Shown here in pieces: positions 1-64,000 of a DNA stretch of 64,000 nucleotides. This DNA is from Escherichia phage vB_EcoM_ULIM9. The position numbers were made by a program, and so were the translations under genes. The notes below the pieces were generated by a model. The model was given only the letters and a program-made list of their open reading frames with translations. It was not told the DNA's origin and searched no databases. Each line of letters begins with the position of its first letter. Positions within the stretch are counted from its first letter, which is position 1. The stretch lies in sequence record OQ850288. One strand, written 5' to 3'.

Positions 1-3
1 CAT

Positions 4-92
4 TTTCAGAATCTCCAGTTTAGGACTTTATTTAGTGGGGAAGGTCATTCCCTCCCCGTTGATGTGTAATTTAATCTATCTAAAAACCAGTG
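4..92 (-). repeat. intergenic cassette copy F (GC hairpin plus RBS-proximal motif), upstream of a minus-strand gene starting at position 3
   Basis: cat at 1-3 followed by tttcagaatctccagtttagg, matching the cattttagaatctcctagtttaagg motif of the other cassettes; GGGGAAGG..CCCTCCCC imperfect hairpin. Confidence 0.45.
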
Positions 93-425
93 TCAACAGT
101 TTTGTTTTCGTTTGCTCAATTCTTGAACAATTACAACGTAGTAGTCTTTTAAGTCACTGACATTTAAAGCATTTATCAGAGAATTATAATCATCAACTAA
201 CTGAAAATTATCTTTGAAGATGTCACTTATCTGATAGGTTTTCGCTTTATATCTGAAGCTCATCTCTAGCCGCTTTATTTGCTCATCACTTAAACGCCCT
301 AGAAAGCTTTCTACAAGGCTATTGCTAACCTGCTGGGTGGTTGCCTTATTTGCTAGATTATAGGCTTTATATGCCTTATATAGAGCGAAAATGGCAATGA
401 TTGCAGTGATACCAGTCATTAACAT
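93..425 (-). CDS. hypothetical small membrane protein
   Basis: 110-aa ORF with hydrophobic N-terminus (ITAIIAIFALY); overlaps the 3' end of ORF 419..715 by 7 nt. Confidence 0.4.
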   Translation of the reverse strand: MLMTGITAIIAIFALYKAYKAYNLANKATTQQVSNSLVESFLGRLSDEQIKRLEMSFRYKAKTYQISDIFKDNFQLVDDYNSLINALNVSDLKDYYVVIVQELSKRKQNC

Positions 426-715
426 GGTGTTTCCTCTTTACGTGATACTTTGCCATTTACAGTTATCTCATAGGATTCTAATAAATCGCTTTTAGATTTT
501 ACAGGACTTTTAAAAGTATCATCATAAATATTGACTTGCAATACAGGTTTTTTATACTCCCTGCAACTGTTCCATAAGCAAATCACTACACGACGGCCTT
601 TGATTTTTCCGTGTAACCATTCCATAACATCATGACTATTCCTTGATGTTTCAATGAAATCAATTTTATTAAGTAACTTGCTTAAATTTTCACGGACTTT
701 ATTTGATAATTTCAT
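419..715 (-). CDS. hypothetical protein
   Basis: 98-aa ORF; AGGAGA RBS about 8 nt upstream of ATG inside cassette A. Confidence 0.45.
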   Translation of the reverse strand: MKLSNKVRENLSKLLNKIDFIETSRNSHDVMEWLHGKIKGRRVVICLWNSCREYKKPVLQVNIYDDTFKSPVKSKSDLLESYEITVNGKVSRKEETPC

Positions 716-807
716 TTTAGAATCTCCTAGTTTAAGGGCTTTATTTGATAAATCTCTTTATCTGGGGCTATCCTACCAGCTTGATAACCCCGTGTAAAGG
801 AATCTAT
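716..807 (-). repeat. intergenic cassette copy A
   Basis: ttagaatctcctagtttaagg...tctttatctggggct...cccc: same architecture as copies B-D. Confidence 0.5.
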
Positions 808-1320
808 TTAGTTCTTAAAGATATTCATCACTGAGTCTTTCAACGATTCCAAACGTTCTAATACTTCAGATTCTGCGTCTGCGTTGTTCACCTCTTCTTT
901 TAGTCTATCCTCTAAATCATCGCCGTCACTGTAGCACCAATCGAAAGCGTAACCAATATAAAAACTTTCTAAAACAGTGCTGCCATTTGCATCTACAACT
1001 TTCGCGGCAATGTTATATTCTGAAGCCTCTAAATCTCTTTCTAGTTCTTTCTGTAAGCTGATGTAAGCCTCTTTTGATGGATTTGCCCGGCCTTGTTTTG
1101 CATAGTCACTTGAAAGCTGTTTAAGGCTGTAATGTAAAGGGATTGCATATTTAAATTCATTACGCTGATAGTTAGGATTTTTAATCGTCACACCGCCTTG
1201 ATGGTCATCTGTAAATTTCCAATTATCAAGATTATGGCTTGCTTCAAAGCAATTAATAGCTTCATAAATAATGGTGAATTTTTCTTTTACAACTTCAAAG
1301 GTAGCGTCTACAGTTTTCAT
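808..1320 (-). CDS. hypothetical protein
   Basis: 170-aa ORF, acidic C-terminal half; preceded by cassette B with AGGAGA RBS. Confidence 0.5.
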   Translation of the reverse strand: MKTVDATFEVVKEKFTIIYEAINCFEASHNLDNWKFTDDHQGGVTIKNPNYQRNEFKYAIPLHYSLKQLSSDYAKQGRANPSKEAYISLQKELERDLEASEYNIAAKVVDANGSTVLESFYIGYAFDWCYSDGDDLEDRLKEEVNNADAESEVLERLESLKDSVMNIFKN

Positions 1321-1414
1321 TTTTGAATCTCCTAGTTTAAGGATTGAGTGGTAAAGCTCTTTATCTGGGGCTTAAGATATCAGCTTTTAAGCCCCATGTA
1401 AAGTACTTTATCAG
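1321..1414 (-). repeat. intergenic cassette copy B: palindrome TAAAGCTCTTTA (1352-1363), hairpin GGGGCTTAA..TTAAGCCCC (1367-1395), palindrome TAAAGTACTTTA (1399-1410)
   Basis: read directly; the perfect 12-bp palindrome abuts the stop of the preceding minus-strand gene. Confidence 0.6.
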
Positions 1415-1668
1415 ATTAAATTGCCAGTTAATGATAAGTGCATTTTATAGCCTTTTTTGGTAAACACGTTCACTTTACCGAGTGATTTTACACCTTTAAA
1501 AAGATTGTTTGAACTGCGTTTTAAGATTAGTTGTTTATCAGCCTTCACGCCCCATCTTACAGCAGATTGTTTTCCGTTGTCAACAACTTTTCCGCCTAAC
1601 TTTTTCGCCATGATGCGAGCGTCATCGCGAGTTTTTGCAGTAATTACAACGTTTTTGATAATAGCCAT
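1411..1668 (-). CDS. hypothetical small basic protein
   Basis: 85-aa ORF, Lys/Arg-rich; cassette upstream. Confidence 0.45.
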   Translation of the reverse strand: MAIIKNVVITAKTRDDARIMAKKLGGKVVDNGKQSAVRWGVKADKQLILKRSSNNLFKGVKSLGKVNVFTKKGYKMHLSLTGNLI

Positions 1669-1756
1669 TTTAGAATCTCCAATTTAGGATTGAGTGGTAA
1701 AGCTCTTTATCTGGGGCTTACTTTATCGAACTATAAGCCCCTTGTAAAGTACTTTA
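1669..1756 (-). repeat. intergenic cassette copy C: hairpin GGGGCTTA..TAAGCCCC (1713-1741), palindrome TAAAGTACTTTA (1745-1756)
   Basis: read directly; near-identical to copy B. Confidence 0.6.
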
Positions 1757-2137
1757 TCAGTTAATTTTGAAAATTGTCACATAACCATCACTACCGATTA
1801 TTTGAGACGCTCCAGCTTTCTCCACTGAATAGCCCATATTTTCAAGATGGTAAACAGCATCATCATAACCATATGCGCCACCTTGATAACGTCTCTTATC
1901 GCATCTTATCAGGTTTTTACCACGTCCAGCAAGCGCATTCAGTACGGCTTTTTCACTTGAAAGCGCACCATCTAACATGGTTGCCGTGTAATGGTTGATT
2001 CTGTTCCCGTTAATGTCATACTTAAAATTGAATGCGTGAACAACAATAATCTGACCTGTAAAATTCTCATCAAGTGATTTTTCCAGTGCGTTGCGGAAGT
2101 TGTCTTTATTGATGAATTTAGGTGCACGATATGCCAT
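1757..2137 (-). CDS. hypothetical protein
   Basis: 126-aa ORF; cassette D upstream with RBS. Confidence 0.5.
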   Translation of the reverse strand: MAYRAPKFINKDNFRNALEKSLDENFTGQIIVVHAFNFKYDINGNRINHYTATMLDGALSSEKAVLNALAGRGKNLIRCDKRRYQGGAYGYDDAVYHLENMGYSVEKAGASQIIGSDGYVTIFKIN

Positions 2138-2225
2138 TTTTGAATCTCCTAGTTTAAGGTTGTTGATAAAGCTCTTTATCTGGGGCTTAAGATATCAACT
2201 TTTAAACCCCTTGTAAAGTACTTTA
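2138..2225 (-). repeat. intergenic cassette copy D
   Basis: ttttgaatctcctagtttaagg...taaagctctttatctggggcttaagatatcaacttttaaacccc ttgtaaagtactttat. Confidence 0.55.
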
Positions 2226-2432
2226 TTAGATATCGTAGTAATAAACTGCTGTCTGTCTCGTAAATTTTTTAGTATTCCTTGTAAGATAACAATCAGAGTT
2301 GATTGCCGTTTCTACATAGTTGCAATAATCAGCTTCTGATATTCTAGACCATACGCCACAAATTTGCATGTAAAAACGTTTTACATTTGTGTTAACGTTA
2401 GTTGTAACCATCAATTCACGACCGTATAGCAT
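2226..2432 (-). CDS. hypothetical small protein
   Basis: 68-aa ORF; RBS-proximal cassette motif (tagattctcctagtttaagg) upstream. Confidence 0.4.
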   Translation of the reverse strand: MLYGRELMVTTNVNTNVKRFYMQICGVWSRISEADYCNYVETAINSDCYLTRNTKKFTRQTAVYYYDI

Positions 2433-2470
2433 TTTTAGATTCTCCTAGTTTAAGGCTATTGGGCTTGTCG

Positions 2471-2942
2471 CCCCGTCTGATGCAAATACTATAAAAACCC
2501 GTTCGAGGAGTCAATAAAAATTTTAAAAATATTTTTGGCAAAAATGTAATGAAACGGGCGCACGCGACTACCACAAAACAGAACTACAATCAAGAATTAT
2601 TTTTCAATCCGCTACAAATTTTTCTGTTGACTTCTCTTTTCAGATGTGGTAGCCTTGTGAGAAATGGCGACATCCCCACCTACACCCACCTACCTGCACA
2701 ATTCTAAAATGATTTTTCTTGCCCGACCTGAGCGGGGTCTGCACGTTTTGAAAATGAAAAAGCTCTTTGGAGATTACCTGCACAGTTTGAAAATGAATTT
2801 TCTCTTTGGAGTTCAAAATTCTCTCTACAGATTTCTGTCCAGAACACTACCTGCACAATCCTGAAATAAAAAAGCCCTCCTTACCTGAAAAATTTACCAG
2901 ATAAGAAAGGCTTAGTCTATTGTGAATATTCTACAGAGTTTC
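2471..2942. repeat. about 470-bp non-coding region with four iteron-like direct repeats (consensus TACCTGCACA-N-TGAAAATGA) at about 2690, 2738, 2777 and 2850
   Basis: direct reading; the only track ORF here (2664..2864, plus strand) is low-complexity and built from the repeats. Confidence 0.5.
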
Positions 2943-3728
2943 TTAGTTCTTTGCGTCTAAGAAGGTAACTCCCGGTGAAGAGAAAATTTCCTCAACATCC
3001 TCATCAGTTCTTGCATAGATATACGTATCTGCATCACTGCCAAATGTTACTGCAATCTTGTGATTGCTCTTCGACAGGTGGGTAACTAGAGCGTTACTTA
3101 GAGACATCTTTTCAACCGGAGGGTTACTTTGATGTATCTTGCCTTTTCTTCGTCTGAAGAGGGTAACTGCATCATTAGTGAATACTACTACACCTGAAAA
3201 GTATTCTGGTTCACAGTAGTTCTTCCAACCTGAGCGTAACTTGTGGTACATCTCTCCTTCATAGACATACAGATACACATCTACACTCTTCATCACCTGA
3301 TTAATGATGACTGTGACGGCTTGAGAGTCTAGTCCACCGATACCTGCACCAATCATAGGTAACCCAACTTTCTTCAACTGATTGACTTCACAGTATCTGT
3401 TAAGCTGTTTCAAAGATGACTCTAAAGCACTGTATCGGGCATCTTTACCAGTCTTAAGCTGAGTGTAAAGGTTAGCTATACGGCCTTGTTCTAAACGTGC
3501 TACAGAGAAATTGCCTAGTAAATTTTCACAGGGTTTGTGGCCTATACCACCTGCATACAGATAGACTTCTGTATCAGTCTCATATGCTTTTGGGTAAAGT
3601 TTAGAAATCTTGTCAGCGATACCTGCACCCATTAAATTCATACAGTTGCAACCGTGACCAATGATATCAAACTTACCTTTATCAAATGCGGAGAAGATGT
3701 CCCCATTGATGATTTTTACAATACCCAT
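2943..3728 (-). CDS. macro-domain protein (OARD1/TARG1-like ADP-ribose processing) with an extra C-terminal domain
   Basis: N-terminal NGDIF...DIIGHGCNCMNLMGAGIA and later GLPMIGAGIGGLD match the CxxxC-MGAGIA and glycine-rich loops of Poa1p/OARD1-type macro domains, as recalled. Confidence 0.6.
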   Translation of the reverse strand: MGIVKIINGDIFSAFDKGKFDIIGHGCNCMNLMGAGIADKISKLYPKAYETDTEVYLYAGGIGHKPCENLLGNFSVARLEQGRIANLYTQLKTGKDARYSALESSLKQLNRYCEVNQLKKVGLPMIGAGIGGLDSQAVTVIINQVMKSVDVYLYVYEGEMYHKLRSGWKNYCEPEYFSGVVVFTNDAVTLFRRRKGKIHQSNPPVEKMSLSNALVTHLSKSNHKIAVTFGSDADTYIYARTDEDVEEIFSSPGVTFLDAKN

Positions 3729-3929
3729 TTAGCATCTCTCCCAAGATTCTTTATCTTCTGAAGGTTTTACACGTTGCCCTTCGTGGTCTACCCAGATACA
3801 TCCACAACCTTCACAGATTACTGGCATTGCATAGCCAGCTTTAAAGTCATCTTCAGTGATAAGACCTTTTAAGTCACCTGTATCACGTCCGAACATTTCG
3901 ATAGAGCAGTCTTTGCAGAAGTCAGCCAT
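3729..3929 (-). CDS. small zinc-ribbon protein
   Basis: 66 aa with CxxC (CKDC) and CEGCGC motifs; stop abuts the start of the macro-domain gene. Confidence 0.45.
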   Translation of the reverse strand: MADFCKDCSIEMFGRDTGDLKGLITEDDFKAGYAMPVICEGCGCIWVDHEGQRVKPSEDKESWERC

Positions 3930-4155
3930 GAATAATTACCTCTTGAGTGATGATACCTTTACCACAACGACTTTTAAAATCTTCTAATGGTTCAGAGAAG
4001 AAGTCACGGAAATGGTTACTGAACTCACGTTTCATCACCTTCTTGTAAGTTAACACATCTTCTCCTGCAAACGGGACGACTTCATGTCTCCCTTTGAATA
4101 CTGCTGAACTTACAATCTTACGTGTCTTTTTATCTCTGGCTAGTATTACTTTCAT
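3922..4155 (-). CDS. hypothetical protein
   Basis: 77-aa ORF, tightly packed with neighbours. Confidence 0.4.
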   Translation of the reverse strand: MKVILARDKKTRKIVSSAVFKGRHEVVPFAGEDVLTYKKVMKREFSNHFRDFFSEPLEDFKSRCGKGIITQEVIIHG

Positions 4156-4462
4156 AGTTTACCTTCTCAGTTAGCTCATACAAGTCAACATGCTCAATAC
4201 TATCAATGTTGATACCAATCTTTTTGAAGCGTTCTATCACTTCGTTGTCAGTCATCCATATCAGACACCAATGATTGTGGATGGATTCTTCAAGAAGGTC
4301 AACACAATCTTTAAAAGTTTTTGTATCACTTCTTGTTCCGACTACTGCGATTGTCCCATACAACCACTTACCATTACCATAAGATACCTGTGCTACACCA
4401 ACTTCTTTATCTTTCTCGTAGTAAACGGCTACAAAGTCTCTTCCATTAATCTGCATAGTCAC
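4130..4462 (-). CDS. hypothetical protein
   Basis: 110-aa ORF. Confidence 0.4.
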   Translation of the reverse strand: MTMQINGRDFVAVYYEKDKEVGVAQVSYGNGKWLYGTIAVVGTRSDTKTFKDCVDLLEESIHNHWCLIWMTDNEVIERFKKIGINIDSIEHVDLYELTEKVNYESNTSQR

Positions 4463-4728
4463 TTCCTCGTTTTAAGAACTGCTAAGATTTCTTTAGAGTC
4501 TGGTAAGAACCATGTGTAGTGATTCTCTTTGATTTCTGGATGAGTGTCAACCTTTATTTTGCACTCTTTACCAACATGCTTAAGTTGTGCTGTGACACCT
4601 TGCATAAAGATATGGCACATCACGTTATCCATAATGGTTGGTGAAAAATCAACCCGCATATAAGTTTCTTTTGGTCGTGGTAGCAGTAAGTACCCTTCTA
4701 CATAGAAAGTATCTTCATTCTCTGTCAT
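4459..4728 (-). CDS. hypothetical protein
   Basis: 89-aa ORF; 4-nt overlap with upstream gene. Confidence 0.4.
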   Translation of the reverse strand: MTENEDTFYVEGYLLLPRPKETYMRVDFSPTIMDNVMCHIFMQGVTAQLKHVGKECKIKVDTHPEIKENHYTWFLPDSKEILAVLKTRK

Positions 4729-4994
4729 TGCTGTCTGTTTCCTAATAAAATCATATCAATAAGGTTATTAGCTTTGATTGTGCACTGGTAAAAACCATCA
4801 CGATAAAACTCAAGGGCTGCTGCCACATCACTACCAGTATTACCTTTGACAGTGAATCTTGACTCTTCTTGAGTGTACTTGTCACTCTCACTTACTTGGG
4901 AGTTTTTGAATGTACTGTTCACTTTGTTCGTTGAACACCCTGACATAATTATCAGTAACACAAACATTATAAAACTCTGGCTTAGTTTTTTCAT
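4725..4994 (-). CDS. lipoprotein, putative o-spanin (Rz1-like)
   Basis: signal peptide with lipobox-like IMSGC; the gene starts inside the 3' end of the TM/coiled-coil gene 4888..5235 in another frame. Confidence 0.35.
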   Translation of the reverse strand: MKKLSQSFIMFVLLIIMSGCSTNKVNSTFKNSQVSESDKYTQEESRFTVKGNTGSDVAAALEFYRDGFYQCTIKANNLIDMILLGNRQQ

Positions 4995-5235
4995 ATGTTA
5001 GTACCTCTTTTGTATGCTTATTCTTAGCAAGCACATCTTTCAAATCATTTTTGTAATTGGTGCTGAGTGTGGCTAAACCTTCCTGATAAGCATCTTTGGC
5101 AACACTTATTAATTTCTCATTATTTAGCTCAGCTTCAGCAACTTGGTAGTCTCTGTAAGAGTATCCTCCCCAGACACCTGCTCCAACTAAGAAAACAATT
5201 ATGAAAGTAGCTTGGCAGAACTCTTTAAATGTCAT
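4888..5235 (-). CDS. membrane-anchored protein, putative i-spanin (Rz-like)
   Basis: N-terminal TM helix (FIIVFLVGAGVWGG) followed by a charged helical region; overlapped by the lipoprotein gene. Confidence 0.35.
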   Translation of the reverse strand: MTFKEFCQATFIIVFLVGAGVWGGYSYRDYQVAEAELNNEKLISVAKDAYQEGLATLSTNYKNDLKDVLAKNKHTKEVLTYEKTKPEFYNVCVTDNYVRVFNEQSEQYIQKLPSK

Positions 5236-5254
5236 TTAACAATCTCCTGAAATG

Positions 5255-5275
5255 AAAAAGGCTCCCGAAGGAGCC
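5255..5275 (-). terminator. intrinsic terminator (UUCG tetraloop hairpin plus U-run on the minus strand)
   Basis: plus-strand aaaaaGGCTCCcgaaGGAGCC just 3' of the stop of gene 5288..5752. Confidence 0.6.
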
Positions 5276-5287
5276 TGTATCTTAACC

Positions 5288-5752
5288 TTAACTGAGGACT
5301 TTAGCAAGGATATTCGCAGCCATCGAAGAAGCTTTTGCAGCAGCAACTACGCCAGCTTTGACAGTGCCATCCTTAATAGCAGATACCGTTGCAGCATCAG
5401 TAAAGAGGTAAGTGATTGTTTTAGAACCACTTGTAAAGGAAAGCATAAGAGTAGTTTCCAGATTGAAAGAGCGATACGGAGCACCTTCTTTAACGATACC
5501 TTCAGCACCTAACTCTGAAGCCTTACCCATATCATAAATAGTCATCAGGTTTTCTTTGTGTGCAGTCGTTGAACCAGCACCTTTTACGTGCTTTTTAACA
5601 TTCAACAATGCACGATATTCACGAATGCTGCCATCAGCTTTTACATTGACAGCACGAAAAATTTTACCTTCAAAGTTACCTTGAATCAATTTACGAACTA
5701 CTACAGATTTGTTTGTCGTATCGTCCAGTGCTACCGTAATGATATTGTTCAT
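5288..5752 (-). CDS. hypothetical protein
   Basis: 154-aa ORF, Ala/Gly/Thr-rich, terminator downstream. Confidence 0.45.
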   Translation of the reverse strand: MNNIITVALDDTTNKSVVVRKLIQGNFEGKIFRAVNVKADGSIREYRALLNVKKHVKGAGSTTAHKENLMTIYDMGKASELGAEGIVKEGAPYRSFNLETTLMLSFTSGSKTITYLFTDAATVSAIKDGTVKAGVVAAAKASSMAANILAKVLS

Positions 5753-5762
5753 AAGTTTTCTC

Positions 5763-6458
5763 TCAATGTTTAACTAACATGGTTTTAATGTGTGGAAGGA
5801 TTCTGTTTACCTTCTGAACATTCTTCTCTGTATCTTCTATAAAGCATACTATATTAAAGTAAGGAAGAATGCAAGACTGAATCATCCTAACTTTTAAACT
5901 TTCTGCACTTATAGAGTTAGTTCCAAAACCACGCATGAAAAGCATGTAATCATGCTCTATGTAATGCCTTAAAAACATCTCAGTAGGTACTCTCTGAGAT
6001 TCACCCCTCGCTGTCAAGAGTCCAATAGTAGCATGATTAGAGATTGCGTCAATAATATTGAAAACATACGTTGGTTTTGCACTTACAGAGTCAAGCAAAT
6101 TAGTGTACTGTGAAAATGACCCATCAATCAATTCTGTTGAGTAATCTTCGTGATTAAAATTTGTAAGAACACCATCAATGTCTGCTAAGATAAGGTTACC
6201 TTTTTCTACAAGGTCTTTATTGACTATGACTAAACTGTCACGTCTTACACCTATAGACTGTCCAGTCTCTTTGTCCACAACGTTCACAATTGTTTCTGAC
6301 GTGTGGAACTCTTCAAGTGAACATACAACTTCTCTTGCAGTATCTTCAAAATCCCTGCACTGCTCTGTAGTCCATACACAGGAATCAAGACCTAACTCAT
6401 GAGGGTGCAAGTCGTAAGCATGGCACAGGACTTCATCAGACTTTCTTAATTTTTTCAT
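5763..6458 (-). CDS. HAD-superfamily hydrolase (putative nucleotidase/phosphatase)
   Basis: motif I LILADIDGVLTN (DxDGV), LLTARG (motif II-like) and FIEDTEKN (motif IV-like). Confidence 0.45.
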   Translation of the reverse strand: MKKLRKSDEVLCHAYDLHPHELGLDSCVWTTEQCRDFEDTAREVVCSLEEFHTSETIVNVVDKETGQSIGVRRDSLVIVNKDLVEKGNLILADIDGVLTNFNHEDYSTELIDGSFSQYTNLLDSVSAKPTYVFNIIDAISNHATIGLLTARGESQRVPTEMFLRHYIEHDYMLFMRGFGTNSISAESLKVRMIQSCILPYFNIVCFIEDTEKNVQKVNRILPHIKTMLVKH

Positions 6459-6984
6459 GATTTACCTTAGAAATGTTTGTTGCAAATTCACATTGGGCAA
6501 TAACTTTCATATTGTTATAGACATCTTGAGAGTATTTCTTAGCTTTAGGAATTTTGTACGAATACCCAGCATTATATGATGCTAAAACTTTTTGTAAAGT
6601 CTTCTTTGACTTCGGTTGACCATGTACCTTCGTCCAAAACTCAAGCTCTTTGTGTGTTTCCTTTGCAGCATAGTCAAAGTCTTTTAAGAGTTTCTTTTTA
6701 GCTACATTAGGACTGATTTTGTTACGCTTTACAACAGTCTTCAAGTGATTCTGGAAGATACCATAGTCATGGGTCTTTTTATTCTCTACCTTCAGACCTA
6801 ACTCTGACTCTTGTAAGGCTATAGCAGCTAGAGTGATACCCCAACCTTTACCCATATTATTCTCACCATACTGGTAAGCTTTTAACATGTTTACTTTTTG
6901 GCTAATTGATAGCTCTGGGCAGTCAACTGCATAAGATAAGTGTGCTGTAAACATTAAGCACAAACCTAGAATCAATTTCTTCAT
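6436..6984 (-). CDS. secreted lytic transglycosylase (SLT-domain)
   Basis: N-terminal signal peptide MKKLILGLCLMFTAHLSYA; ALQESELG...DYGIFQ resembles the SLT catalytic Glu-Ser and GLMQ-type motifs. Confidence 0.5.
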   Translation of the reverse strand: MKKLILGLCLMFTAHLSYAVDCPELSISQKVNMLKAYQYGENNMGKGWGITLAAIALQESELGLKVENKKTHDYGIFQNHLKTVVKRNKISPNVAKKKLLKDFDYAAKETHKELEFWTKVHGQPKSKKTLQKVLASYNAGYSYKIPKAKKYSQDVYNNMKVIAQCEFATNISKVNHEKIKKV

Positions 6985-7043
6985 TGGTTCTCCTGTTTAG
7001 TTTATCGTGACAACAATTATACAGCACTCTGCACAAAATACAA

Positions 7044-7069
7044 ATAAAAAAGGCCGCCGAAGCAGCCTT
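7044..7069 (-). terminator. intrinsic terminator (UUCG tetraloop)
   Basis: plus-strand aaaaaaGGCCGCcgaaGCAGCCtt; on the minus strand an 8-bp stem with one G-U pair, followed by a U-run. Confidence 0.55.
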
Positions 7070-7084
7070 TTAAGAAATTACTTA

Positions 7085-8194
7085 TTAGATTTCACGTTTA
7101 CGCTGAGAGATAAGTTCACCAGCAGTACCAACGATGACATGCAAAGCTTCAGTCTTGCCATCCCATGCTTTCAGTACTTTACGTTGATTATCAACGATTG
7201 CTGCAACTTCATAACGAGACGAGCGCATCTTCATATCGTTGTAATCAGTTGGTACGGATACAACGTCTCGTGGATGGACACGAACCTTCAGAATTGTATC
7301 ACCTGAGAAGTAACGAACATAATCCCAAGCACCAACGTGAAGACCTTGAGAGCAAGTCACGTTACGGTTATTATCAACCATCCAACGTGGCATTTCTACA
7401 ATGTTACCCAAATCATTAGGTACTTTGCAGGTGCGGGAGTCAACCAGCTTGCCTTCACGAGTAGAGACTTTCTTCCAACCAATGATGTAGCCTTCTTCAT
7501 CAATTTCAACATCAAGGTGAGATATGAATCCCCAAAGTTGTTCTACAGAATCTTTAGATGGGTTTTCCATCAGTTTTTCGAAGAACATTACAAGTCGTTC
7601 AAAACCTTTATCACCAGTCTTCATCATGTGAAGTATACGGTCAACCAGAGTAGAACGCATCTCAACAGCACCGTAGAATAGCTTATCACCTTTGATTGTG
7701 ATAGCTCCCTGCGTGAAGTTTTCGATAGACTTACGAATGTTCATCAGTTCAAAGGCTTTCTTGAACTCACCTTTCACAACATGAACTACAATCTCTTGAT
7801 AGTTCGGATGAGTAGATTCAACAATTTCAGACTCTGAACCGTAAGTCATAATTACAGAGTCACCAGTAATCATATACTCAATCTTGTCATCTTTCTGCAT
7901 AGCTTCGTGCAGTTTATTTACTGGAGCTTTCTGTACAGCCTCTTTAACAACCTTTTTAACTGGCTTGTCAGCTTTCTTTTTAAAGGTCTTAGCAACTTGC
8001 TTCAAAGTCTTCGTAGCTGGTGTAGAAGTTACCTTCTTATTCCCTTTTAATGTTGCTTCATGACGCTCTACAGCACGACCGACTGAACGGGTTGAAGTAT
8101 TAAATTTCTGTGCAATAGCTGTTTTAGTCAGCTTACCTTCTTTAACCAGTTTGTAAATTTCTGCGTCAATCTGTGCTTTAGTTTTAGTAGTCAT
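7085..8194 (-). CDS. hypothetical protein with N-terminal helix-turn-helix
   Basis: 369 aa; N-terminal KLTKTAIAQKFNTSTRSVGRAV HTH-like segment. Confidence 0.45.
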   Translation of the reverse strand: MTTKTKAQIDAEIYKLVKEGKLTKTAIAQKFNTSTRSVGRAVERHEATLKGNKKVTSTPATKTLKQVAKTFKKKADKPVKKVVKEAVQKAPVNKLHEAMQKDDKIEYMITGDSVIMTYGSESEIVESTHPNYQEIVVHVVKGEFKKAFELMNIRKSIENFTQGAITIKGDKLFYGAVEMRSTLVDRILHMMKTGDKGFERLVMFFEKLMENPSKDSVEQLWGFISHLDVEIDEEGYIIGWKKVSTREGKLVDSRTCKVPNDLGNIVEMPRWMVDNNRNVTCSQGLHVGAWDYVRYFSGDTILKVRVHPRDVVSVPTDYNDMKMRSSRYEVAAIVDNQRKVLKAWDGKTEALHVIVGTAGELISQRKREI

Positions 8195-8238
8195 CTTATT
8201 ACTCTCTCTTGTTAGTTAATAAATCATTTTGTGAGGAT

Positions 8239-8268
8239 ATTCTAAGGGGCTTCAAAGCCCCTTGTCAA
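8239..8268 (-). promoter_or_regulatory. sigma70-like promoter TTGACA-18-TAGAAT with GC hairpin in the spacer
   Basis: minus strand reads TTGACAaggggctttgaagccccTTAGAAT upstream of gene 7085..8194. Confidence 0.5.
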
Positions 8269-8273
8269 ACACT

Positions 8274-9095
8274 TTAATCGTAAACTGTAGTTCCTTCTGG
8301 AACACACTTCACATCAAAACCTAAGAACTTACTCACTTCGATGGGTGACACTTTATTCCAATCTAAATGGGAAAGCAAGAAGTTTTCTTGTTTTCTTTTT
8401 GAAAGGTAGTTTGTCACCTTAATAACCATACGGTCACCAGCTTTCTTAATTTTCTTGTAAAGCTTTGTATCGTTGTCAAGACAATCTTCCAAAGTTTTCA
8501 ACACACTAACAGTGTAAGTGTATGCAAATGGTGCAGCAACATACTGGATTTTACCAAACATTGCCTCTACAGCCTCTTCATTACCTTCTAGGAAGATAGT
8601 TTTGTTTGTATCCCGTGAATAGCAATAGCCACGAGAAATCTTCCTGTTATTGAACGTAAAGTTTCTGGCAATAATCCAGCTACTTGTAAGGTCAAGAATA
8701 CCATTCATGTAGATGCGTGTCATATACCTGTTATGATTAATCCAATGAACATCAGTTAAGCTGTCGTTCAAGAGTTTCTCATCTACTTCAATCCAGTCTT
8801 CTGGTATCTTTTTCCAATTTGCTTTTCGGAAAACATAGACTGTCTTTCCAATAACATTAGCAACTGACTTAGCTACATCTTCTGGGGATGAGCAAAAACA
8901 TTCACCATCAACTGTGTCACCAATTGCCTTAATGTAAAGCTGAGGTTCTTCAATTGTATCAAAGTCCTCTGAAACCTCTTTATAGGAAGCTACACCTTCT
9001 GCTGGAACAGCTTTCCAGAGTTTTACAACACCTCTTACAGCTTCTTTACGCTGGTAATGGTGCTCCTTATCAGACATTTTCACAATCTTTAACAA
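8274..9095 (-). CDS. hypothetical protein (possible rIIB-like partner of the upstream GHKL ATPase)
   Basis: 273-aa ORF immediately downstream of the GHKL ATPase gene; assignment by synteny only. Confidence 0.35.
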   Translation of the reverse strand: MLKIVKMSDKEHHYQRKEAVRGVVKLWKAVPAEGVASYKEVSEDFDTIEEPQLYIKAIGDTVDGECFCSSPEDVAKSVANVIGKTVYVFRKANWKKIPEDWIEVDEKLLNDSLTDVHWINHNRYMTRIYMNGILDLTSSWIIARNFTFNNRKISRGYCYSRDTNKTIFLEGNEEAVEAMFGKIQYVAAPFAYTYTVSVLKTLEDCLDNDTKLYKKIKKAGDRMVIKVTNYLSKRKQENFLLSHLDWNKVSPIEVSKFLGFDVKCVPEGTTVYD

Positions 9096-9130
9096 ACTTT
9101 TATCAAGTTTGTGCAGATTGATTAAGTCAT

Positions 9131-10639
9131 CTAACTCTTTTCAGTCGAGAATACAAAGACAATACCATTGTATCTGTGAAACAGACTAGACTCACTTGCA
9201 TAGTCTCGACATGCACCACGCAAGATTTGGTTACGCCCAACAGTCTTCTCAGTGCCATTTTTATTTCGACGGTCATTAATCACGAACAAAAACTGTCCAA
9301 TCTGGCTTTTGCGCATTGCACCAAAGATGTTGAACATGCTCGCCTCTTGAGTGTAGGATAGTGCTGTTGCACGAATCTTACTCTCTAAAGAGTTAAACTT
9401 GACATAAGCAACTGGATTGTATAGGTAGTCCACTTTAGGGATGTTGTTTCCTTTACTGTCAACCTTAATATTACCTTTGCCGTCACGTTCATAGATGACT
9501 GAGCCGTCTTCTGCGTAGATAATTCCACGACGAATGTTTAGTAATTCTTCTTCCAGAGAATCAAGCTTAACGCCTCCCCACTCTAGCTTTGGACACACAG
9601 CATTAAACATCTCTCGTGAGTTCAAACGTAACTCAGCATAAGCCTGTGCAGCATCCATGAGTGTAGGTTGGCTATTAACTTTCTTGATAACATCCTTTGT
9701 AATTGCTTCAGTTATCTTTTTAGTAGCCTCAATGATAACATTTTTTGTCGTGTCATTCATCTGCAATGCTTCACGAGAAGCTGCAATAGCAACTGAACCA
9801 ATAGGCATGTAGATGTTTACAAGGTCTACGCTCCTACGGAAAAATTCTGGCAAGACTTTGAAGAAATCATCACCAAGTAATGCTTCCATGTTAACAGGGT
9901 ATGCAATGTTACCCATCACCACATTAAACTCTGTCCTGTTACCACTAGAACGCCAGCTTTGCTTATGAATCATGGCATCATAAACACCTTCTTCACGGGC
10001 AATGACGTTCATATCTGCTAATACATCGTCATACTCGATATTGCTTTCTGGTTTTACAGCAAAGTATGAGTATACGTGACCAGCTTCTTCAAAGAATTTT
10101 GAGATACGATGGTCAGCAACTGCTACACGTACAGCTAAGCCATTAGGTTCCTTTGTTGGGTTGGTAGTCAGCTTAGTCACTTGAGGAATACCATTCTCAA
10201 GATAAACAGAGTACTTATTAACAACACCGTCAACATAGCTAGATACTGTGAATGACTGAGCAATTGCAAATGGGGATTTTGAGCCGATACCCATTGCACC
10301 AATGTAATCATTAGAGTCATTCTTCGTAGAAGCCCCGTAGTTTAGGTACAAACTCATAACTTTATCATGAGTCAATCCAGTTCCAAAATCACGGACTTCA
10401 AAGTAAGGCTCAAATCGAGTAGGCAAATGCACATGGAACGGGATGTTTTCTTTTCCAGCTTCTTTCTGAGCATCTACTGCGTTACATGACAGTTCACGAA
10501 TCACTGCCCTTTCTTTAAACGTGTATACACCAGAACTCAAAAGGCTGAACATTTCAGGTGTCATTGTAATCTGTGCTTGAGACGTCTCTAAAGAAGTTGA
10601 ACTCTTAATCACTTCTGCGTGGTCGTTTACCATGCGCAT
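9131..10639 (-). CDS. GHKL/Bergerat-fold ATPase domain protein (rIIA-like)
   Basis: IRELSCNAVDA (N box ExxxNAxDA), VRDFGTGL (DxGxG) and GAMGIGSKS (G2 box) in order. Confidence 0.55.
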   Translation of the reverse strand: MRMVNDHAEVIKSSTSLETSQAQITMTPEMFSLLSSGVYTFKERAVIRELSCNAVDAQKEAGKENIPFHVHLPTRFEPYFEVRDFGTGLTHDKVMSLYLNYGASTKNDSNDYIGAMGIGSKSPFAIAQSFTVSSYVDGVVNKYSVYLENGIPQVTKLTTNPTKEPNGLAVRVAVADHRISKFFEEAGHVYSYFAVKPESNIEYDDVLADMNVIAREEGVYDAMIHKQSWRSSGNRTEFNVVMGNIAYPVNMEALLGDDFFKVLPEFFRRSVDLVNIYMPIGSVAIAASREALQMNDTTKNVIIEATKKITEAITKDVIKKVNSQPTLMDAAQAYAELRLNSREMFNAVCPKLEWGGVKLDSLEEELLNIRRGIIYAEDGSVIYERDGKGNIKVDSKGNNIPKVDYLYNPVAYVKFNSLESKIRATALSYTQEASMFNIFGAMRKSQIGQFLFVINDRRNKNGTEKTVGRNQILRGACRDYASESSLFHRYNGIVFVFSTEKS

Positions 10640-10667
10640 AATACTTTCCTCTCAGTTTACTGTTAAA

Positions 10668-10844
10668 TTACTTATTAAACATTTTACCAGAACCACCACA
10701 CATAGGGCAACATCCTGCCCTTATGTACCCCTCTCCATTACAGTAGTCACATTTTTTGTGCTCTGCAAAGTACTTACAAAGGAGGTAAACAAATACTGCT
10801 ACACTACCAAGTGACAGTAAAATTTCTATCCAATATGCTTGCAT
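10668..10844 (-). CDS. small membrane-anchored zinc-finger protein (unannotated 58-aa ORF)
   Basis: own translation MQAYWIEILLSLGSVAVFVYLLCKYFAEHKKCDYCNGEGYIRAGCCPMCGGSGKMFNK: TM helix plus two CxxCxGxG motifs; GAGG RBS; starts inside the 3' end of 10826..11161. Confidence 0.3.
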   Translation of the reverse strand: MQAYWIEILLSLGSVAVFVYLLCKYFAEHKKCDYCNGEGYIRAGCCPMCGGSGKMFNK

Positions 10845-11161
10845 GACTCACCTCTCATATTCTTGTAAAGGATAAAGCTTCTGTCATGAACGATACTTGT
10901 AGATACTGCAAAGTTACTTTCAAGCATCTGTTTGTTTGGATTGTAGAAGCTTTCTTTAAACTCGTCAAGTGCAAATTGGTGATGTTGTGGAAGACCTTTT
11001 ACACAAACCTTTATTGTGATTGCTGCTGCAACCTTGCCAGCCAGTTCTTCTTTAGCTGCTACTAAAATTTTGTTAAGGAACTTATGACCATCTTCATGCT
11101 TCTTGATGTTCTCCCAACGTTCTTCTAAGACAATGTTGATGTTCATTTCTTTGATTTTCAT
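10826..11161 (-). CDS. hypothetical protein
   Basis: 111-aa ORF. Confidence 0.45.
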   Translation of the reverse strand: MKIKEMNINIVLEERWENIKKHEDGHKFLNKILVAAKEELAGKVAAAITIKVCVKGLPQHHQFALDEFKESFYNPNKQMLESNFAVSTSIVHDRSFILYKNMRGESCKHIG

Positions 11162-11178
11162 AGTCTTCTCCAGAAATT

Positions 11179-11199
11179 AAAAAGGCTCCCGTAGGAGCC
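11179..11199 (-). terminator. intrinsic terminator (GGCTCC-uacg-GGAGCC plus U-run)
   Basis: plus-strand aaaaaGGCTCCcgtaGGAGCC 3' of the Nampt-like gene. Confidence 0.6.
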
Positions 11200-11214
11200 T
11201 CTTATCATATACTT

Positions 11215-12996
11215 TTAAAGCTGCTTGTCAATATTATTTCGAATATCACCAAGCGTTGTGTAACCGAACTGCTCAGAGTCACTAAAGACTAAACGTAAAG
11301 CACAAACTGGGTGGTCAAGTGCATCTGCAAAACTCTGGAATCCATAGCCATCTACAGCTTTCAGCTTATCACCATCCCACATAGGTGCTACACCACCAAA
11401 GGCAGATTTCTTAACACCACTATCTGTTTTAGGGTCTTTTGCAAGCATAATCTCTTTACCACCAATGCTTGCAAGAGTTGCTTTGACAGCAAATGCAAAG
11501 GTGTCACGAGTCATGTACTGGTAAGTGTAAGAGCCTACACCAAACACTACGTTAGAGCTTGCAAAACCCATTTCATACAGACGCTTCAGGATTTCGTTTG
11601 CACGTTCCAGTGTGATAGAGTCACCATAGATAAGGCCGATATGCTCATCCAGTACCTTAAACCCTTTAGAGTTAAGAGTTCCCCCAAAGATGTTGTACAG
11701 TGTCTTAATAGCTCCATCAATCTCCGCTACAGGGCGTGTTACAACGTTTGCAGAGCCAACCATATAAGCATTCTTCAACATCACTGTATCAGCAACTTCA
11801 AAGTCTTCTCTGTCAACAACCATTTCGTAGCCTTCTGACAGTAGCCATCCAGCAATACCATAGTTGACGTTTTCAAGCTTCATGTTCAGAACAGCATTCA
11901 ACATTGTGTCACTGGCTTCCAGCTTGCTTAGGTGCTCGTAATAAGCCTTCTTAGCACATTCTAAGTGGATTGCTTTATAACCTGTGACAATATGTACAGG
12001 GTCTCCAGAGTCAGGACGAATTACCAGTTTACCGTCACGTTCCATAATTTCTTTACGAAGTGCTGGTAAGATTTCTGACACAGTTCTCCAGAAGTTATAA
12101 GTATCTGAAACAATACTTGCAATACCAGTTGGGTAAGTTTCTGTTAAGAAACGACGGAAGGTTTGTAACTCACCTTTAAAGCGTCTTTCTTCTTCAATCA
12201 ACTCATTACCACCTTCCCAAGCAATGTTTGCACACATTACAGAGTGCTCAGTGGCTGGTACAGAGCTACCAATATCAGAGATTGGGTAAGACTGTCCATA
12301 GATTCGTTTAGCCGTATACACAGCAGGGAAGCTATCAGTTCCTTTAAAGCTGGTTAAGTGACCTACAGCATTAAATGCGTCATCAGTAAAGCCGGACATA
12401 CCACGCATAGCAAAGTCGTGGCACTGATAAGGTAAATGTAGGTCGTTGTCACAAGTAAGGTCAGCCCACTTCTTACAGATGCGTTTGTAATGCAATGCAA
12501 TAGTTGCAATGGTACAAGCTTTCCAAATCTCAGCAGAGAAAGCATCTTCCAGATAACCTGCTACCCAATGGAAACCTGAAACAGTGTTCTGGAAGACAAT
12601 CATTGGGACACGCATAGGGACAACTGTACCTTCTTCTACAGCGTATACTTCAACTGGTAGATAGCCTAAGTCGTGAAGTGCTTCCCAATGCTCTCGACCG
12701 ATAGCATCTTTACCCAGAACACCATTCATGACTTCTAAGATTTCATCAATGGCTTCTTTTTTATCACGTTCAAAGAAAGTGGCGTTCCAGTGGTCTATCA
12801 AGTAATCTTTAACGAAACGTTGAATACCAAAAGCCACTACACCATCAATTGCTAAGGGGCTGTTAAACCATTTATCACTACGTGGTGTCAGGTTCAACAT
12901 AAGATATTGCGTAGCATCTGGATACTGATATATATGTGATGCCTTGTAAGCATCTGCATTAAGACCTGCTGGTACTGCGTAAAGTGACTTACTCAT
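11215..12996 (-). CDS. nadV: nicotinamide phosphoribosyltransferase-family protein (Nampt/NadV-like; candidate Namat of an NAD+ reconstitution pathway)
   Basis: DAYKASHIYQYP, CHDFAMRGMSG...HLTSFKGTDS and IRPDSGDP align with conserved Nampt segments as recalled; 593 aa. Confidence 0.85.
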   Translation of the reverse strand: MSKSLYAVPAGLNADAYKASHIYQYPDATQYLMLNLTPRSDKWFNSPLAIDGVVAFGIQRFVKDYLIDHWNATFFERDKKEAIDEILEVMNGVLGKDAIGREHWEALHDLGYLPVEVYAVEEGTVVPMRVPMIVFQNTVSGFHWVAGYLEDAFSAEIWKACTIATIALHYKRICKKWADLTCDNDLHLPYQCHDFAMRGMSGFTDDAFNAVGHLTSFKGTDSFPAVYTAKRIYGQSYPISDIGSSVPATEHSVMCANIAWEGGNELIEEERRFKGELQTFRRFLTETYPTGIASIVSDTYNFWRTVSEILPALRKEIMERDGKLVIRPDSGDPVHIVTGYKAIHLECAKKAYYEHLSKLEASDTMLNAVLNMKLENVNYGIAGWLLSEGYEMVVDREDFEVADTVMLKNAYMVGSANVVTRPVAEIDGAIKTLYNIFGGTLNSKGFKVLDEHIGLIYGDSITLERANEILKRLYEMGFASSNVVFGVGSYTYQYMTRDTFAFAVKATLASIGGKEIMLAKDPKTDSGVKKSAFGGVAPMWDGDKLKAVDGYGFQSFADALDHPVCALRLVFSDSEQFGYTTLGDIRNNIDKQL

Positions 12997-13010
12997 ATTT
13001 TATCTCTCTC

Positions 13011-13502
13011 TTAGTTATGTCTTGCAAACTCACCATGAAGTTCTATTCGCTTTTTAATTACAGCTTCTTTTGCTTCTTCTACCGTTTTAAATCTTCCACA
13101 AAAGTATTCTTTATGGTAAAGCATGACTCTTGCTTTGTAAAGACCTGTTTGTTTACAAAAACTTACACCCTTCACACCAGTTTTATTATTCTTGTGTATA
13201 CCCCTATTCCTCTGATTTTGTGACTTTGTGCTAAGTCTTAAATTCTCCAGCTTATTATTAGCTTTATCAAGGTCTATGTGGTCTATCTCATATCCACTTG
13301 GTATCTCACCTCCAGACATAATCCATGCAATATTATGTGCATAGTACCTCTTCTTATTTATCTGGACTTGGATATAACCCTTCTTAGACCTTGTGCCAGC
13401 CACATTACCAGCAATAGCGGTACTGCAAAGGGTTACTCTCCAAATTAATAAACCTGTATCTGGTTCATATATTAGGTATTTTTCAAAATAACCCTTATTC
13501 AT
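13011..13502 (-). CDS. HNH homing endonuclease (paralog 1)
   Basis: YEPDTGLLIWR N-terminal motif and ELHGEFARHN C-terminus shared with the ORFs at 26050 and 36137; HxxxxDxxxxN-type core (EIDHIDLDKANN). Confidence 0.7.
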   Translation of the reverse strand: MNKGYFEKYLIYEPDTGLLIWRVTLCSTAIAGNVAGTRSKKGYIQVQINKKRYYAHNIAWIMSGGEIPSGYEIDHIDLDKANNKLENLRLSTKSQNQRNRGIHKNNKTGVKGVSFCKQTGLYKARVMLYHKEYFCGRFKTVEEAKEAVIKKRIELHGEFARHN

Positions 13503-13510
13503 ACTGTTAC

Positions 13511-14392
13511 CTAATCAATGTTTGCTACAGTAACTTGACTATAATGTGTTAAGCCACGGTCTTTAGCTTCCCCTAAAGAGTTTGTAGTGTAGATGTGGTC
13601 AATGCCATTGTCAAGAAGGTTTTCAACGCCTTTAGAGAAGATACCATGAGTCACATAGAGTTCCACACGTTTTGCACCTGCTTCACGAAGATGTTTAGCT
13701 GCTTCTATGAAGGTTCGACCGCCATCACAGATATCGTCGAGAATCATAACAGTTTTATCGTTCAAATCAACATCATCAAGGATTCGCATACCAGTAATTT
13801 CACCAGTCTTAAGGTTACGTACTTTAGACATTGTGATGTATGGTTTATCCACCTCTTTAGTAGTCTCTGCAATCTTCTTAGAAGCACCTGCATCTGGGGC
13901 TACTAAGTAATCAATCAGAGGGTCATTTGCGTAATGGACTGCAATCTCCTTTTGAGGAATACTCTGGAAGCAATTGAAAAGGTTATCTGGAACGTAACTA
14001 TGAGGGTCAACTGCACAGACTGCATCAAAACCCATTGCATTAACCTGTTGTGCAAACACTTTCAAAGCTGCTGCATCACCTTTAAACATGTGACGGTCGT
14101 AACGTGCATTTGGCAAATAGTAAAAGATAGCAGTCTTCATAGCAAACTTATGAGGTACTAAATCATCAATTGCCTCTTTAGCAAGTGCCACAGCAAATAA
14201 TGTGTCTTTGTCATAACCCTTTATAATCATAATCACGTTGTTGATGGATGATGCAGCATAAGCAGTAAAATCAACAAACTCTGGTGAAAAATGTCCACCA
14301 ATCTCACCAGAAGGAAATTGTACGATGTTAAACTCTTCTTCGTGAGTCCCTTTAGTTGGTGAATGAACTGTAACACGGATAGATGTTTTCAT
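13511..14392 (-). CDS. prs: ribose-phosphate pyrophosphokinase-family protein (Prs-like; candidate ADP-ribose pyrophosphokinase)
   Basis: PRPP-binding loop VMILDDICDGGRTF and DPHS motif; start trimmed to ATG 14392 (track start 14407 is a TTG). Confidence 0.8.
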   Translation of the reverse strand: MKTSIRVTVHSPTKGTHEEEFNIVQFPSGEIGGHFSPEFVDFTAYAASSINNVIMIIKGYDKDTLFAVALAKEAIDDLVPHKFAMKTAIFYYLPNARYDRHMFKGDAAALKVFAQQVNAMGFDAVCAVDPHSYVPDNLFNCFQSIPQKEIAVHYANDPLIDYLVAPDAGASKKIAETTKEVDKPYITMSKVRNLKTGEITGMRILDDVDLNDKTVMILDDICDGGRTFIEAAKHLREAGAKRVELYVTHGIFSKGVENLLDNGIDHIYTTNSLGEAKDRGLTHYSQVTVANID

Positions 14393-14403
14393 AGTTTTGT
14401 CTC

Positions 14404-14682
14404 TCAATCAAAGGTTACGTTTGTTACTGCCATTGCAGATTTGCATTTTACAGGGTCTACAACGTGGTAAAGTACACTACAGTTGCCTGTGCTGTCTGGT
14501 ACAGGTTTTACCCATTGATGCTTTATAGTTGGCTCTCCTAAGTCTTTGTAAGAACCATCTGTAAAGTTGTTTACCATCTCAAGTGCAATTGGTTCTGGAA
14601 CATGACCACGTATCATGTACATTTCACAACCATTACCACCTTCACTGACTAATGGTAAAATTTCCCACTTCTCTTTAGCCAT
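14404..14682 (-). CDS. hypothetical protein
   Basis: 92-aa ORF between the 171-aa ORF and the Prs-like gene, no intervening terminator. Confidence 0.4.
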   Translation of the reverse strand: MAKEKWEILPLVSEGGNGCEMYMIRGHVPEPIALEMVNNFTDGSYKDLGEPTIKHQWVKPVPDSTGNCSVLYHVVDPVKCKSAMAVTNVTFD

Positions 14683-15190
14683 TGTAAGTTGCCCTATAAA
14701 CTGTCTCGAACTTCAACAGGAGAGATATTGCCAAATCTGTATAGTTGTTGTCAAGCACATCTGGCATATTATTTTTGATATACTTCTCTTGCTCTTCGTA
14801 GGTCATCTTAGGGATGCTTAGAAGACTGTCGCCTTGCTTCTGGTTATCAAGCTTAGTCTGGATAAACCAGTTTGCACAGTGATGCTCACCACCCTTTGTA
14901 ACAGGCTTGTGGTGACCTAATGTGAAGGATTGGCTACCTGTGTATCTGCAAAGTTTATTGAGCACTGTAATGGTGTTCTTCACAACAAACAATTCATACA
15001 GGTTATCTATAGTGTAGTGTGGGTAATAACGGAATAGTGCTCTTTCACGAGTACTTTCACGATTCCAGAGAATCATGTGATTGGAGTTTGAGGGGTCGTA
15101 TTGGTGGGAGTCAATGAACTCTTGACGTTCCTCAAAGCTGAGTCTTAGCACTGACATTGCAGCAGAACGTTTTAGGTTTGACAGATACAT
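14675..15190 (-). CDS. hypothetical protein with HNH-like motif
   Basis: GHHKPVTKGGEHHCANWFIQTKLDNQK resembles the HH...GG...N...N HNH core; first gene after the terminator at 15201-15229. Confidence 0.35.
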   Translation of the reverse strand: MYLSNLKRSAAMSVLRLSFEERQEFIDSHQYDPSNSNHMILWNRESTRERALFRYYPHYTIDNLYELFVVKNTITVLNKLCRYTGSQSFTLGHHKPVTKGGEHHCANWFIQTKLDNQKQGDSLLSIPKMTYEEQEKYIKNNMPDVLDNNYTDLAISLLLKFETVYRATYNG

Positions 15191-15200
15191 ATCATCTCCA

Positions 15201-15229
15201 AAATAAAAAGGGAACCTTTACAGTTCCCT
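15201..15229 (-). terminator. intrinsic terminator
   Basis: plus-strand aaaaAGGGAACctttacaGTTCCCTT; minus-strand hairpin followed by UUUUUAUUUU. Confidence 0.55.
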
Positions 15230-15241
15230 TATAGTATCTGC

Positions 15242-15562
15242 TTACTGAGCTACTTTCAAGATTCTTGTGAATGGAATTTCACTTTCTTCCATTAACTCTT
15301 TAGTTTCTTTGGTAACTTTCACAAAGTTATCTAGGCAGATAATCTTCTTATCTTTCTTACTATAGGTTAATTTAACCTTTTCAATATCTTTCTCAGAGCT
15401 TTTCTCTTCATTGAAGAGTTTTACAGCCTCTTTGAATGGGAGATATGAGCCATCATTATCGCTAATGAATCCTGTACCACAATAGTAGGAGTTATGCTCT
15501 CTAGCCATAAACTGGCACAGTAAGAAAATCTGTAATTTACGAGTGTTATAAACTTTGCTCAT
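15242..15562 (-). CDS. hypothetical protein
   Basis: 106-aa ORF. Confidence 0.4.
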   Translation of the reverse strand: MSKVYNTRKLQIFLLCQFMAREHNSYYCGTGFISDNDGSYLPFKEAVKLFNEEKSSEKDIEKVKLTYSKKDKKIICLDNFVKVTKETKELMEESEIPFTRILKVAQ

Positions 15563-15564
15563 GA

Positions 15565-15831
15565 TTATTTAGCCTTCTTATTACGTTTACGGTTACGAGC
15601 TTTCTTAGCTGCTCGTTTAATAGCTGCTGCACCAGACGGACGGTGGGCTTGTTTCTTACCACCTTTGCCACGGCCTACATAGATGTAAGGCTGCTGTTCA
15701 ATTTGGCTTGTAAGAACCTGTGCAACCGCTGAAGCATCTACACCGACCTGCTTTCCAGTCATAGAAACAATTGCTGCTGCTTTTGCCAGTGCCTTCAAGA
15801 AGCCAGCTTTCATATCACCTAAAATTCCCAT
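15565..15831 (-). CDS. hypothetical protein with highly basic C-terminus
   Basis: 88 aa ending KRAAKKARNRKRNKKAK. Confidence 0.4.
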   Translation of the reverse strand: MGILGDMKAGFLKALAKAAAIVSMTGKQVGVDASAVAQVLTSQIEQQPYIYVGRGKGGKKQAHRPSGAAAIKRAAKKARNRKRNKKAK

Positions 15832-15846
15832 TTTTAGTCTCTCTCA

Positions 15847-16122
15847 TTAAAGTTTAATACAGAACTTATGAAGTTCTTCTTCAGTGATACCTATTGGAGT
15901 GATACCTTCTCTGATATTTTGAATCCTGTAGAAGTCTCCAAACTTATCTGATTCATGAATGACAAACGTGACATTCTTTACAATCGTTGCAAGAGCACAT
16001 AATGAACGTGAACCAAATTTTTCTCTCGTATAAATCATCCAAGCATCTAACTTGTTGATGTCGTAAGTCCACTTACCAGAATAATCATTCTGCTCGCCAT
16101 TGACAATCACCTTGCCATCCAT
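15847..16122 (-). CDS. hypothetical protein (start uncertain)
   Basis: track ORF 15847..16203 overlaps the nrdG 3' end; internal ATG at 16122 has a GGAG RBS. Confidence 0.3.
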   Translation of the reverse strand: MDGKVIVNGEQNDYSGKWTYDINKLDAWMIYTREKFGSRSLCALATIVKNVTFVIHESDKFGDFYRIQNIREGITPIGITEEELHKFCIKL

Positions 16123-16570
16123 ACTCTTTTCTCCACAAATTTTGGTTGTCTGAACCACGATATGGTTTAACTGTTGGTTTAGAAGAATCATACTTACCAT
16201 CAATCACCACGTCAACATATTTCATCACATCTAGGTGAATTTTTTCGTGTAACTGAAAACCTGTCCAAAGCCATATAGACTTTTCTGGATAAACAGTTTT
16301 AATACGCTTGCATATGTTGGTAACCTCTTGAATGTTTCTATCATCCAGAGGCTCCCCACCAAGTATTGACAGTCCACTGATAGCATTATCATTCATTAAC
16401 TGAATAATTCCGTAAAGGTTTGCATAAGTAAATACTTTACCAGCATTAAACTTCCAAGACTCCCTGTTAAAGCAGCCTTCACAGTGATGCTTACAACCAG
16501 CTACGAAGAGGCTTACACGAACCCCTTCACCATTAGCTGTGTCAAATGGTCTAATCTCCATGTAATTCAT
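16085..16570 (-). CDS. nrdG: anaerobic ribonucleotide reductase activating protein (radical SAM)
   Basis: FVAGCKHHCEGCFN Cx3Cx2C cluster near the N-terminus; about 160 aa; adjacent to the class III RNR gene. Confidence 0.8.
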   Translation of the reverse strand: MNYMEIRPFDTANGEGVRVSLFVAGCKHHCEGCFNRESWKFNAGKVFTYANLYGIIQLMNDNAISGLSILGGEPLDDRNIQEVTNICKRIKTVYPEKSIWLWTGFQLHEKIHLDVMKYVDVVIDGKYDSSKPTVKPYRGSDNQNLWRKEYGWQGDCQWRAE

Positions 16571-16579
16571 CTAGTTACC

Positions 16580-16879
16580 TCACCAATACATATAAGTGCT
16601 CTGAGCAGCTTTCTTTGGAGACTTACTATCAATGTCAAAGTCTTCATCTAAGTAGGATGTCTTAGAAAGCTGCCTTATTTGTGTTCTTGTAAGACGTTTA
16701 GTAGCCTTCTTAATCTCTCTACAAGGCTGGCTTGTAAAGTCATAAGAGCCTCCTTTTCTGGACATCATATCAGAATGGAAGTAGACATCTGAAGCATTTT
16801 CTCTGTTACGTACCTCATTTCTCCACTCATAGAGTCCATGAACGTTCTTCAAACCTTTTCTTCGAATTGTTTTACTCAT
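16580..16879 (-). CDS. hypothetical protein
   Basis: 99-aa ORF. Confidence 0.4.
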   Translation of the reverse strand: MSKTIRRKGLKNVHGLYEWRNEVRNRENASDVYFHSDMMSRKGGSYDFTSQPCREIKKATKRLTRTQIRQLSKTSYLDEDFDIDSKSPKKAAQSTYMYW

Positions 16880-17271
16880 TCAAACACCACCTGACAAGGA
16901 ACCTGTTTAGTAATAAACTCTTCACAATGCTCTTTAATGAAGTTTTGTAATGGCACACAGTCTTGTGCACAAGTCATTAGCATAATGTACTCTGGATTCA
17001 TAATATTTTCAAGACTGTAGAAGACAACATCGTCAGATAGCTCGTGACCATCTTCTTCAGACCAAGTTCCAGTGACTACAGCTAATTTGTCAAGTAATTC
17101 ATTAGGCAAAGATACACCATCTTCTACGGAATCACTCAGAACATTGTCGCCAATATACAATGTGAAGGTTGTGTGAAATGTTGAGTACCTTACGTGATTC
17201 TTTTCACAAGAGCCACACTCTGAGGCATAATCTTTAATCCACTCTAACTGTTTTTGGTTCAACTTAATCAT
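16876..17271 (-). CDS. hypothetical protein
   Basis: 131-aa ORF, Cys-containing. Confidence 0.4.
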   Translation of the reverse strand: MIKLNQKQLEWIKDYASECGSCEKNHVRYSTFHTTFTLYIGDNVLSDSVEDGVSLPNELLDKLAVVTGTWSEEDGHELSDDVVFYSLENIMNPEYIMLMTCAQDCVPLQNFIKEHCEEFITKQVPCQVVFE

Positions 17272-17468
17272 AATTTCACCTTAGTTGGTAATGTACTGAA
17301 TGCTATAGCTAACCCTAAAAATGGTTTGAAGCATGACCATAAATCCATCTGACCATTGTATGATAAATTCCATTGTGGGTCTGAAAAACCCCATACCATA
17401 GCACTAACCCCAAAGAAGAAGATTATAGTGCGGAGTATGTATATCAACGTTTTTGGTATTTTAAACAT
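17268..17468 (-). CDS. hypothetical small membrane protein
   Basis: 66 aa, hydrophobic core. Confidence 0.35.
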   Translation of the reverse strand: MFKIPKTLIYILRTIIFFFGVSAMVWGFSDPQWNLSYNGQMDLWSCFKPFLGLAIAFSTLPTKVKL

Positions 17469-17573
17469 TTTAACTTATCTCTCAATTCACAATAAGAGAG
17501 TCCTAAAAAGAACCCTAGTAAGACAGAACCTATGAACAACCCAATAATACTCTCTGCCATATCTAACATCCAA

Positions 17574-17613
17574 TAAAAAAGGTGATGTAAGCCTATCAAG
17601 ACCTACATCACCT
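17574..17613 (-). terminator. intrinsic terminator (10-bp stem)
   Basis: plus-strand aaaaaaGGTGATGTAAgcctatcaagaccTACATCACCtt 3' of nrdD. Confidence 0.6.
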
Positions 17614-17622
17614 TGTCAAGTT

Positions 17623-19767
17623 TTACATAGAAACTCTGTCACGAATCTCAGCAATTTTTGCATCGTTCATTCGGGATTCACCTTTAATCTTAGTCCATCC
17701 AAGATACCCACACACCCTGTTAATCACAGAGATATCATGTGAATGGCAAACCTCACATTCTTCAACATCAGCCTTTGGTCTGTTACCACAATGTTCACAG
17801 ATTGCTAAGTCGAAGTTAAGTCCCTGATAGAAACCTTTCAACATCCCTCTTGTAATACAACTTTTAAGTGCTGATAAGTTTTCTGGATTAGCTACCCTTA
17901 CATACTGGATTCTGCCGCCTCTACAGATATGGAAGAAGGGTTCTTCTAAGTCCTGCTTCTCAAATGGTGTAATATCTGCTGCAACATTCATATGGAAACT
18001 GTTTGTAAAGTATTCCTTGTCAGAGACACCTTTAATAACGCCAAACATATCTCTGAACTGTTTTAGCTGAGTTCCACAAAGTGATTCTGCTGGAGTGCCA
18101 TAGACTGCATATAAGAAGCCATCTTCATTTTTAAACTCTTCAGTTTTCATGTTGATGTATTCCAGAACATCGTATGCAAAACTACAGCTTCCGACTTCAT
18201 GAAGTCGTTTACCTTCAGCAAGAACAGATAGCTCATCAAGAGCAGTAACCCCAAAAGAAGCTGTGAAGGATTTCACAATATCCCAACCAACCCTGTCAGT
18301 AGGTTTCTTATTCCCTTTGTACAGACCACCCTGTGTGAATGCAAGAGGGTTAGAACTTGCTGGCATATTAGCAATCATTTCGTAACGTTTCTTGTGGAAG
18401 CTGCGAATCATCTCTAGGTACTTATCAAGCTCTTTCCAGAAGTCTAAACCATTCTCTTTAGAATACTGGTAAATCATTGGTAAGTTCAAAGATACAGCAC
18501 CAATGTTAGCACGACCAACGTAGAACTCTTCTCCTTCCTCATTAAGATATGGAGACAAGAAAGCTCTGCAACCCATCGGTGAAATAACCTTACCAGAACG
18601 CTCAAAAGCCTCTGCTACAGCACCATGACCAGATACACTTAAGAAGTCTGGATACATTGCTTTAGAGCAACACTCAATAGCTTTACTGTACAGGTGACTT
18701 TGACAGATATTTTCATCATGTCTCTTCTGGTCATAAATATAAACCAGTTTAGGGAATACAACAGGTTTCTTGCTCTTACCTTGACCATTCATACGAACAT
18801 CTAGGAGGGTACTTGCAATCATATATTGCAGTCGGTTATCTTCATTGGACATATCTGAGTCAAGTAACCCGAATGTCAAAGTTGTGAATGCAAAATCCCC
18901 ACGGCTACAAGGTACAGTGTTTAGTTTCATTTCAAGTGACTGGAAACCTTGAGTCAGTTCAATCTGTAGCTGCTCCATGACATAATTGTGGTAATGTTCT
19001 TTAGGAATACCATAAGATGCTGCTTTCTCAGCATGATAGCGTAGAGACTTCTTAGCATACGGTACAAGTACCTTATCAATCTCTGCTAAAGTAAAACCAC
19101 CAAATTGCTGTGCAGTTGCTGAAAGTACTACGTCACCAATAACCTGCAACGCTGACAGTACAGATTTAGGTTCACAGTATTCGATGCCAGACATTTCAAA
19201 GCCACCTTTCAGTACTTTACCAATGTCAAACAGGCAACAGTTAATCCCACCAAAAATTAGGTCTCTTAAGTCATGGATGTAGATAAAACCTTTTTCAATG
19301 GCTTCCAGTTCATCTGGTGTTAAGTGGTACTGTTTAAAGATTTCTTTAGTCAGATAACCACGAATAATTGAACCTTTTGTAGAAATTAAACTGCTGTCAA
19401 AATTAGCGTTTTCTCGGTCACCTAAGAAGAGTGTATCTTTAGTCTTCTGGTAGAGTTCGTCCCAATTTTGAGCAACCTCTTTACGGTAATTTCTATATGT
19501 TGAGTAAGACTCATAAATCTCGTGATTGACTTCTGCCAAAGCACCCTCAACAATACTGTGAATATCATTTACAGAAATTAGTAAATTATTCTGCTTAGTG
19601 GACTTTACCAGAATCCTCATAAATGCTGACTCAAGGGCTTGAGTAACATCTGGTGGAAGCTCTTTATAACCAACTCTGTTAGCTGACTTTGTGACTGCTA
19701 CTAAAACTTTTTTGATATCAGGTTCTTCGAGTGAGCCATTCTTTTTAATAATCTGTACTTTGTTCAT
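17623..19767 (-). CDS. nrdD: anaerobic (class III) ribonucleoside-triphosphate reductase
   Basis: 714 aa; C-terminal Cys cluster CEHCGN...CEVC followed by glycyl-radical motif RVCGYLG. Confidence 0.9.
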   Translation of the reverse strand: MNKVQIIKKNGSLEEPDIKKVLVAVTKSANRVGYKELPPDVTQALESAFMRILVKSTKQNNLLISVNDIHSIVEGALAEVNHEIYESYSTYRNYRKEVAQNWDELYQKTKDTLFLGDRENANFDSSLISTKGSIIRGYLTKEIFKQYHLTPDELEAIEKGFIYIHDLRDLIFGGINCCLFDIGKVLKGGFEMSGIEYCEPKSVLSALQVIGDVVLSATAQQFGGFTLAEIDKVLVPYAKKSLRYHAEKAASYGIPKEHYHNYVMEQLQIELTQGFQSLEMKLNTVPCSRGDFAFTTLTFGLLDSDMSNEDNRLQYMIASTLLDVRMNGQGKSKKPVVFPKLVYIYDQKRHDENICQSHLYSKAIECCSKAMYPDFLSVSGHGAVAEAFERSGKVISPMGCRAFLSPYLNEEGEEFYVGRANIGAVSLNLPMIYQYSKENGLDFWKELDKYLEMIRSFHKKRYEMIANMPASSNPLAFTQGGLYKGNKKPTDRVGWDIVKSFTASFGVTALDELSVLAEGKRLHEVGSCSFAYDVLEYINMKTEEFKNEDGFLYAVYGTPAESLCGTQLKQFRDMFGVIKGVSDKEYFTNSFHMNVAADITPFEKQDLEEPFFHICRGGRIQYVRVANPENLSALKSCITRGMLKGFYQGLNFDLAICEHCGNRPKADVEECEVCHSHDISVINRVCGYLGWTKIKGESRMNDAKIAEIRDRVSM

Positions 19768-19786
19768 TATTGCCCCTTTACATGTT

Positions 19787-19807
19787 AAAAAGGTCTCCGA
19801 AGAGACC
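19787..19807 (-). terminator. intrinsic terminator (UUCG tetraloop)
   Basis: plus-strand aaaaaGGTCTCcgaaGAGACC. Confidence 0.55.
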
Positions 19808-19815
19808 CTTTCATT

Positions 19816-20022
19816 TTAAATCTTTTTAGAAAACTTCGCAAAGAGTTCTCTTAGTTTTTCAGTGATGCCCAGATGTATCTCTAGGATTTCAAATATAACC
19901 CATAGTAACATGACTCCAAACAACAAACCTTGTTTAAAGTCAGTAAATAGGTTAGCAATAAGCATACCAATTACAATAACTGGTGCATCAATAACCAAAC
20001 CTTCCCAAAGGCGTTTAAGCAT
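19816..20022 (-). CDS. hypothetical small membrane protein
   Basis: 68 aa with two hydrophobic segments. Confidence 0.35.
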   Translation of the reverse strand: MLKRLWEGLVIDAPVIVIGMLIANLFTDFKQGLLFGVMLLWVIFEILEIHLGITEKLRELFAKFSKKI

Positions 20023-20257
20023 TATTCACCTCTGCCATAAAATTCTGTAGCGTCCCAACAGGTTTTAGGTTTTGTCCATCGGTTTTCATGATGAATGGCA
20101 TCTGACGAACTGGCATCTGTGCAATATCCATTAGTTCTGATAGCTCATAGTCCTGCCCTAACATTCTCACAACATGGTCAATACCACGAGCTTTTGCAAA
20201 ATTCTTTGCAGTCTCACACTGAGGGCATCCAGTTTTGGAGTAAATTACATAAGTCAT
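20015..20257 (-). CDS. glutaredoxin/NrdH-like redoxin
   Basis: 80 aa with CPQC active-site motif; directly upstream-adjacent to nrdB. Confidence 0.65.
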   Translation of the reverse strand: MTYVIYSKTGCPQCETAKNFAKARGIDHVVRMLGQDYELSELMDIAQMPVRQMPFIMKTDGQNLKPVGTLQNFMAEVNNA

Positions 20258-21330
20258 TAAGGAACCTCTAAAAATCCACTATTCAAATCATCTACAACAG
20301 TATTCAATAGGTACGCACCGTTCTGTTGCTCCTGATTAGCATTCTGCTCTTTATCAATTTCCATCTTCTTAATCATGTACTTCAAAGGTGGTTCTTTAGG
20401 AGCTACAAAATCTCTTTGAATGCCAAACATATCATACAGTGGGGCAGCATTATAGTAAACCCACTCATGAAGAAGCTTTGTATTTAAGCCAACTACAGCA
20501 CGTCCTTCGGAGAAGATATAATACGACCATTTCTCTTCACTTTCAACTACTTCATCTAAGATTACTTTAATCTCTGGAAGAATTTGTTGAAAAGCTTTCT
20601 GCCACTCATCATCTCTTAAAGTTTCTTTTAAAACTTCAATATCAATTTTAGTGTGAAGGATTTCATCAAGCATAATCTTCTGCACAGCTTGAGCAATACC
20701 CTGAAATTTATCTTGAGCATCAAGTGCAAAAGTACATGCAAAGGATGCCATAAAAGATATACCTTCCAGTGCAGTCACTGCAAACAGCCCTTTCAGAATC
20801 ACTTTATGGAAGTGTAAAGGGTCTTTGTCCAGAAGTGAATCACGCACATAACTCAGACGGTAGTTTATACCTTCATCCAGTAATTCTTCAAGAACACGAT
20901 TCACAGTTTTTAATCGGTCTTGCACAGCAACATTCTGGTTAATCTCATCTAAGATTGTTTCAGGATTTTTAATACATTGTCTTACAATCTCTGAGTAAGT
21001 AAGAGCATGTAGGTTTTCAATCTCAGACTGCTTCATAATTGCAGTTGCATAAATGTCATCAGAGATAAATGGTGCAAAGGCAAATGCCAAGCTCTTAGCA
21101 ACTTGAGTGTCTGCTTCCCATTGCCACTTAAGAATCTCAAGCATTACACCTGACATAGATGCTGGAACACTCTCAAAATCAAGACGTGATTGTTCAAAAG
21201 GGAACTCATCTTCTGACCAATCTTGTGCTTTTTGTTGTTTATAAAGTTCAAAGATTTTTGGGTAGTGCTTATTGAGTGAGTCAAAAGTTTTTCTCTCACC
21301 ACCTAAAAAGATTGGGTGTTGGTTAATCAT
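20257..21330 (-). CDS. nrdB: ribonucleotide reductase small subunit (class Ia beta)
   Basis: size and position next to nrdA; start trimmed to ATG 21330 with AAGGAG RBS. Confidence 0.8.
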   Translation of the reverse strand: MINQHPIFLGGERKTFDSLNKHYPKIFELYKQQKAQDWSEDEFPFEQSRLDFESVPASMSGVMLEILKWQWEADTQVAKSLAFAFAPFISDDIYATAIMKQSEIENLHALTYSEIVRQCIKNPETILDEINQNVAVQDRLKTVNRVLEELLDEGINYRLSYVRDSLLDKDPLHFHKVILKGLFAVTALEGISFMASFACTFALDAQDKFQGIAQAVQKIMLDEILHTKIDIEVLKETLRDDEWQKAFQQILPEIKVILDEVVESEEKWSYYIFSEGRAVVGLNTKLLHEWVYYNAAPLYDMFGIQRDFVAPKEPPLKYMIKKMEIDKEQNANQEQQNGAYLLNTVVDDLNSGFLEVP

Positions 21331-21584
21331 AGTGTGATTTCTCCTTTCTGTATCATTTCTAAGGCTTGTTTTCGGTCTAAGACTTCCCAATTTTCTTTGT
21401 TAAACATGTCATATGGTCTTGCATAGATTTTACCATCTGCTGTAGAGATGTAAGAGACACCAGCTACCCATGAGTCATCATTCTGTTTTATCATCATATC
21501 TGTGCTACTCACATAGTACAGTGTTTTCCGAGGTTTGTGGAGCAAGTATATGGGTCTCTCATGTTTTTCTATTAAATCTTTCAT
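21327..21584 (-). CDS. hypothetical protein between nrdA and nrdB
   Basis: 85 aa from ATG 21584 with GGAG RBS; the longer track ORF would overlap nrdA. Confidence 0.4.
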   Translation of the reverse strand: MKDLIEKHERPIYLLHKPRKTLYYVSSTDMMIKQNDDSWVAGVSYISTADGKIYARPYDMFNKENWEVLDRKQALEMIQKGEITL

Positions 21585-21639
21585 AGTTTCTCCAAAGTTA
21601 ATTTTAGAGGGTCTTTTACGACCCTCATAGTTATTAAAA

Positions 21640-23874
21640 CTAAACACCACAACCCTCGCAATAAGCATCTTGCAGTGCAGATTTACCTACACCAATGCGG
21701 CTGTTGAGATAGTACATGGTTTTCATACCTACTGAGTTGGCATAAATCATATACTTCAAAGCTTGAGCCAATGATACCTTCTTCGCTTTTGCGTAGTCAA
21801 CATAGAAATCTGAAGAGATAGCTTGACCAGTGAACTTTTGAACAATTGCATAACAATCAATCAGGTCAAAGGTGTCAATATCCCAAGCAATTTCATAGAC
21901 ATACTTCAACTCTTCATAATCTGGAACAATAAACAGTACGTTACCAGTTGCAGACTTTTTAGTTAAAATAAAGTCACGAATTGGATACAAGCCATTTGTC
22001 GTATTAGTTGCCAGTGAAGAACTCTCATTAGGCATGTAAGCTTCTAATACAGAGTTACGGATTCCACCATTTTCTTTAATACGTTGTGCTAAGTCATCCC
22101 AATCATAACGAAGTTTTGCATCATGCTTCTCATCAATCTTCCTGTTAGCTGTCTTCGGAGGAACCCAACCTTCAGGATACTTAGTGAACTGCATATACTC
22201 AGGTACACCACGTTCTTTAGCAAGTCTTAAAGAAGCTTCATGTAAGTAGTAAGAGTGCATTTCAGCAAGCTCATGAAGCTTCGTCTTACCTGCTCTTGAA
22301 GAGTAGTTCACGTAGTTTTTTGCAAGGTAATGAGCCACATTTGTAAGGCCAATCCCAACAGAACGACGCTTCTGAACATGGTTGCGCATCGACGGATACG
22401 GATAATCCATAAGGTCAATAACGGAGTCAACCATTGCAAGAGCATAATAAGCAACGTCAGCGTATTCATCTTCTGAAATTCTCCCTGCAACCAAACTAGC
22501 TAGGAAGCAAAGAGCTACCTCACCATCCTCTTTCACAGCATCATCTCTGTAAAGGTCTGTCTCTTTCTCAAAACCATACACTGGCAACACAATTTCCATA
22601 CAAAGATTTGACATCTTCAATGGTTCTTTAAATGGTGTATGTGTGTTCGCATTGTTAGTGAAGAATGGATACACACGACCTGTAGCATAACGCTGTTGAA
22701 TAAACAGCTTAGCAATTTCACGAGCCTTGACTCGTCTGTGCTTGACTCCTGAATGTACTGCGTGACCAACTGCCATAGCAAACTCATCAGCAGATGCTGT
22801 GTAGAACATGTCATAGAGTTTTGGTGCATCTTTGTAAGAGAATAGCAACCAATCTGTATCATACTGAACACACTGCCAGAAATAATCGTTTGTGCCGAAT
22901 GAGTAGTCCATCTCATTAATACGTTTAGAAGGAACCGTTGTAGGGTGCTTCAAACGCAGTAAGTCTTCAATCTGCGGGTCTAGCGCAGTGTAGAAGTTAT
23001 TAGCTGAACCACCACGACTCTTCTGTTTATTTGCCTCTACAGATGAACGTACAAGCTTGTAATAAGGTAGCTTACCCATGTGCTCAATAGTATTTTGACG
23101 GATACCATCACCAATAGTGCGAGTCTCCATCAGCATACCAATACCAGCTTGCTTTGTAGTCATATCATAAGCAACCTTTGCAGCAATACCAAGTGATTCA
23201 GCAGTATCATTTGCCTTAATCAAACAGCATGACGCATAACCTGATTTAGTTGCTCTTAAACCGTTTAAATAAGGCGTAGGAGCGTTAATCTTCAGGTCAG
23301 ATAGGTAAGTGTACAGCTTGATAACATCTTGCAGTCTACGGTGCTTTGGTTGCTTCTCAAAGGCTTTCATAGCCATACCCATAAACATAAATTGTGGTGA
23401 CTCAAAAAGTCTTCCAGTTTTAATATCACGGATACCATACTTGTCTCTGAACTGTTTCAATACTGCATAGCCGTAAGAGATATCTTTTGAGTGTACGATG
23501 TAACCTTGCAGATATTCAAGCTCTTCCTGTGAATAATCCATCTTCTCCCAAAGTCCTGCTCTCTCCATATTTTTAACGAAGGTAATCAGCGTAGGAACCT
23601 TAGTAAAGCCTCCAAAGGCTTCTTTGTAGATAATCCCCAGAAGTAGCCGTCCAGCCATATCTGAGTACTCTTGAGTTTGTTTATCAACACAAACATCAAT
23701 CATGGCTTGGTGCATCTCTTTTGTAGTACAACCCTCATAGACACGTTTCATAGCTTCCATAGTGACTTCTGACCAGATAATTCCACGCTTATCTGCCCAT
23801 GATGCCCACTTATTCAGTCTTTCTGGGTCAAAGCTTACCACTGTACCATTTGATTTTTTAATTGTCTTAATCAT
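21640..23874 (-). CDS. nrdA: ribonucleotide reductase large subunit (class Ia alpha) with ATP-cone
   Basis: 744 aa; N-terminal ATP-cone-like KKSNGTVVSFDPERL; C-terminal Cys pair (CEGCG). Confidence 0.9.
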   Translation of the reverse strand: MIKTIKKSNGTVVSFDPERLNKWASWADKRGIIWSEVTMEAMKRVYEGCTTKEMHQAMIDVCVDKQTQEYSDMAGRLLLGIIYKEAFGGFTKVPTLITFVKNMERAGLWEKMDYSQEELEYLQGYIVHSKDISYGYAVLKQFRDKYGIRDIKTGRLFESPQFMFMGMAMKAFEKQPKHRRLQDVIKLYTYLSDLKINAPTPYLNGLRATKSGYASCCLIKANDTAESLGIAAKVAYDMTTKQAGIGMLMETRTIGDGIRQNTIEHMGKLPYYKLVRSSVEANKQKSRGGSANNFYTALDPQIEDLLRLKHPTTVPSKRINEMDYSFGTNDYFWQCVQYDTDWLLFSYKDAPKLYDMFYTASADEFAMAVGHAVHSGVKHRRVKAREIAKLFIQQRYATGRVYPFFTNNANTHTPFKEPLKMSNLCMEIVLPVYGFEKETDLYRDDAVKEDGEVALCFLASLVAGRISEDEYADVAYYALAMVDSVIDLMDYPYPSMRNHVQKRRSVGIGLTNVAHYLAKNYVNYSSRAGKTKLHELAEMHSYYLHEASLRLAKERGVPEYMQFTKYPEGWVPPKTANRKIDEKHDAKLRYDWDDLAQRIKENGGIRNSVLEAYMPNESSSLATNTTNGLYPIRDFILTKKSATGNVLFIVPDYEELKYVYEIAWDIDTFDLIDCYAIVQKFTGQAISSDFYVDYAKAKKVSLAQALKYMIYANSVGMKTMYYLNSRIGVGKSALQDAYCEGCGV

Positions 23875-23891
23875 TTTCGAATCCTACAGGT

Positions 23892-23914
23892 GAAAAGAGC
23901 CTCCGAAGAGGCTC
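23892..23914 (-). terminator. intrinsic terminator (UUCG tetraloop)
   Basis: plus-strand aaaaGAGCCTCcgaaGAGGCTC. Confidence 0.55.
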
Positions 23915-23920
23915 CCTAGT

Positions 23921-24256
23921 TTAAATCTTGAAAATTTGCTCATTCTGCCACATATCGTAAAACTTATCACTTACCTTTGTGATTGACGATGTGTGCATAC
24001 AATTCAGGAACCATGATGGCGTGTGGTTATCCATAACTGTTTCAAGCTTTTGTGTAACATTCACATCCATGTCTGCAACAACGTAATTACCTCGTATCTT
24101 GCAAACAATTCTTCCAAACAAGATTGCACTTCTTCCCCTTCGGTCGTCACAGTACATCACTGTATCCCCGTGCTTGACATCTTGTCCGATACTATCAACA
24201 CCTAATTTAGCACCTGAGATAATGTCATCATAAGATAGATTTTTTGCTTTAGACAC
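23921..24256 (-). CDS. hypothetical protein
   Basis: 111-aa ORF. Confidence 0.4.
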   Translation of the reverse strand: MSKAKNLSYDDIISGAKLGVDSIGQDVKHGDTVMYCDDRRGRSAILFGRIVCKIRGNYVVADMDVNVTQKLETVMDNHTPSWFLNCMHTSSITKVSDKFYDMWQNEQIFKI

Positions 24257-24581
24257 GGTATTTCTCCAAGTTTCTTTTTAGATACAACCAACCATAGTCA
24301 GTCCTTTCTACACCCATAAAGAGTGGAGCCATCACAACTTTACCGAAAGTATTCCTGTGTTGGCAGATTTCAAAGGAATACTCTTTCTCAATATCAATCC
24401 CGTATTTGTACAGGACTGCTTTTAAAACTTGTTCATTGTCCAGAAGTGTATCTGGAGTCTCACCATACTTCTCAAGTAACGGGTCATACATAAACACCGT
24501 CATAGAAATATTGTAGTTTGAGAAGTGGCTCTTCTGAGCCACACCCTCTTTATTAATGTTCTGTGAATCCATTATAACCAA
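24249..24581 (-). CDS. hypothetical protein
   Basis: 110-aa ORF. Confidence 0.4.
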   Translation of the reverse strand: MVIMDSQNINKEGVAQKSHFSNYNISMTVFMYDPLLEKYGETPDTLLDNEQVLKAVLYKYGIDIEKEYSFEICQHRNTFGKVVMAPLFMGVERTDYGWLYLKRNLEKYRV

Positions 24582-25308
24582 CCCCTTTTAACCAGCACTT
24601 CAGGTTATTAGCATCATAATTCAGTTTCGGGTATGAGGTTACATGGAACTGCTCACCATCATAATAGACAATATCTGCAATCCATAGTCCATTCTCTTTA
24701 CAGAAGTCTTTATCTGCTTTAGAGGTAATTGGATTAACTTCTACAAAACCATCTACACCCAAATCCTTTAAGCTACCTACAATACCTTTGCAGATAACGC
24801 ATGTCTCAGATACTACCACAAAAAGTTCTTGGCTTTCAAGTTCTACAATGTATTCGCCAAGCTGTACTTTAGGGAGGTTCGATTGCTTCATAACCTTTCC
24901 ATCGGCTGCACGAACAATCGCATACCATTCTTTACCATCAACTACTGACATTCTGATAATACACTCTTGACCAGTGCGCTTTTCAATGTCTGCAAGACGT
25001 TTTAAAGCTTCTTCATAGTCATCTGTGTACTTCAGGTCATTATTATGGCAAACAGCTTTCATAGCACCGTTATGGTCATGCTGTGACAGGTAAATCAAAC
25101 CATCAAGAACATATTGCAAATCTGCCTGAGCATCCAGTGTCTCAATGGGGTCTTTCTCTTCAATTGCTTTTACAAGCTCTTTTGCTTCTTCAAGCATACA
25201 CAGAGACTGGGATTTTAAAGACTCCCAATACTCATCACTGTAAGGTTGCTTTTGAGTGTTTCCACAACGAAGATTCCAGTTTTTTACTGCTTCTCTTGAG
25301 TTAAACAT
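24553..25308 (-). CDS. MazG-like nucleotide pyrophosphohydrolase domain protein (tentative) with C-terminal extension
   Basis: LEEAKELVKAIEEKDPIETLDAQADLQYVLDGL resembles the EExxE...D..D helical core of MazG-type NTP-PPases. Confidence 0.35.
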   Translation of the reverse strand: MFNSREAVKNWNLRCGNTQKQPYSDEYWESLKSQSLCMLEEAKELVKAIEEKDPIETLDAQADLQYVLDGLIYLSQHDHNGAMKAVCHNNDLKYTDDYEEALKRLADIEKRTGQECIIRMSVVDGKEWYAIVRAADGKVMKQSNLPKVQLGEYIVELESQELFVVVSETCVICKGIVGSLKDLGVDGFVEVNPITSKADKDFCKENGLWIADIVYYDGEQFHVTSYPKLNYDANNLKCWLKGVGYNGFTEH

Positions 25309-25546
25309 TTGGACTCCTTAAAAATCTGTTAACCTTTAGCTCTCGTGTTTCAATATATTCCAGATGCTCACGTAACTCTTGACGTTTAAGCATTAGGTGT
25401 TGCATTTGAGATTCAACAGCTTCAACTTCTTTAATTATTGACTCTCTGGCATTTGCAAGAATGCGCTCAAGTTCTTCAATCTTGCTGTCAACCTTTGCTA
25501 CATGACTCACAGCTTTACTTTTGTTAAACATTTTATTCTCTCTCAA
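25301..25546 (-). CDS. hypothetical coiled-coil protein
   Basis: 81 aa, heptad-like charged helix. Confidence 0.35.
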   Translation of the reverse strand: MRENKMFNKSKAVSHVAKVDSKIEELERILANARESIIKEVEAVESQMQHLMLKRQELREHLEYIETRELKVNRFLRSPNV

Positions 25547-25552
25547 TAGTTA

Positions 25553-26053
25553 TCAAGCACAATTCGCTTTCATTACCTTATGGATTCTTTTTTCAGCATC
25601 TTCATAAGTTTCTTTAGTAATAAACTTAATTGCTGCAATATTGGCATTGTAGAAGAGTCTGAGCTTAGAGTCAATCCTTTTTGTCATTACATCGAATTTA
25701 TGTTGGAGGTTTGCTTCACCATAAACTAGACCACCTTTCGTGTAGTAGGTTTGTATAATGTAAAAGTCAAAAAATTCTTTTCCAAAGCTCTCAATATCCT
25801 TTTTAATATACTCAGAAGAAGTCTCATAAGTCATCCAATCACTTTCCTTAGTGACTATCTTCTTCCGAGTCTTCCCAGCAACTTTTCTTTTAGTAACACT
25901 GTTAAACTGTTTCTTACCCAAATAATACTGTCCAGTCTTTTTGCAGTACACTAGGTAGACAAAACCAAAGTGCTTTGCTGGGTCAACTTCACCACATAGT
26001 GAAATCCAATGTCCATATTCAGGGCAATTGCCAAAACCTTTTATTTTTCTCAT
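25553..26053 (-). CDS. putative GIY-YIG homing endonuclease
   Basis: GFVYLVYCKKTGQYYLGKK resembles the GIY-x(10)-YIG motif. Confidence 0.4.
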   Translation of the reverse strand: MRKIKGFGNCPEYGHWISLCGEVDPAKHFGFVYLVYCKKTGQYYLGKKQFNSVTKRKVAGKTRKKIVTKESDWMTYETSSEYIKKDIESFGKEFFDFYIIQTYYTKGGLVYGEANLQHKFDVMTKRIDSKLRLFYNANIAAIKFITKETYEDAEKRIHKVMKANCA

Positions 26054-26565
26054 TCATCACCTTTATTAGCAAACTCTTTGTGTAAACGTTGACGTTCCCT
26101 ATTTACAACCTCTGCTGCTTCAGCAATCGTGTCATAGTTGCCGAAGAAGTAAACCCTCTTCTTAAAAGTTATCTGTGTAGCCCACTTACCATACTGTTTA
26201 TTGTAGTACACACCTTTAACACCTGATTTATTGTTCTTATTGAGCAATCTATTACATTGGTTCTCTGATAACGTACATGCTCTAAGATTTACCCAGCGAT
26301 TATCTAATGTTACATGATTTTTATGGTCAACACACTCAGGGAGGTAACCATCCATATACAGAACAGCTAGTGTATGTGCATAATAACCCTTACCAAACAA
26401 ATAAATTCTGATGTAACCTTTTAAGTTTGTACCTGCAACAGAGCCAATTTTTGTGTGTCTAGCAGACTTCTTAATCCAAGTAAAGACCCCTGTTTCGGGG
26501 TCATAGTGCAGGTATTCTTTAAGAGTTTGTTGGGTTAACATTTGGTGTCCATCCATACTTGTCAA
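26050..26565 (-). CDS. HNH homing endonuclease (paralog 2)
   Basis: YDPETGVFTWIKK and LHKEFA shared with paralogs; about 30 nt of the 5' region identical to the copy at 36137. Confidence 0.7.
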   Translation of the reverse strand: MTSMDGHQMLTQQTLKEYLHYDPETGVFTWIKKSARHTKIGSVAGTNLKGYIRIYLFGKGYYAHTLAVLYMDGYLPECVDHKNHVTLDNRWVNLRACTLSENQCNRLLNKNNKSGVKGVYYNKQYGKWATQITFKKRVYFFGNYDTIAEAAEVVNRERQRLHKEFANKGDE

Positions 26566-27565
26566 AAGTGAAATCGTCTTTCTTGTTTCTTTCCTGATAA
26601 GCTAAGAAAAAGTGTTGCTGCATTAACTCTAAAGGTGTTCTGGTAATTGTTTGACCATCCCATGATACATAAGTGTATGACTCTTTCTTAGCATAAAGTT
26701 CATAGATAGCATCAAGACACTCTTTATAAGTATTTTTACCTTCAAGGGCTTTCATTACAGTAGCCTTACCAACGCCCTTTAAACCAAAATAATTATCAGC
26801 ATTGTCACCAGCCACAGCTTGATAACAAAGGAATTTAAAACCTACACCAACTGTCTTCTTAGCTTTTGGTGTTGATTTTATTGGGCAATCCCAAATTTCA
26901 CCTACGTTGTTGTCAGCAATGAAAATCAAAGGCGACTTTTCATAGGTCATATCAATGCAGTAAGTCCCTTCAGCTTGGCGAAGGTCTTTATCAATACTCA
27001 TCAAGGCAGCCTTTTTACCCATCTTTTCAGCTTTAGCAATAACGATAGAATCGGCTTCAAATCCATCAAGAATTAGTTTGAACTCTGGTCTTGACAGAAG
27101 GTATTCACGACAAGCGACTAAGTGTGTTGGTGTGACGGCATCTTTACGGTTACCTTGATATTGGTGCTCAAGACCTTTAATGTCTTTATGCTTATGTACA
27201 CCTTTCTCTGTTAAATAACCTACCCAAGTTCTCTCTTTACCAACCACCTTAAGCCATTCCTGAAGAACCTGTTGAGTAGCCATGATAGCTTCTTTTTCAC
27301 TCTTAGCTTCTTTCCAAGTCTGTCTTTCCCATTCATCTTCATCAAATGTCAGGCCAAGTTCTTCCACAAGGATTCTCTGGTCTGCTAACCATCTTGCAGC
27401 ATCTTTCGCATTATCAAATGGCTCAGACTCTTCTGCTGTGAGTTTATTGACATATTTATATTTTGCTTTCTCAACTACACAAGCCCCTTTATAGGCAATA
27501 CTATCAGAGTCAATAAAGACATGTGTAACTGAATCGGGAAGCTTTGTTAATGTGTACTTCTCCAT
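26519..27565 (-). CDS. 5'-3' exonuclease / flap endonuclease (FEN/RNase H family)
   Basis: N-terminal acidic cluster VFIDSDSIAYKGA and downstream EADSIVIA...SIDKDLRQ typical of FEN-family nucleases. Confidence 0.65.
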   Translation of the reverse strand: MEKYTLTKLPDSVTHVFIDSDSIAYKGACVVEKAKYKYVNKLTAEESEPFDNAKDAARWLADQRILVEELGLTFDEDEWERQTWKEAKSEKEAIMATQQVLQEWLKVVGKERTWVGYLTEKGVHKHKDIKGLEHQYQGNRKDAVTPTHLVACREYLLSRPEFKLILDGFEADSIVIAKAEKMGKKAALMSIDKDLRQAEGTYCIDMTYEKSPLIFIADNNVGEIWDCPIKSTPKAKKTVGVGFKFLCYQAVAGDNADNYFGLKGVGKATVMKALEGKNTYKECLDAIYELYAKKESYTYVSWDGQTITRTPLELMQQHFFLAYQERNKKDDFTFDKYGWTPNVNPTNS

Positions 27566-27579
27566 TATGGCTCTCCATA

Positions 27580-27610
27580 TGAAAAAGCCCCATACTAAGT
27601 ACAGGGCTTT
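27580..27610 (-). terminator. intrinsic terminator
   Basis: plus-strand gaaaaAGCCCcatactaagtacaGGGCTtt 3' of the SSB-like gene. Confidence 0.45.
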
Positions 27611-27627
27611 AAAGTAACTTTTAGAGA

Positions 27628-28485
27628 TTAATCTTCTGTATCGAAGTCTTCATCTTCTTCGTCATCTGGGTCTGGCAAGTCTTCATCATCGCCATCATCA
27701 GAATTATTCGAAGGTTTGTGGTCTGTTGCGTCTTCTTCAGTGATTTCACCGTTATCTTCAACACCATCAAGACCAAGCATAGCCAGTTCGTCTTCATCCA
27801 GTTCAGGTTCACCATTAGCACCGTTACCACCAGTGTAAGGTACAAGAGTATCAATGATAAACTGTTCCTGAATAGGTTTTGTCAGAACATTGTTCTCAAA
27901 AGTGTAGAAGTGAGTAGAAAGAATCACACTACCAAAAGAACCGTTACCAACTGCAATATCTGGATGAATTACATCATAGTTCTTGTCATCTTCATGTTTA
28001 TCAGATGCTTGAGCTTTGATTTTCTTCATTGGCTGCTTAACAGCTACACGCTTACCATTTACTTCTTCAATCAGCATTACAGGGAATGACTGTTTAGCTG
28101 TCCATACAGCACCATCCTTATAAGCTGCTGCACGACTTACTTTCAAGATGTAGTAAGTGTCTGCTTCAAATGGTGGTTTGCAGCCAAACTTCTCTTCGAA
28201 GTCATCTGCATCAACTGCTTCAGTAGTAACTTTATCCCACCCTTCTGGATTTTTCTTAGACTTAGTAAACTCTTTAAAGAGCTTGTTACCGTCTTCTGCC
28301 AGAATTGATACGCTGTAGTTACAGTCTTTTCCTGGGAATTTCTTATCAATTGATTTACCTTTTCCCGGACGTGGTGAAGTGTTCAGGTAATAAAACCAGA
28401 CATCTTTCAGCAGGTAACGCAGAGTTTGACGTTCAGTACCGTTGTACTTCTCTACCGGAGCTTTCATTTTAACAACTTTAGACAT
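27628..28485 (-). CDS. putative single-stranded DNA-binding protein with acidic C-terminal tail
   Basis: 285 aa; C-terminus DDGDDEDLPDPDDEEDEDFDTED; sits in the replication module. Confidence 0.5.
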   Translation of the reverse strand: MSKVVKMKAPVEKYNGTERQTLRYLLKDVWFYYLNTSPRPGKGKSIDKKFPGKDCNYSVSILAEDGNKLFKEFTKSKKNPEGWDKVTTEAVDADDFEEKFGCKPPFEADTYYILKVSRAAAYKDGAVWTAKQSFPVMLIEEVNGKRVAVKQPMKKIKAQASDKHEDDKNYDVIHPDIAVGNGSFGSVILSTHFYTFENNVLTKPIQEQFIIDTLVPYTGGNGANGEPELDEDELAMLGLDGVEDNGEITEEDATDHKPSNNSDDGDDEDLPDPDDEEDEDFDTED

Positions 28486-28521
28486 TATTTAAACCTCTAT
28501 CTCAATTTATGAAGAGTACCA

Positions 28522-28550
28522 ATTCTAATTTGTTGATACTCTATTGTCAA
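28522..28550 (-). promoter_or_regulatory. sigma70-like promoter TTGACA-17-TAGAAT
   Basis: minus strand reads TTGACAatagagtatcaacaaatTAGAAT about 35 nt upstream of the SSB-like start. Confidence 0.55.
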
Positions 28551-28703
28551 ACATTAATTACTGGAAGTTGTGCTTATCTTTAGAAGCTGCTTTACGTGCA
28601 GTTTTTCCAGTTCTTACACGTTTTTCTTCATAGTATTTTGCTGGTTTTCCAGCAGTGGCTTTTAAGGAATCCCCAAAAACTTTTTCAAATGCTTTAGAGT
28701 GTT

Positions 28704-28997
28704 TCATGATATTCTCCGATATACTTGATATTCAAACACATTTTCTTTCATTATAAACAGCCAACCAATATTATGCTGAGGCAGTGTAATGATGACTGTA
28801 ATCATACTTTGATGGAACTGTTGTTCTATTTCAACTTCTCCATCGCATTTCATGTGGAGCATTCTATAGAACCTATCAATCTTTGTCAAACACTCTTCAT
28901 GAAATTTATTTAAACTTTTTTCTTCAAATAAGGGTGTGAACCCCTCTCTTTTATAGCTATCACTCAGTTTCGAACGGGCAGTCATCTGCATCCTCAC
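28704..28997 (-). CDS. hypothetical protein
   Basis: 97-aa ORF; stop overlaps (ATGA) an unannotated 55-aa basic ORF running to about 28540. Confidence 0.35.
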   Translation of the reverse strand: MRMQMTARSKLSDSYKREGFTPLFEEKSLNKFHEECLTKIDRFYRMLHMKCDGEVEIEQQFHQSMITVIITLPQHNIGWLFIMKENVFEYQVYRRIS

Positions 28998-30945
28998 TTA
29001 ATACAGGTGGAATCGTTGAGCTTTGACGCTGCTCTTCAGTATAGACTTCACCAGTCTCACGGTCAAACACTTCATCCTCATAATGTGGCAAAGAGTCATC
29101 GTAATGGTCTTCAGCTTCACCAATACCAAACTGTTGGCGAATATTTTCTGCTGCACCATCAATGTCAACTCCACAACCAGAGGCTTTAATGAGACGTCCT
29201 GTATCTGGATTGTACCAAGTATGACCAGCAATACCTGTTGACTTACCGTGACGACGGCATTTAGTTAACTTGATTTTTGTCAAGTTTTTCTTAACAGGGT
29301 CTGGGTCAACCTTGTTACGCATTAACAGAATGTTGTTCATAGAAATCTGGAAATACGCACCAGAACCTTTAATATCCTCTTCAGAGATATCTCCACCTTC
29401 GGAGTTAGCCTTCTGACCACCTGCACTCTTACGAACGTGACAGACGTTCACCTGTGCATACTGGTAGCGTTTGCAACGACGCAATAGCTCAGACAAAACT
29501 TCTTCTTCATCCGTATCAGAACGTGACAGGGCTAACGTGATAGGGTCAAGAATGATAATCTTACAGTCTAAACTGTTAACAAGATAGTCAACAAACTCTA
29601 GCAGGTTATCTTGGTCAATTGCCCCTTGATGGTCTACGATGTGGATACGACGACCTTTAGACAGTTCTGCGTGTGCTTCCTTCAATTCATCCCAATCACG
29701 TTCGTCATAAGGAATCTCAGAAATCTGCTTGCTCAGGTGGATTGCACAAAGCATCTCCATCAACTCTTCATAGGTATCTTCTACAGGAATTACACCAATA
29801 TTGTAATCGGTATCTTTCCAAGCAGTATAAATCATTTCACGAGTGTATGCAGATTTACCCACTGAAGATGGTGCTGCCAGAGTTGTAATCTCACCTAAAC
29901 CGTAACCACCATAAGTCAGTCTGTTCAAATCCCCGAAAGATTCTGGGAAAGGAATCAATGGAATCTGACCACGATTCTTCATTGCCTCAAAACCATCTGC
30001 GAAGTTCTTGATACCAGCAGGACAGTAACGAGGTGCATTGTAGATACGCTGCTTAAACCCCTCCAGAACTGTATCTTTCTCTTTATAGAACTTTGTCCAC
30101 CACTCGTTAAGGTCTTTTACACCTTCTGGATACTGGAATAAACGAACCTTCTCAATAGGTAGGATACCAGCAGCCTCTTTAGTGGCTTTAGCACCTGCTT
30201 CATCGTTATCAAAGCACAAGTAAATCTCATCAAATGATGTAATGTACTGATAGTTATCCTTGATAGACTTGATGTTTGCACCTGATGGAACAGATACGTG
30301 ACAGTAATTCTTACGACGAGACTTATCTTTAATCGCAAGAGAAGTCATATAGATTGCTGTCGCACATTCCATCTCACCTTCCCAGATGAATAGACGGTTA
30401 CCACCTTCTGGAGCAATCCATGAACCGAACATTGCCAGTTCGCCTTTAATGTCTCCAACACCACCTGAGAAGTCTTTTAGCTTACCTCGTAGGTGTTCTT
30501 TTGGATGGTCTTCTGGATAGCGATGACGTACACGGTAGCCAACGTGCTCTAGCTTACCATCTTCATTACGTTTGTAAGTTGGATAGAAATGCGCATCAAT
30601 TTCACCGTCACTGTCAATGTCAACCTTGATACCCAATCGCTCAAGAACTTTTGCAGGAATCTTCCTGTCTTTTAAGTCCATTGCTTCAAGGTTTTCTTTT
30701 ACATCGTCTAAATCCATTCCACGGAAAGTACGGTTTTTATTGTCTGAACCAGTAGAATAAGTGCTCACGATTTGTCCTTTATCAAAATCCCACTCTGGGA
30801 AACCTTTGTTACAACTAAAGCAAGTCATTGAATAAGAATCATCGTCATGATGATAGATTGAACCAGCATCTGATGAACCACAACGTGGACATGCGCAATG
30901 ACCAACAAACTGACCAGCCTCTTTCAATTTACGACCTTTAGACAT
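28960..30945 (-). CDS. DNA primase-helicase (zinc-ribbon primase plus DnaB-like helicase)
   Basis: N-terminal CACPRCGS...CFSCNKGF zinc ribbon; Walker A GLGEITTLAAPSSVGKSA; start set to ATG 30945 with GAAGAGGTG RBS (track start 30951 is GTG). Confidence 0.85.
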   Translation of the reverse strand: MSKGRKLKEAGQFVGHCACPRCGSSDAGSIYHHDDDSYSMTCFSCNKGFPEWDFDKGQIVSTYSTGSDNKNRTFRGMDLDDVKENLEAMDLKDRKIPAKVLERLGIKVDIDSDGEIDAHFYPTYKRNEDGKLEHVGYRVRHRYPEDHPKEHLRGKLKDFSGGVGDIKGELAMFGSWIAPEGGNRLFIWEGEMECATAIYMTSLAIKDKSRRKNYCHVSVPSGANIKSIKDNYQYITSFDEIYLCFDNDEAGAKATKEAAGILPIEKVRLFQYPEGVKDLNEWWTKFYKEKDTVLEGFKQRIYNAPRYCPAGIKNFADGFEAMKNRGQIPLIPFPESFGDLNRLTYGGYGLGEITTLAAPSSVGKSAYTREMIYTAWKDTDYNIGVIPVEDTYEELMEMLCAIHLSKQISEIPYDERDWDELKEAHAELSKGRRIHIVDHQGAIDQDNLLEFVDYLVNSLDCKIIILDPITLALSRSDTDEEEVLSELLRRCKRYQYAQVNVCHVRKSAGGQKANSEGGDISEEDIKGSGAYFQISMNNILLMRNKVDPDPVKKNLTKIKLTKCRRHGKSTGIAGHTWYNPDTGRLIKASGCGVDIDGAAENIRQQFGIGEAEDHYDDSLPHYEDEVFDRETGEVYTEEQRQSSTIPPVLSEDADDCPFETE

Positions 30946-31138
30946 TAGCACCTCTTCGTTGTAGTTCTGCCTTCAATCCGTTTTCAATCTTGTCCAGTTC
31001 ATGAATTTCATCTGCAATCTCTTTCCTTCGTGATTCAACTCTCTTAAGACGTTCAATCATTACCTCATTGGAAAGAGATGAGAGTTCCACTAAACGGTGG
31101 TCAATAACTTTAAAATTGTCTTTTACTCTCATCTTCAT
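30938..31138 (-). CDS. hypothetical coiled-coil protein
   Basis: 66-aa ORF. Confidence 0.35.
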   Translation of the reverse strand: MKMRVKDNFKVIDHRLVELSSLSNEVMIERLKRVESRRKEIADEIHELDKIENGLKAELQRRGANV

Positions 31139-31146
31139 TCTCTCTT

Positions 31147-31890
31147 TTAAACTTTAATGATGGCTCTTAGCTTGTTCTCAAGGTCTGCAAGAGTACCATT
31201 ATTATGAATAATGTCACGCTCATATTTTGTAGAAATCCCATTTTCTGAAACATGTGATGAAACTTTGTCCACATTGTCTCTTTTTACTTCAATAGTTTGG
31301 TGTGCAAATCTACTCAGCCATTCAGCTTCAGAGTCAAATCTTAAATCACTGATTAAGACAAAACCATATTGATTTCTGAGTGAGCACATTTCATGGAATC
31401 TAACCATTCTTTTTTCAAGGTCTTTAGACCAGAACTTGTCGCCCATAACTTTACGGATAACTTCAGTACCCCAAATCTGTTGAATTTGTCTTGATGAGAA
31501 TTTATACTTTTTGCTAAACCCCAGACGTGTCAATAGAGTCGGTTTAGCAACCTTCTTAAGCTCCATGATTAATCGTCCGGTTAACTCTGACATAAGCTTG
31601 AAGTCCATATGGTAACGTTCATCTCTGAAGGTGAACTCCATAGCTTCCGTAACTTTAAACATCAGTTCAGGATATGATAAGTCAAAAACCTGCGGAGCCT
31701 CTTTAGTTTCACCGTACAGGTCATTCCAAGTCAAGTCAAATATCTTTGATGCAGATAGTTTAAGGTTGTCTGCAAAGGCCATTACTTCAACATTGTAGCC
31801 ATACTCATCCTCTAAGATGTTCTTCACAATAGAACATGAGGTGTCTTTTCCAGAACGTGCCTTTCCAGTAAATGCGATAATATTACTCAT
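31147..31890 (-). CDS. P-loop nucleotide kinase (dNMP kinase-like)
   Basis: N-terminal IAFTGKARSGKDT Walker A; 247 aa. Confidence 0.5.
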   Translation of the reverse strand: MSNIIAFTGKARSGKDTSCSIVKNILEDEYGYNVEVMAFADNLKLSASKIFDLTWNDLYGETKEAPQVFDLSYPELMFKVTEAMEFTFRDERYHMDFKLMSELTGRLIMELKKVAKPTLLTRLGFSKKYKFSSRQIQQIWGTEVIRKVMGDKFWSKDLEKRMVRFHEMCSLRNQYGFVLISDLRFDSEAEWLSRFAHQTIEVKRDNVDKVSSHVSENGISTKYERDIIHNNGTLADLENKLRAIIKV

Positions 31891-31907
31891 TTTATCTCCC
31901 TTAATTA

Positions 31908-31933
31908 CTAAAAAGCCCCCAACTAAGGAGGCT
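31908..31933 (-). terminator. intrinsic terminator (imperfect stem)
   Basis: plus-strand aaaaAGCCCCCaactaaGGAGGCTT. Confidence 0.4.
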
Positions 31934-31951
31934 TGTAAGATTTATAAAGAC

Positions 31952-32752
31952 TTAGTGCAGTTGCTCAGCATACTCTTTTTCAGCCATAGCTGAGATTTGC
32001 TTCACAAAATCATCACCGAAGTTAATGCGTAGTTTCTCTTCAATGATGGAAGCACCAATGTTCACCAAAACATCATTGATTGCTTGCATACTGACGCCAC
32101 CAGTCATCTCTTCAATGAACTCAATACTCACACCCATCATCTGTGAAAGTTGGATTAGTGCAACGATATTCATCATCGTAGAGATAGCTGGAATCATCAG
32201 TGCAACTTTCACCTGAAGCGGTTCTATATCAGCTACAGAGTCATTCTCAACAGCTTCTTCCAAAGACTCTTTAGTTTGCTGGATAATCTCCTTGATTCGT
32301 GGGTTTAGTTCTTCTACACCCCAATCAAGTTTTTCATATCGTGACAACTTCTCTTCCATTCGCTTCTCAAGAGCAGCCATAACAGAACTGGTTGATGAAA
32401 TTAACAGGTCAATTAGCTCATCATTACCTGCGAGTAGTAGCAAGTCTTTTTCTTCAGTGGTCATGGCAATATAGTCATTTTTCTGCATCTCATAAAAAAT
32501 GAACTCTGCAAGAGCATCAACACCTACAACGATAGATGCTAAAGCAAGTGTTTTGTCGCAAAGCATCATGTTAACCTGTTCTGCAAAAGCACCGTTATCA
32601 GACTTGTCTTCAGGCAAGTTATAGCTTGAAGGCATAAACTGTTCTGTGTAGTTGTTGCCACGAAGAATCATAGCCATGCTTTCTACGGCATTGATTAAGA
32701 ATGCTTCATCAACACCTTTCTCTTCAAGCATCTTTTCTACATCGATATTCAT
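31952..32752 (-). CDS. hypothetical acidic protein
   Basis: 266-aa ORF. Confidence 0.4.
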   Translation of the reverse strand: MNIDVEKMLEEKGVDEAFLINAVESMAMILRGNNYTEQFMPSSYNLPEDKSDNGAFAEQVNMMLCDKTLALASIVVGVDALAEFIFYEMQKNDYIAMTTEEKDLLLLAGNDELIDLLISSTSSVMAALEKRMEEKLSRYEKLDWGVEELNPRIKEIIQQTKESLEEAVENDSVADIEPLQVKVALMIPAISTMMNIVALIQLSQMMGVSIEFIEEMTGGVSMQAINDVLVNIGASIIEEKLRINFGDDFVKQISAMAEKEYAEQLH

Positions 32753-32753
32753 A

Positions 32754-33176
32754 TTATTTCTCTCTCAGTTGGTTAAGTTTCTTTCTAGAACATTTTAAGT
32801 TTTCAGATGAAGAAAAGTCAAGTGTCTTTTCAGAACGTGGATAATAGTGCCTATCCCAAGAAGTTTCAACATCGTTAATCAGTGACGCTAGATTACACAG
32901 GTCTGTACCACTTTGCAACTTCTTTTTAAGAGAATCTAGTAAAGCAACTGTGTCTTTAGCTTTACGTCTCGCTGTAGCAACATCTTTCATATGCTCAAAT
33001 ACAGAGCATTTTAAGTCATCTTCATAGTTTTCAGACAACTCTATTTCATGTTGTATATCAACCATTCTCCTGTGATGGTGAGCATATTCCCGTTGAGCAG
33101 CAATGTCAAGTTCTTCCAACTTCTGCAAAGCTCTAACAAAGTCAGCTATGTCTGGGTGAACAAACATTTTCTGCAT
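32754..33176 (-). CDS. hypothetical protein
   Basis: 140-aa ORF; first gene of the leftward unit diverging from the polymerase gene. Confidence 0.4.
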   Translation of the reverse strand: MQKMFVHPDIADFVRALQKLEELDIAAQREYAHHHRRMVDIQHEIELSENYEDDLKCSVFEHMKDVATARRKAKDTVALLDSLKKKLQSGTDLCNLASLINDVETSWDRHYYPRSEKTLDFSSSENLKCSRKKLNQLREK

Positions 33177-33433
33177 GTAAGCCTCTTTTAAGTAACTATT
33201 AAGTTTTAATCTTTTATCTTAACGTATTCTATACGTTATACTTTAAAGCTTTTTAAAAGCTATTAAATAATCTTTTAAGAGTTTTAAAGTATCTGTATAG
33301 TTAAACTGTTAAGTAACCTTTTAAGTAAAAACCCACTTCGCAAAGATTAACACCTTGTCAAGTACATTGTCAACTTGCTTTTTATAATTTTTTGCAGTAA
33401 TGTATGAGGTTAATGATTTTAGAGGGAGTAAAA
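33177..33433. promoter_or_regulatory. AT-rich divergent intergenic region with repeated CTTTTAAG motifs
   Basis: ORF-free stretch between the divergent genes 32754..33176 (-) and DNA polymerase (+); TATAAT at 33383-33388. Confidence 0.4.
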
Positions 33434-36133
33434 ATGGAAAACGTAGATTTTAAGAACTTACATTTAGTTGGTGATACAGAAACTGATGGTTTACTCCTTG
33501 AGTTCACTAAAGTTCACGTAATGGCTTTTGCAGACTATAAATCTGACGATGAAGAGCCACCTGTATGGGTCTTCACAGATGAGCCTATCCTCGGTCACAA
33601 GTACACTAAGTACATTAAGGGTGGTTTACGTGAAGGTGTTGAGTTTGCGTTAAAGGCAAAACGACTTTGTATCCATAATGGTCTCGGTTATGACTGGTGG
33701 GTTTTCAATCACATTGCACCGGATTTATGGAACTTTGATAATCCAAAATGTAAGCCGTGGAGTAATTTCTTTCAGGACTCTCTTATCCAGTCTCGTGTTC
33801 AGTGGATGGATAGACCAACTCCAAAGGGTTATAAAGGTGCTCATGGTTTGGCTGCATGGGGTGCTCGTGTTGGTGTTCGTAAGCCAGAGATTGAGCATTG
33901 GGGTGTGTGGAATGCAGAAATCTTCACTCGTGTTGTAGAAGATATTCGTATTAACGCCAAAACTAAACGGGCACTTGATAATGAGTATCTCAAGCTTAAG
34001 AAGTGTGGCATAGACACTTATGAAACCTACATGCGAGCTAAAGAAACATCTTTCTGGATGAGTCAACAAGCTATCAATGGCTGGAAAGCTGATAAAGAGC
34101 TTATGGAGTTCCATGTAAAGGAACTTGACAAGTTGACTAATGAGCTTGCTTCAGAGGTTGAACCACATCTACCACCAACTATTAAGACCAAAGGTAAAGT
34201 CACTGGAGAAGAGTTTGCAAAAGCTTGGAATGAGTATGTTGAAACATTTGGTCATGCAGATGGACTGAAAAGAATTACCAAGTACCCTAAGACAAAGTAT
34301 CGTCAGCAGGTACGTAATGGTGAGATGCAGACATATGAAATCAAGCCATTTGGTAAGCCAACTACAAAGATTTTTAACATTGAAAAGAGAAATTGCTATA
34401 CACCAACCAACTCTGTAACTGGTGAAGAGTACAAGGAAGGCTTTGTAGCAATGAAGGATGCTCGTGCAATTTGCAATGAGTTGAATGCAAAGATTGGTAA
34501 GAAATGCAAAGACTGGAAGCCAGTAAAAACAGTCAAAACTGTGAAGTACTATAACAGCCACGTTGTTAACCACTTTGAGCTTGAGTCAAGTCGCTACACA
34601 GGTTTGATTGATGCACCATATACACCAATTGAGTTTGAAGTTTCTCGTATGACTCAGGTAGCAGTTGTTAAAGACTACTTGAAATCAGTTGGTTGGATTC
34701 CAGATGACTGGAACTACAAGAAAGACTCAGACGGTCGCCCTATCAAAGTTTGTCGTTTCAAAGACAATAAAAAGATGATTACAAAACATCCTAAGTGGCA
34801 GGAAATGGTTGAGCGGTGCGGTTTGAGCTATGTTGAGCATGAAGGTGTACAGTACATTGAGCATAACTGGTCTGTTAAGAAGTACACAGACTTACTTGAA
34901 CCTTGTCTGATTAGGACTTCACCAAAACTTACTGAATCATCTTATGATACGATTGAAGGTGAGCTTGGACAGAAGATTGCTAAGTACTATACTTTGATGC
35001 ACCGACGCAGAACTATTGAGAACTCAAAGGATGATGAAAAAGGTTGGTTGAACCAGATTCGTCCTGATGGTCGCCTTAGTGCTGGTGCAATGGTGTTTGG
35101 TACTTCAACTGGACGTATGACACAATATGGTATTGTAAACGTACCGTCTGGTGCTGCTGTCTATGGAGCACCTATGAGGGCAGTGTGGATTTGTGAAGAG
35201 GGGACTAACATTGTTTCTGTTGACCAGAACTCAGCCCAGCTAGTTCTTCTTTGTAACTTTATGGGTGATGAAGACTTCACTAAAGCGGTAACTGAGGGTA
35301 AAGAGTCAGTAGAATTTACCAAGCAAGAAGATGGGAGATATTATTGCAAACATCTTGATAAGTACCTTAATCCAGAAACTGATAAGTATCTTCGTTATGA
35401 TGCTGAGAATGACCTCTATGAAGTCTACACAGGTACTGATGCACATACACTGAATAGTATTTACTTTGGTCTGAACAAGGAAGAAGACATTGTTCGTTGT
35501 AGGGAGACACAGGATGAGGAACTTCTCCACGAGATTACAAAAGGTCGTAAGAAGAGCAAAAATGGCATCTACGCCCTGTTATTTGGAGCCGGAGACGAGA
35601 AGTTTGCAAAAACTATCAAGGCATCATCTACGGAAGAAGGTGCATTGACTAAACAAACTTACTATATGCGTCTGCCAAAGATTAAGAAGTTGCTTGATAG
35701 CTTAGAAGCCGATTTTAAGGCGTCTAAAAAGGCTCTGGAAGAGGTTTTTGGGAAGAATTCTTCAATTGCTAAAGGTGGTTATATCAGGGTCGCTGGAGCA
35801 TGGATATGGTGCAAATCTCCACATAAACTACTGAACTACCTCCTGATGAGTTCGGAAGCACAGATTCAGAATGAGGCCATCAACCTAGCAGCAAGAAAAG
35901 CCTGTGAAGATGGCCTGACAAAACTGAATGCTCGAAAACCAGCTATCGGAGCAAGGTTACTTCTGGCATATCACGATGAAAATAGTTGGGAATGCCCAGA
36001 GGGTATGACACATGATATGAAAGCAATTGCTGACTGGATGTATGGACAAGCTTCAAAAAACTTAGGTTTGAGGAAAGAAACACTTGTAACTGGTACAGCA
36101 AAGGTTGGTAAGAGCTGGTTGGAGGTACATTGA
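33434..36133 (+). CDS. DNA polymerase with N-terminal 3'-5' exonuclease domain
   Basis: about 900 aa; Exo I-like LVGDTETDGL near the N-terminus; start set to ATG 33434 with GGGAG RBS. Confidence 0.8.
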   Translation: MENVDFKNLHLVGDTETDGLLLEFTKVHVMAFADYKSDDEEPPVWVFTDEPILGHKYTKYIKGGLREGVEFALKAKRLCIHNGLGYDWWVFNHIAPDLWNFDNPKCKPWSNFFQDSLIQSRVQWMDRPTPKGYKGAHGLAAWGARVGVRKPEIEHWGVWNAEIFTRVVEDIRINAKTKRALDNEYLKLKKCGIDTYETYMRAKETSFWMSQQAINGWKADKELMEFHVKELDKLTNELASEVEPHLPPTIKTKGKVTGEEFAKAWNEYVETFGHADGLKRITKYPKTKYRQQVRNGEMQTYEIKPFGKPTTKIFNIEKRNCYTPTNSVTGEEYKEGFVAMKDARAICNELNAKIGKKCKDWKPVKTVKTVKYYNSHVVNHFELESSRYTGLIDAPYTPIEFEVSRMTQVAVVKDYLKSVGWIPDDWNYKKDSDGRPIKVCRFKDNKKMITKHPKWQEMVERCGLSYVEHEGVQYIEHNWSVKKYTDLLEPCLIRTSPKLTESSYDTIEGELGQKIAKYYTLMHRRRTIENSKDDEKGWLNQIRPDGRLSAGAMVFGTSTGRMTQYGIVNVPSGAAVYGAPMRAVWICEEGTNIVSVDQNSAQLVLLCNFMGDEDFTKAVTEGKESVEFTKQEDGRYYCKHLDKYLNPETDKYLRYDAENDLYEVYTGTDAHTLNSIYFGLNKEEDIVRCRETQDEELLHEITKGRKKSKNGIYALLFGAGDEKFAKTIKASSTEEGALTKQTYYMRLPKIKKLLDSLEADFKASKKALEEVFGKNSSIAKGGYIRVAGAWIWCKSPHKLLNYLLMSSEAQIQNEAINLAARKACEDGLTKLNARKPAIGARLLLAYHDENSWECPEGMTHDMKAIADWMYGQASKNLGLRKETLVTGTAKVGKSWLEVH

Positions 36134-36136
36134 TTA

Positions 36137-36670
36137 ATGGATTTAATTTTACAAAAACGTTTAAAGGAGCTGCTGCACTATGACCCCGAAACAGGGGTCT
36201 TTACTTGGCTTCGTAGAGAAGGTAAATCAAGAGCTGTTAGTGTTTTTAACAGTAATTATGCAGGAAAGGTGGCAGGTAATATCCAGACTGATTCAAGTGG
36301 TCATAAACAGATTAGTATCTATTTTGACAAGAAAGCACATAAAGCACACAGGCTCGCATGGCTTTACGTGTATGGCAAGATGCCAAAAGGTATCATTGAC
36401 CATATCAACGGAGACTCGCTTGACAACAGGATTGTAAACTTAAGGGAAGCAGATGATTTTCAAAGTGCTTGGAATAAAGGTAAACCAGTCACCAATAAAT
36501 CTGGGTACAAGGGTGTAAGTCTTAAGAAGAAGTCTGGTAAGTGGGTCGCACAGATAAGTTATAAAGGTAAGAAGATGTTTTTAGGTCACCATGACACACC
36601 AGAAGAAGCCCATAAAGCTTACTGTGAAGCTGCTATTAAACTCCACGGAGAGTTTGCAAAACTAAGTTGA
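36137..36670 (+). CDS. HNH homing endonuclease (paralog 3)
   Basis: YDPETGVFTWLRR, IIDHINGDSLDNR and LHGEFAKLS shared with paralogs. Confidence 0.7.
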   Translation: MDLILQKRLKELLHYDPETGVFTWLRREGKSRAVSVFNSNYAGKVAGNIQTDSSGHKQISIYFDKKAHKAHRLAWLYVYGKMPKGIIDHINGDSLDNRIVNLREADDFQSAWNKGKPVTNKSGYKGVSLKKKSGKWVAQISYKGKKMFLGHHDTPEEAHKAYCEAAIKLHGEFAKLS

Positions 36671-36721
36671 CAAGGTTCTCATGGAAGAGTACCTTATACT
36701 ATATCTTATATAGGAGGGCTT

Positions 36722-36931
36722 ATGAGCCACCGTGGAAGAACCCATGCAGCGATGATGAAAGATGCTTCAAAGGAAACTATCAAGAACCGTAAACAGAAGT
36801 TGTTTGAGAGGATGAACAGGTTAATTGACAATTCATCTCTTTCTGGTTCTGAGAAGGTTTTCTTGAAAGGTAATCTGAAAAGCATTGCACAAGAACTTAT
36901 TGACATTGAGTATTGGAGACATCAAAAATGA
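36722..36931 (+). CDS. hypothetical protein
   Basis: 69-aa ORF with GGAGGG RBS; stop overlaps the next start (ATGA). Confidence 0.4.
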   Translation: MSHRGRTHAAMMKDASKETIKNRKQKLFERMNRLIDNSSLSGSEKVFLKGNLKSIAQELIDIEYWRHQK

Positions 36932-37146
36932 CACTTGCAGACGTTATTCAGCAACTTCATGATAACTGCTATACTCCAGAGTTGATTCAGGAGATGCTTA
37001 TTGTAGTGATGCCTAGTAAGTTCGTAAAAGGTTTTAATAGTGAATCTTTAAAGTCTGCGCATATCCTTATTGTTGACGGTAAGATTGCAAGAGACCGCAC
37101 AGGAGTCCTTAAGGGCGAACGTATTGATATTGACTTAGTCTTTTAA
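36928..37146 (+). CDS. hypothetical protein
   Basis: 72 aa from ATG 36928 (track start 36913 is TTG); GGAG RBS. Confidence 0.4.
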   Translation: MTLADVIQQLHDNCYTPELIQEMLIVVMPSKFVKGFNSESLKSAHILIVDGKIARDRTGVLKGERIDIDLVF

Positions 37147-37155
37147 GGGAAAACT

Positions 37156-37362
37156 ATGGAAGTCCTAGTAAACTATATCTATTGTTATGATGTTGTTCAC
37201 TCCACTACAACGGTAGCTCAACGTAACCCAATCGTCCCACGAGAAGGTGAGTTTGTTCGCATTGATGGTTGGACTTACACTGTTGAAAGCATCATTCATA
37301 AGTTTGATGTTGCTGGCGATGTTCAAGTTATCGACGTAGAGATTGGTGGTAAGAGAAAATGA
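37156..37362 (+). CDS. hypothetical protein
   Basis: 68-aa ORF. Confidence 0.4.
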   Translation: MEVLVNYIYCYDVVHSTTTVAQRNPIVPREGEFVRIDGWTYTVESIIHKFDVAGDVQVIDVEIGGKRK

Positions 37363-37550
37363 ACAAAGAAGACAAGCATAAAAATGCTGTACGAACTCCT
37401 GATGGGAAGATTCAATCATTCACCCTGACAGTTGGTGGAAAGCCATTCCGTTGCCACTGCGGAGCAAACTGCTTTCATAAACCAGATAAAAATGACTTAG
37501 AGCTTTACGCATGTAATGCTTGCAATACTTGGTATCATTCAGAGGAATAA
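37359..37550 (+). CDS. small zinc-finger protein
   Basis: 63 aa with CHCGANC and CNACN Cys pairs. Confidence 0.4.
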   Translation: MNKEDKHKNAVRTPDGKIQSFTLTVGGKPFRCHCGANCFHKPDKNDLELYACNACNTWYHSEE

Positions 37551-37551
37551 A

Positions 37552-38655
37552 ATGACAACACTGTACAAACAAAATAAAGATGGTTCCTTCAACGTCTGGT
37601 CATGTGTTGCTGTAGGTGATAAAGTTATTACAACCTATGGTAAAGAAAATGGCAAGATGATGTTTGAAGAGTATACAGCAGAACCGAAAAACATCGGTAA
37701 AAAGAATGAGCGTAACGCTGAACAGCAAGCTCTCTTTGAAGTTGCTGCTAAGTATAAAAAGCAAGTTGACCGCAAAGGTTATGCTTACACAAAAGAATCT
37801 GCACAGAATACTGAGAAGGTAGGTGTACAGCTTGCTCATGATGCTGCAAAGGTTAGTCATGCAAAGTATCTGAAGTTCCCTGCTGATACTCAACCAAAAC
37901 TTGATGGTGTTCGTTGTAGAATTTCAAGACACTTAAGTATTGGCAGTGTATTTACAGCATATTCTCGTGAGAACACTATTTATAAAATTCCTACTGAGCT
38001 AATACCTGACATTATGGCAATGTTAAGGCTCCATAAAGACGTTGATGAATTTGATGGTGAAATCTATGCTCATGGGTTGGACTTAGAAGATATTGTCTCC
38101 ATGATTAAAAATGAAGACAATCCTGACCGACACCTACTCAAGTTTTACTGGTATGATATCTGTGACAGTACTAAGACGTGGCCTGAGCGTAGAGATATTA
38201 TTGAGACTTCACCATTGAATGACTTTAGAGACGGCTGTAAAGTTGTTCCTGTTAAGTCTCGTCGTGTAAATTCTTGGGAAGAGTTTGATGAAGCTCATGA
38301 TAAGTGGGTTGAAGCTAAGTTTGAAGGTGCAATGTACCGTTCAATCTCTGAAGACTCCTTCTATGAGTGTTGTCACCGTTCATACTTCTTGATTAAACAC
38401 AAGAAGATGCACACTGAAGAGTTTAAAGTGACTGGTGTCAAGACCGATAAACGTGGTCATGGCAAGTTCGTTGTAGAGACGCTTCCTAACGTCTTTGTAG
38501 ATGTTTCATGGAAAACTACCCATGAGAAGAAGCAGTATCTTGCTGAGCATCCTGAAGAGTTTATCGGGAAACCTTTAACGGTACAGTTTCAGAAGATGAC
38601 TCGTAAGGGGTCTTTACAGTTCCCTGTTGGTCTCGTTATTCGAGACTACGAATAA
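37552..38655 (+). CDS. ATP-dependent DNA ligase
   Basis: adenylation motif I KLDGVRC (KxDGxR); start set to ATG 37552 with GAGGA RBS. Confidence 0.8.
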   Translation: MTTLYKQNKDGSFNVWSCVAVGDKVITTYGKENGKMMFEEYTAEPKNIGKKNERNAEQQALFEVAAKYKKQVDRKGYAYTKESAQNTEKVGVQLAHDAAKVSHAKYLKFPADTQPKLDGVRCRISRHLSIGSVFTAYSRENTIYKIPTELIPDIMAMLRLHKDVDEFDGEIYAHGLDLEDIVSMIKNEDNPDRHLLKFYWYDICDSTKTWPERRDIIETSPLNDFRDGCKVVPVKSRRVNSWEEFDEAHDKWVEAKFEGAMYRSISEDSFYECCHRSYFLIKHKKMHTEEFKVTGVKTDKRGHGKFVVETLPNVFVDVSWKTTHEKKQYLAEHPEEFIGKPLTVQFQKMTRKGSLQFPVGLVIRDYE

Positions 38656-38662
38656 AAAGTTG

Positions 38663-38690
38663 TTGACATAGAAAATTTGGTGAGTATACT
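38663..38690 (+). promoter_or_regulatory. sigma70-like promoter TTGACA-16-TATACT
   Basis: read directly; followed by inverted repeats and GGTTTGG repeats before the ORF at 38944. Confidence 0.55.
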
Positions 38691-38755
38691 GAGCAGCATA
38701 AACCAACGGGTACTCACCAGCATCACTTAAGAGTCTTTTAAAAGGGTTTTTAAGT

Positions 38756-38830
38756 GATGTTTGGTTCGGTATGGTCTAGTAGGCTCTGGTTTGGCAGGGT
38801 TTGGTGTGGTTTGGTATGGAAGGATGGCAG
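38756..38830. repeat. G/T-rich direct repeats (GGTTTGG repeated about five times)
   Basis: ggtttggttcggtatgg...ctctggtttggcagggtttggtgtggtttggtatgg in a non-coding leader. Confidence 0.5.
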
Positions 38831-38943
38831 TAGCCTTATAAAAAATCTGCCAAATAAGCTATAAAATCTGTTGACAAGTCAGGTGTTATAGCTTATTTTT
38901 ATACCCAATGTAATACAAAATTTAATATAACTTTGAGGTCATT

Positions 38944-39327
38944 ATGAAAAAGGTTTTATTAGCTGCTGCAATGGTTATGGCAATGAACTTACCAGTCAAT
39001 GCAACAGAACTTCCAAATGTGGACTTATCAGGTGTTCCAGAAGATACTTGCCAGATTGTAAAAGGTGTTGCGCTATCTAAAGGTGAGTTACTTAAACCAA
39101 TCTCTGAAGAGTCTTTAACAGAGATGACTGATAAGGTGACTGACTACCAGTATCGTGTTCTTGCAGAGTATTTCCTGCAATCTGCAAATATTAAAGAGAA
39201 ACACCATGATGATATTGATGTACAGGTTATGCTCAATCATCGTATCCAGTTTAAAGAAGATTTGATGCAAAAAGCTATGTATGGTGTTGAGTATTTCTTA
39301 GAAAACAGAAGCTGCACAGGTATTTGA
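38944..39327 (+). CDS. secreted/periplasmic hypothetical protein
   Basis: signal peptide MKKVLLAAAMVMAMNLPVNA. Confidence 0.45.
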   Translation: MKKVLLAAAMVMAMNLPVNATELPNVDLSGVPEDTCQIVKGVALSKGELLKPISEESLTEMTDKVTDYQYRVLAEYFLQSANIKEKHHDDIDVQVMLNHRIQFKEDLMQKAMYGVEYFLENRSCTGI

Positions 39328-39328
39328 T

Positions 39329-39541
39329 ATGGCTCTTAAAAAGTTACATCCCAGAAGCGGTTATGGTAAGATAATTGACGATACAGACGGCTTTACAGTC
39401 TTTACAGTTATCTGCCAAGATGATTCACAGATTGAAAAGGCTCTTGACGATTATCTTAACGATGAACGTGAAAAGGTTCGGGCTACAAACATAGATTCAT
39501 TGATTGACACTTCACGCAAACGGAAGAAGAAAGATGAATGA
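39329..39541 (+). CDS. hypothetical protein
   Basis: 70-aa ORF; stop overlaps the next start. Confidence 0.35.
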   Translation: MALKKLHPRSGYGKIIDDTDGFTVFTVICQDDSQIEKALDDYLNDEREKVRATNIDSLIDTSRKRKKKDE

Positions 39542-39833
39542 GGTTTTTGACCCTTATGCCCCACAAGATGATTGGGAGGCTGATAGAGAGGCTGAAATGG
39601 AGAGTTATATTTGTCCAATGGATGTAGACGAAATGAGAGACTTCGTTTCACATCGTTTTAAGAGAGAGATTAAATCCAGAGGTCTTTCTCAAGAACAAGT
39701 TGCTAAAATTTGTGGTATCTCTCAGGCTCGTGTATCCAACATAATCCACCTCACTGGGAATGTTTCCCTTGAGTATATGTTGGAAGTATGTGAAAAATTT
39801 GGTGTTAGTTTTAATTTAAGGTTGGCAGATTAA
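39534..39833 (+). CDS. putative HTH DNA-binding protein
   Basis: LSQEQVAKICGISQARVSNI resembles an XRE-type helix-turn-helix; start at ATG 39534. Confidence 0.4.
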   Translation: MNEVFDPYAPQDDWEADREAEMESYICPMDVDEMRDFVSHRFKREIKSRGLSQEQVAKICGISQARVSNIIHLTGNVSLEYMLEVCEKFGVSFNLRLAD

Positions 39834-39834
39834 T

Positions 39835-40194
39835 ATGAAACGTGAAAACATTATCCACTCTGAAAACTTCGCATTAGGCTTTTATGGCGTACCCACTCAC
39901 CTTGAAAAGTATTATGGTGTGAAGATTCTCTCCAATCTCATTATGGCTTACAAAGATGGTAAGATTAAGCATACCGAGAAGAAACGTGTCATGGGTTATA
40001 TGGCTGTAGGTTCAGCAATCTCGAACATTAAGCTGGAAACAACTAGCAGTCAGGTTGTGAAAGACCACTTCATCAAAGAGCTTTACCAGAATCTTGATGG
40101 TGTAGATGTTCAGGCTGTTTGGCTGGATGTTGATGGTCATAACTACACAAGTTTCGTTTTCAAAAACGATGACATTAAGTGTTTGTTCCCATAA
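39835..40194 (+). CDS. hypothetical protein
   Basis: 119-aa ORF. Confidence 0.4.
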   Translation: MKRENIIHSENFALGFYGVPTHLEKYYGVKILSNLIMAYKDGKIKHTEKKRVMGYMAVGSAISNIKLETTSSQVVKDHFIKELYQNLDGVDVQAVWLDVDGHNYTSFVFKNDDIKCLFP

Positions 40195-40207
40195 TAGGTG
40201 ATTAACT

Positions 40208-40723
40208 ATGATTGATATCTACTTACAAGATGCTCATGCAGATTTCCTTAAAGAGATGCTTAAAAAGTTTATGGCTTCACAGTATGAGAATGAAGCATCT
40301 TTTAAAATAGTTACATGTGGCGACGAAGCTGGTTTTGTTGAGATTGAACATGAAGGTACTGGAAAGACTGTTTGTAAGTTACCTGATAGTATGTTCTCTA
40401 AAACGTTCTTAACAAAGACTAGTATAAATGTTAAGCTTGTACCGCAGATTGAAACATACTCTGGTACAGATTACCCTAAAGGTTTTAAGTCACTAATGAA
40501 GTACTTCTTAGATGACTTTGTGAGTAATCTTCTGAGGGAGGTAAAAGAAAGTCGTACAGTGTTAACTGTAGAGAACATGGGAGGAACTATCAAGGTCACT
40601 TCTGACTGTTTTGTTATGAGCCTCTTCGACTTCGTTCCTAAGAACTTTGATGGTATTCTGGATGAAGAAGATGACTGTGTAGATTTTATATTGGTTCTTG
40701 AGCCAGTTTTTGAGGTTAAATAG
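40208..40723 (+). CDS. hypothetical protein
   Basis: 171-aa ORF. Confidence 0.4.
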   Translation: MIDIYLQDAHADFLKEMLKKFMASQYENEASFKIVTCGDEAGFVEIEHEGTGKTVCKLPDSMFSKTFLTKTSINVKLVPQIETYSGTDYPKGFKSLMKYFLDDFVSNLLREVKESRTVLTVENMGGTIKVTSDCFVMSLFDFVPKNFDGILDEEDDCVDFILVLEPVFEVK

Positions 40724-40984
40724 ATGAAAATTGAACACTGCTATGAGTCTGATGGAACACCTATCCGATGTCCACATTGTGGGTGTACAGACTTACAAGG
40801 CGAGGTAAGTGAAATAGTCAACGGTCATATTGCTGAAGAGAGTACAAGGTGTACAGGATGTAATGAAATCATTGCTTTCTGGGCTTATGGTTCATACCAG
40901 CCTACACCACACTTAATCTACCATAGCAATAAAGCTGTGAAGAGTGTTATCAACTGGTTCATTAAGAAAGGATTTACAAAATGA
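40724..40984 (+). CDS. zinc-ribbon protein
   Basis: CPHCGC...CTGCN Cys pairs. Confidence 0.4.
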   Translation: MKIEHCYESDGTPIRCPHCGCTDLQGEVSEIVNGHIAEESTRCTGCNEIIAFWAYGSYQPTPHLIYHSNKAVKSVINWFIKKGFTK

Positions 40985-41526
40985 TTAAATTAATCTTTGC
41001 AAGTGGTGAAAATGGGGAGTTTGGTACTCCAACTGGTATGCCGTGGCCTCGACATAAACAGGATATGCAAGAGTTTAAGAGACTCACTAAAGATAACTTA
41101 GTAGTAATGGGTAATGAGACTTTTAAGACTCTGGGTAGCAAACCATTACCAGAACGTACAAACCTCGTCTTAACGAACTCTGTTCCATATTTGGGTATAG
41201 ACTTTGACAAAGATGATGTAATGTATGCTAAGGCCAGTAAAGAGTCCTTTGGAGCATTTTTGAAATATCTTGATAGCTCTATTGATGAAGATGTCTTTGT
41301 AATTGGTGGTGCAGGTGTTCTTGTCAATGCTTTGCCGTATGCTGGTGTAGTTTTCCATACAGTTTTCCATAAAGTTACTGAAGAGGCCACTGTGTATTTA
41401 CCTTTTGAAAACTTCTTCGATAAACTGTATGATAGCCGTGTATTTGCAAAGGTGCAGTCAAGACCCTCAGATGATGGTAAAGCAACCTTTGAGATTTATG
41501 TTCCACAAGTAAAAGGACACTTTTGA
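40981..41526 (+). CDS. folA: dihydrofolate reductase
   Basis: N-terminal IFASGENGEFG...MPW and VIGGAGV glycine motif typical of DHFR; 181 aa; directly upstream of thymidylate synthase. Confidence 0.8.
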   Translation: MIKLIFASGENGEFGTPTGMPWPRHKQDMQEFKRLTKDNLVVMGNETFKTLGSKPLPERTNLVLTNSVPYLGIDFDKDDVMYAKASKESFGAFLKYLDSSIDEDVFVIGGAGVLVNALPYAGVVFHTVFHKVTEEATVYLPFENFFDKLYDSRVFAKVQSRPSDDGKATFEIYVPQVKGHF

Positions 41527-41527
41527 T

Positions 41528-42427
41528 ATGTCACAAGCAGATTCAAGTTATAAAAATATCCTGAACCATGTTTTATCAGTTGGTGAACTGCGTACTACAC
41601 GAACTGGAGATGTTATCTCTGCATTTGCTCCACCTAAGTTTCGTTTTGATATGCGAACTGGTTTTCCACTCTTAACATCTAAACAGGTGTTTACAAGGCA
41701 AGTTATTGGGGAAGCTTTATGGTTCCTGAATGGTGAGAATAAACTTGGTGAACTTCGTTACCGCACTTGGGGTGAAAATGATGGAGAACGCTGGACTATC
41801 TGGTCAGATGATTTTAAACGCTGGTTAAGCTCTAACTATTCTTCTGAGCAAGACTGGTTAGAAGATGCAGGTGGGAGAATCTACGGGGTTCAGTGGAGAA
41901 ACTTTGAAGGTCATAATGGTTGTGTTGTAGACCAGTTAGAAACCTTAGTAACGAAGATGAAGGGTGATATCACAGACCGCTACATGCTTGTTAATGCTTG
42001 GAATGCAGCAGATATTGCAGCTAACTCTATGGCTTTAGCACCTTGCCATGTACTGTTTCAGATTTATATCACTAACGAAGGTGAAGTTGACTTACAATGG
42101 TATCAACGTTCTGTAGACACCTTTTTAGGACTTCCGTTTAACATTGCATCTTATGGTTTTATTCTGGAAGTTCTTTGCAAGATGACTGGATACACTCCAC
42201 GGTACTTGATAGGTGTCTTTGGAGATACTCAGATTTATCAGAACCATATGAAGCAGGTTTATGAACTGATGAACAATGAAGAGTTCCATGCACCTACTTT
42301 TGAGATTGGTGTGCAGCTTAACACCCTAAGTGATTTAAAACACCTTACTGCAAGTGATTTTATTGGCGGCATTAACAACTACCAACATGCAGGGAAGATT
42401 GAAGCACCTCTGTCAGTAGGTAAGTAA
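41528..42427 (+). CDS. thyA: thymidylate synthase
   Basis: active-site LAPCHVLFQ, RTGTG-like RTTRTGD and GVQWR motifs. Confidence 0.85.
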   Translation: MSQADSSYKNILNHVLSVGELRTTRTGDVISAFAPPKFRFDMRTGFPLLTSKQVFTRQVIGEALWFLNGENKLGELRYRTWGENDGERWTIWSDDFKRWLSSNYSSEQDWLEDAGGRIYGVQWRNFEGHNGCVVDQLETLVTKMKGDITDRYMLVNAWNAADIAANSMALAPCHVLFQIYITNEGEVDLQWYQRSVDTFLGLPFNIASYGFILEVLCKMTGYTPRYLIGVFGDTQIYQNHMKQVYELMNNEEFHAPTFEIGVQLNTLSDLKHLTASDFIGGINNYQHAGKIEAPLSVGK

Positions 42428-42434
42428 AACAAAA

Positions 42435-42470
42435 AAGGCTCCCGTAAAAAGGAGCCTTAAACTTTATTTT
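42435..42470. terminator. bidirectional intrinsic terminator between convergent genes
   Basis: aaAAGGCTCCcgtaaaaaGGAGCCTTaaactttattttt, with A-run upstream and T-run downstream. Confidence 0.6.
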
Positions 42471-42835
42471 TCAGTATTCTTTGTGTTCTTTTCAGTAATA
42501 GCTTGGAGGGCTGATACTGATTGAGCCAGATTGTTCACACTGTCAGAGAATTTATCAAGAGTTTTGGTAAGTTTTGCGTTTTCACCCTTAACATTCTCTA
42601 ACTGAACTTTCTGGTTCTCCATCCCTAGCTGAATCAGTCTCATGTCAGACTGTAAATCACGAATAGCTGAATAGTTACTTTTGGAATAATTATCTAGCTG
42701 CTGTAACTTTGTTGTGACAGACACTTCTTGCTTACCACTTGAAACTTGCATAGTGGTATACATCCCAATAACACTAAAAATACCAACTACAATTGCACCA
42801 ATATTATTTTTAAAAGCTTCCTCTAGCCACTTCAT
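42464..42835 (-). CDS. membrane-anchored coiled-coil protein
   Basis: N-terminal TM helix (IGAIVVGIFSVIGMY) then heptad-rich region. Confidence 0.4.
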   Translation of the reverse strand: MKWLEEAFKNNIGAIVVGIFSVIGMYTTMQVSSGKQEVSVTTKLQQLDNYSKSNYSAIRDLQSDMRLIQLGMENQKVQLENVKGENAKLTKTLDKFSDSVNNLAQSVSALQAITEKNTKNTEK

Positions 42836-43030
42836 TTATTTCTCCCCCTTAAAAGCTTTTTCTAAGTTATCTACGAACTCATCATCAATAGGTGTGTCTG
42901 TTTTACTCGCAAGGTATCTTGCAAGCTTAAAGAACACTTTCTCAATCATGTATTCACTTAGAAGGGATAAAATGAGTTTCCAGAAGAAGCTACCTAGATT
43001 TTTTAGAAGAATTGCTAGGATTGTAGGCAT
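42836..43030 (-). CDS. small hydrophobic protein (possible holin-like)
   Basis: 64 aa with hydrophobic N-terminal region and charged C-terminus. Confidence 0.3.
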   Translation of the reverse strand: MPTILAILLKNLGSFFWKLILSLLSEYMIEKVFFKLARYLASKTDTPIDDEFVDNLEKAFKGEK

Positions 43031-43109
43031 TTAATCACCTCATCAGCCAAGATGGTGAGAATACCCATAAAGAATATTAACACCATCTTAACAATCAGTC
43101 AACAAGGGA

Positions 43110-45458
43110 TTAAGCAGTTCTCACCCAAGCCATTAACTTGTAGAACTGGTTAGTAACACTAAATGCTGAACCAGAACCTGTACCACCAGTGTTACCACTA
43201 ACTGTGTGACTGTGAGCACCAATACCTACAGAGTGAGCATGGTCGCCAGCAGATGCAGCAGTACCACTGACTGAGTGAGTGTGCGCACCATCATTTTCAG
43301 TCCAACCAACATGGGTCTGTCTAGAGTTTGAAGACGCGACTCTACCTGATGAAACGTTAGCGTTGTCACCCTGTGAAATTCTGTGTGCGTGTTGCCCAGA
43401 AGTTGCAGCAGTACCACTAACTGAGTGAGTGTGTGCACCAGTACCATTAGTGTTCTTCGTACCATAATCAAAAGATGAAGTGGTAGCAGAGAAACTATGG
43501 GTATGTGATGGTAAGTTACCAACAGCTAACGTCACAGAATCTGAGCCGCCTGTTGTAGCAACATCTGAACCGTTTGCTGCTGCGATTCTGATAGTTCTAC
43601 CAACACCATTGTTCAGGTAAGTCCAAGTTAACCCAGGAAGTGCTGTATTAGGGTCAACATTGCTGTTAAACCACGTTACAATACCTACTGGATAGATTTT
43701 ATTAAGGTCTGTAGAGTCACTAATTGCTGTTGCAATTTTCTGGTCAGTTTCTGCTTTAGTATATGCACCAATCTCTGAAGGAGTTGGTTTAAAATCAGTT
43801 GTGTAAAGCTGTGCCTCTCCGGCATAGTCACCATTTCCGTCATAGGCATAGGTGAATGTTGCCAAACCGTTTGAACCGTATACAAAAGAGATACCCCTTG
43901 CGTGTGCAGCAGTCTTACTAGAGTGAGCAACATGAATTGCCAACTCTTTCAGACCACTAGTCACATTGTTGTTTCTGACAAAACCTGAATACCCAAGATT
44001 AAATGCTGAAGGGTTTCCAAGATTATCTACAGATGCAGTCATCAAAGATTGATTTAATAACTGAGTCTTAACAAAGTATCTAGCATCTAAGTTAGACCAA
44101 TTTTGTGGTTGAACCTGCCCATTAATATACAGATTCTTATTCATACTAACCAATGTTGGCTCTAGGGAAATTTGAGTGCCTGAAAAGCTGTTGCTCAAGG
44201 TTACCACGTTAGAATTAGCAGTTCCTACGCCCAGCCACCACCTAGATACGTTCGCAGTATCCACACCACGGATATATTGTGGCTGTCCCTGTGTTAAGTT
44301 CCTCAATACTAGGCCTTCATTGTTAGATACAATAGTCTGCACATTCGTGAAAGTGTTTGCCACATTAATCTTAGCAAGACTACTCAAAGTAGCTGCTGGA
44401 ATGTATCTAGAGTCGATATTAGCCCAATCAGAAGGTTGAACTTGACCTCCAATTTGGACTGTTCTGCTCATGGTAATGGTGTTACCTAATGAGATTTGTG
44501 TTTTTGCTAAATAGTTATAGATGTTTACAATGTTTTCATCACCATCATTACCAATGTACCACTTATTAGTTCCATCTGATTTCCTTGCTTGGATATACAA
44601 AGCCGCAGTTGTATCTACATTTTGAATAGTAATAGCATTAGCATTCTTCTTAATAACAAAATTAGTGAAAATATTAGAACCACTAAATGTGTTATTGCCA
44701 GCTAACTGCGCAAATCTCTGATTAGCTGCTGTCTGAGTAAAGTATCTAGAATCTAAGTTAGCCCAATCAGATGGTTGAACTTGACCAGTAATCTGGATAG
44801 ATTTGTTCACAGAAATTAGGTTATCCAAAAGAGCTAAATACGCACCGGATTTGACATTTTTGATAACAAGATTGTCTGTACCTCTATTATCATTACCTAG
44901 ATACCACCTGTTAGTGCCATCTACATCTTGACCACGAATATAGAGTGGCATATCCTGTGTGATATTTTTAACAATAAGAGCTTCATTGTCAGAGAGAATA
45001 GCTTGAGTACCTCTAAAGGTGTTATTTACAGCTAGTCTTGCATACCTTGCATCATTCTCTTCATTAGTTCTCATCCCAAGTTCATTAGGACTTGGCTTAT
45101 TCAGAGTATGATAGACAGTTGCTGACCTTGAAGCATCTGCAATAGTTAGTTTAAGGCCGTTTGCGTTGATTTTAAAAGTCTTTAAAACATCCCCAACAGT
45201 AATCTCAGAAGAGCCTGTAGGGTCGAATACAGCCTTGCCACCGTAAAGTAGCTTAACAATTCCTAAGTCACCCGTCATAGTGCTACCAGCAATCTGAACA
45301 AATCTTTCAAGTTTAAAAGATGCTAAGAAATCTTGATAGGTCATTCGACGGTCTTCATCACCCAGCATTTCAGGTCTCTTTTTAACCCTGACATGAAGAA
45401 GGTCGTCTGAACGAATTGTGTCGATTGAGTTTAATTCACTCAACTTGTAGTCTGCCAT
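43110..45458 (-). CDS. long tail fibre protein with internal tandem repeats and His-rich C-terminal domain
   Basis: 782 aa; repeated QVQPSDWANLDSRY-type units; C-terminal HTHS/HSHT repeats ending AWVRTA. Confidence 0.7.
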   Translation of the reverse strand: MADYKLSELNSIDTIRSDDLLHVRVKKRPEMLGDEDRRMTYQDFLASFKLERFVQIAGSTMTGDLGIVKLLYGGKAVFDPTGSSEITVGDVLKTFKINANGLKLTIADASRSATVYHTLNKPSPNELGMRTNEENDARYARLAVNNTFRGTQAILSDNEALIVKNITQDMPLYIRGQDVDGTNRWYLGNDNRGTDNLVIKNVKSGAYLALLDNLISVNKSIQITGQVQPSDWANLDSRYFTQTAANQRFAQLAGNNTFSGSNIFTNFVIKKNANAITIQNVDTTAALYIQARKSDGTNKWYIGNDGDENIVNIYNYLAKTQISLGNTITMSRTVQIGGQVQPSDWANIDSRYIPAATLSSLAKINVANTFTNVQTIVSNNEGLVLRNLTQGQPQYIRGVDTANVSRWWLGVGTANSNVVTLSNSFSGTQISLEPTLVSMNKNLYINGQVQPQNWSNLDARYFVKTQLLNQSLMTASVDNLGNPSAFNLGYSGFVRNNNVTSGLKELAIHVAHSSKTAAHARGISFVYGSNGLATFTYAYDGNGDYAGEAQLYTTDFKPTPSEIGAYTKAETDQKIATAISDSTDLNKIYPVGIVTWFNSNVDPNTALPGLTWTYLNNGVGRTIRIAAANGSDVATTGGSDSVTLAVGNLPSHTHSFSATTSSFDYGTKNTNGTGAHTHSVSGTAATSGQHAHRISQGDNANVSSGRVASSNSRQTHVGWTENDGAHTHSVSGTAASAGDHAHSVGIGAHSHTVSGNTGGTGSGSAFSVTNQFYKLMAWVRTA

Positions 45459-45473
45459 TATAAATTTTCCTCT

Positions 45474-45494
45474 AAAAAGGGGCTATAAAGCCCC
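45474..45494 (-). terminator. intrinsic terminator
   Basis: plus-strand aaaaAGGGGCTataaAGCCCCT 3' of the 390-aa fibre gene. Confidence 0.5.
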
Positions 45495-45504
45495 TGTAAA
45501 GAAA

Positions 45505-46677
45505 TTAAGCTGTTCTCTGCCATACATACAGTACGAAGGATGGCTGCTCAATATTAACTGCCTGACCTCCACCAACGCTATTTGTATTGCCACTATGTGT
45601 ATGTTCAGAAGAAGAAACTGTTACAGTGCCACTGTGCGTGTGTGAACCAATACCAACTGTATGGCTGTGAGCACCAATACCAACCGTGTGGCTGTGGTCA
45701 CCTGATGCACCAGATGTGACGTTAAAGCTGTGTGAGTGCGCACCGTCACTAGAAGTCCTTGATGTTCTTCTTGCACCACCACCATCAGAGTCAGCTACAG
45801 CATTACCAGTGCCATCATTTTCTCTAGGATACACATCATGGTTGTGAGTACCATTGGTGCTAGTGTTACCTGACACACCGTGTGTATGGTTGCCAGTTGT
45901 GTTAGTAGCTTTTGTTCCATAGTCAAAAGAGCTAGTAGTCTTAGTCCCATAGTCAAAAGCTGAAATTGACACAGTTGCATTATGAGTGTGACCACCACCA
46001 CTAAGAGATACAGAGTGGGAGTGTTGAGGCATGTTATTAACTGACAAAGTAACAGTTGAAGCACCAAATACAGAACCTGCTGGTCTTGCATCAGAGGCAT
46101 AACCAACCAATGCCCTACCTTTTGAAACCAACTCCCAAGTACCTCCACAAATTAAATATGTAGAAGGGTTTGCAGAGTTCATGGAAAGATGGATAGTACC
46201 TACCGGATAGGAAGCCTGAACAGCCTTGTACAAGTTATTTACTGCTCTCGCTGTAGCATACTTATCTGCATCTTCATTATAAAGGTTAGATGTTGTCCAG
46301 TTCTGGACATTACTCAACCCTACCTGTACCTTAGTTGTATTGTGCGGATTACTCTTATCATTAATATGCTGTTGAACAAGGCTATTAACCTCTTCGGAAG
46401 ACATAATCTGTAGATTTGCTCTTGCCTCAGCTACATTAACAATATCTGATAAGTTATTTGCAGCAACTAACTGAAGAGCATTAATAACATTATCTAAACC
46501 AATTTGTGTTTTAGTAACACCATGAGGGTTATTTCTTAGGCTTGAGTGTGGAGCAAGCAATTGCTCAAGAGTGCATCTCTTATCCTCAATACCCTGCTTA
46601 AGATGGAAGATATCACTAAGGTCAATTGGTAAGGCTGCTTGAGGCAAGGCACTAATTTGAATTTCACCTACTGCCAT
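45505..46677 (-). CDS. tail fibre protein (second, His-rich C-terminal domain)
   Basis: 390 aa; HSHS, GIGAHSHTVGIGSHTHS repeats; C-terminus VWQRTA parallels the neighbour. Confidence 0.65.
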   Translation of the reverse strand: MAVGEIQISALPQAALPIDLSDIFHLKQGIEDKRCTLEQLLAPHSSLRNNPHGVTKTQIGLDNVINALQLVAANNLSDIVNVAEARANLQIMSSEEVNSLVQQHINDKSNPHNTTKVQVGLSNVQNWTTSNLYNEDADKYATARAVNNLYKAVQASYPVGTIHLSMNSANPSTYLICGGTWELVSKGRALVGYASDARPAGSVFGASTVTLSVNNMPQHSHSVSLSGGGHTHNATVSISAFDYGTKTTSSFDYGTKATNTTGNHTHGVSGNTSTNGTHNHDVYPRENDGTGNAVADSDGGGARRTSRTSSDGAHSHSFNVTSGASGDHSHTVGIGAHSHTVGIGSHTHSGTVTVSSSEHTHSGNTNSVGGGQAVNIEQPSFVLYVWQRTA

Positions 46678-46679
46678 TA

Positions 46680-54674
<7,995 letters not shown>

Positions 54675-54675
<1 letters not shown>

Positions 54676-54914
54676 TACATTTTTCCTGCTCTTCTAAGTT
54701 CGTTGTAAGCAATTTCCTCTTTATACGACCTCTGAATTTCAAGAAATTGTCTCAATGATAATAAATCAGAGAATGTCATAGCAAAGAGTTGGTCAAGTGT
54801 TTCTTTACACCCTTCCATACCATAAATAGCAAGCACAAATTTCATCTCGTCTGCTTCTTCATAGGTTGCCTCTACAGCAGCATCAGTTAGTGGTGTCTGT
54901 AGAGTGTTACCCAT
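54675..54914 (-). CDS. tail assembly chaperone (distal)
   Basis: 79 aa, between tube and tape measure. Confidence 0.45.
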
Positions 54915-54916
54915 GT

Positions 54917-55315
54917 TTACTGAGAAGTTAGGCTTTTGAAAATGCTTGCTTCGAAAAAACTTCCGAAGTTTGCCTCCAGCGCAAATGCTAAGTAATCAAT
55001 AAATTCACCATAGTTTGCTTGGAAGTACGTATCAATATTAAGTGGGAAGTCATCAACAGTTGCCCCTTGAAATAGTAATGTAGCCATCTCTTCAAGGTTA
55101 ATTTCTTCAATTCTGTCAAAACAAGCTTCAACAAGTTCTTTAAATGGAACCATTGGAGCTTCTTTCTTACCCTTGTCAGTCAGACTTGATAGCATCTGTG
55201 CAAAAGTTGGAACAACAATTTTACCCAACTTCATAGACATCTTAATACCATCTCTTGCCCCAAGCAGAACGATATTTACTTTCTTGCCGTTAATTACTCT
55301 AGATTCTGTTTTCAT
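54917..55315 (-). CDS. tail assembly chaperone (proximal)
   Basis: 132 aa, between tube and tape measure. Confidence 0.45.
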   Translation of the reverse strand: MKTESRVINGKKVNIVLLGARDGIKMSMKLGKIVVPTFAQMLSSLTDKGKKEAPMVPFKELVEACFDRIEEINLEEMATLLFQGATVDDFPLNIDTYFQANYGEFIDYLAFALEANFGSFFEASIFKSLTSQ

Positions 55316-55344
55316 TGTGATTCCTTAATACTTTTAAAAGAAAC

Positions 55345-55379
55345 AAAAAAGGGGAAGACCTTTTAAAGTCTCCCCCTTA
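55345..55379 (-). terminator. intrinsic terminator after the tube gene
   Basis: plus-strand aaaaaaGGGGAAGACcttttaaaGTCTCCCCC; minus-strand hairpin followed by a U-run. Confidence 0.5.
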
Positions 55380-55388
55380 TAGGATTTA

Positions 55389-55835
55389 TTAAACACTTGA
55401 CGCTGGAATTGTAGAAGTGTAGTCTAGCTTCTCACAACCAAAAATCCAAGTTTTAGAGTTTTGGTCACGACCAAGTTCAACCTGTGGTAATTCCTGCAAC
55501 CAAGCGTTAATACCAGTTGCCAGAACAGAGCCTGATGGGTCGTAGATTACGAAGTTAGAAGAGATATCTTCTTCAAGTTCCATATTGTCTTGTTTAGCTT
55601 GAATTGCAGAAAGCATCTGGTTAGAGAGGGAAGTCTGCATTAGCTCAATCTCAATAGTACCTGTCTTGTCTGCATTTCTTGTCAGAGCAACTTGACCACC
55701 TGCACCAACAACTGGTGTTACAAGTGGTGATGTTCTCTGTAGACGCAAGAATGAGTCTGGGGCAAAGCCTTCAATGGCAATACCATTCCAGCTACATACA
55801 ACGTCTTTAGGGGAATATTGCTGATACATAGCCAT
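55389..55835 (-). CDS. tail tube protein
   Basis: 148 aa directly after the sheath gene. Confidence 0.6.
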   Translation of the reverse strand: MAMYQQYSPKDVVCSWNGIAIEGFAPDSFLRLQRTSPLVTPVVGAGGQVALTRNADKTGTIEIELMQTSLSNQMLSAIQAKQDNMELEEDISSNFVIYDPSGSVLATGINAWLQELPQVELGRDQNSKTWIFGCEKLDYTSTIPASSV

Positions 55836-55850
55836 TCCAATTTACCTCTA

Positions 55851-57203
55851 TTATTCGTAAGCCACTGTACCTTTCAAGTCAACATCCAAGATAGCCCCTG
55901 CTAAGACACCTGCGAAGGTAACGTCTTTCAGGATACGCGCTTTCTTGTCTGCCAAAGCAACTTGAGAGGCTTTAGGAACATTAACTGTGTAAGATGACAG
56001 GAAGTTTCTGTTGACTGCTCTTTGCAGAGAGGTTTCAATGACTTGACGAATACGGGTAATACCAGTATCATCATAAGTAATCTTACCACCCTTCTGATTA
56101 ATTAGCAAGTCTCTCAGAGAAGTTTTCAGGTCTGATTCTAACCAGTCAACACCACGGATGATATCAATCCATTCCCCACCAGAAGTAATCCCTCTACGAA
56201 CCACCGGAACACCACCATCAAGGTCGATAAAGTTACAGTGACGTGCATCTAAAGCTGACTTCTGAATACTTGTCAGAGGTCTCTTATTAGCTGGCTGTAG
56301 AGAAGCAGCTACACCAGTTAGCTGAGCATTACCCCAAGCAATTGAACCTGCATCATATGGAGCACCATAAGCAATGTATGCCATCTCTGGATAATCTTCT
56401 GCTGCTGTGTGATGCCACAAGCAAACTGTGCGAGTATACATACTCTTAGCAAGCTGTGCTGGAACATCATTTGCACTGTTTAATTCTGTACCTTGTAGTG
56501 CTGATACATCAGAGTTAGCAGTGAAGAAGATTTTCTTACGAGCCTGAATCTCAGAAGCCATTGCTAAGACAAACTGTTGAGTTCTGTCTTCTGCTGCAAT
56601 GAAATACCAGTCGGTAGAATAAGCTTCAATGGCTGCCAGAGCAGTTGATGCTGTATCGGCAGTTGTACTTGCAATATATACAGTCTGTGCTGTGGTTGTT
56701 ACTTTCACAAAGTCATTATCACCAGCTTTGGTAATAATCATTGTGGCAGAACCAGCACTACCAGTTACATTCACAGAAACCTTATCTTTGATTGTTGGGT
56801 CAGCTTCAATCTGTGTTTTAAACTGTTGCAAAACTTTCTCAGCAGTATCTGAGCTTTTTGATGTGTACTGATATGGTTGAGAAATTCCACCACCAACAGC
56901 TACAGTAATTGAGTAGTCTGTACTTTCGGTAACAGTATTAGGAATTGATACAGTGTACTGCATAGTACGTCTACCAATATAAAGCTGAGTTACTTTAGGA
57001 GTCTGACTCCAAAGTTGTTTAGCAGCCTTATATGCAGCAGACCTCTCATCGAAATCTTCAGCAACTTCAGTTAAGGAAGTGTAGCCACGTACTCTTTCTT
57101 CAAAGTTATCTGTTGAAGCTAAGAATAGTGGCAAACCAAAACCTTCTCTTGTAGTTCCTGCGGTGTTCAATGTAATATCTACATTAACAATTGGATTCCA
57201 CAT
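55851..57203 (-). CDS. tail sheath protein
   Basis: 450 aa directly upstream of the tube gene. Confidence 0.65.
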   Translation of the reverse strand: MWNPIVNVDITLNTAGTTREGFGLPLFLASTDNFEERVRGYTSLTEVAEDFDERSAAYKAAKQLWSQTPKVTQLYIGRRTMQYTVSIPNTVTESTDYSITVAVGGGISQPYQYTSKSSDTAEKVLQQFKTQIEADPTIKDKVSVNVTGSAGSATMIITKAGDNDFVKVTTTAQTVYIASTTADTASTALAAIEAYSTDWYFIAAEDRTQQFVLAMASEIQARKKIFFTANSDVSALQGTELNSANDVPAQLAKSMYTRTVCLWHHTAAEDYPEMAYIAYGAPYDAGSIAWGNAQLTGVAASLQPANKRPLTSIQKSALDARHCNFIDLDGGVPVVRRGITSGGEWIDIIRGVDWLESDLKTSLRDLLINQKGGKITYDDTGITRIRQVIETSLQRAVNRNFLSSYTVNVPKASQVALADKKARILKDVTFAGVLAGAILDVDLKGTVAYE

Positions 57204-57803
57204 TTATTTTACCCCTTTGGAGTCTACATCTAGATGGATAGTATATTCTGGTGGCTCTTGTCCTTCTTCATAAACCAACTCACCATCAACAATGACACGC
57301 TCAATAATACTTCCACGTTCATCCTTCAGGACTGAGTTTTTTACAAGAGTTACAACAAGAGGTGCAGAATTTTCGAAATCTGTATTGAGATAAGTGTAAT
57401 CATTTGGGATTGCTCCAGTGTCTAGTACTGTAGCCCCTGTTTCTTCAAGGATTAAATCTCTGACTGAACTCATCTCTAATCGTTGTTTAAGCTCAAGCAT
57501 AATACTGTGAGCACCTTTACCATTCACCGTAATTAATACTGGAATCTGAAAAGCAATTCTGTAGCAAACTACATCATCCTCAACAAACTTATCAAGAACC
57601 CAACCATAAGGTGTTGCAGCATCTTGACAGTATACGGTAATAAATGGCTGGTCAGGTTTTAAACCTTTGTCATTTGAGTTATCAGAAGGGTAAGCTCTAA
57701 TTACGTTTGGTCTATTATTTTTATCACGAGCTAGTCTGTGACCAATAACATCCACTAAGGTTCTAACTAGACCTTTTTCAAGTTCTGCTGTTTCTAACTG
57801 CAT
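57204..57803 (-). CDS. neck / tail completion protein
   Basis: 199 aa between capsid and sheath genes. Confidence 0.4.
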   Translation of the reverse strand: MQLETAELEKGLVRTLVDVIGHRLARDKNNRPNVIRAYPSDNSNDKGLKPDQPFITVYCQDAATPYGWVLDKFVEDDVVCYRIAFQIPVLITVNGKGAHSIMLELKQRLEMSSVRDLILEETGATVLDTGAIPNDYTYLNTDFENSAPLVVTLVKNSVLKDERGSIIERVIVDGELVYEEGQEPPEYTIHLDVDSKGVK

Positions 57804-58179
57804 TCATTTTATCCCTTCTAATAATAATATATTCATAATGGGACGTATGGGCTAATTGCTGTGACCAATCCATAGTCATAAATACTTCATACTCATGACC
57901 ATCAATCATAACAATATCAGACTCATTCCACTCTACATCATCTGAAGTTCTAAGTTTATATGTGGTATACAGGATTCTTGTATCGGTAAGTCTGATACCT
58001 TCCGGTAAAGCAATCTGTGTACCATTCTTTACAGAACCTTTGATATATGGCTGGATATTACCTTTACAGTTAACCTCTACAATATCTTGTGAAGCTACCC
58101 AATCACCATCATCATTGTAATAACCGTCTTCAGAGACTTTACGCTTTACTACAAAGCTGTGTCTGTTTAAGAGTCTCAT
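57778..58179 (-). CDS. head-tail joining protein
   Basis: 133 aa; position. Confidence 0.4.
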   Translation of the reverse strand: MRLLNRHSFVVKRKVSEDGYYNDDGDWVASQDIVEVNCKGNIQPYIKGSVKNGTQIALPEGIRLTDTRILYTTYKLRTSDDVEWNESDIVMIDGHEYEVFMTMDWSQQLAHTSHYEYIIIRRDKMNAVRNSRT

Positions 58180-58658
58180 TTCTTAATACCCTTCTTAGTA
58201 GAAATTTTATAAGCAAGATTATCTCTTAAGTCACCTGTCTCAACAAGAGGTGCGTTAAAGCCTTTTTTCTTGACTGTGGAAGGTGCGTTAGGAGGGAGGA
58301 TAGCAGAATTACCAAAACCCCTTTTAATTGCCTTTTGAGCATTCTTTGCAAATGCTTCTAAGGTATTTGAAGGGTCTGTGTTGAGACTGCTAAGTTGCTT
58401 ATATAGATTCTTCTTAGTCTGCTCTAACAAGGTCTGTTTGTTTAGCATCATAGTGATTTCAAACAACCTACGATATACTTTACCAGAAGCTGAAGGAACC
58501 CCAATAACTTCTTGTAAATACATTAAAGCAGGATAAGAAAAACCAGAGCTATGTTGACCTTGTTCTTGAAAATACCCAACTTGAGCATTAGCCGTTTGCA
58601 AGTTCTTCATAGCCCCGACTAATTTTGCTCTAGCGGGGTGAATAACCCTTTTAACCAT
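58176..58658 (-). CDS. head-tail connector / head completion protein
   Basis: 160 aa; position. Confidence 0.4.
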   Translation of the reverse strand: MVKRVIHPARAKLVGAMKNLQTANAQVGYFQEQGQHSSGFSYPALMYLQEVIGVPSASGKVYRRLFEITMMLNKQTLLEQTKKNLYKQLSSLNTDPSNTLEAFAKNAQKAIKRGFGNSAILPPNAPSTVKKKGFNAPLVETGDLRDNLAYKISTKKGIKK

Positions 58659-59107
58659 TATTCATCTCGCTCGATAATAAATACGCCATTAACACGGTTG
58701 CAGTAATCTCTGCCTTCGTATCTGGCAGCATCACCATATTCTGTGTATTTCTTGACAGAGCAAGGATTCTGACGACGCATGTCAATATCACACTGATTAA
58801 TACCACCTGCATAGGGTAGTCCTGAAACAGAGCTTTTAACAAGGTCGTCATAAACAGCTTTCAGAGACTTGAATCTGGAAGAGTTACGTAAATAAACACC
58901 ACCAACCTTCTCATCTCCCATCTTGGCTACTTGAAAGAGTAAATATTTAAGAGCTTTGATGGCTGCTTTCTTTTCATCCTTTCCAGATTCTAGGTAGAAC
59001 CACTCTAGCACAGACTGCTCAATAAGAATTTCATCATTATTAGTGTCTGTGCAGAGGATTCTTACTCTATCAAGAGGGTTATTGGCTGGGTCGCCTGTAT
59101 AACACAT
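58658..59107 (-). CDS. head completion / DNA-packaging stabilisation protein
   Basis: 149 aa immediately after the capsid gene. Confidence 0.4.
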   Translation of the reverse strand: MCYTGDPANNPLDRVRILCTDTNNDEILIEQSVLEWFYLESGKDEKKAAIKALKYLLFQVAKMGDEKVGGVYLRNSSRFKSLKAVYDDLVKSSVSGLPYAGGINQCDIDMRRQNPCSVKKYTEYGDAARYEGRDYCNRVNGVFIIERDE

Positions 59108-59127
59108 TCATAACCCTCCTAAGTTTA

Positions 59128-60234
59128 TTAGCCACCTTGAGCGTCAGCGCGAACATCTACCAGCAACTGAGGACGAGTACAGTATGGCAGCATGTAAGAG
59201 TGAGCTTCGAAGTCAATACCTTCGTCACGGTCTTTTTCGTATTCAAATACGTACAGTTCCTGACCAAGTGTATTTGCGTAACCCATCTTAGGACATGGGC
59301 CATATGCCACTTCGAAGATGTTGTTAGCTTCACCCAGCATAGATACGTTAGGGAAGGCATGACCAACACCAACAGTTGCTGCTACACTGTCAATGCTCAC
59401 CAGAGTGTGAACATTACCACGCTTGTCTTTGAACTTACCGTTGTACTGGACAAACTTAACACCACCGTAGTAGAAGGTGTTCATATGAGCCTGAACGCCG
59501 TCAGTACCACCAGTTCTCAGAGAACCAGTAATCTGTTGCCAAGCCAGCGGAGTCTGCTGTGCAAGATAAGCATCACGAATCTTCGGATGCTTGGTAAGTT
59601 TACTGAAGAAAGTTCTGTCAACAACTACGTGAATCTCTTCACCGTTGATTACAGTACCAGTCTTAGCTTCGTCTTCCATGTGCATACGTAGTTCTTCGAT
59701 GTGAGCATCAATATCAGAGTTCGGATTGTCAAGGTCGAAGTAAACAGTCTTCTTCTCAACGTCGAACTGCTTGTACAGGTCAGCGTACAGAGTACCACGA
59801 GCATCAACAACTTTACCCTTCAGAGCTTGCATAAACAGGAACTCACGAGTAATATCGAACTTGGTACGAATCTTCATCAGCTTCTTAGCACGTACTACAG
59901 CTTCAGTAGTCAGTTCATTTGCAGTGCCTGGCTGACGTACACCCTGAATCTCATCAGGAGTAATGCTTTCAACTTCTTTGAAGTACATCATTGGGAAGCT
60001 GATTTGACGAACACGCTCAGGTGCGCTAGTCTCTGCTTTACGGCTATCACGGTCTACCGCATCAAGCAAGCTAACATCCCAATCTGTCAAGTCCATAAGG
60101 AAAGTAGTTTGGGTGATTGGTGCTGAACGGAACAGACCTAAGTTGGAAATATACCCATAAGTATTTGGGATAGACTGGACTTCACCAGTCAGGTCAGCAA
60201 GGAAAAATCTGCTTTTTTCAGAATTAGTCAACAT
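59128..60234 (-). CDS. major capsid protein (lambda gpE-like position)
   Basis: 368 aa following protease/scaffold and a small decoration-like gene. Confidence 0.7.
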   Translation of the reverse strand: MLTNSEKSRFFLADLTGEVQSIPNTYGYISNLGLFRSAPITQTTFLMDLTDWDVSLLDAVDRDSRKAETSAPERVRQISFPMMYFKEVESITPDEIQGVRQPGTANELTTEAVVRAKKLMKIRTKFDITREFLFMQALKGKVVDARGTLYADLYKQFDVEKKTVYFDLDNPNSDIDAHIEELRMHMEDEAKTGTVINGEEIHVVVDRTFFSKLTKHPKIRDAYLAQQTPLAWQQITGSLRTGGTDGVQAHMNTFYYGGVKFVQYNGKFKDKRGNVHTLVSIDSVAATVGVGHAFPNVSMLGEANNIFEVAYGPCPKMGYANTLGQELYVFEYEKDRDEGIDFEAHSYMLPYCTRPQLLVDVRADAQGG

Positions 60235-60267
60235 TGTAAAATTCTCCAGAATGTCTTATTATTGTTA

Positions 60268-60645
60268 TTACAGGCCAGTTGGTACGAAATCAATACCTTT
60301 AGCAGCCAGAGCTTTCTTGACTTCAGCAGCATCAACGCTTGATTCAAGAATTAGCAGGTCTTTTAGTTCTGCATCACGGTGGATACCAACAACTTTCAAC
60401 TGACCGTGGTAAGACAGTTGCAGGTCTGCATAAAAGTTAACGATACATACAGAATCAGCCTGAGATTCTTCTCCTGCTGCAACTTTAGAGCCATCTGCTT
60501 TCAGAACTTCACCTACACGGTATTCTGTAGAAGCTTTTGGAGTGTACTCTTTGCGAGAGTGACCTGTTGGGGTAATCTGTTCCCAAAGAATGATATCATT
60601 CAGAGGTTCTCTGTTACCTAACTTAGTAAAACCTTGATATGCCAT
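60268..60645 (-). CDS. head decoration protein (gpD-like position)
   Basis: 125 aa between the protease/scaffold and capsid genes. Confidence 0.45.
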   Translation of the reverse strand: MAYQGFTKLGNREPLNDIILWEQITPTGHSRKEYTPKASTEYRVGEVLKADGSKVAAGEESQADSVCIVNFYADLQLSYHGQLKVVGIHRDAELKDLLILESSVDAAEVKKALAAKGIDFVPTGL

Positions 60646-60656
60646 TATTGTGTTCC

Positions 60657-62003
60657 TTATTTGATAAGAGATTTTAGAGCATTCTGGAGAGCCAGTTTGC
60701 GTTGTTCAGCGGTGTCTTCGGAAGCATTCTTAGCTGGTTCTTTTTCTTCTTCAACCAAATCAGCTTCGCCGTCATTACCCACTTCTTCCATAGCGTTGGA
60801 ATGTTCAAGAACAGCACCAGCAGTTTCTTTCAACTTGGTAATTTCTGATTCTTTTTCTTCCATTGCAGAAGCATGGGACGCGATAGTTTCATTAAGTTTC
60901 TGGTTAGCACCTTCCATAGCATTCATAAACAGAACGCTCAGAGGGTTATCAAGACCAGCACCTAAAATAGTCGTTGCAGCTTCTTTTGCATCAAATCCAA
61001 AAGCTTCAGCAGAAGCAGAAATCTTATTAGTCAAATCTGACAAAGCAGCTTCCTGTTCTTTAGCTTTCATTTGAGCAACCTGAAGACGCAAAGCTTCTAG
61101 TTCTTGCTTTTCTTGTTCAGTCATTTCTTCACCTGAATTGTTAACGTTTAAACTTACAGGAGCCTCTTCAGAACCTTGTAAGTAATTTAAGAAATCATCT
61201 TGAGACATGATTGAGTTAATTAAACCAAGTTCAAGAGCTTCCTGAGCAGAATAAACATTCGCCTCAGTATTCTTTACAGCTTCTTCAGAGAGATTACGAG
61301 ATTCAGCTACAAAACCTGTAAAGGTTGTGTAGGTATCATTAATTCTCTTTTGAAGTCTTTCTTTGCTTTCTTCTGAGAGTGCTTGGAATGGTGAACCCAT
61401 ACCTTTAAACTCACCAGCTTTGATGACGTTAATTGTTACGCCATTCTTTTCAAATGCCTTAGTTAATTCCTGATGAACCATAATTACACCAATAGAACCA
61501 ACATCTGCATCTGGTGATGCAATAATTTCTTCAGCAGAAGATGCAAGAGCGTATGCAGCGGAACAAGCGAACTCATCTACATAAGCAATAATTTTCTTTT
61601 GGCCTCTTGAAGCCATAATGTGACGTGCTAATTCAAAGCAACCTGAAGCTTCACCACCACCAGAATCAATGTGCAGAACGATAGTCTTAATTGACTCATC
61701 TGCTAAAGCTTCGTCAAAGCCTCTACGCAAACCTTCATAAGAGCTTAATCCACCTGTACACATTGCATCAATGAATGTCATACGATGGGTTAAACCACCC
61801 ATAATAGGGATAATAGCAATGTCATCTTTTACTTTTAAAAGACTTCTTGCTTCACCTTTGGGTTTATCAAAGTTTACTGCTGCTTGGACATCACCCAGCA
61901 ATCTGTTATTCACATAAGTTGCTGCTGAGTGAGCTAATGATTCAGTGGCTAGTAAAGGTTGGTTGAATAATCTATCAGCAAGTCTGAAGATATTCGAACT
62001 CAT
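60657..62003 (-). CDS. prohead protease (S49/ClpP-like) fused to a scaffold-like coiled-coil domain
   Basis: N-terminal IIPIMGGL...LHIDSGGGEASG resembles S49 peptidases; C-terminal Glu/Ala/Lys-rich coiled coil. Confidence 0.7.
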   Translation of the reverse strand: MSSNIFRLADRLFNQPLLATESLAHSAATYVNNRLLGDVQAAVNFDKPKGEARSLLKVKDDIAIIPIMGGLTHRMTFIDAMCTGGLSSYEGLRRGFDEALADESIKTIVLHIDSGGGEASGCFELARHIMASRGQKKIIAYVDEFACSAAYALASSAEEIIASPDADVGSIGVIMVHQELTKAFEKNGVTINVIKAGEFKGMGSPFQALSEESKERLQKRINDTYTTFTGFVAESRNLSEEAVKNTEANVYSAQEALELGLINSIMSQDDFLNYLQGSEEAPVSLNVNNSGEEMTEQEKQELEALRLQVAQMKAKEQEAALSDLTNKISASAEAFGFDAKEAATTILGAGLDNPLSVLFMNAMEGANQKLNETIASHASAMEEKESEITKLKETAGAVLEHSNAMEEVGNDGEADLVEEEKEPAKNASEDTAEQRKLALQNALKSLIK

Positions 62004-62014
62004 TTTTACTCACC

Positions 62015-62347
62015 CTATTTGTTTAAATCTACAGAGACTGAAGAGATAACATAGATACCTTCTTCAGCAAAGAATTGAGGTTTGCTAAGAGCACCAGTTG
62101 CCACGCATTTATCGTTAGCATCCCACAAGCTATAGTGTGAGACCGTTGCAGAAGCTGGGACAGTGATGTTAACTGTGTCTTCTGAGGCAATTAAGCCATT
62201 ATCCGGTTCAGAAAAATAAATAGCCACTGGCTGAGTAACCTTATTTGCTGTAGGGTCTGCCGTTGGGTCTACATTGTGTAAAATAATAGTCGTTGGGGTT
62301 AGCGTGGCGAGGATTTTATTCTTACCATCAATAGTTAATGTTCCCAT
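62015..62347 (-). CDS. hypothetical head-module protein
   Basis: 110-aa ORF. Confidence 0.35.
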   Translation of the reverse strand: MGTLTIDGKNKILATLTPTTIILHNVDPTADPTANKVTQPVAIYFSEPDNGLIASEDTVNITVPASATVSHYSLWDANDKCVATGALSKPQFFAEEGIYVISSVSVDLNK

Positions 62348-62847
62348 TAATTAAACCTTACTTTTTGTTTAAGGACTGTTGAATGGTTACCAGATTCATC
62401 TACCACATTTACAATCATAGCATATACTTTGCCTTTGACAAGTACTTTGTAATCATTTTGTGAAAAAATGTATTCAAGTCTGTTTGTTTCTTTATTAACT
62501 GTCATTGGAGATTGAAATGCAGTGTCGAGGGTAATGAAAGCGGCTTCAATGCTATTAACATTGATACGTTTATTCTCGCAGTTATATAACTTTACACCCA
62601 AAAGGCATGAACTGTCAAATGGAATTTTAACAATTTCACTACAATTTCCTGAAATAAACGGTTTTCCACTCATTGGAGCATCAAGTAACCTGCAAATAGT
62701 GAAAACGTCAGAGGTTCCACCATCACTTACGTAACCTGAAAGGCTGACCCTTGAGCCAGCCTCTACAGATAATTTGTCAGTGATGATAAGAACACCTCTA
62801 TACGAATGCACTCGTGTAGCATTTGAAATAGAGATAACTTCAGCCAT
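62347..62847 (-). CDS. hypothetical head-module protein
   Basis: 166-aa ORF. Confidence 0.35.
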   Translation of the reverse strand: MAEVISISNATRVHSYRGVLIITDKLSVEAGSRVSLSGYVSDGGTSDVFTICRLLDAPMSGKPFISGNCSEIVKIPFDSSCLLGVKLYNCENKRINVNSIEAAFITLDTAFQSPMTVNKETNRLEYIFSQNDYKVLVKGKVYAMIVNVVDESGNHSTVLKQKVRFN

Positions 62848-64000
62848 TATTTATTTGCCTTATTTGCTGTGCTTGGGTCTTTCGCTGAAGGTGTCTTTGC
62901 AGTACCTTCTCCAGCGGTCTTATAACCATCTCCTGAACGGCTTTGGCTATTTGGAGAAAGCTTTTCAGATACTGGCTGAGACTCATCAGCAGGAGGAAGA
63001 CCAATATGCTCTCTAAGCTTGTTAGATAGCTCTTTGTCAACTTCCAAAGCACCTACTGCAACAGTCTTCTGGATATAAGAACCAATTACTTCAAGGTCTG
63101 GGGTTTCGATATCATCATATGTGATTTGTACATGTTCTTCATCGTCCCACATATTAAGAGCATAAGTCTGTGCAACTAAATCACGGTTAATTACGTTCTT
63201 AATTTGCTTCAGCAGAATATCTACTGACATTGCTAGTAAGCTTGTCTTAGAATCTGCAAGAGAGAATGAACCGTATTTTGACTGACCCATAGCAAGAATA
63301 TCTGACATAAATGCCATCATAATCTGCTTAGAATATCTGTCAATAATAGAACCTGTATCGTATGCTTTAGCACCCTGTCTAGAAACTAATGAGAACTCAA
63401 AAATATCCTCTTTAGTATCTGGGTCGATATATCTAGGCCAGATTAAACCTGCTCTATCATTAGCAATCATATCGTTAACAACAGTTTTGCAGTATTGTAC
63501 GAAAGCTTTCTTTTCAGGTTCTGCATTTTCATCCAGATAATCTGGTGGTAAACCAATCTTTGGCATACCTACCAAGTCTCTTGAAACACCAACGGCTTCG
63601 TACTCTTCAATCTGAACTTTATACTTCCACGGTACATAGGCATTAAGTAATGGTGAACGACCTTCTGGGTTTCCATATTCATCATCATACTTAAACAGCA
63701 TGAATTTAGCTCGTGGAAGTTTTCTTGTTAGTGGCCTTTCTCCGAGATTAATTGCCCCAGCAATATGTGAAACATTTCTCAGATTCTGTCTAACACCAGT
63801 AACTTTTCTAAAGTCTTCGTCAAAATACCACTTATCAAGTGTTGATTGGTTTCTGATTGGTAATTTAGCCCATCCAATCAGACCATCATCAAATTTTGAC
63901 TGGTACTTTCCTTTTTTACCCTGTCGCTTCTTATAAACTTTCTCGTTAACACAGAACCCATAAGTGCAGAATGACATTACAGAATTAATAAAATCTGCCC
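62847..64000 (-). CDS. portal protein (probably truncated at the window edge)
   Basis: position upstream of protease/scaffold; no in-frame stop between the track start (63977) and position 64000, so the N-terminus likely lies outside the window. Confidence 0.5.
   Translation of the reverse strand, partial: ADFINSVMSFCTYGFCVNEKVYKKRQGKKGKYQSKFDDGLIGWAKLPIRNQSTLDKWYFDEDFRKVTGVRQNLRNVSHIAGAINLGERPLTRKLPRAKFMLFKYDDEYGNPEGRSPLLNAYVPWKYKVQIEEYEAVGVSRDLVGMPKIGLPPDYLDENAEPEKKAFVQYCKTVVNDMIANDRAGLIWPRYIDPDTKEDIFEFSLVSRQGAKAYDTGSIIDRYSKQIMMAFMSDILAMGQSKYGSFSLADSKTSLLAMSVDILLKQIKNVINRDLVAQTYALNMWDDEEHVQITYDDIETPDLEVIGSYIQKTVAVGALEVDKELSNKLREHIGLPPADESQPVSEKLSPNSQSRSGDGYKTAGEGTAKTPSAKDPSTANKANK

What the first reader, a model, noticed from the sequence alone, without database searches (positions are those of the whole stretch)
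4..2470. Repeated about 90-bp intergenic cassette between every small early gene
Six copies (4-92, 716-807, 1321-1414, 1669-1756, 2138-2225 and a partial copy at 2433-2470) share the same order on the minus strand: stop codon, perfect 12-bp palindrome TAAAGTACTTTA, a GC-rich hairpin (GGGGCTTAA..TTAAGCCCC), a second near-palindrome TAAAGCTCTTTA, then ACTAGGAGATTC RBS and ATG. A related but not identical arrangement (a GC hairpin inside a TTGACA-18-TAGAAT promoter spacer) sits at 8239-8268. The hairpin is not followed by a U-run on either strand, so it is not a classical terminator. The arrangement suggests an operator-flanked regulatory element or an RNA-processing site that makes each small gene an independent unit.
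Basis: seen in the sequence. Interest (0 to 1): 0.6.

Follow-up and report, generated by a model that had tools for sequence, protein, structure and literature searches.

The report
Promoter-plus-hairpin cassettes between small phage genes
The repeated ~90-bp spacers between small genes of this Felix O1-like phage are most likely compact expression cassettes (host-type promoter wrapped around an RNA hairpin, plus a ribosome-binding site), and they also mark where genes are gained, lost and swapped; this design is known from T4-like phages but I found no description of it in this phage group.

Summary
The repeats are real, but the finding overstates their uniformity. The window is a Felixounavirus (Felix O1/wV8-like coliphage). 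Four spacers (716-807, 1321-1410, 1669-1756, 2138-2225; minus strand) form one family, "type A". Only three of them carry both palindromes and the GGGGCTTA..TAAGCCCC stem. The spacers at 4-96 and 2433-2530 belong to a second family, "type B": promoter first, then a hairpin in the leader.

In 53 distinct copies from four Ounavirinae genera:
- the -35 TTTACA is invariant;
- the spacer is 17 nt in 49 copies;
- the -10 always reads T-A-n-n-n-T, with near-random middle bases;
- the predicted start lies at the 3' foot of the hairpin.

The 9-bp stem is kept by compensatory changes (98.8% of cells paired; 0/500 shuffles reach this). Its U.G wobbles pair only on the mRNA strand, and it has no U-tail, although the phage uses U-tailed terminators elsewhere. 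Gene presence/absence differences among relatives break inside the cassettes, and one junction is scarless.

This anatomy matches the PeSLs ("promoter-early stem-loops") of T4-like phages, checked directly against RB49, with no detectable sequence homology. Felix O1 papers list these sequences only as "direct repeats". Verdict: new member of a known kind. What the hairpin does (attenuator, 3' protector or RNase III site) is not resolved.

The parts
2433..2530 (-). Head-of-array cassette (type B): promoter TTGACT (2514-2509), 17 nt, TAGTAT (2491-2486); small hairpin about 2461-2474 in the leader; SD module TAAACTAGGAGAATC (2438-2452); ATG at 2430-2432
   Evidence: The same terminator + TTGACT promoter opens the array in all relatives examined.
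2138..2225 (-). Type A cassette c5: -35 TTTACA 2217-2212; -10 TATCTT 2194-2189; stem-loop 2182-2210; invariant AGATAAAGAG 2172-2181 (predicted +1 at its first A); SD module 2142-2156; ATG 2135-2137
1669..1756 (-). Type A cassette c4: -35 TTTACA 1748-1743; -10 TAAAGT 1725-1720; stem-loop 1713-1741; AGATAAAGAG 1703-1712; ATG 1666-1668
1321..1410 (-). Type A cassette c3: -35 TTTACA 1402-1397; -10 TATCTT 1379-1374 (preceded by TGn); stem-loop 1367-1395; AGATAAAGAG 1357-1366; SD module 1325-1339; ATG 1318-1320
716..807 (-). Type A cassette c2 (divergent copy): -35 TTTACA 798-793; -10 TAGGAT 775-770; compensated stem GGGGTTATC/GATAGCCCC 764-791; AGATAAAGAG 754-763; SD module 720-734; ATG 713-715
4..96 (-). 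Type B cassette c1: promoter TTGACA (96-91, overlapping the stop codon of ORF 93-425), 17 nt, TAAATT (73-68); hairpin GGGGAGGGAATGACCTTCCCC (37-57) at the predicted 5' end of its own transcript; SD; ATG 1-3 of a gene cut off by the window edge
   Evidence: This is the Felix O1 '39-bp direct repeat' (PMC3185647).
93..2432 (-). Small ORFs served by the cassettes: 2226-2432 (68 aa), 1757-2137 (126 aa), 1411-1668 (85 aa), 808-1320 (170 aa), 419-715 (98 aa) and 93-425 (110 aa). The last two overlap and form one two-gene unit.
   Evidence: All fall in PHROGs of unknown function with no Pfam hit. Presence varies among relatives.
2872..2913 (-). Canonical T-tailed intrinsic terminator (Felix O1 't13') that closes the upstream operon and insulates the start of the array
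8239..8268 (-). Related promoter/stem-loop outside the array: TTGACA, 18 nt, TAGAAT, with hairpin 8244-8263 wholly inside the spacer and TTAAAGTGT upstream of the -35; sits upstream of ORF 7085-8194, which lines up with the gene annotated rIIB in relatives
   Evidence: rIIB annotation

Best explanation
Each spacer is a composite, portable expression cassette of the PeSL (promoter-early stem-loop) kind.

Layout of type A on the gene (minus) strand: stop codon of the upstream gene; an AT-rich tract; -35 TTTACA; a 17-nt spacer that begins with the G-tract left arm of a hairpin; a -10 TAnnnT lying in the loop and right arm; the C-tract right arm; predicted start at the first A of the invariant AGATAAAGA; an unstructured leader of about 45 nt; the SD module TAAACT(A)GGAGATTC; ATG.

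Proposed working (inferred, not shown by experiment):
1. Host sigma70 RNA polymerase starts afresh in front of every small gene.
2. The start lies at the 3' foot of the stem. The hairpin therefore forms only in RNA arriving from the upstream gene. There it marks and insulates that message's 3' end, by attenuating read-through and/or blocking 3' exonucleases. The cassette's own transcript has an open leader.
3. The ~90 bp of shared sequence gives homologous recombination a foothold, so genes plus cassettes are deleted, inserted, exchanged and converted. This makes the array a plastic region of accessory genes.

Type B cassettes place the hairpin just after the start site, so it would sit at the 5' end of their own mRNA.

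Shown here: the sequence signatures, the covariation and the breakpoints. Not shown: promoter activity, what the hairpin does, and the recombination mechanism.
For: Promoter.
- The scan places TTTACA-17-TAnnnT at the same offset in all four type A copies, and TTGACA/TTGACT promoters in c1 and c6.
- In 53 distinct copies from Felixounavirus, Suspvirus, Mooglevirus and Kolesnikvirus, CTTTACA is invariant and the spacer is 17 nt in 49 copies.
- -10 positions 1, 2 and 6 are T, A, T in 53/53, while positions 3-5 are near-random. G occupies -14 in 49/53 (TG in 25).
- 6-7 nt separate the -10 from the invariant box, and the upstream 22 nt are 77% AT against 61% for the window.
- The -10 keeps its distance from the -35 even where its register relative to the stem shifts by one base.

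Hairpin.
- 98.8% of 432 cells are paired, against 84.8% in shuffles (0/500) and 20-55% when slid. Four of 9 pairs show double changes, including G-C to U-A in all Kolesnikvirus copies.
- Position 5 is C-G in 24 copies and U.G in 24. It would therefore be a mismatch on the opposite strand in half the copies, which points to the mRNA-sense strand.
- RNAalifold recovers the helix independently.
- Read-through RNA folds at -22 to -29 kcal/mol (z -2.3 to -5.0). The predicted own leader is unstructured, z about 0.
- The phage uses T-tailed terminators elsewhere, so the missing tail is a real class difference.

Plasticity.
- All 13 internal synteny breakpoints against XTG1, wV8, Moogle, SUSP1 and EcSzw-2 fall in cassettes.
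- wV8 lacks exactly the 513-nt gene and has one intact fused cassette, with the exchange inside the shared SD/ATG module.
- Felix O1 and Moogle lack the 381- and 258-nt genes.
- Chimeric cassettes exist, and the hairpin with its -10 is swapped between neighbouring copies in close relatives.
- Array genes are found in 151-222 records, against 257 for the adjacent macro-domain gene.

Match to PeSLs.
- The same caller run on RB49's own PeSLs gives the same picture: G-tract starting right after the -35, 0-3 T in the tail, GGAGAATCAAAATG.
Against: - No transcript mapping exists for this phage group in the searchable literature, so promoter use and RNA ends are inferred.
- The -10 hexamers are weak (4 of 6 matches to TATAAT), and promoter-like matches are common in AT-rich DNA: 48 found against 27 expected in 10 kb.
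- Felix O1 end-point RT-PCR puts only some array ORFs in the earliest class: 16, 20, 21 and 22 peak at 5 min, while 14, 17, 19 and 23 peak at 25 min.
- A hairpin without a U-tract is not expected to terminate E. coli RNA polymerase efficiently. The attenuator role rests on one RB49 reporter experiment, which could also reflect RNA decay.
- Gene indels must end in intergenic DNA anyway, so breakpoints falling in cassettes is a weak test on its own. The scarless junction and the chimeras carry the argument.
- The copies are related and subject to gene conversion, so the compensatory changes represent few independent events.
- The invariance of the whole (A/T)GATAAAGA box is not explained by this model.
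- There is no sequence homology to RB49 PeSLs.
Confidence: 0.7

Rival explanations
1. The hairpin's main job is RNA processing. In read-through RNA the inner stem, the CTTTA:TAAAG tier and the outer tier form an interrupted helix of about 22 bp. Host RNase III would cut it, as it cuts between early genes of T7, separating the cistrons and leaving a protective 3' hairpin. A cut in the AGA internal loop would give processed RNA nearly the same 5' end as the promoter's own transcript. This can coexist with the promoter.
For: - The minimum-free-energy and centroid folds of all four type A spacers give a helix of about 22 bp with a 2x2 or 3x3 internal loop, and RNAalifold predicts the same three tiers.
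- The outer tier is 94.1% paired against 89.2% in shuffles (0/500), with 8 double-change cells.
- TAAAG is invariant in 53/53 type A copies, where it can pair with the -35's CTTTA. It is dispensable after type B hairpins in Moogle and SUSP1.
- The resemblance to T7 RNase III sites is from my own knowledge and was not tested.
Against: - The middle tier never varies, so it is uninformative. The outer-tier double changes trace to about two events, and 17 of its 288 cells are unpaired.
- Type B and hairpin-only spacers occupy equivalent positions but have only 6-8 bp stems, too short for RNase III. A function common to all the spacers therefore does not need the long helix.
- Processing does not explain the invariant T-A-n-n-n-T held 17 nt from TTTACA.
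Confidence: 0.25
2. The two 12-bp palindromes TAAAG-NN-CTTTA are operators for a dimeric, probably phage-encoded, DNA-binding protein. It would clamp the promoter at the -35 and at +1 to +15 and shut off, or time, the whole array.
For: - The palindrome occurs twice per cassette, about 47 bp apart, overlapping the -35 and the start site, and nowhere else in the 64 kb.
- (A/T)GATAAAGA is invariant over four genera, which is more than pairing requires.
- Felix O1 RT-PCR suggests array genes differ in timing.
Against: - Only the hairpin-proximal half of each palindrome is conserved, and the distal halves drift. c2 has lost the left palindrome but keeps its promoter and stem.
- The conserved left half is simply the -35.
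- The U.G pairs point to selection on one RNA strand, not on duplex DNA.
- No candidate binding protein was identified, and a regulon would be expected to have sites elsewhere.
Confidence: 0.12
3. The hairpins are ordinary intrinsic terminators, and the spacers are simply terminator-plus-RBS junctions.
For: - They are stable GC-rich stems at gene ends.
- GenBank records annotate some of them as 'Rho-independent terminator'.
- The RB49 stem-loop reduced downstream reporter expression (PMC2839356).
Against: - There is no U-tract: 1-2 T in the 8 nt after the stem, against 5-7 for the phage's real terminators.
- Two of the XTG1 annotations lie on the strand opposite to the genes.
- This reading does not explain the conserved -35 and -10.
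Confidence: 0.05

Closest known systems
PeSLs (promoter-early stem-loops) of T4-like phages: RB49/phi1, PST/T4, nt-1/KVP40 (Arbiol et al. 2010, PMC2839356; Comeau et al. 2014, PMC4122927)
   Same: - Composite element of about 70-100 bp filling the gap between small ORFs of unknown function.
- The upstream stop codon lies in an A-rich tract.
- Sigma70-type promoter with a 17-nt spacer. T4/PST use TTTACW-N17-TAYWAT, close to TTTACA-N17-TAnnnT here.
- G-tract/C-tract stem-loop starting right after the -35 and lying in the spacer, over the -10 or just downstream. These subclasses correspond to types A and B here.
- No T-tail.
- Fixed SD/ATG module: GGAGAATCAAAATG in RB49, GGAGATTCAAAAATG here.
- Clustered in a plastic region, with indels, replacements and chimeras at the elements.
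Checked directly on RB49 and against the papers.
   Different: - The host phage is an Ounavirinae myovirus, not a T4-like one.
- No detectable sequence homology.
- The loop is long (10-11 nt) and holds the -10.
- Flanking complementary boxes extend the predicted helix to about 22 bp.
- An invariant (A/T)GATAAAGA box sits at the predicted start.
- -10 hexamers are weaker than RB49's near-consensus TATAAT.
- Promoter activity, terminator activity and mini-circles, shown for RB49/phi1, are untested here.
RNase III processing sites between the early genes of phage T7 (from my own knowledge)
   Same: - Intercistronic position in an early, host-polymerase-transcribed block.
- Predicted two-tier helix interrupted by an internal loop.
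- The hairpin would remain at the 3' end of the upstream message.
   Different: - T7 early genes share upstream promoters and have no promoter inside each site.
- Here every site overlaps a promoter.
- The lower helix has only modest comparative support.
- No cleavage data exist.
Intrinsic (Rho-independent) terminators
   Same: GC-rich stem-loop directly after a gene.
   Different: The cassette hairpins have no U-tract, while the same genome carries typical U-tailed terminators, including the ones that bracket the array.
Intercistronic stabiliser hairpins such as REP/BIME elements and the C(UUCG)G hairpins of T4 (from my own knowledge)
   Same: - Repeated, stable stem-loops between cistrons without a U-tail.
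- They act, or are proposed to act, as barriers to 3' exonucleases.
   Different: - Those elements are not fused to a promoter and an SD module.
- They are not known as portable gene-cassette junctions.

Membership tests
PeSL (promoter-early stem-loop) cassettes | Sigma70-type promoter (-35, about 17 nt, -10) inside the element | tested here: met
   TTTACA-17-TAnnnT in all four type A copies and TTGACA/TTGACT-17-TAnnnT in both type B copies. In 53 copies the -35 and -10 positions 1, 2 and 6 are invariant. Activity itself was not tested.
PeSL (promoter-early stem-loop) cassettes | Stable stem-loop, typically polyG...polyC, placed in the spacer, over the -35 or -10, upstream, or just before or after the start site | tested here: met
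   GGGG.../...CCCC stems of 9-10 bp begin 1 nt after the -35 and span the -10. Covariation supports the stem. RB49 PeSLs show the same placement.
PeSL (promoter-early stem-loop) cassettes | AT-rich tract upstream of the -35 that contains the upstream gene's stop codon | tested here: met
   The 22 nt upstream of CTTTACA are 77% AT against 61% for the window. Stop codons lie 5-15 nt upstream of the -35.
PeSL (promoter-early stem-loop) cassettes | Shine-Dalgarno sequence and start codon of the downstream gene at the 3' end | tested here: met
   TAAACT(A)GGAGATTC-N5-ATG in all six spacers.
PeSL (promoter-early stem-loop) cassettes | Repeated copies clustered among small ORFs of unknown function in a plastic genome region | tested here: met
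   Arrays of 10-17 small ORFs in 12 genomes. All window ORFs are PHROG 'unknown function' with no Pfam hit. Each gene is absent from part of the population.
PeSL (promoter-early stem-loop) cassettes | Insertions, deletions and replacements between close relatives have their junctions in the elements | tested here: met
   13 of 13 internal breakpoints lie in cassettes. The wV8 junction is scarless. Chimeric and converted cassettes exist. Caveat: gene indels must end in intergenic DNA anyway.
PeSL (promoter-early stem-loop) cassettes | Demonstrated strong promoter activity and read-through reduction by the stem-loop | not testable with these tools
   This needs reporter fusions, in vitro transcription or transcript-end mapping. 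None was found in the literature for Ounavirinae.
PeSL (promoter-early stem-loop) cassettes | Recombination between neighbouring elements yields circular 'mini-circle' DNAs | not testable with these tools
   This needs inverse PCR on infected cells or virions.
PeSL (promoter-early stem-loop) cassettes | Occurrence in T4-like myoviruses, the taxonomic range in which the family was defined, and sequence relatedness to described PeSLs | tested here: not met
   The host is a Felixounavirus. An nhmmer profile of type A finds nothing significant in RB49's PeSL region. I treat this as an extension of range, not a failure of an architectural criterion. Common descent is not supported.
Intrinsic terminator | GC-rich stem followed directly by a U-rich tract | tested here: not met
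   1-2 T in the 8 nt after the stem, against 5-7 for the genome's canonical terminators. None of the cassette hairpins was called by the terminator scan.
RNase III processing site (T7 early type) | About two turns of dsRNA (about 20 bp or more), often interrupted by an internal loop, supported as a structure | tested here: inconclusive
   A helix of about 22 bp is predicted. The inner tier is strongly supported, the middle tier is invariant, and the outer tier is weakly supported. Cleavage is not testable here.
Operator pair for a dimeric DNA-binding protein | Both half-sites of each palindrome conserved | tested here: not met
   Only the hairpin-proximal halves are invariant. The distal halves vary among copies and genera.
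Rfam RNA families | Match to a curated covariance model | tested here: not met
   No hit at or near gathering score in window 1-9000, and none at the cassettes.

The most novel reading that the evidence does not exclude
Type A cassettes superimpose a promoter and a double-strand-specific RNA processing site. The full helix of about 22 bp would form only in read-through RNA and be cut, by RNase III or a phage factor, in the AGA internal loop. Processed and primary transcripts would then start at essentially the same nucleotide (AGAUAAAGAG...). Every gene would get an identical leader whatever its transcript's origin, and the upstream message would keep a protective 3' hairpin. The otherwise unexplained invariance of (A/T)GATAAAGA would then reflect a combined start-site and cleavage-site signal. 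A further implication is that the PeSL design arose independently in two unrelated myovirus lineages.
Probability: 0.2. Interest if true: 0.65.

Novelty: new member of a known kind. Interest (0 to 1): 0.45.

Why it matters
- Felix O1-like phages are classic typing phages and are now widely used biocontrol and therapy candidates. Their genome paper states that how transcription is organised and timed 'is not known', and it lists these sequences only as direct repeats (PMC3185647).
- Reading the repeats as promoter/stem-loop cassettes gives roughly ten previously unannotated early promoters per genome. It also gives a concrete model for how the accessory-gene block is expressed.
- It offers a mechanism for the gene-content differences seen among the ~260 sequenced relatives.
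- It extends the PeSL 'mobile regulatory cassette' idea beyond T4-like phages, with no detectable sequence homology. That suggests a general, possibly convergent, way for virulent phages to keep small accessory genes portable and self-sufficient.
- In practice the cassettes predict where engineered genes can be inserted or swapped with built-in expression signals.

Tried and rejected
- MAFFT alignment of natural cassette sequences (A1) put the shorter-stem variants out of register. I replaced it with a stem-anchored, loop-trimmed alignment (A2) for pair counting. A1 was used only for RNAalifold.
- A second promoter using the downstream TTTACC: no TAnnnT lies 16-18 nt away (inspection of the sequences). 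Rejected.
- The palindrome as a genome-wide regulon mark: it occurs only in the cassettes.
- Rfam scan of 1-9000 at permissive thresholds: only sub-threshold chance hits, none at the cassettes.
- Sequence homology to RB49 PeSLs by nhmmer: none.
- Literature searches for transcript mapping in Felixounavirus/Felix O1 found nothing. The wV8 paper does not mention repeats or promoters. The phiEa21-4 paper is not held. The phiEa21-4 and Felix O1 RefSeq records carry no promoter features here.
- A shared post-hairpin 'TAAAG' box in type B and hairpin-only spacers: present in Felixounavirus type B copies but absent in Moogle and SUSP1, so it is not universal.
- Strong concerted evolution of all copies within a genome: orthologous positions mostly keep their stem type between the window and SUSP1. 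I claim only occasional conversion between neighbours.
- Protein-level work (structure prediction, large homology searches) was not used. The finding is a non-coding element and the flanking ORFs are PHROG unknowns.

Full report
**Source and setting**

The first 6 kb of the window match about 257 phage records. The best is Escherichia phage JN01, at 96.7% identity over 100% of the query. All are Felix O1/wV8-like myoviruses (Ounavirinae, Felixounavirus). In 1-2530 every ORF is on the minus strand. All of these fall in PHROGs of unknown function and have no Pfam domain.

**Observation**

The repeats are real and not due to chance. Each of these motifs occurs only in the array:
- TAAAGNNCTTTA: 6 hits against 0.33 expected
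- CCAGATAAAGAG: 4 against 0.32
- GGGGCTTA-N13-TAAGCCCC: 3 against 0.07

They are not six copies of one thing. Aligned on the gene strand, four spacers form family A (716-807, 1321-1410, 1669-1756, 2138-2225). The copy at 716-807 has a degenerate left box and a different, compensated stem. The spacers at 4-96 and 2433-2530 form family B and share only the SD/ATG module with A. ORFs 93-425 and 419-715 overlap, so there is no cassette between them.

On the gene strand, family A reads:

...ATAAAGTA-CTTTACA-N-GGGGCTTAA-loop-TTAAGCCCC-AGATAAAGAGCTTTAC...TAAACTAGGAGATTC-N5-ATG

The consensus scan places TTTACA-17-TATCTT/TAAAGT/TAGGAT at the same offset in all four A copies. It places TTGACA-17-TAAATT in c1 and TTGACT-17-TAGTAT in c6.

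The cassette is present at 2-8 places per genome in 287 phage records: Felixounavirus, Suspvirus, Mooglevirus and the Erwinia/Salmonella Kolesnikvirus group. I fetched the array from relatives in all four genera and extracted 53 distinct type A copies. In these copies:
- CTTTACA is invariant.
- The spacer is 17 nt in 49 copies, 16 in 2 and 18 in 2.
- There are 13 different -10 hexamers, yet position 1 is T, position 2 is A and position 6 is T in 53/53. Positions 3-5 are close to random.
- G occupies -14 in 49/53 (TG in 25).
- The -10 is followed by 6-7 nt and then the invariant (A/T)GATAAAGA.
- The 22 nt upstream of the -35 are 77% AT, against 61% for the window.

T1, A2 and T6 are the positions of the sigma70 -10 element that established knowledge says matter most. 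T1 and A2 lie in the hairpin loop, where no structural constraint would preserve them. The hexamer also keeps its 17-nt distance from the -35 in variants where its register relative to the stem shifts by one base. I regard the promoter as well supported by sequence but unproven by experiment.

**The hairpin**

On a stem-anchored alignment of 48 distinct copies (A2), the 9-bp inner stem is paired in 98.8% of 432 cells. Shuffles give 84.8% (0/500 reach the observed value), and slid registers give 20-55%. Four of the nine pairs show changes on both sides, in 38 cells. One is G-C to U-A at position 3 in all Kolesnikvirus copies (GGTG.../...CACC). Because the copies are related and can convert one another, these represent few independent events.

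Position 5 is C-G in 24 copies and U.G in 24. Position 9 is also often U.G. A U.G pair becomes a C.A mismatch on the opposite strand, so the structure is maintained on the mRNA-sense strand.

With the start predicted at the A that follows the right arm, the cassette's own transcript lacks the left arm. Its 47-49-nt leader shows no more structure than shuffled sequence (z -0.6 and 0.0). RNA entering from the upstream gene folds at -22 to -29 kcal/mol (z -2.3 to -5.0).

**Not a canonical terminator**

A census of GC-rich hairpins across the 64 kb shows that this phage has ordinary terminators with 5-7 T in the 8 nt after the stem. Examples are 55349-55378, 42435-42458, 17579-17614, 15208-15230, 11180-11203, 7048-7071 and 5259-5276. 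Two 'Rho-independent terminator' features that the XTG1 record places on the cassette hairpins lie on the strand opposite to the genes.

**The 'palindromes'**

The invariant columns are CTTTACA on the left and GATAAAGA on the right. The outer half of each 12-mer drifts: TAGAT, TAAAT or AAAAG on the left, and ATTTA, CTATA or CTTTT on the right. The conserved parts are therefore one half-site each, and they are complementary to each other.

Single-sequence folding and RNAalifold both extend the hairpin through a CTTTA:TAAAG tier and a further 6-bp tier, giving an interrupted helix of about 22 bp. The middle tier never varies and so is uninformative. The outer tier is 94.1% paired against 89.2% in shuffles (0/500), with 8 double-change cells from about two events and 17 unpaired cells.

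This pattern argues against two independent operators. It keeps an RNase III-type substrate as a live rival. Family B and hairpin-only spacers occupy equivalent positions with stems of only 6-8 bp and no extension, so a role common to all the spacers does not require the long helix. Why the entire (A/T)GATAAAGA box is invariant remains unexplained.

**Array architecture**

In all twelve genomes examined the block has the same plan:
- It opens with a T-tailed terminator (window 2872-2913, Felix O1 't13') and a TTGACT-17-TA(G/A)TAT promoter.
- It then runs through 10-17 small ORFs separated by 60-100-bp spacers.
- Each spacer is type A, type B, or a hairpin with no detectable promoter.

The window holds only the promoter-proximal part. 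The array continues beyond position 1 in relatives.

**Plasticity**

Blast of window 1-3000 against five relatives gives 13 internal synteny breakpoints, all inside cassettes.
- wV8 lacks exactly the 513-nt gene (808-1320). It has a single intact cassette that is c3-like up to GGAGATTCAAAAATGAAA and then continues straight into the 297-nt gene. The exchange therefore lies in the shared SD/ATG module of about 27 nt and leaves no scar.
- wV8 also lacks the 207-nt gene (c5/c6).
- Moogle and Felix O1 lack the 381- and 258-nt genes (c3..c5).
- SUSP1 and EcSzw-2 carry an extra ~175 bp at c5.
- XTG1 carries an extra 234 bp at c6.

Cassettes themselves are mosaic. The same left flank occurs with different stems and different right halves. 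In ECP2307 and C600M2, the hairpin and -10 in front of the 513-nt gene are of the neighbouring cassette's type, although the flanking genes are about 92% identical to the window's.

At population scale the adjacent macro-domain gene is found in 257 records. The array genes are found in about 196 enteric records (217 including 21 Erwinia), 206, 222 and 151. Short queries are less sensitive, so these are lower bounds.

Gene indels must end in intergenic DNA in any case. The scarless junction and the chimeras, not the breakpoint count, are the real evidence for recombination between cassettes.

**Comparison with what is known**

Arbiol et al. 2010 and Comeau et al. 2014 describe PeSLs in T4-like phages. 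These are elements of about 100 bp with:
- an AT-rich tract holding the upstream stop codon;
- a sigma70-like promoter;
- an SD and start codon.

They are concentrated among ORFans in hyperplastic regions and sit at indel junctions. Promoter strength, reduction of read-through and mini-circle formation were shown experimentally for RB49/phi1. T4/PST PeSLs use TTTACW-N17-TAYWAT.

I ran the same promoter/hairpin/tail caller on RB49's own spacers, including the published PeSLs 192/193, 205/206 and 210/211. They show the G-tract starting immediately after the -35, the hairpin in the spacer or wrapped over the -10, 0-3 T in the tail, and GGAGAATCAAAATG at the end. The architecture is the same as in this window. 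Sequence homology is not detectable: nhmmer's best hit has E = 0.44 and lies on the wrong strand.

For Ounavirinae, the Felix O1 genome paper lists the type A and type B cores as '57 bp' and '39 bp direct repeats' without interpretation. It says that how transcription is organised is not known. The wV8 RefSeq record labels them DR_1 to DR_9. The wV8 paper does not mention them. The phiEa21-4 and Felix O1 RefSeq records have no promoter features there. I found no transcript mapping.

**Mechanism, with what is shown and what is inferred**

Shown by sequence analysis:
- a conserved sigma70-type promoter signature;
- a sense-strand stem maintained by compensation;
- no U-tail;
- an unstructured own leader against a strongly folded read-through RNA;
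- cassette-to-cassette junctions and mosaics among relatives.

Inferred:
- Host polymerase restarts at every cassette.
- The hairpin acts only on transcripts coming from upstream, as an attenuator and/or 3' exonuclease barrier, possibly as an RNase III site.
- In type B the hairpin caps the 5' end of the cassette's own mRNA.
- Homologous recombination between cassettes drives gene turnover.

Felix O1 RT-PCR places ORFs 16, 20, 21 and 22 at 5 min and ORFs 14, 17, 19 and 23 at 25 min. That is compatible with individually driven genes, but the method is too coarse to test the model.

**Verdict**

This is a real and well-defined element. It missed the promoter and over-read the palindromes. The element is best filed as a PeSL-type promoter/stem-loop cassette array in a phage group where I found no prior description of it as such: a new member of a known kind, of moderate interest.

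Noticed in passing
window 2531-2871 (especially 2675-2860): The non-coding gap between the T-tailed terminator (2872-2913) and the head-of-array promoter holds three exact copies of TACCTGCACA (2691, 2775, 2848; there are no other exact copies in the 64 kb). It also holds imperfect repeats of about 34 nt (CTGCAC..GAAAATGA..CTCTTTGGAG at 2739 and 2778) and CCCACCTACA x1.9. wV8 annotates a 165-nt ORF (gp13) in the equivalent place. Function unknown.
   Followed up: partly
window 11180-11203 and 17579-17614 (minus strand): Ordinary T-tailed terminator hairpins are abutted or overlapped by near-consensus promoters. TTGACA-16-TATGAT ends at the foot of the 11180 stem, and TTGACA-18-TAGGCT overlaps the 17579 stem. 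This is the same 'stop what comes in, restart here' logic as the cassettes, but built with canonical terminators.
   Followed up: no
L012 (RB49) 14722-32332 compared with window cassettes: RB49 PeSLs and these cassettes end in almost the same translation-start module (GGAGAATCAAAATG against GGAGATTCAAAAATG). Both have ...AAAGT(T/A/G)n immediately before the -35. Yet the type A profile finds no homology in RB49. This could be convergence on an optimal E. coli initiation region or a trace of shared origin.
   Followed up: partly
L006-L011 and L014 arrays; window 4-96: The type B family is itself conserved: TTGACA-17-TAAATT-ACnnATCAAC-GGGGAGGGAATGACCTTCCCC-ACTAARTAAAGTCC. In some copies the -35 has decayed (TTGATT, TTGCAA, CTAGAC), leaving spacers that are effectively hairpin-only. 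Kolesnikvirus genomes carry their own hairpin-only repeat, GGGGTTACGGTTATGAGACTATAACCCC, three times per array.
   Followed up: partly
L001 (XTG1) 536-556 and 3148-3168; L003 (ECP2307) 2786-3082 and 6489-6815: These look like annotation artefacts in public records. XTG1 has 'Rho-independent terminator' features on the strand opposite to the genes at the c1-type and c6-type hairpins. ECP2307 labels small ORFs of this region 'tail sheath monomer' (the 297-nt array ORF) and 'tail assembly protein'.
   Followed up: no
window 93-715 (minus strand): ORFs 419-715 and 93-425 overlap by 7 nt and stay together as a two-gene unit behind a single cassette in every genome examined.
   Followed up: no
window 754-763, 1357-1366, 1703-1712, 2172-2181: (A/T)GATAAAGA is invariant in 53/53 type A copies over four genera, although only TAAAG is needed to pair with the -35's CTTTA. 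None of the models fully explains this.
   Followed up: partly
window 5259-5276 and 7048-7071 (minus strand): These canonical terminators have C(UUCG)G-type loops (AGGCTCCTTCGGGAGCCT and GGCTGCTTCGGCGGCC). They correspond to Felix O1 terminators t5 and t2.
   Followed up: no

Follow-up and report, generated by a model that had tools for sequence, protein, structure and literature searches.

A conserved array of direct repeats where late and early transcription units meet in Felixounavirus: a candidate protein-binding control region

What is the function of a stretch of phage DNA that carries direct repeats and no credible gene, at the junction between an operon ending in lysis genes and a terminal cluster of small early genes? 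The stretch lies within 64,000 nucleotides of Escherichia phage vB_EcoM_ULIM9 (record OQ850288), the whole of which is here called the window, and a first-pass annotation of the bare sequence had proposed a replication origin or iteron array, a packaging or terminal-repeat boundary, or a small non-coding RNA locus. Felix O1 and its relatives, including the engineering model Bas63, are classic diagnostic and biocontrol phages, and for the Felix O1-type phages both the replication origin and the timing of transcription are explicitly stated as not known (PMC3185647). According to the Felix O1 genome paper, temporal control and the use of promoters around terminators are likewise not known, and the direct repeats that it lists are all of at least 24 bp and at other loci. 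A search of the literature returned no description of the array, no transcriptome of any Felixounavirus, no origin for these phages and no transcript, binding or replication data for the region.

Genomic setting and boundary signals of the gap

The window belongs to the genus Felixounavirus (Ounavirinae): a 1-kb query around the gap matched 222 phage records, nearly all of them Felixounavirus, with Escherichia phage JN01 as the top match (99% identity), and the genome measures about 88 kb. Because the credible genes of the first 33 kb of the window are all on the minus strand, the region is described here in that direction, as the sense strand. The upstream neighbour of the gap is a macro-domain gene (2943-3728, minus strand; 261 aa; Pfam Macro, PHROG 335; annotated as 'phosphatase'), which comes after the spanin genes and with them forms the upstream, lysis-related operon. 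The downstream neighbour is the first small early gene (2226-2432, minus strand), and beyond it runs a row of small ORFs separated by spacers of about 90 bp. Most of the small-ORF spacers in positions 1-2520 carry sigma-70-like promoter sites in a promoter scan (for example TTTACA-17-TATCTT), and Shine-Dalgarno sequences were read in the spacers 2138-2225 and 2433-2520 only. In JN01 the row extends for about 6.8 kb and stops at a homologue of the direct terminal repeat. A tRNA search of the region gave no match, and no second homologous copy of it was found elsewhere in the genome.

No credible gene lies between the macro-domain gene and the first early gene, as had been claimed, but the true gap spans 2433-2942, or 510 bp, rather than the roughly 470 bp first reported. 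Its margins are ordinary, with an early promoter and 5' UTR occupying about 90 bp on the left and an intrinsic terminator about 80 bp on the right, and such operon-boundary signals (a terminator hairpin with its U-tract, and the boxes of promoter P1 at 17-nt spacing) account for about 170 of the 510 bp and do not account for the repeats. The density of A/T tracts in the gap is the highest in the window (20 per 441 nt versus a mean of 5.4); their 10.5-bp periodicity reaches only the 91st percentile, and helical phasing is not significant.

The terminator, which was found by scan, ends the macro-domain/spanin operon (2862-2913, minus strand) and consists of a 17-pair stem (2913-2872) followed by a T-tract, TTTTTTATTT, that runs into the first of the repeats. 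As minus-strand RNA it folds at -24.5 kcal/mol (z -6.35), versus just -10.5 kcal/mol and no U-tract on the plus strand, and its consensus fold across genera is likewise strand-specific (z -4.0 versus -0.8), with G-U pairs kept. It is the only strong inverted repeat in the gap and is annotated in the Tribble, KhF1, Barry and ASO1A records. At the opposite margin, the early promoter P1 (2486-2540, minus strand), identified by scan and by its invariant columns, combines a -35 box TTGACT (2514-2509), a 17-nt spacer and a -10 box TAGTAT (2491-2486), and is annotated as a promoter in ASO1A. Upstream of its boxes lies an invariant A/T tract, AAAAATATTTTTAAAA (about 2512-2540), which doubles as the UP region of P1 and is a candidate UP element or unwinding region. 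Transcription from P1 would start at about 2478-2481, which gives the first early gene a putative 5' UTR (2433-2481, minus strand) with the Shine-Dalgarno sequence TAGGAGA and a 5'-proximal hairpin (2473-2461) that relatives keep by means of different sequences (GGGC/GCCC, GGGGAGGG/CCTTCCCC, GGGA/TCCC). Both the terminator and P1 are solid sequence-based predictions.

The four direct repeats and their conservation across the Ounavirinae

In the sense direction, the parts of the gap follow one another as terminator, four repeats, a 61-nt spacer, an invariant block, and P1 with its A/T-rich tract and hairpin-bearing 5' UTR. The claim of at least four direct repeats was borne out, as four copies of a 19-nt pattern lie within 176 bp; the consensus originally given for them, TACCTGCACA(A/G)TTYTGAAAATGA, was one base too long and has no match even when 3 mismatches are allowed. 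The corrected pattern, CTGCACRNTTYKAAAATGA, has 7 matches in 64 kb where 0.76 are expected, and occurs exactly at 2694, 2739 and 2778 and with 3 mismatches at 2851. Its consensus reads CTGCAC-N6-RAAATGA on the plus strand and TCATTTY-N6-GTGCAG(GTA) on the sense strand. All four copies are on the minus strand, at spacings of 73 (A-B), 39 (B-C) and 45 nt (C-D). Repeat A (2851-2869), which reads TTATTTCAGGATTGTGCAG here and TCATTTC... in most relatives, overlaps the T-tract of the terminator and keeps the same position in every aligned lineage, while repeat B (2778-2796; TCATTTTCAAACTGTGCAG, with a box ACTCCAAAGAG and an A/T run before it) is absent from Si3-like phages, which have three copies. 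Repeat C (2739-2757; TCATTTTCAAAACGTGCAG) is preceded by a box TCTCCAAAGAG and a T-run, and repeat D (2694-2712; TCATTTTAGAATTGTGCAG) by GTCGGGCAAG and an A-run. Each 19-bp site sits in this way within a unit of about 38 nt that carries an A- or T-run, and the units are alike at only about 13 of their 38 nt. No other cluster exists in the genome (the window plus the 24.6 kb of JN01 outside it), where a single one-mismatch match was found at 7029. That each unit might be a sigma-70 promoter was considered and rejected, as this fits two units only, in phiEa21-4 only, and fails in the window scan.

Between the array and P1, the invariant block (2588-2632, no strand assigned) is the same across genera and contains a back-to-back pair of -35-like hexamers, which are 33 bp apart and whose starts are separated by 39 bp. 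These may belong to a plus-strand promoter (TTGACT at 2627-2632, a 17-nt spacer and TAGCCT at 2650-2655, extended by TGn) and a minus-strand promoter (TTGATT at 2593-2588, a 17-nt spacer and a poor -10, TAGTCG, at 2570-2565). Neither passes the promoter scan of the window, and the plus-strand -10 is a poor TAAGAG in most lineages; the equivalent divergent pair in phiEa21-4 scores 10/12 on each strand (TTGACG-18-TATACT plus, TTGACT-17-TATATT minus). The two are candidate promoters, not mapped ones. The GC-rich element GGGCGCACGCGAC singled out in the first-pass annotation is indeed present (2556-2568, no strand assigned), overlapping the weak minus-strand -10 candidate and extending just downstream of it, but is only semi-conserved between lineages and was assigned no separate function.

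The spacer that separates the block from repeat D behaves as a cassette (2633-2693, no strand assigned) whose length is fixed and whose sequence is replaceable. It has two unrelated forms, both exactly 61 nt long, of which the one found here is G-rich on the minus strand and the other C-rich on that strand, with its G-runs on the plus strand. A reported CACCTAC duplication (2677-2683 and 2687-2693) is present in this hypervariable cassette but is not conserved. In every lineage that allowed a measurement, the terminator lies 399-409 nt from the P1 start, and in most the figure is 408-409 nt; in Mooglevirus, a gain of 4 nt inside the array is offset by a loss of 4 nt in the cassette, and the distance from repeat A to the invariant block stays at 237 nt, while a 10-nt cassette deletion in another relative (L013) equals one helical turn. 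That the length of the spacer is kept while its sequence is free points to a constraint at the level of the DNA, in which the spacing of the flanking parts would matter and the sequence between them would not.

For comparison across the subfamily, 27 related loci were collected via the macro-domain protein and further loci by DNA search. The array comes directly after the macro-domain gene in relatives and has the same place, order and orientation in Felixounavirus, Suspvirus, Mooglevirus and Kolesnikvirus, as well as in a more distant 88-kb contig (L057), where it is directly followed by other sequence. Its spacings are 73/39/45 nt in both Felixounavirus and Suspvirus, 75/41/45 or 77/39/45 in Mooglevirus, 37/37/39 in Kolesnikvirus (phiEa21-4 and SPARTY; core TCATTTT-N6-GTGCATAG) and 36/148/38 in L057. 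In Suspvirus and Mooglevirus the flanking macro-domain protein is just 64-69% identical, and between genera the non-coding core has 71-77% nucleotide identity versus 70-75% and 67-70% for the flanking genes. Among 62 distinct unit sequences from five lineages, the core T(C)ATTT...GTGCA is invariant; the half-sites are essentially unchanging, while the 6-nt centre between them varies freely in sequence and never in length, a combination that is typical of protein-DNA recognition. The alternative that related genomes would reveal a degraded gene with non-conserved repeats accordingly fails, the repeats being the most conserved feature of the region.

Beyond the known relatives, a scan of 2.9 million viral contigs in IMG/VR with two adjacent units as the query returned 31 loci, of which 30 were on contigs of 51-94 kb (most near 88 kb) and one was a chance tandem duplication; 27 of the 30 contigs were also the source of loci already recognised as relatives. 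The same two-unit scan, applied to 185,579 bacterial species with one genome each, turned up tandem repeats that are all unrelated and all from outside Enterobacterales, and a 35-nt bacterial repeat adjoining a GIY-YIG-like ORF was judged a chance match. Because the array is conserved across lineages, and because the viral scan finds almost only relatives and the bacterial scan only unrelated repeats, its distribution marks it as a hallmark of this phage subfamily.

Protein, RNA, terminus and DNA-entry readings of the array

Two readings would place the function of the gap in a product rather than in the DNA itself. A small repeat-containing protein could be encoded by a 66-aa ATG ORF (2664-2864, plus strand) or a 58-aa TTG ORF (2640-2816, minus strand), as the spacings between repeats D, C and B (45 and 39 nt) are multiples of 3 and keep the repeats in frame in both ORFs of this phage, and hypothetical proteins are annotated here as Meda_119 and Tribble_125. 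However, in wV8, Mooglevirus and others the two ORFs are interrupted or frame-shifted, their start codons fall in the replaceable cassette, and the spacings of 41, 75 and 77 nt in relatives break the frame. Variable columns also show no third-position excess (12/8/13 by codon position, versus 32/16/113 in the neighbouring macro-domain gene, which served as a positive control). Coding on either strand was rejected on these grounds, and a small protein is very unlikely. Less improbable, though still doubtful, is a plus-strand non-coding RNA that would start from the conserved promoter candidate at 2627-2632 and carry the repeats as linear motifs (CUGCAC-N6-AAAUGA). Its role might be that of a sponge or decoy for a protein (a type III antitoxin mimic, for instance), or it might oppose the converging operon as an antisense or interference transcript. 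The -35 box of this candidate is invariant, its promoter is good in phiEa21-4, its -10 in the window is extended (TGn-TAGCCT), and AAAU, in the plus-strand RNA sense, is invariant in all units. Type III antitoxin arrays (ToxI and phage pseudo-ToxI) similarly comprise short direct repeats with a period of 37-45 nt and a candidate promoter on one side, and the near-tandem units of Kolesnikvirus, with their period of 37-39 nt, fall within the size range of type III antitoxin repeats. In contrast to processed antitoxin repeats, the units here are not near-identical and share only the bipartite core, their spacing is irregular in this phage, and no toxin gene is present, what follows the array on the plus-strand side being the antisense of the macro-domain gene; a downstream terminator is also missing from the relevant strand, where the hairpin is weak and has no U-tract after it. 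Most lineages have a poor -10, the site does not pass the window scan, neither strand has a conserved fold (z -1.3 and -0.4), covariation is almost absent outside the terminator, no Rfam match was obtained even at E<10, and the compensating indels that preserve DNA distances are not expected for an RNA with linear motifs. The RNA locus originally proposed has weak support at best; the plus strand does carry a conserved -35 box.

The remaining readings concern the handling of the virion DNA. That the gap is a genome terminus, a terminal-repeat edge or a packaging site is refuted by the position of the mapped terminal repeat and retains a negligible probability. The direct terminal repeat of Felixounavirus was mapped in UAB_Phi87 (608 bp) by Bal31 digestion and run-off sequencing (PMC4837284, Fig. 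S1), and the sequence of that of UAB_69 has also been given (PMC11350853, Fig. S1). The repeat is an unrelated, TTAACA/TGTTAA-rich sequence, neither version of which has a match in the window; its homologue lies at JN01 24396-24990, about 6.8 kb from the gap, and the 'short direct terminal repeat region' annotated in Pr103Blw matches it as well. Two GenBank records (KhF1 and EC106) do begin or end inside the gap, but KhF1 starts with a low-quality, N-containing read that duplicates its own end, and EC106 starts in the G-run cassette and is without about 250 bp; these record ends are assembly artefacts. A DNA-entry checkpoint like the injection stop signal of T5 is also improbable, if less so than a terminus. 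The array, together with its fixed-length spacer and the inward-facing promoter, would then control genome entry or host takeover at the inner edge of the terminal 8% or so of the genome that holds the early genes, and would pause entry: the terminal 8.5%, with about 20 small early genes, would be the first part to enter and to be expressed, and a complex on the repeats would keep the remainder back until its release by an early protein. Repeat D is about 7.6 kb, or about 8.5% of the virion DNA, from the far edge of the terminal repeat, every early promoter is on the terminal side, and the geometry of the region is conserved. In T5, by analogy, the first-step-transfer segment is 7.9% and the stop signal is in a conserved untranslated repeat region (bioRxiv 10.1101/866236). 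That region (repeat region 3, in the left terminal repeat) likewise places conserved untranslated repeats at the inner border of an early-gene terminal segment of about 8%, and in both cases the non-coding DNA is better conserved than many bordering ORFs. However, the T5 region, which lies within a terminal repeat of 10 kb, is a 1.2-kb stretch of palindromes, inverted repeats and paired DnaA boxes, features that were not found here, whereas the array has four simple direct repeats, and these fall outside a terminal repeat of 0.6 kb. In addition, the literature gave no report of two-step DNA injection in any Ounavirinae phage, and in contig L057 other sequence directly follows the array. Were a checkpoint present, a classic phage family would provide a second example of staged DNA delivery, evolved independently of the first.

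A candidate control region and the replication-origin alternative

The reading that we favour, although only tentatively, is that the gap is a cis-acting control region heading the terminal cluster of small early genes of host-takeover type, in which the repeats would be protein sites that gate transcription. The four repeats would act as DNA, as sites for a sequence-specific protein that is probably encoded by the phage and probably binds as a monomer or otherwise asymmetrically, contacting two major grooves in succession, a mode that suits the size of each site. Once bound, the protein would form a nucleoprotein complex whose distance from the promoter block is fixed, and this complex may gate transcription at the boundary, either by controlling how active the early promoters are or by shutting them off, or by insulating them from the late operon upstream. 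By its sequence features, the array would be classed with direct-repeat protein-binding arrays in phage control regions. It resembles the upstream FIS sites and UP element of rrnB P1 in being an array upstream of a strong sigma-70 promoter with an A/T-rich, UP-like tract, and shares with promoter upstream arrays and phage early control regions its A-tract-rich DNA and, here, its conserved distance to a promoter block. Counting against this reading, the repeats lie 150-360 bp upstream of P1, farther than in rrnB P1-type arrays and far for a classical operator, and spacings of 37-45 bp place successive sites on different helical faces. No DNA-binding or Rep domain was detected in the ten neighbouring ORFs (Pfam, PHROGs). 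As for host factors, we know of no sigma-54, MarA/SoxS, NtrC, IHF, Fis, ArgR, Fur or PhoB site that fits all four copies of the motif.

A replication origin is less probable but a serious contender, with the four repeats serving as iterons for a phage initiator and the promoters and A/T tract supplying transcriptional activation and unwinding, much as in the primary origin of T7, a promoter plus AT-rich sequence, or in the lambda ori with its iterons. The iteron-like anatomy noted in the first-pass annotation is strongly backed by conservation: the array is single-copy, has a fixed orientation and geometry and is kept subfamily-wide, and as four direct repeats of 19 bp it corresponds to what is expected of an iteron origin (at least three same-orientation direct repeats of 17-22 bp in one cluster per replicon). 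Iteron arrays such as the O-protein sites of the lambda ori, P1 oriR and RepA/RepE-type plasmids are similarly built from 3-5 same-orientation direct repeats of about 19 bp in one cluster per replicon, with an asymmetric bipartite site and with an A/T-rich tract and promoters in the neighbourhood. Two-domain Rep monomers bind bipartite asymmetric iterons, which the sites here resemble, and the invariant AAAAATATTTTTAAAA tract and the tandem or divergent promoters are nearby. In Kolesnikvirus and contig L057, moreover, the 3' half-site TGTGCATAG is 1-2 mismatches from the DnaA box TGTGNAWAA. On the other hand, the spacing of the repeats is wide and irregular (37-77 bp, versus about 20-23 bp in known iteron arrays), none of the ten neighbours is a Rep-like or DNA-binding gene that could adjoin the array as its initiator, and the replication genes are at a distance of over 30 kb. 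No consensus DnaA box (TTWTNCACA) occurs in the gap of this phage, about 155 bp lie between the A/T tract and repeat D, the nearest, where adjacency would be expected, and GC skew has no inflection at the gap, tracking instead the orientation of the genes and the direction of transcription. The phage has a primase-helicase plus PolA replisome (PMC4837284), and if this works like that of T7, iterons may be unneeded.

Control of early transcription is therefore only slightly preferred, with an origin as a close second, because an origin would have to do without an initiator-like neighbour, DnaA boxes, a clearly adjacent unwinding element and a skew switch; the preference is weak. Whichever reading applies, the array is a unique, subfamily-wide set of sites placed where late and early transcription units meet, and identification of the protein that binds it would probably reveal an early-gene switch, an origin or an entry checkpoint. 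In practical terms, ORF calls in the gap should cease, the gap should be avoided as a supposedly neutral insertion site in phage engineering, and its presence deserves attention during genome assembly, as assemblies tend to break there.

A mosaic early gene cluster below a fixed control region

The early ORFs on the minus strand (window 1-2520) are separated by spacers of about 90 bp, most of which carry a site resembling a sigma-70 promoter (TTTACA-17-TATCTT or a similar sequence), and a TAGGAGA Shine-Dalgarno sequence can be read in two of them (2138-2225 and 2433-2520). These spacers and promoter sites probably correspond to the intergenic repeats of 57 and 39 bp that the genome paper on Felix O1 lists. 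Gene content varies among relatives: BPS15S6-type Salmonella phages carry an additional 192-nt ORF (L004 2730-2921 in BPS15S6, equivalent to window position about 2433), an insertion of about 200 bp that separates the first early gene (68 aa) from the early promoter P1, while this first gene is wholly absent from wV8/HY02-type phages. The early cluster is mosaic and the control region upstream of it is fixed.

The first early gene has a 5' UTR (window 2433-2481, with equivalents in loci L009-L034) with a hairpin near its 5' end that is kept across relatives by differing sequences (GGGC/GCCC, GGGGAGGG/CCTTCCCC and GGGA/TCCC). In a second, small hairpin, CCT or TCC is paired with the GGAG Shine-Dalgarno sequence. 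Likely roles for these UTR hairpins are mRNA stabilisation and translational tuning.

Two forms of the spacer cassette

The cassette that separates repeat D from the invariant promoter block (window 2633-2693; columns about 254-310 of alignment A1) exists in two forms, unrelated in sequence but equal in length at 61 nt. The minus strand is G-rich in the first form and C-rich in the second, where the plus strand carries 4 or 5 GGGG runs and is G-quadruplex-like. Both forms are found within Felixounavirus, which suggests that the cassette is exchanged by recombination in its conserved flanks.

Record ends and terminal-repeat-like sequence

Two public records, KhF1 (KT184313; L005 1-377 and L006 2128-2500) and EC106 (ON210138; L007 1-45), are broken within the gap. 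Genome termini were rejected as an explanation for these ends, as the KhF1 start is a low-quality read with Ns that duplicates the record's own last 377 nt at 89.7% identity, while EC106 starts inside the G-run cassette with about 250 bp missing; both breaks are assembly artefacts. The homologue of the Felixounavirus terminal repeat (L038 4397-4991, corresponding to JN01 24396-24990) has inverted clusters at its edges, with three copies of TTAACA at one and twelve of TGTTAA at the other. In the distant contig L057, eight TTAACA copies are clustered directly after the four-unit array (reverse strand, about 5600-5800), and array and terminal-repeat-like sequence may thus be linked in that lineage.

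Promoter-like units and a look-alike of the array

Two array units of the Kolesnikvirus phiEa21-4 (L039 1525-1590) are good plus-strand sigma-70 promoter candidates (TTGCCA-17-TAAAAT, 10/12, and TTGCCA-17-GAAAAT, 9/12), a promoter-like reading whose conservation does not extend to the phage of the window. An uncultured proteobacterium carries a 35-nt tandem repeat with TTCATTTT-N6-GTGCAGACC (L074 6074-6126, minus strand), whose similarity to repeat C was judged to be chance; this tandem repeat adjoins a small GIY-YIG-like ORF.

Follow-up and report, generated by a model that had tools for sequence, protein, structure and literature searches.

One rIIA gene, very probably split by a single-base deletion, accounts for two tandem reading frames of Escherichia phage vB_EcoM_ULIM9

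Two tandem reading frames occupy positions 8274-10639 of the window (the whole 64,000-nucleotide stretch of Escherichia phage vB_EcoM_ULIM9, record OQ850288, that was analyzed), which raises the question of whether they represent two genes or one. An earlier note, made from the sequence alone, had taken the first for a GHKL-type ATPase and the second for its partner in an rIIB-like position, the pair possibly forming an rIIA/rIIB-like module against abortive infection. The ORF listing confirmed both on the minus strand, one of 502 aa with an ATG start (9131-10639) and one of 273 aa with a TTG start (8274-9095). The locus is indeed an rII locus, and the 502-aa product a GHKL-type rIIA (PHROG 612), but the 273-aa ORF is not rIIB. 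We put the probability at about 93% that this is the rIIA-rIIB locus of a Felixounavirus and that both ORFs are a single rIIA, broken where a run of five A has lost one. The features of the gene are as follows.

8274..10639, minus strand: frameshifted rIIA allele, 2,366 nt (2,367 nt, 788 aa, in relatives)
10645..10653, minus strand: Shine-Dalgarno region of rIIA (GAGAGGAAA, read from the sequence), 5 nt ahead of the ATG
9131..10639, minus strand: 5′ ORF, encodes native rIIA residues 1-501 and ends with a single aberrant Ser before the stop
9138..9141, minus strand: run of four A on the coding strand (TTTT on the plus strand), five A in relatives
9131..9133, minus strand: premature TAG of the frameshift product, ACT GAA AAG AGT TAG (sequence read and translation)
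8274..9095, minus strand: 3′ remnant of rIIA (native residues 516-788), its reading frame unchanged

Both ORFs matched the same RIIA family, PHROG 612, but in different parts of the profile: the 502-aa ORF at positions 1-432 of 725 (E 2.5e-161; five more RIIA PHROGs also matched), the 273-aa ORF at the C-terminal positions 461-717 only (E 1.5e-20). In close relatives within Felixounavirus (95-97% nucleotide identity), the span 8274-10639 corresponds to one CDS of 2,361-2,367 nt (UAB_Phi87, FSL SP-107, KhF2, and Bas63), the 788-aa product of which is 98.2-98.6% identical to the 502-aa ORF over residues 1-501 and 96-98% identical to the 273-aa ORF over residues 516-788. The 273-aa ORF showed no RIIB similarity in PHROGs or Pfam and no relevant match in NCBIfam, and none of its TTG, GTG, or ATG starts was preceded by a Shine-Dalgarno-like sequence. 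Its exact product was absent from a collection of 15 billion proteins. The 502-aa product, in contrast, is identical to WPJ69513.1, a GenBank entry of Escherichia phage vB_EcoM_ULIM9 that already bears the name "rIIA lysis inhibitor." From its sequence, the 273-aa ORF is thus read as the out-of-frame 3′ part of rIIA and not as an independent gene. Upstream, only 28 nt separate the stop of a 58-aa ORF from rIIA.

In the global alignment with the relatives, the only gap across rIIA was a single nucleotide, five A being reduced to four; the site reads CTGAAAAGAG here versus CTGAAAAAGAG in UAB_Phi87, FSL SP-107, KhF2, LF110P1, and Bas63. Since one A is missing, the frame shifts and a stop is reached two codons on; a TGA at 9143, in frame upstream of the 273-aa ORF, overlaps the A-run. 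When one A was inserted in silico, an ORF of 788 aa without internal stops resulted, 98.0% identical to the rIIA of Bas63. That the two ORFs are one gene is concluded because they share PHROG 612, correspond to a single CDS in the relatives, differ from it by a one-nucleotide gap, and give a clean ORF upon repair. With a length difference of exactly one base across the gene, insertion of an intron, intein, or homing endonuclease was rejected as the source of the split. Members of the RIIA family consist of one continuous chain of ∼725-790 aa including the C-terminal region; here, the encoded chain ends after 502 codons, and the sequence of the C-terminal region persists in another frame, a continuous chain being obtained only after restoring one A. 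The suggestion that a protein shorter than T4 rIIA might be a distinct ATPase therefore did not hold: its shortness stems from the premature stop, and the 502/273-aa arrangement is, judged by sequence, a disrupted allele of an RIIA family member rather than a shorter family.

The real partner of rIIA is, by sequence, found beyond 8274-10639, together with the transcription signals of the locus.

7085..8194, minus strand: true rIIB, intact, 369 aa (five RIIB PHROGs)
8239..8268, minus strand: sigma70-like promoter TTGACA-18-TAGAAT, 11/12 consensus, after the rIIA stop and ahead of the rIIB start
7048..7071, minus strand: intrinsic-terminator-like hairpin with T-run, after rIIB at the end of the module (KhF2 carries a Rho-independent terminator annotation there)
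11204..11231, minus strand: sigma70-like promoter TTGACA-16-TATGAT, 11/12 consensus, preceding rIIA and two ORFs of the same orientation (111 and 58 aa)

The ORF at 7085-8194 matched RIIB PHROGs 609, 3803, 36818, 2886, and 11221 (best E 8.3e-89), corresponds in length and position to the annotated rIIB of UAB_Phi87, SP-107, and KhF2, and is 82.7% identical to that of Bas63. It starts 80 nt 3′ of the rIIA stop on the same strand, so that rIIB is the next gene, as is typical of the RIIA family, and it was not among the split ORFs in a protein-level test. The promoter-like site ahead of it contains a GC hairpin (AGGGGCTTTGAAGCCCCT) in its spacer and is, together with this hairpin, conserved in Bas63, where only the loop of the hairpin differs; it probably makes expression of rIIB independent of the rIIA frameshift. 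The site at 11204..11231 is likely the promoter of the transcript carrying rIIA. A sigma70-like promoter of its own near the ORF pair, as proposed before, gained weak support from an overall enrichment of such matches (20 versus 9.8 ± 3.1 in shuffled sequence), but the near-consensus sites are not directly upstream of the rIIA start.

The ordered N box, DxGxG, and G2 box ascribed to the 502-aa protein were borne out when 29 homologues with identities as low as 27% were aligned: E49/N53/D56 of the N box, D84/G86 of DxGxG (G88 nearly so), and G114/G117/G119 of the G2 box were invariant. The profile built from this alignment matched ATPase domains of TRAP1/Hsp90, including the N-terminal domain of TRAP1 (E 1.2e-5), all significant PDB profile matches were Hsp90-family proteins, and 19 of the 29 homologues matched PF13589. 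The protein itself matched neither GHKL nor HSP90 families in Pfam, and single-sequence phmmer against the PDB returned noise only; the fold assignment rests on the homologues, the profile, NCBIfam, and the structure model. The NCBIfam HSP90 family model was matched at residues 30-134 only (domain-level E 9.4e-12), with 44 bits versus a cut-off of 455, so the protein does not count as a true Hsp90. Foldseek with the AlphaFold model (pLDDT 81.7) gave Hsp90-family structures exclusively as top matches (E 4.7e-15; 50 of 50 among the matches listed). The ORF comprises a GHKL ATPase domain of Hsp90-like type, followed by a region resembling a middle domain. It shares with the chaperones TRAP1, HtpG, and GRP94 the ATP-binding motifs of the Bergerat fold and, by prediction, the arrangement of an N-terminal and a middle domain; in contrast, identity in structural alignments was only 11-17%, and the C-terminal third of RIIA had no Hsp90 match. 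The model therefore points to a resemblance in fold, not to membership in the Hsp90 family. A fragment of MutL or of a type II topoisomerase (GyrB/ParE) was rejected, the best sequence and fold matches being to the Hsp90 family instead. The earlier note had named the absence of rIIB similarity in the second ORF, combined with a GHKL family other than rII such as these two, as the outcome that would speak against it; profile and structure searches returned the former, whereas the GHKL assignment was to rII.

The rIIA-rIIB locus of FelixO1-like phages is already known and annotated in hundreds of genomes; the ULIM9 locus was compared with loci of the same genus (Bas63, UAB_Phi87, FelixO1, wV8, and ULIM3). 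Bas63 (Escherichia phage JohannRWettstein, MZ501086; bas63_0084 annotated as rIIA, bas63_0085 as rIIB) and its relatives share with it the order NAMPT, small ORFs, rIIA, rIIB, a 182-aa ORF, and polynucleotide kinase; they differ in that rIIA is a single 788-aa ORF, in Bas63 as in 59 of the 60 relatives sampled. T4-type rII of the Tevenvirinae, which counters RexAB of phage lambda, has the same order, rIIA then rIIB, and belongs to the same PHROG families. In its N-terminal GHKL part, the ULIM9 protein aligns colinearly with residues 22-307 of RIIA from the T4-like phage HY01 (32% identity over 306 residues, E 4e-38), whereas the C-terminal third is similar by profile only: BLASTP between the 273-aa ORF and T4-like RIIA gave no significant pairwise match (best E 0.13), and this ORF was therefore identified via the Felixounavirus orthologues and the PHROG profile. 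The proteins also differ in size, Felixounavirus RIIA and RIIB having 788 and 369 aa, compared with 725 aa for RIIA of HY01 and 312 aa for RIIB of T4.

In both lineages, the rII genes are conditionally essential against an abortive-infection system. Insertions in rIIA or rIIB of T4 were depleted only in the presence of RexAB (bioRxiv 10.1101/2025.11.20.689424), and deletion of g84 or g85 from Bas63 reduced plating on QatABCD by 1e4-1e5, which complementation restored (bioRxiv 10.1101/2024.10.10.617714); the defense shown to be countered in the Felixounavirus lineage is thus QatABCD, not RexAB. The BASEL collection, which carries a note on r1589, calls the rII locus "poorly understood." By analogy, the N and middle domains of RIIA would form a GHKL ATPase resembling Hsp90, and its C-terminal third would be specific to the family; together with RIIB, the protein would protect the infected cell from membrane-targeting abortive-infection systems; as in the homologues, both genes should be dispensable on permissive hosts and required when RexAB (T4) or QatABCD (Bas63) is present. 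In ULIM9, translation from the normal rIIA start would yield native residues 1-501, one wrong residue, and then TAG; the 273-aa stretch, still in the original frame, would have no ribosome-binding site, and rIIB would stay intact with a promoter-like site of its own. Because the C-terminal 287 residues are lost, the allele is predicted to be a null or a strong hypomorph; the truncated protein keeps the Hsp90-like N and M domains, so partial activity might persist. With such an allele, ULIM9 should plate normally on its isolation host and fail on hosts of the RexAB or QatABCD type. It is comparable in this respect to the classical T4 rII frameshift mutants (Benzer; Crick and Brenner), in which a single-base frameshift in an rII cistron is likewise compatible with viability on permissive hosts, and to the frameshift and nonsense mutants in rIIB of T6, which escape CARD-gasdermin defense and are equally viable there with an inactivated rII cistron. 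Unlike these, the ULIM9 lesion lies in a Felixounavirus rIIA and arose without known selection, and no phenotype is on record.

Whether the missing A is a property of the phage or of the record has to be weighed. We hold it for probable that the A was truly lost by slippage, not long ago, and that the loss became fixed while the phage was purified from single plaques. For ULIM9, a stock taken through three rounds of single-plaque purification was sequenced on Illumina MiSeq, and SPAdes produced the assembly (PMC10223428). According to the counts of synonymous and nonsynonymous codon differences 3′ of the break (22:10 and 11:5, compared with 34:11 in a control pair of intact genes), the lesion is most likely recent; relaxed selection on the 3′ part was rejected as an interpretation, the nonsynonymous share (∼31%) being not clearly above the 24% of the control pair. 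The main competitor is a sequencing or assembly artefact, by which the phage would truly have five A, its 788-aa rIIA would be normal, and one A would be missing only from the deposited consensus; this we consider unlikely, at odds of perhaps one in five. Homopolymers are the classic place for indel miscalls, the part of rIIA downstream of the lesion is undamaged, and the A4 allele was found in no other sequence (0 matches in IMG/VR and in JGI metagenome contigs, compared with 9-10 matches of the A5 allele in IMG/VR). Furthermore, another Felixounavirus record, MET-P1-301, has also lost an A from a run of five in rIIA, but at another run, which could mean that such errors recur; rIIA was in one piece in 59 of the 60 sampled records of the Felixounavirus group. 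Conversely, homopolymers of 5 bases are rarely miscalled in MiSeq/SPAdes consensus sequences, and the repaired rIIA alone has 13 runs (A/T of at least 5, G/C of at least 4). Moreover, rIIA was the sole split real gene among ∼60 conserved shared ORFs of at least 120 aa in the 64 kb, as determined by the protein-level split-ORF test, which was used because the whole-window blastn indel list was noisy, divergent patches producing pairs of gaps that cancelled each other. NCBI and the independent Logan read assemblies are both listed as sources of the identical 502-aa product, the Logan origin being a source label only; the search for encoding contigs did not retrieve one for it. Finally, rII genes are dispensable in the laboratory and are therefore expected targets of real inactivating mutations.

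A genuine loss could, in addition, have been selected for, which would make ULIM9 a natural rIIA-null Felixounavirus, but we regard this as doubtful, at best. By analogy with CARD-gasdermin systems, which sense RIIB, the F18 ETEC strain A-I-210, on which the phage was isolated, could have a defense that senses RIIA/RIIB activity; alternatively, an r-type plaque could have been favored during purification. If so, the independent loss in MET-P1-301 would suggest that the A5 runs of rIIA are recurrent slippage-prone off-switches, which trade counter-defense for escape from trigger-sensing defenses.

Quite improbable is that the split is functional, full-length RIIA being made by a −1 slip at A-AAG, or two subunits by reinitiation at TTG 9095 or ATG 9077. 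At the lesion, the 0 frame reads GAA AAG (candidate −1 frameshift site, ACTGAAAAGAGTTAG), and a slip of tRNA-Lys from AAG to AAA followed by GAG would restore the exact WT sequence; in E. coli, ribosomes are known to shift readily at A-AAG (dnaX). The RNA past the site can fold into a stable structure that begins within a few nucleotides (ΔG −19.6 kcal/mol, z −2.9, 1/200 shuffles), and start codons follow 36-54 nt past the stop. However, the site falls short of a complete X XXY YYZ heptamer, the folded stretch is plain coding sequence that intact alleles have as well, and rIIA is single-frame in all sampled relatives but one, so that nothing has evolved for recoding here. Reinitiation, in turn, would have to do without a Shine-Dalgarno sequence before the starts of the 3′ ORF and would give a version devoid of native residues 502-515. 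Because a −1 slip would restore the exact WT sequence and structured RNA lies just downstream, the broken A4 allele may nevertheless be leaky.

A separate shorter GHKL ATPase with an rIIB-like partner, forming a two-gene counter-defense module within 8274-10639, has next to no chance of being correct: the ORFs do lie in tandem on one strand, the first with GHKL motifs, but the PHROG matches, the one-nucleotide gap that separates both from one intact gene, the mapping of the second to rIIA residues 516-788 without any RIIB match, the repair test, and the position of the real rIIB at 7085-8194 refute it.

What should be recorded here is one broken gene and a real rIIB rather than a new ATPase module of two genes, and the discovery value is small, the locus being widely annotated and the 502-aa product deposited as rIIA. 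ULIM9 is a candidate for phage therapy against ETEC, probably with a null allele of a counter-defense gene, and a narrower effective host range is thus predicted on strains with QatABCD- or Rex-like systems. It also represents a ready natural rIIA mutant, useful for studying rII function in Felixounavirus alongside its intact sister phages ULIM3 and ULIM8; the rIIA of ULIM3 was among the intact ones in the sampled Felixounavirus-group records.

The 502-aa and the 273-aa ORF of the earlier note, both present and both on the minus strand, are separated by 35 nt and lie in different reading frames. In PHROGs, the former matched the RIIA family phrog_612 at profile positions 1-432 of 725 (E 2.5e-161); the latter matched positions 461-717 of the same family (E 1.5e-20) and no RIIB family. 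In the Felixounavirus relatives UAB_Phi87, FSL SP-107, KhF2 and Bas63, the span of both ORFs is annotated as a single rIIA CDS of 2,361-2,367 nt, followed by rIIB. At the protein level, residues 1-501 of the relatives' rIIA correspond to the 502-aa ORF (98.2-98.6% identity) and residues 516-788 to the 273-aa ORF (96.3-98.2% identity); thus, judged by these alignments, the two ORFs are a single gene cut in two. The notion that the 273-aa ORF is an rIIB-like partner is therefore abandoned; the true rIIB is the next ORF downstream, outside 8274-10639.

7085-8194, minus strand: rIIB, 369 aa (five RIIB PHROGs, best E 8.3e-89)
8274-9095, minus strand: 3′ ORF (rIIA remainder), 273 aa, TTG start
9131-10639, minus strand: 5′ ORF (rIIA), 502 aa, ATG start
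9133-9131, minus strand: premature TAG stop, from reading the sequence
9138-9141, minus strand: A4 run (the lesion), from alignment with relatives

When the rIIA genes were aligned globally, the sole length difference between the window and three relatives was CTG-AAAA-GAG versus CTG-AAAAA-GAG on the coding strand. With one A lost from A5, the frame reads ACT GAA AAG AGT TAG, and translation ends at 9133-9131. Inserting one A resulted in a 2,367-nt ORF of 788 aa without internal stops, the product of which was 98.0% identical to Bas63 rIIA. The apparent "distinct shorter ATPase" hence owes its shortness to the premature stop. What lies at 8274-10639 is a frameshifted allele within a well-known gene pair, rIIA/rIIB, that is already annotated. 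The whole window belongs to a FelixO1-like myovirus (genus Felixounavirus); over the 3.9-kb region, more than 200 records of phages from Escherichia, Salmonella and Shigella hosts are 95-97% identical to it.

The frameshift is probably a real mutation, fixed in the plaque-purified stock (probability roughly 0.7). That A5 is really present and one A was dropped from the deposited sequence appears unlikely. Consensus errors by Illumina are uncommon at 5-base runs. ULIM9 went through three successive single-plaque purifications before its 86,759-bp genome was obtained with Illumina MiSeq and SPAdes (PMC10223428). All ORFs of 120 aa or more were taken from two complete relatives (UAB_Phi87 and LF110P1) and compared with those of the window: ∼60 had counterparts, and among real genes only rIIA was split. 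Two further ORFs matched in part, one of them antisense within the capsid gene, the other the portal gene, which the end of the window truncates. Homopolymer errors are therefore not widespread in the assembly. An identical 502-aa product is deposited in GenBank (WPJ69513.1, "rIIA lysis inhibitor [Escherichia phage vB_EcoM_ULIM9]") on an 86,759-bp contig, with Logan read assemblies also named as source; of the 1,411 members of its 90% cluster, 15 are listed, 11 of them 788 aa long. The allele with A4 had no exact match in IMG/VR or JGI metagenome contigs, that with A5 had 9-10 in IMG/VR, and rIIA was a single tblastn piece in 59 of 60 records sampled evenly from 257 of the Felixounavirus group. 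Synonymous to nonsynonymous codon differences 3′ of the break (22:10 and 11:5), compared with an intact-intact control pair (34:11), gave no sign of decay, so the event would be recent. Functional recoding or a two-piece RIIA protein is highly improbable: a −1 slip would be productive only at the lesion itself, where a shift of tRNA-Lys from AAG to AAA would restore precisely the wild-type protein, and the 88 nt of RNA downstream (9050-9137, minus strand) are predicted to fold more stably than shuffled controls (dG −19.6 kcal/mol, z −2.9, 1/200 shuffles), but the slippery heptamer is incomplete and the folded stretch is coding sequence common to the intact alleles.

The Escherichia phage MET-P1-301 (PV700625.1; Felixounavirus) has independently lost one A from another of the A5 runs in rIIA. 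There, the lesion at nt 918 of rIIA (gene at 1501-3866 of the extracted locus) leaves ORFs of 308 and 461 aa, annotated "protein rIIA" and "hypothetical protein".

The GHKL motifs reported for the 502-aa ORF are real: among 29 aligned homologues, the most distant 27% identical, E49/N53/D56 of the N box, D84/G86 of DxGxG and G114/G117/G119 of the G2 box were invariant, and G88 nearly so. Searched against the PDB, the profile of these homologues matched N-terminal domains of TRAP1/Hsp90 (E 1.2e-5), with the N box and DxGxG in register; 19 of the 29 matched Pfam HATPase_c_3. To the NCBIfam HSP90 family model, the window protein matched only as a domain (44 bits, E 9.4e-12, the cut-off being 455 bits). 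Its AlphaFold2 model (mean pLDDT 81.7) has an Hsp90-like fold, all best 50 PDB matches being Hsp90-family structures (E down to 4.7e-15; 400-595 aligned columns, taking in ATPase and middle domains). These profile and structure matches are to neither MutL nor a topoisomerase. The assignment as rIIA holds also against the T4-like RIIA of phage HY01 (725 aa), with which the 502-aa ORF is colinear over 306 N-terminal residues (32% identity, E 4e-38). The C-terminal piece has no pairwise-detectable similarity to HY01 RIIA. Bas63 RIIA/B were said to share >80% sequence homology with T4 RIIA/B (bioRxiv 10.1101/2024.10.10.617714); yet the repaired window rIIA, 98% identical to that of Bas63, reaches only the above 32% N-terminal identity to a T4-like RIIA, and pairwise comparison of its C-terminal third gave nothing significant.

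Because 287 C-terminal residues are missing, the window allele should be null or strongly hypomorphic. RIIA would contribute an Hsp90-like ATPase and would need its C-terminal third as well. The T4 rIIA-rIIB fusion deletion r1589 keeps B function and loses A function. T4 can dispense with rIIA and rIIB when RexAB is absent; when it is present, insertions in them are strongly depleted (bioRxiv 10.1101/2025.11.20.689424; BASEL). In Bas63, like the window phage a Felixounavirus, deletion of g84 or g85 (bas63_0084 and bas63_0085, named rIIA and rIIB in GenBank) makes plating drop by 1e4-1e5 when the host carries QatABCD, and complementation restores it (bioRxiv 10.1101/2024.10.10.617714). A CARD-gasdermin system, which RIIB alone suffices to trigger, is escaped by T6 mutants with a frameshift or nonsense mutation in rIIB. 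By homology, the window module is probably the orthologue of that of Bas63, with the same conditional counter-defence role.

Sigma70-like matches were enriched within 6900-11400 (20 versus 9.8 ± 3.1 in shuffles).

11231-11204, minus strand: near-consensus sigma70-like site TTGACA-16-TATGAT, upstream of the 111-aa and 58-aa ORFs that precede rIIA in the same orientation
8268-8239, minus strand: near-consensus sigma70-like site TTGACA-18-TAGAAT, in the 80-nt rIIA-rIIB gap
7071-7048, minus strand: terminator-like hairpin after rIIB (KhF2 annotates a terminator at the same site)

Thus, rIIB probably has its own promoter, and polarity of the rIIA frameshift should therefore not silence it. The 18-nt spacer of the site before rIIB contains a perfect GC hairpin, kept in Bas63 with only the loop differing. 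A terminator hairpin (11203-11180, minus strand) lies directly 3′ of the upstream site, so a transcript from there would start within the terminator's 5′ arm. The rIIA start is preceded by a good Shine-Dalgarno, GAGAGGAAA; none was found before the TTG, GTG and ATG starts of the 273-aa ORF. Directly 5′ of rIIA, at only 28 nt, ends a conserved 58-aa ORF (10668-10844, minus strand) with a hydrophobic N-terminus and a DnaJ-like zinc motif, CxxCxGxG...CxxCxGxG (phrog_3931, E 1.5e-33; Pfam DnaJ_CXXCXGXG weak). It overlaps the preceding 111-aa ORF (phrog_4262), and synteny of the two with rIIA holds in every relative seen.

Elsewhere in the window, a 163-aa homing-endonuclease ORF (HNH_3 plus AP2-like; Pfam HNH_3 E 5.5e-19) lies between NAMPT and prsA (13011-13502, minus strand), where the window has ∼500 extra bases and UAB_Phi87 and LF110P1 have no sequence. 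Conversely, nrdD (17623-19767, minus strand) is an uninterrupted 714-aa ORF (NRDD, E 2.7e-114), whereas that of UAB_Phi87 and Bas63 is split by a ∼745-bp insertion with a homing endonuclease (annotated as a joined CDS in Bas63); the window nrdD is therefore the insertion-free allele.

What the first reader, a model, noticed from the sequence alone, without database searches (positions are those of the whole stretch)
11179..15229. Nampt-like plus Prs-like operon split by a homing endonuclease: candidate NAD+ reconstitution (anti-NAD+-depletion) system
Between two intrinsic terminators (15201-15229 and 11179-11199) the minus strand carries a 171-aa ORF, a 92-aa ORF, a Prs-family enzyme (13511..14392), an HNH homing endonuclease (13011..13502) and a Nampt-family enzyme (11215..12996). 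A phage gains little from making PRPP for its own sake. As I recall, a two-enzyme phage pathway (NARP1) has been described in which a Prs homologue pyrophosphorylates ADP-ribose and a Nampt homologue condenses the product with nicotinamide to rebuild NAD+, countering NAD+-depleting defences such as Thoeris, DSR or SIR2 effectors. The two upstream co-transcribed ORFs have no assigned role and could be accessory factors. The endonuclease sitting between the two enzyme genes suggests a mobile intein-free insertion.
Basis: partly seen in the sequence, partly recalled or inferred. Interest (0 to 1): 0.8.

Follow-up and report, generated by a model that had tools for sequence, protein, structure and literature searches.

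The report
Known phage NAD+ rebuilding operon (NARP1)

Summary
Five tightly packed minus-strand genes (171 aa, 92 aa, Prs-like, HNH, Nampt-like) sit between two strong terminator hairpins.

The window is a Felixounavirus, and NARP1 was discovered in a Felixounavirus, Bas63 (genes 79-80).
- The window's Nampt-like protein is 97.6% identical to Bas63 gp80. It carries the published Namat signature (GSYTYQYMTRD) and an intact catalytic core.
- The Prs-like protein is the Adps orthologue, 79% identical because its 5' half is mosaic.
- The nearest relatives (skuden, VpaE1, Felix O1), which have the same HNH-split layout, are already listed as NARP1 in the discovery paper's tables.

The system is therefore already known.

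The HNH gene is a real mobile insertion. It occurs in about 61 of 257 relatives and replaces a 31-nt hairpin. It is always linked to one haplotype of the first ~100 nt of namat, and it is more conserved across genera than its flanks.

The two upstream ORFs are lineage-restricted and are lost in some NARP1-bearing relatives. They show no Macro or RyR similarity, so there is no support for them as NARP1 accessories. ORF171 is HNH-like, and its Bas63 orthologue gp77 is reported to counter retron Ec67.

The parts
15198..15259 (-). Upstream boundary element. A sigma70-like promoter (TTGAAA-17-TACTAT, 15259-15231) directly abuts a terminator hairpin (stem 15230-15208) followed by a T-run.
   Evidence: the same terminator is annotated in phage Meda
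14675..15190 (-). ORF171, an HNH-like (His-Me finger) protein. It is the orthologue of Bas63 gp77 (97.1% identical), which is reported to counter retron Ec67.
14404..14682 (-). ORF92, a small alpha/beta protein of unknown function. It is the orthologue of Bas63 gp78 (97.8% identical) and is restricted to the Felixounavirus, Mooglevirus and Suspvirus genera.
13511..14392 (-). adps, encoding ADP-ribose pyrophosphokinase, the first NARP1 enzyme and a member of the Prs family.
13900..14392 (-). Mosaic 5' half of adps. It is 47-75% identical in nucleotides to Bas63, while the flanking genes are 90-100% identical. Synonymous sites are saturated.
13011..13502 (-). Free-standing HNH_3/AP2 homing endonuclease gene. 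It is inserted between adps and namat in place of a 31-nt hairpin.
11215..12996 (-). namat, encoding nicotinamide ADP-ribose transferase, the second NARP1 enzyme and a member of the Nampt family.
12895..12996 (-). HNH-linked haplotype tract, covering the first 102 nt of namat. It is the probable target or co-conversion region of the endonuclease.
11503..11535 (-). Codons for the Namat selectivity-clamp helix signature GSYTYQYMTRD (residues 488-498).
   Evidence: the signature is defined in PMC12774641
11716..11946 (-). Codons for a 77-aa insertion (residues 351-427) that is absent from the crystallised SPbetaL1 Namat.
11170..11231 (-). Downstream boundary element. A promoter-like site (TTGACA-16-TATGAT, 11231-11204) abuts a terminator hairpin (stem 11203-11180) followed by a T-run.

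Best explanation
The locus encodes NARP1. When an NAD+-depleting defence (SIR2-HerA, DSR, type I Thoeris and similar) cleaves NAD+ into ADP-ribose and nicotinamide, Adps (13511-14392) uses ATP to pyrophosphorylate ADP-ribose to ADPR-PP. Namat (11215-12996) then joins ADPR-PP to nicotinamide and regenerates NAD+, which lets the phage replicate. This enzymology is inferred here by orthology and was not shown for this phage.

A selfish HNH/AP2 homing endonuclease gene has inserted into the adps-namat spacer without disrupting either reading frame. It probably spreads by cutting HNH-less relatives near the 5' end of namat and being copied in during repair, together with about 50-100 nt of flanking namat sequence.

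The two upstream genes are co-oriented and tightly packed with the NARP1 genes, so they probably share a transcript. They are separate cargo. ORF171 is an HNH-like protein whose Bas63 orthologue counters retron Ec67. ORF92 has no known function.
For: Identity of the phage and the system:
- The window is a Felixounavirus, 96% identical in DNA to skuden and VpaE1 over the locus.
- NARP1 was defined in the Felixounavirus Bas63. Deleting genes 79-80 sensitises the phage to SIR2-HerA, and ADPR-PP appears in infected cells. Single deletions cost 1e4-1e6 in plating efficiency.
- Bas63 has the same gene order. Identities to the window are 97.6% (Namat), 78.8% (Adps), 97.1% (ORF171) and 97.8% (ORF92).
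- skuden, VpaE1 and Felix O1, which have the same HNH-split layout, are listed as Adps / Adps-associated Namat in the discovery paper's tables.

Namat:
- It matches the solved chains 9w5w/9w5x at E 7e-129, against about 1e-41 for Nampt. 9w5x residue numbering matches the SPbetaL1 Namat numbering in PMC12774641.
- It has the SCH signature GSYTYQYMTRD, the SCL residues K42/W43, and conserved D15, Y17, F195, R198, D221, H250, R327 and D329.

Adps:
- It is 37-43% identical to Namat-linked phage homologues, against at most 73 bits to any solved Prs.
- It falls far below every NCBIfam Prs equivalog cut-off.
- It carries DDICDGGRT where the archaeal Prs 4twb has DDiisTGgT.

HNH mobility:
- Empty sites hold a 31-nt hairpin.
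- About 61 of 257 relatives carry the gene, and every carrier has one particular namat 5' haplotype.
- The HNH gene is 91% identical across genera, while adps is 56-83% identical. The first 51 nt of namat are 98% identical between Moogle and the window.
- Two paralogues lie elsewhere in the window.
Against: - No biochemistry or genetics exists for this particular phage.
- Its Adps N-terminal half is a different allele from the validated Bas63 protein (60% amino-acid identity over codons 1-92).
- The biochemistry in the literature was done on the more distant SPbetaL1 enzymes, because the Bas63 Adps did not purify.
- Namat retains PRPP-dependent NMN synthesis in vitro, so some classical salvage activity is not excluded.
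- The five-gene transcript is inferred from gene spacing and the flanking terminators only.
- The endonuclease target site is inferred from haplotype linkage, which is not phylogenetically independent.
Confidence: 0.93

Rival explanations
1. Classical pyridine salvage, as annotated since the Felix O1 genome. Under this reading the Prs-like enzyme makes PRPP and the Nampt-like enzyme makes NMN, which host NadR or PncC convert to NAD+.
For: - Pfam, PHROG and NCBIfam names are Prs and Nampt/NAPRTase. TIGR01251 is just passed (122.6 bits against a cut-off of 113).
- GenBank annotations call the gene nadV.
- Namat can make NMN from PRPP in vitro.
Against: - Bas63 still overcomes SIR2-HerA in a pncC nadR double-deletion host, and ADPR-PP is detected in infected cells.
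- The SPbetaL1 Adps homologue acted on ADPR and gave no product in the Prs-type control reaction.
- The Namat adenine-clamp signature is present.
- Every Prs equivalog model scores far below its cut-off.
Confidence: 0.04
2. An extended NARP1 in which ORF171 and/or ORF92 act as accessory factors feeding or regulating the pathway, by analogy with the Macro-domain phosphatase Adpp or the RyR-domain glycosidase RyDEP.
For: - The ORFs are co-oriented with and tightly packed against adps, and the 8-nt overlap between them suggests translational coupling.
- The ORF171-adps-namat order is conserved as far as Kolesnikvirus, where Adps is only 43% identical.
- There is precedent for small accessory genes embedded in NARP1 operons.
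Against: - Both families are confined to Ounavirinae-size genomes, whereas NARP1 occurs in 859 diverse phages.
- They are absent next to the NARP1 genes of Pakpunavirus and Klebsiella phages.
- ORF92 has no homologue in Kolesnikvirus.
- SP4 replaces most of both ORFs with a methylase cassette, and FGS030 lacks them, yet both keep NARP1.
- Neither protein matches Macro or RyR families, or any other Pfam family above its cut-off.
- The ORF92 model matches only generic S6/uL23-like folds.
- In Bas63, gp77 has a separate phenotype against retron Ec67.
Confidence: 0.05
3. The HNH insertion has uncoupled or impaired the operon, so that NARP1 is decaying in HNH+ phages.
For: The insertion removes the native 31-nt spacer hairpin and puts 0.5 kb between the two enzyme genes.
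Against: - Both reading frames are full length with all catalytic motifs.
- Namat evolves under strong purifying selection (dN 0.014, dS 0.149 against Bas63).
- The HNH+ layout persists in about 61 records, including Felix O1.
- Short gaps and SD-like sequences precede each gene. The Meda record annotates a ribosome-binding site for each gene.
Confidence: 0.02

Closest known systems
NARP1 of Escherichia phage JohannRWettstein (Bas63), genes 79-80 (Osterman et al., bioRxiv 10.1101/2024.02.11.579819)
   Same: Same genus and the same gene order (gp77-gp78-adps-namat). Namat is 97.6% identical, ORF171 97.1% and ORF92 97.8%. Both loci have the same flanking genes, nrdG upstream and rIIA/rIIB downstream.
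   Different: - Bas63 has no HNH gene between adps and namat. It has a 31-nt hairpin there instead.
- Its Adps N-terminal half is a different allele (60% amino-acid identity over codons 1-92).
- Its first 102 nt of namat are the HNH-less haplotype.
- It has an extra 114-aa gene (0081) after namat.
NARP1 of Bacillus phage SPbetaL1, the biochemically and structurally characterised Adps/Namat (the solved chains 9w5w/9w5x appear to be this Namat)
   Same: Same two-enzyme logic. The Namat catalytic core and the SCH signature are conserved (GSFTYQYNTRD in SPbetaL1, GSYTYQYMTRD here).
   Different: - The window Namat is about 100 aa longer, with a 77-aa insertion at residues 351-427 and about 15 aa at residues 258-272.
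- The SCL stacking residue is W43 following K42, rather than R40.
- The host range is different.
NARP1-AP (Adps, Macro-domain phosphatase Adpp, Namat; Vibrio phage Gary) and the RyDEP-extended NARP1 (mycobacteriophage DyoEdafos)
   Same: A third gene is embedded in the adps-namat operon.
   Different: Here the embedded gene is a selfish HNH endonuclease rather than an ADPR-processing enzyme. No Macro or RyR domain was found in any of the five proteins. This locus is therefore predicted to be ineffective against aRES-type ADPR-1P-producing defences.
NARP2 (Nampt plus Nmnat; Vibrio phage KVP40)
   Same: A Nampt-family enzyme is used for counter-defence.
   Different: NARP2 lacks Adps, uses PRPP and needs an Nmnat. 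The window has Adps adjacent to a protein that carries the Namat clamp signature.
Free-standing homing endonucleases of T4-type phages (seg/mob genes; 'intronless homing' with localised marker exclusion). This comparison is from my own knowledge.
   Same: - An intergenic endonuclease gene with a sporadic distribution.
- A precise empty site in relatives.
- A short linked tract of flanking sequence in an adjacent conserved gene.
- Higher cross-lineage identity than the flanking genes.
   Different: The enzyme belongs to the HNH_3/AP2 family. Its target site and its cleavage activity are untested.

Membership tests
NARP1 (Adps + Namat) | A Prs-family protein that belongs to the phage Adps clade rather than to bona fide Prs | tested here: met
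   - phrog_619 at E 1e-97.
- 37-43% identity to Namat-linked homologues in Kolesnikvirus, Pakpunavirus and a Klebsiella phage, against at most 73 bits to any solved Prs.
- Every NCBIfam Prs equivalog model scores far below its cut-off.
- The near-identical skuden and VpaE1 proteins are listed as Adps in the discovery paper's table.
NARP1 (Adps + Namat) | A Namat homologue in the immediate vicinity of adps (within 10 genes) | tested here: met
   namat starts 515 nt downstream of the adps stop codon, with one gene (HNH) between them.
NARP1 (Adps + Namat) | The Namat selectivity-clamp helix signature GS-X-phi-X-phi-X-phi-TRD, with aromatic X | tested here: met
   GSYTYQYMTRD at residues 488-498. 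The signature is defined in PMC12774641.
NARP1 (Adps + Namat) | A Namat selectivity-clamp loop that supplies an adenine-stacking residue (third residue R, or K/Y followed by the stacking residue) | tested here: met
   The loop is TPRSDK42W43FNSPLAID, which follows the K-then-aromatic pattern described for Bas63 Namat. Stacking itself was not modelled.
NARP1 (Adps + Namat) | [quoted passage not shown] | tested here: met
   The window equivalents D15, Y17, F195, R198, D221, H250, R327 and D329 are all conserved.
NARP1 (Adps + Namat) | The Adps active-site lysine (K162 in SPbetaL1 Adps) | tested here: inconclusive
   The flexible-loop lysine in SK190VR and the motifs ARYDR, DPHS and DDICDGGRT are conserved in 8 diverse Adps proteins.
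NARP1 (Adps + Namat) | The enzymatic conversion ADPR + ATP to ADPR-PP, then ADPR-PP + nicotinamide to NAD+ | not testable with these tools
   Shown for the SPbetaL1 enzymes, and ADPR-PP was detected in Bas63-infected cells. Inferred here by orthology.
NARP1 (Adps + Namat) | Counter-defence against NAD+-depleting systems | not testable with these tools
   Shown for Bas63 deletions of genes 79-80 on SIR2-HerA hosts.
NARP1-AP / RyDEP-extended NARP1 | A Macro-domain phosphatase (Adpp) or a RyR-domain glycosidase encoded in the operon | tested here: not met
   None of the five proteins matched a Macro or RyR family in Pfam, with E up to 10 allowed for ORF92 and ORF171. The ORF92 model has no such structural match.
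NARP2 | A Nampt encoded without Adps, paired with an Nmnat in the same genome | tested here: not met
   Adps is present and adjacent. The window was not searched for an Nmnat.
Bona fide ribose-phosphate pyrophosphokinase (Prs) | A score above the NCBIfam equivalog cut-offs, and the canonical ribose-5-phosphate loop DD-x-x-D/S-T-x-G-T | tested here: not met
   The best equivalog scores 103 bits against a cut-off of 296. Only the broad subfamily model TIGR01251 passes, at 122.6 against 113. The loop reads DDICDGGRT, against DDiisTGgT in the Prs 4twb. The canonical loop consensus is from my own knowledge.
Free-standing homing endonuclease | A nuclease domain together with a DNA-binding module | tested here: met
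   HNH_3 at E 5.5e-19, AP2 at E 4.9e-4 (below the Pfam cut-off), phrog_99 at E 5e-68.
Free-standing homing endonuclease | Presence/absence polymorphism with a precise empty site among close relatives | tested here: met
   About 61 of 257 related records carry the gene. Empty sites in Bas63, mio, DaR-2019a, JK55 and SP4 hold a 31-nt hairpin with conserved flanks.
Free-standing homing endonuclease | Evidence of horizontal spread with co-conversion of flanking sequence | tested here: met
   - The two probes (HNH 3' end plus namat 5' end, and namat 5' end alone) hit record sets of the same size and make-up. No record therefore has the HNH without haplotype I, and all 61 carriers have it.
- The HNH gene is 91% identical between genera, while adps is 56-83% identical.
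- The first 51 nt of namat are 98% identical between Moogle and the window, then identity falls to 73-90%.
Free-standing homing endonuclease | Site-specific cleavage of the HNH-less allele | not testable with these tools
   The target is only inferred to lie near namat nt 50-65, from the densest cluster of haplotype differences.
GIY-YIG nuclease (as stated for Bas63 gene 77 in the PhageMaP preprint) | A GIY-YIG domain in ORF171 or its orthologues | tested here: not met
   - There was no GIY-YIG match in Pfam or PHROGs.
- 14/14 family members match PHROG HNH families.
- H93, N107 and N116 are invariant on a predicted beta-beta-alpha element.
- The top Foldseek hits are HNH domains, but they are not significant.

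The most novel reading that the evidence does not exclude
The terminator-bounded cassette may be a conserved Ounavirinae counter-defence block rather than NARP1 plus bystanders. In this reading, ORF171 (an HNH-like protein whose Bas63 orthologue counters retron Ec67) and/or ORF92 cooperate with NARP1. The deeply diverged, recombining alleles of the Adps N-terminal half would be maintained by host factors that sense or inhibit Adps, adding a further layer to the NAD+ arms race.
Probability: 0.06. Interest if true: 0.55.

Novelty: already known. Interest (0 to 1): 0.2.

Why it matters
NARP1 lets phages defeat a broad class of NAD+-depleting defences (SIR2-HerA, DSR1/2, type I Thoeris, SEFIR). 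Recognising it in a Felix O1-like phage matters for predicting host range and for choosing therapy or diagnostic phages.

That recognition is already in the literature for this exact lineage, so this window mainly corrects the legacy 'Prs / NadV salvage' annotation.

The modest additions here are three:
- A homing endonuclease is hitch-hiked onto the counter-defence operon, and a short piece of namat travels with it.
- Adps shows allelic mosaicism.
- ORF171, the orthologue of Bas63 gp77, looks HNH-like and not GIY-YIG.

Tried and rejected
1. I tested whether the divergent adps 5' allele is linked to the HNH, as a target-immunity tract. This was rejected. A concatenated probe hit 197 records but only 50 had both halves, and many phages (wV8, EC6, mio) have the same adps allele without the HNH. 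The linked tract lies on the namat side instead.

2. I tested whether the adps divergence reflects fast positive selection. This is not supported. Synonymous sites are saturated (pS 0.83) with dN 0.34, which fits an old allele imported by recombination.

4. I tested ORF92 as a RyR or Macro accessory enzyme. There was no Pfam hit even with E up to 10 allowed. The AF2 model (pLDDT 68) matches only generic S6/uL23-like folds at E above 0.02.

5. I tested the Kolesnikvirus gene at the ORF92 position as a homologue. It cannot be aligned (23% identity).

6. I followed up the PHROG label 'NAD synthetase' on the ORF at 25553-26053 as a possible extra NAD gene. Pfam shows it is a SegE-like GIY-YIG endonuclease.

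7. A MAFFT alignment across the insertion misplaced the right flank, so I redid the junction by direct inspection.

Full report
**Observation**

The five minus-strand ORFs are present exactly as described: 171 aa (14675-15190), 92 aa (14404-14682), Prs-like (13511-14392), HNH (13011-13502) and Nampt-like (11215-12996). They are tightly packed, with an 8-nt overlap followed by gaps of 11, 8 and 14 nt.

Both flanking hairpins are found by the terminator scan.

| Terminator | Stem | Features | Energy |
|---|---|---|---|
| Upstream | 15230-15208 | 9 bp + T-run | -12.4 kcal/mol, z -2.3 |
| Downstream | 11203-11180 | 10 bp + T-run | -16.6 kcal/mol, z -4.2 |

Terminator-like hits as a class are not enriched in the region (4 found, 5.2 expected). 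The two internal hits are weak. The two flanking hairpins sit exactly in intergenic gaps and are annotated as terminators in the GenBank record of phage Meda.

Profile searches confirm the family assignments:
- Nampt-like: PF04095 and PF18127.
- Prs-like: PF14572 and PF00156.
- HNH: HNH_3 with a weak AP2 match.

**What the phage is**

The locus is 96% identical in DNA to Felixounaviruses such as skuden and VpaE1, and 257 phage records match it. Felix O1 itself has the same five-gene layout, ORF125 through NadV.

**The system is NARP1, and this lineage is its type example**

The discovery paper found the 'two-gene operon' in BASEL phages and did the genetics in Bas63 (JohannRWettstein), a Felixounavirus.
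- Deleting genes 79-80 sensitised Bas63 to SIR2-HerA and deepened NAD+ depletion.
- The counter-defence did not need host pncC or nadR.
- ADPR-PP appeared only in infections with wild-type phage on defended cells.
- An independent knockout screen found 1e4-1e6 plating defects for either gene on SIR2-HerA hosts.

I retrieved Bas63 (MZ501086). It has the same order: 0077 (171 aa), 0078 (92 aa), 0079 (293 aa) and 0080 (593 aa).

| Window protein | Bas63 protein | Identity |
|---|---|---|
| Namat | gp80 | 97.6% |
| ORF171 | gp77 | 97.1% |
| ORF92 | gp78 | 97.8% |
| Adps | gp79 | 78.8% |

The paper's supplementary tables list Felix O1, VpaE1 and skuden as Adps and 'Adps-associated' Namat. In those tables the gene numbers of the two enzymes skip one, and that skipped gene is the HNH. 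The HNH-split arrangement is therefore already catalogued as NARP1.

**Membership tests on the sequence**

A 2026 structural paper defines what separates Namat from Nampt: a conserved catalytic core plus an adenine 'selectivity clamp'.
- The clamp helix signature is GS-X-phi-X-phi-X-phi-TRD. The window protein has GSYTYQYMTRD at residues 488-498.
- The clamp loop reads K42-W43, which is the pattern described for Bas63 Namat.
- The core residues D15, Y17, F195, R198, D221, H250, R327 and D329 are all conserved.

The best solved-structure matches are 9w5w/9w5x at E 7e-129, far ahead of Nampt at about 1e-41. The residue numbering of 9w5x matches the numbering the structural paper uses for SPbetaL1 Namat.

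For Adps no solved structure exists. The evidence that it is Adps and not Prs is as follows:
- It is 37-43% identical to Namat-linked homologues from Kolesnikvirus, Pakpunavirus and a Klebsiella phage, against at most 73 bits to any solved Prs.
- It falls far below every NCBIfam Prs equivalog cut-off.
- It carries DDICDGGRT where the Prs 4twb has DDiisTGgT. That variant is shared by eight diverse Adps proteins.

Enzyme activity and the counter-defence phenotype are inferred by orthology and were not shown for this phage.

**The HNH gene**

HNH-less relatives (Bas63, mio, DaR-2019a, JK55, SP4) have a 31-nt spacer between adps and namat. It contains the hairpin GGGGCTTGAAAGCCCC followed by ATTTT. 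In the window, the HNH gene plus a few bases replaces that spacer, and the flanks are conserved on both sides.

My first idea was that the strongly divergent 5' half of adps was the endonuclease-linked tract. That was wrong. Only 50 of the 197 records hit by a concatenated probe had both parts.

The linked tract is on the other side. The first 102 nt of namat exist as two haplotypes that differ at about 25 clustered positions, while the rest of the gene is 95-99% identical.
- A probe joining the HNH 3' end to the namat 5' end hit 112 records, 61 of them at full length.
- The namat 5' tract alone hit 112 records with the same make-up.
- It follows that every HNH carrier has this haplotype, 51 records have a similar haplotype without the HNH, and the remaining ~145 relatives have neither.
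- The Fisher p value is 3e-28, with the caveat that genomes are not phylogenetically independent.

An independent replicate comes from other genera.
- Moogle (HNH+) is 98% identical to the window over namat nt 1-51 but only 73-90% identical beyond that.
- Its HNH-less congener Sf13 is 88% and 76% identical to the window over the first two 51-nt bins.
- The HNH gene itself is 91% identical across genera, while adps is 56-83% identical.

Two paralogues lie elsewhere in the window. This is the expected footprint of a free-standing homing endonuclease. Its target probably lies near namat nt 50-65, in the codons of the conserved D-A-Y-K-x-x-H motif. Cleavage is untested.

**The upstream ORFs**

ORF171:
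- It belongs to a narrow family of 20 clusters, all from Ounavirinae-size genomes.
- A 52%-identical homologue sits at the same position in Kolesnikvirus.
- H93, N107 and N116 are invariant and fall on a predicted beta-beta-alpha element.
- All 14 members tested match PHROG HNH or endonuclease VII families.
- Structure searches were not significant.
- The PhageMaP preprint reports that Bas63 gp77 counters retron Ec67 and calls it GIY-YIG. I found no GIY-YIG signal.

ORF92:
- Its family is even narrower and is absent from Kolesnikvirus.
- It has no Pfam match.
- It models as a small alpha/beta fold with only generic matches.

Neither ORF occurs next to the NARP1 genes of Pakpunavirus or Klebsiella phages. 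SP4 replaces ORF171 codon 39 through ORF92 codon 58 with a methylase cassette. Some relatives keep ORF171 only, or neither ORF, while keeping NARP1.

The known NARP1 accessories are Macro-domain and RyR-domain enzymes. Neither domain is present here. I therefore treat the upstream ORFs as co-located, probably co-transcribed cargo rather than parts of the pathway.

**Other features**

- The adps 5' half (window ~14380-13900) is 47-75% identical in nucleotides to Bas63, while the flanks are 90-100% identical. Synonymous sites are saturated. Felix O1 combines a Bas63-like start with a window-like end. adps is thus a recombining mosaic of old alleles. All catalytic motifs are conserved.
- Both boundary terminators are directly preceded by promoter-like -35/-10 pairs. 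The same composite recurs at about 5276 and 19809, giving 4 of 18 hairpins against 1.7% expected.

**Verdict**

The system is already known, in this very lineage. The accessory-factor idea is not supported. The mobile-endonuclease idea is supported and extended.

Noticed in passing
window 12895-12996 (minus strand; first 102 nt of namat): There are two sharply distinct haplotypes with about 25 clustered differences. One is found in every HNH-carrying genome and the other in HNH-less Bas63, mio, DaR-2019a and JK55. The window-type tract is also carried by HNH+ Moogle and phiSUSP1 in other genera, which suggests an endonuclease target or co-conversion tract.
   Followed up: yes
window 13900-14392 (minus strand; 5' half of adps): This is a mosaic segment: 47-75% nucleotide identity to Bas63 against 90-100% in the flanking genes, with synonymous sites saturated. 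Felix O1 is a recombinant of the two allele types. The reason two old Adps N-terminal alleles persist is unexplained.
   Followed up: partly
window 11716-11946 (Namat residues 351-427) and residues 258-272: A 77-aa insertion and a ~15-aa insertion relative to the crystallised SPbetaL1-type Namat. The insertion is variable in length in the Namats of Gram-negative-host phages and absent in SPbetaL1. It has no Pfam match and no known function.
   Followed up: partly
window ~5259-5300, 11180-11231, 15208-15259 and 19790-19840 (all minus strand): Composite elements in which a sigma70-like -35/-10 pair abuts a terminator hairpin (0-3 nt between them). They account for 4 of 18 hairpins against about 1.7% expected by chance (binomial p 2e-4). 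They resemble the promoter-stem-loop cassettes described in T4-type phages (from memory) and bound the NARP1 cassette on both sides.
   Followed up: partly
window ~9141 (rIIA; ORFs 9131-10639 and 8274-9095, minus strand): A 1-nt deletion in an A-run, relative to skuden and Bas63, splits rIIA into 502-aa and 273-aa ORFs. This is either a real rII frameshift or a homopolymer sequencing error. PhageMaP reports rIIA/rIIB (g84/g85) as counters of qatABCD in Bas63.
   Followed up: partly
window 26050-26565 (minus strand) and 36137-36670 (plus strand): Two more HNH_3/AP2 endonuclease paralogues, 40% and 36% identical to the one in the NARP1 operon. One lies between the exonuclease gene and a SegE-like gene, and the other lies directly after the DNA polymerase gene.
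   Followed up: partly
window 25553-26053 (minus strand): The PHROG family label is 'NAD synthetase' (phrog_447), but Pfam shows a SegE-type GIY-YIG endonuclease (E 3.6e-27). The PHROG name is misleading and this is not an NAD gene.
   Followed up: yes
window 17623-19767 (minus strand; nrdD): nrdD is one uninterrupted 714-aa ORF here. The Bas63 record annotates it as two joined pieces with a homing endonuclease gene inside, so endonuclease content differs between these close relatives.
   Followed up: no
L009 (Bas63) 15629-15659; also L019 and L020 at ~2385-2415: HNH-less relatives carry a small hairpin with a short T-run (GGGGCTTGAAAGCCCC then ATTTT; -11.5 kcal/mol) between adps and namat. 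It could be an attenuator or an RNA-stability element that sets the Adps:Namat ratio, and it is lost in HNH+ phages.
   Followed up: no
L010 (Salmonella phage SP4) 2025-2882: A split adenine methyltransferase cassette replaces ORF171 codon 39 through ORF92 codon 58, while NARP1 is retained. SP4 also has the HNH-type namat 5' haplotype without the HNH gene.
   Followed up: partly
window 15242-15562 (minus strand; ORF106, DUF7390): Several GenBank records call this gene a 'putative HNH homing endonuclease'. Here it matches only DUF7390 and phrog_4462 (unknown function), so the label looks like annotation carry-over.
   Followed up: no
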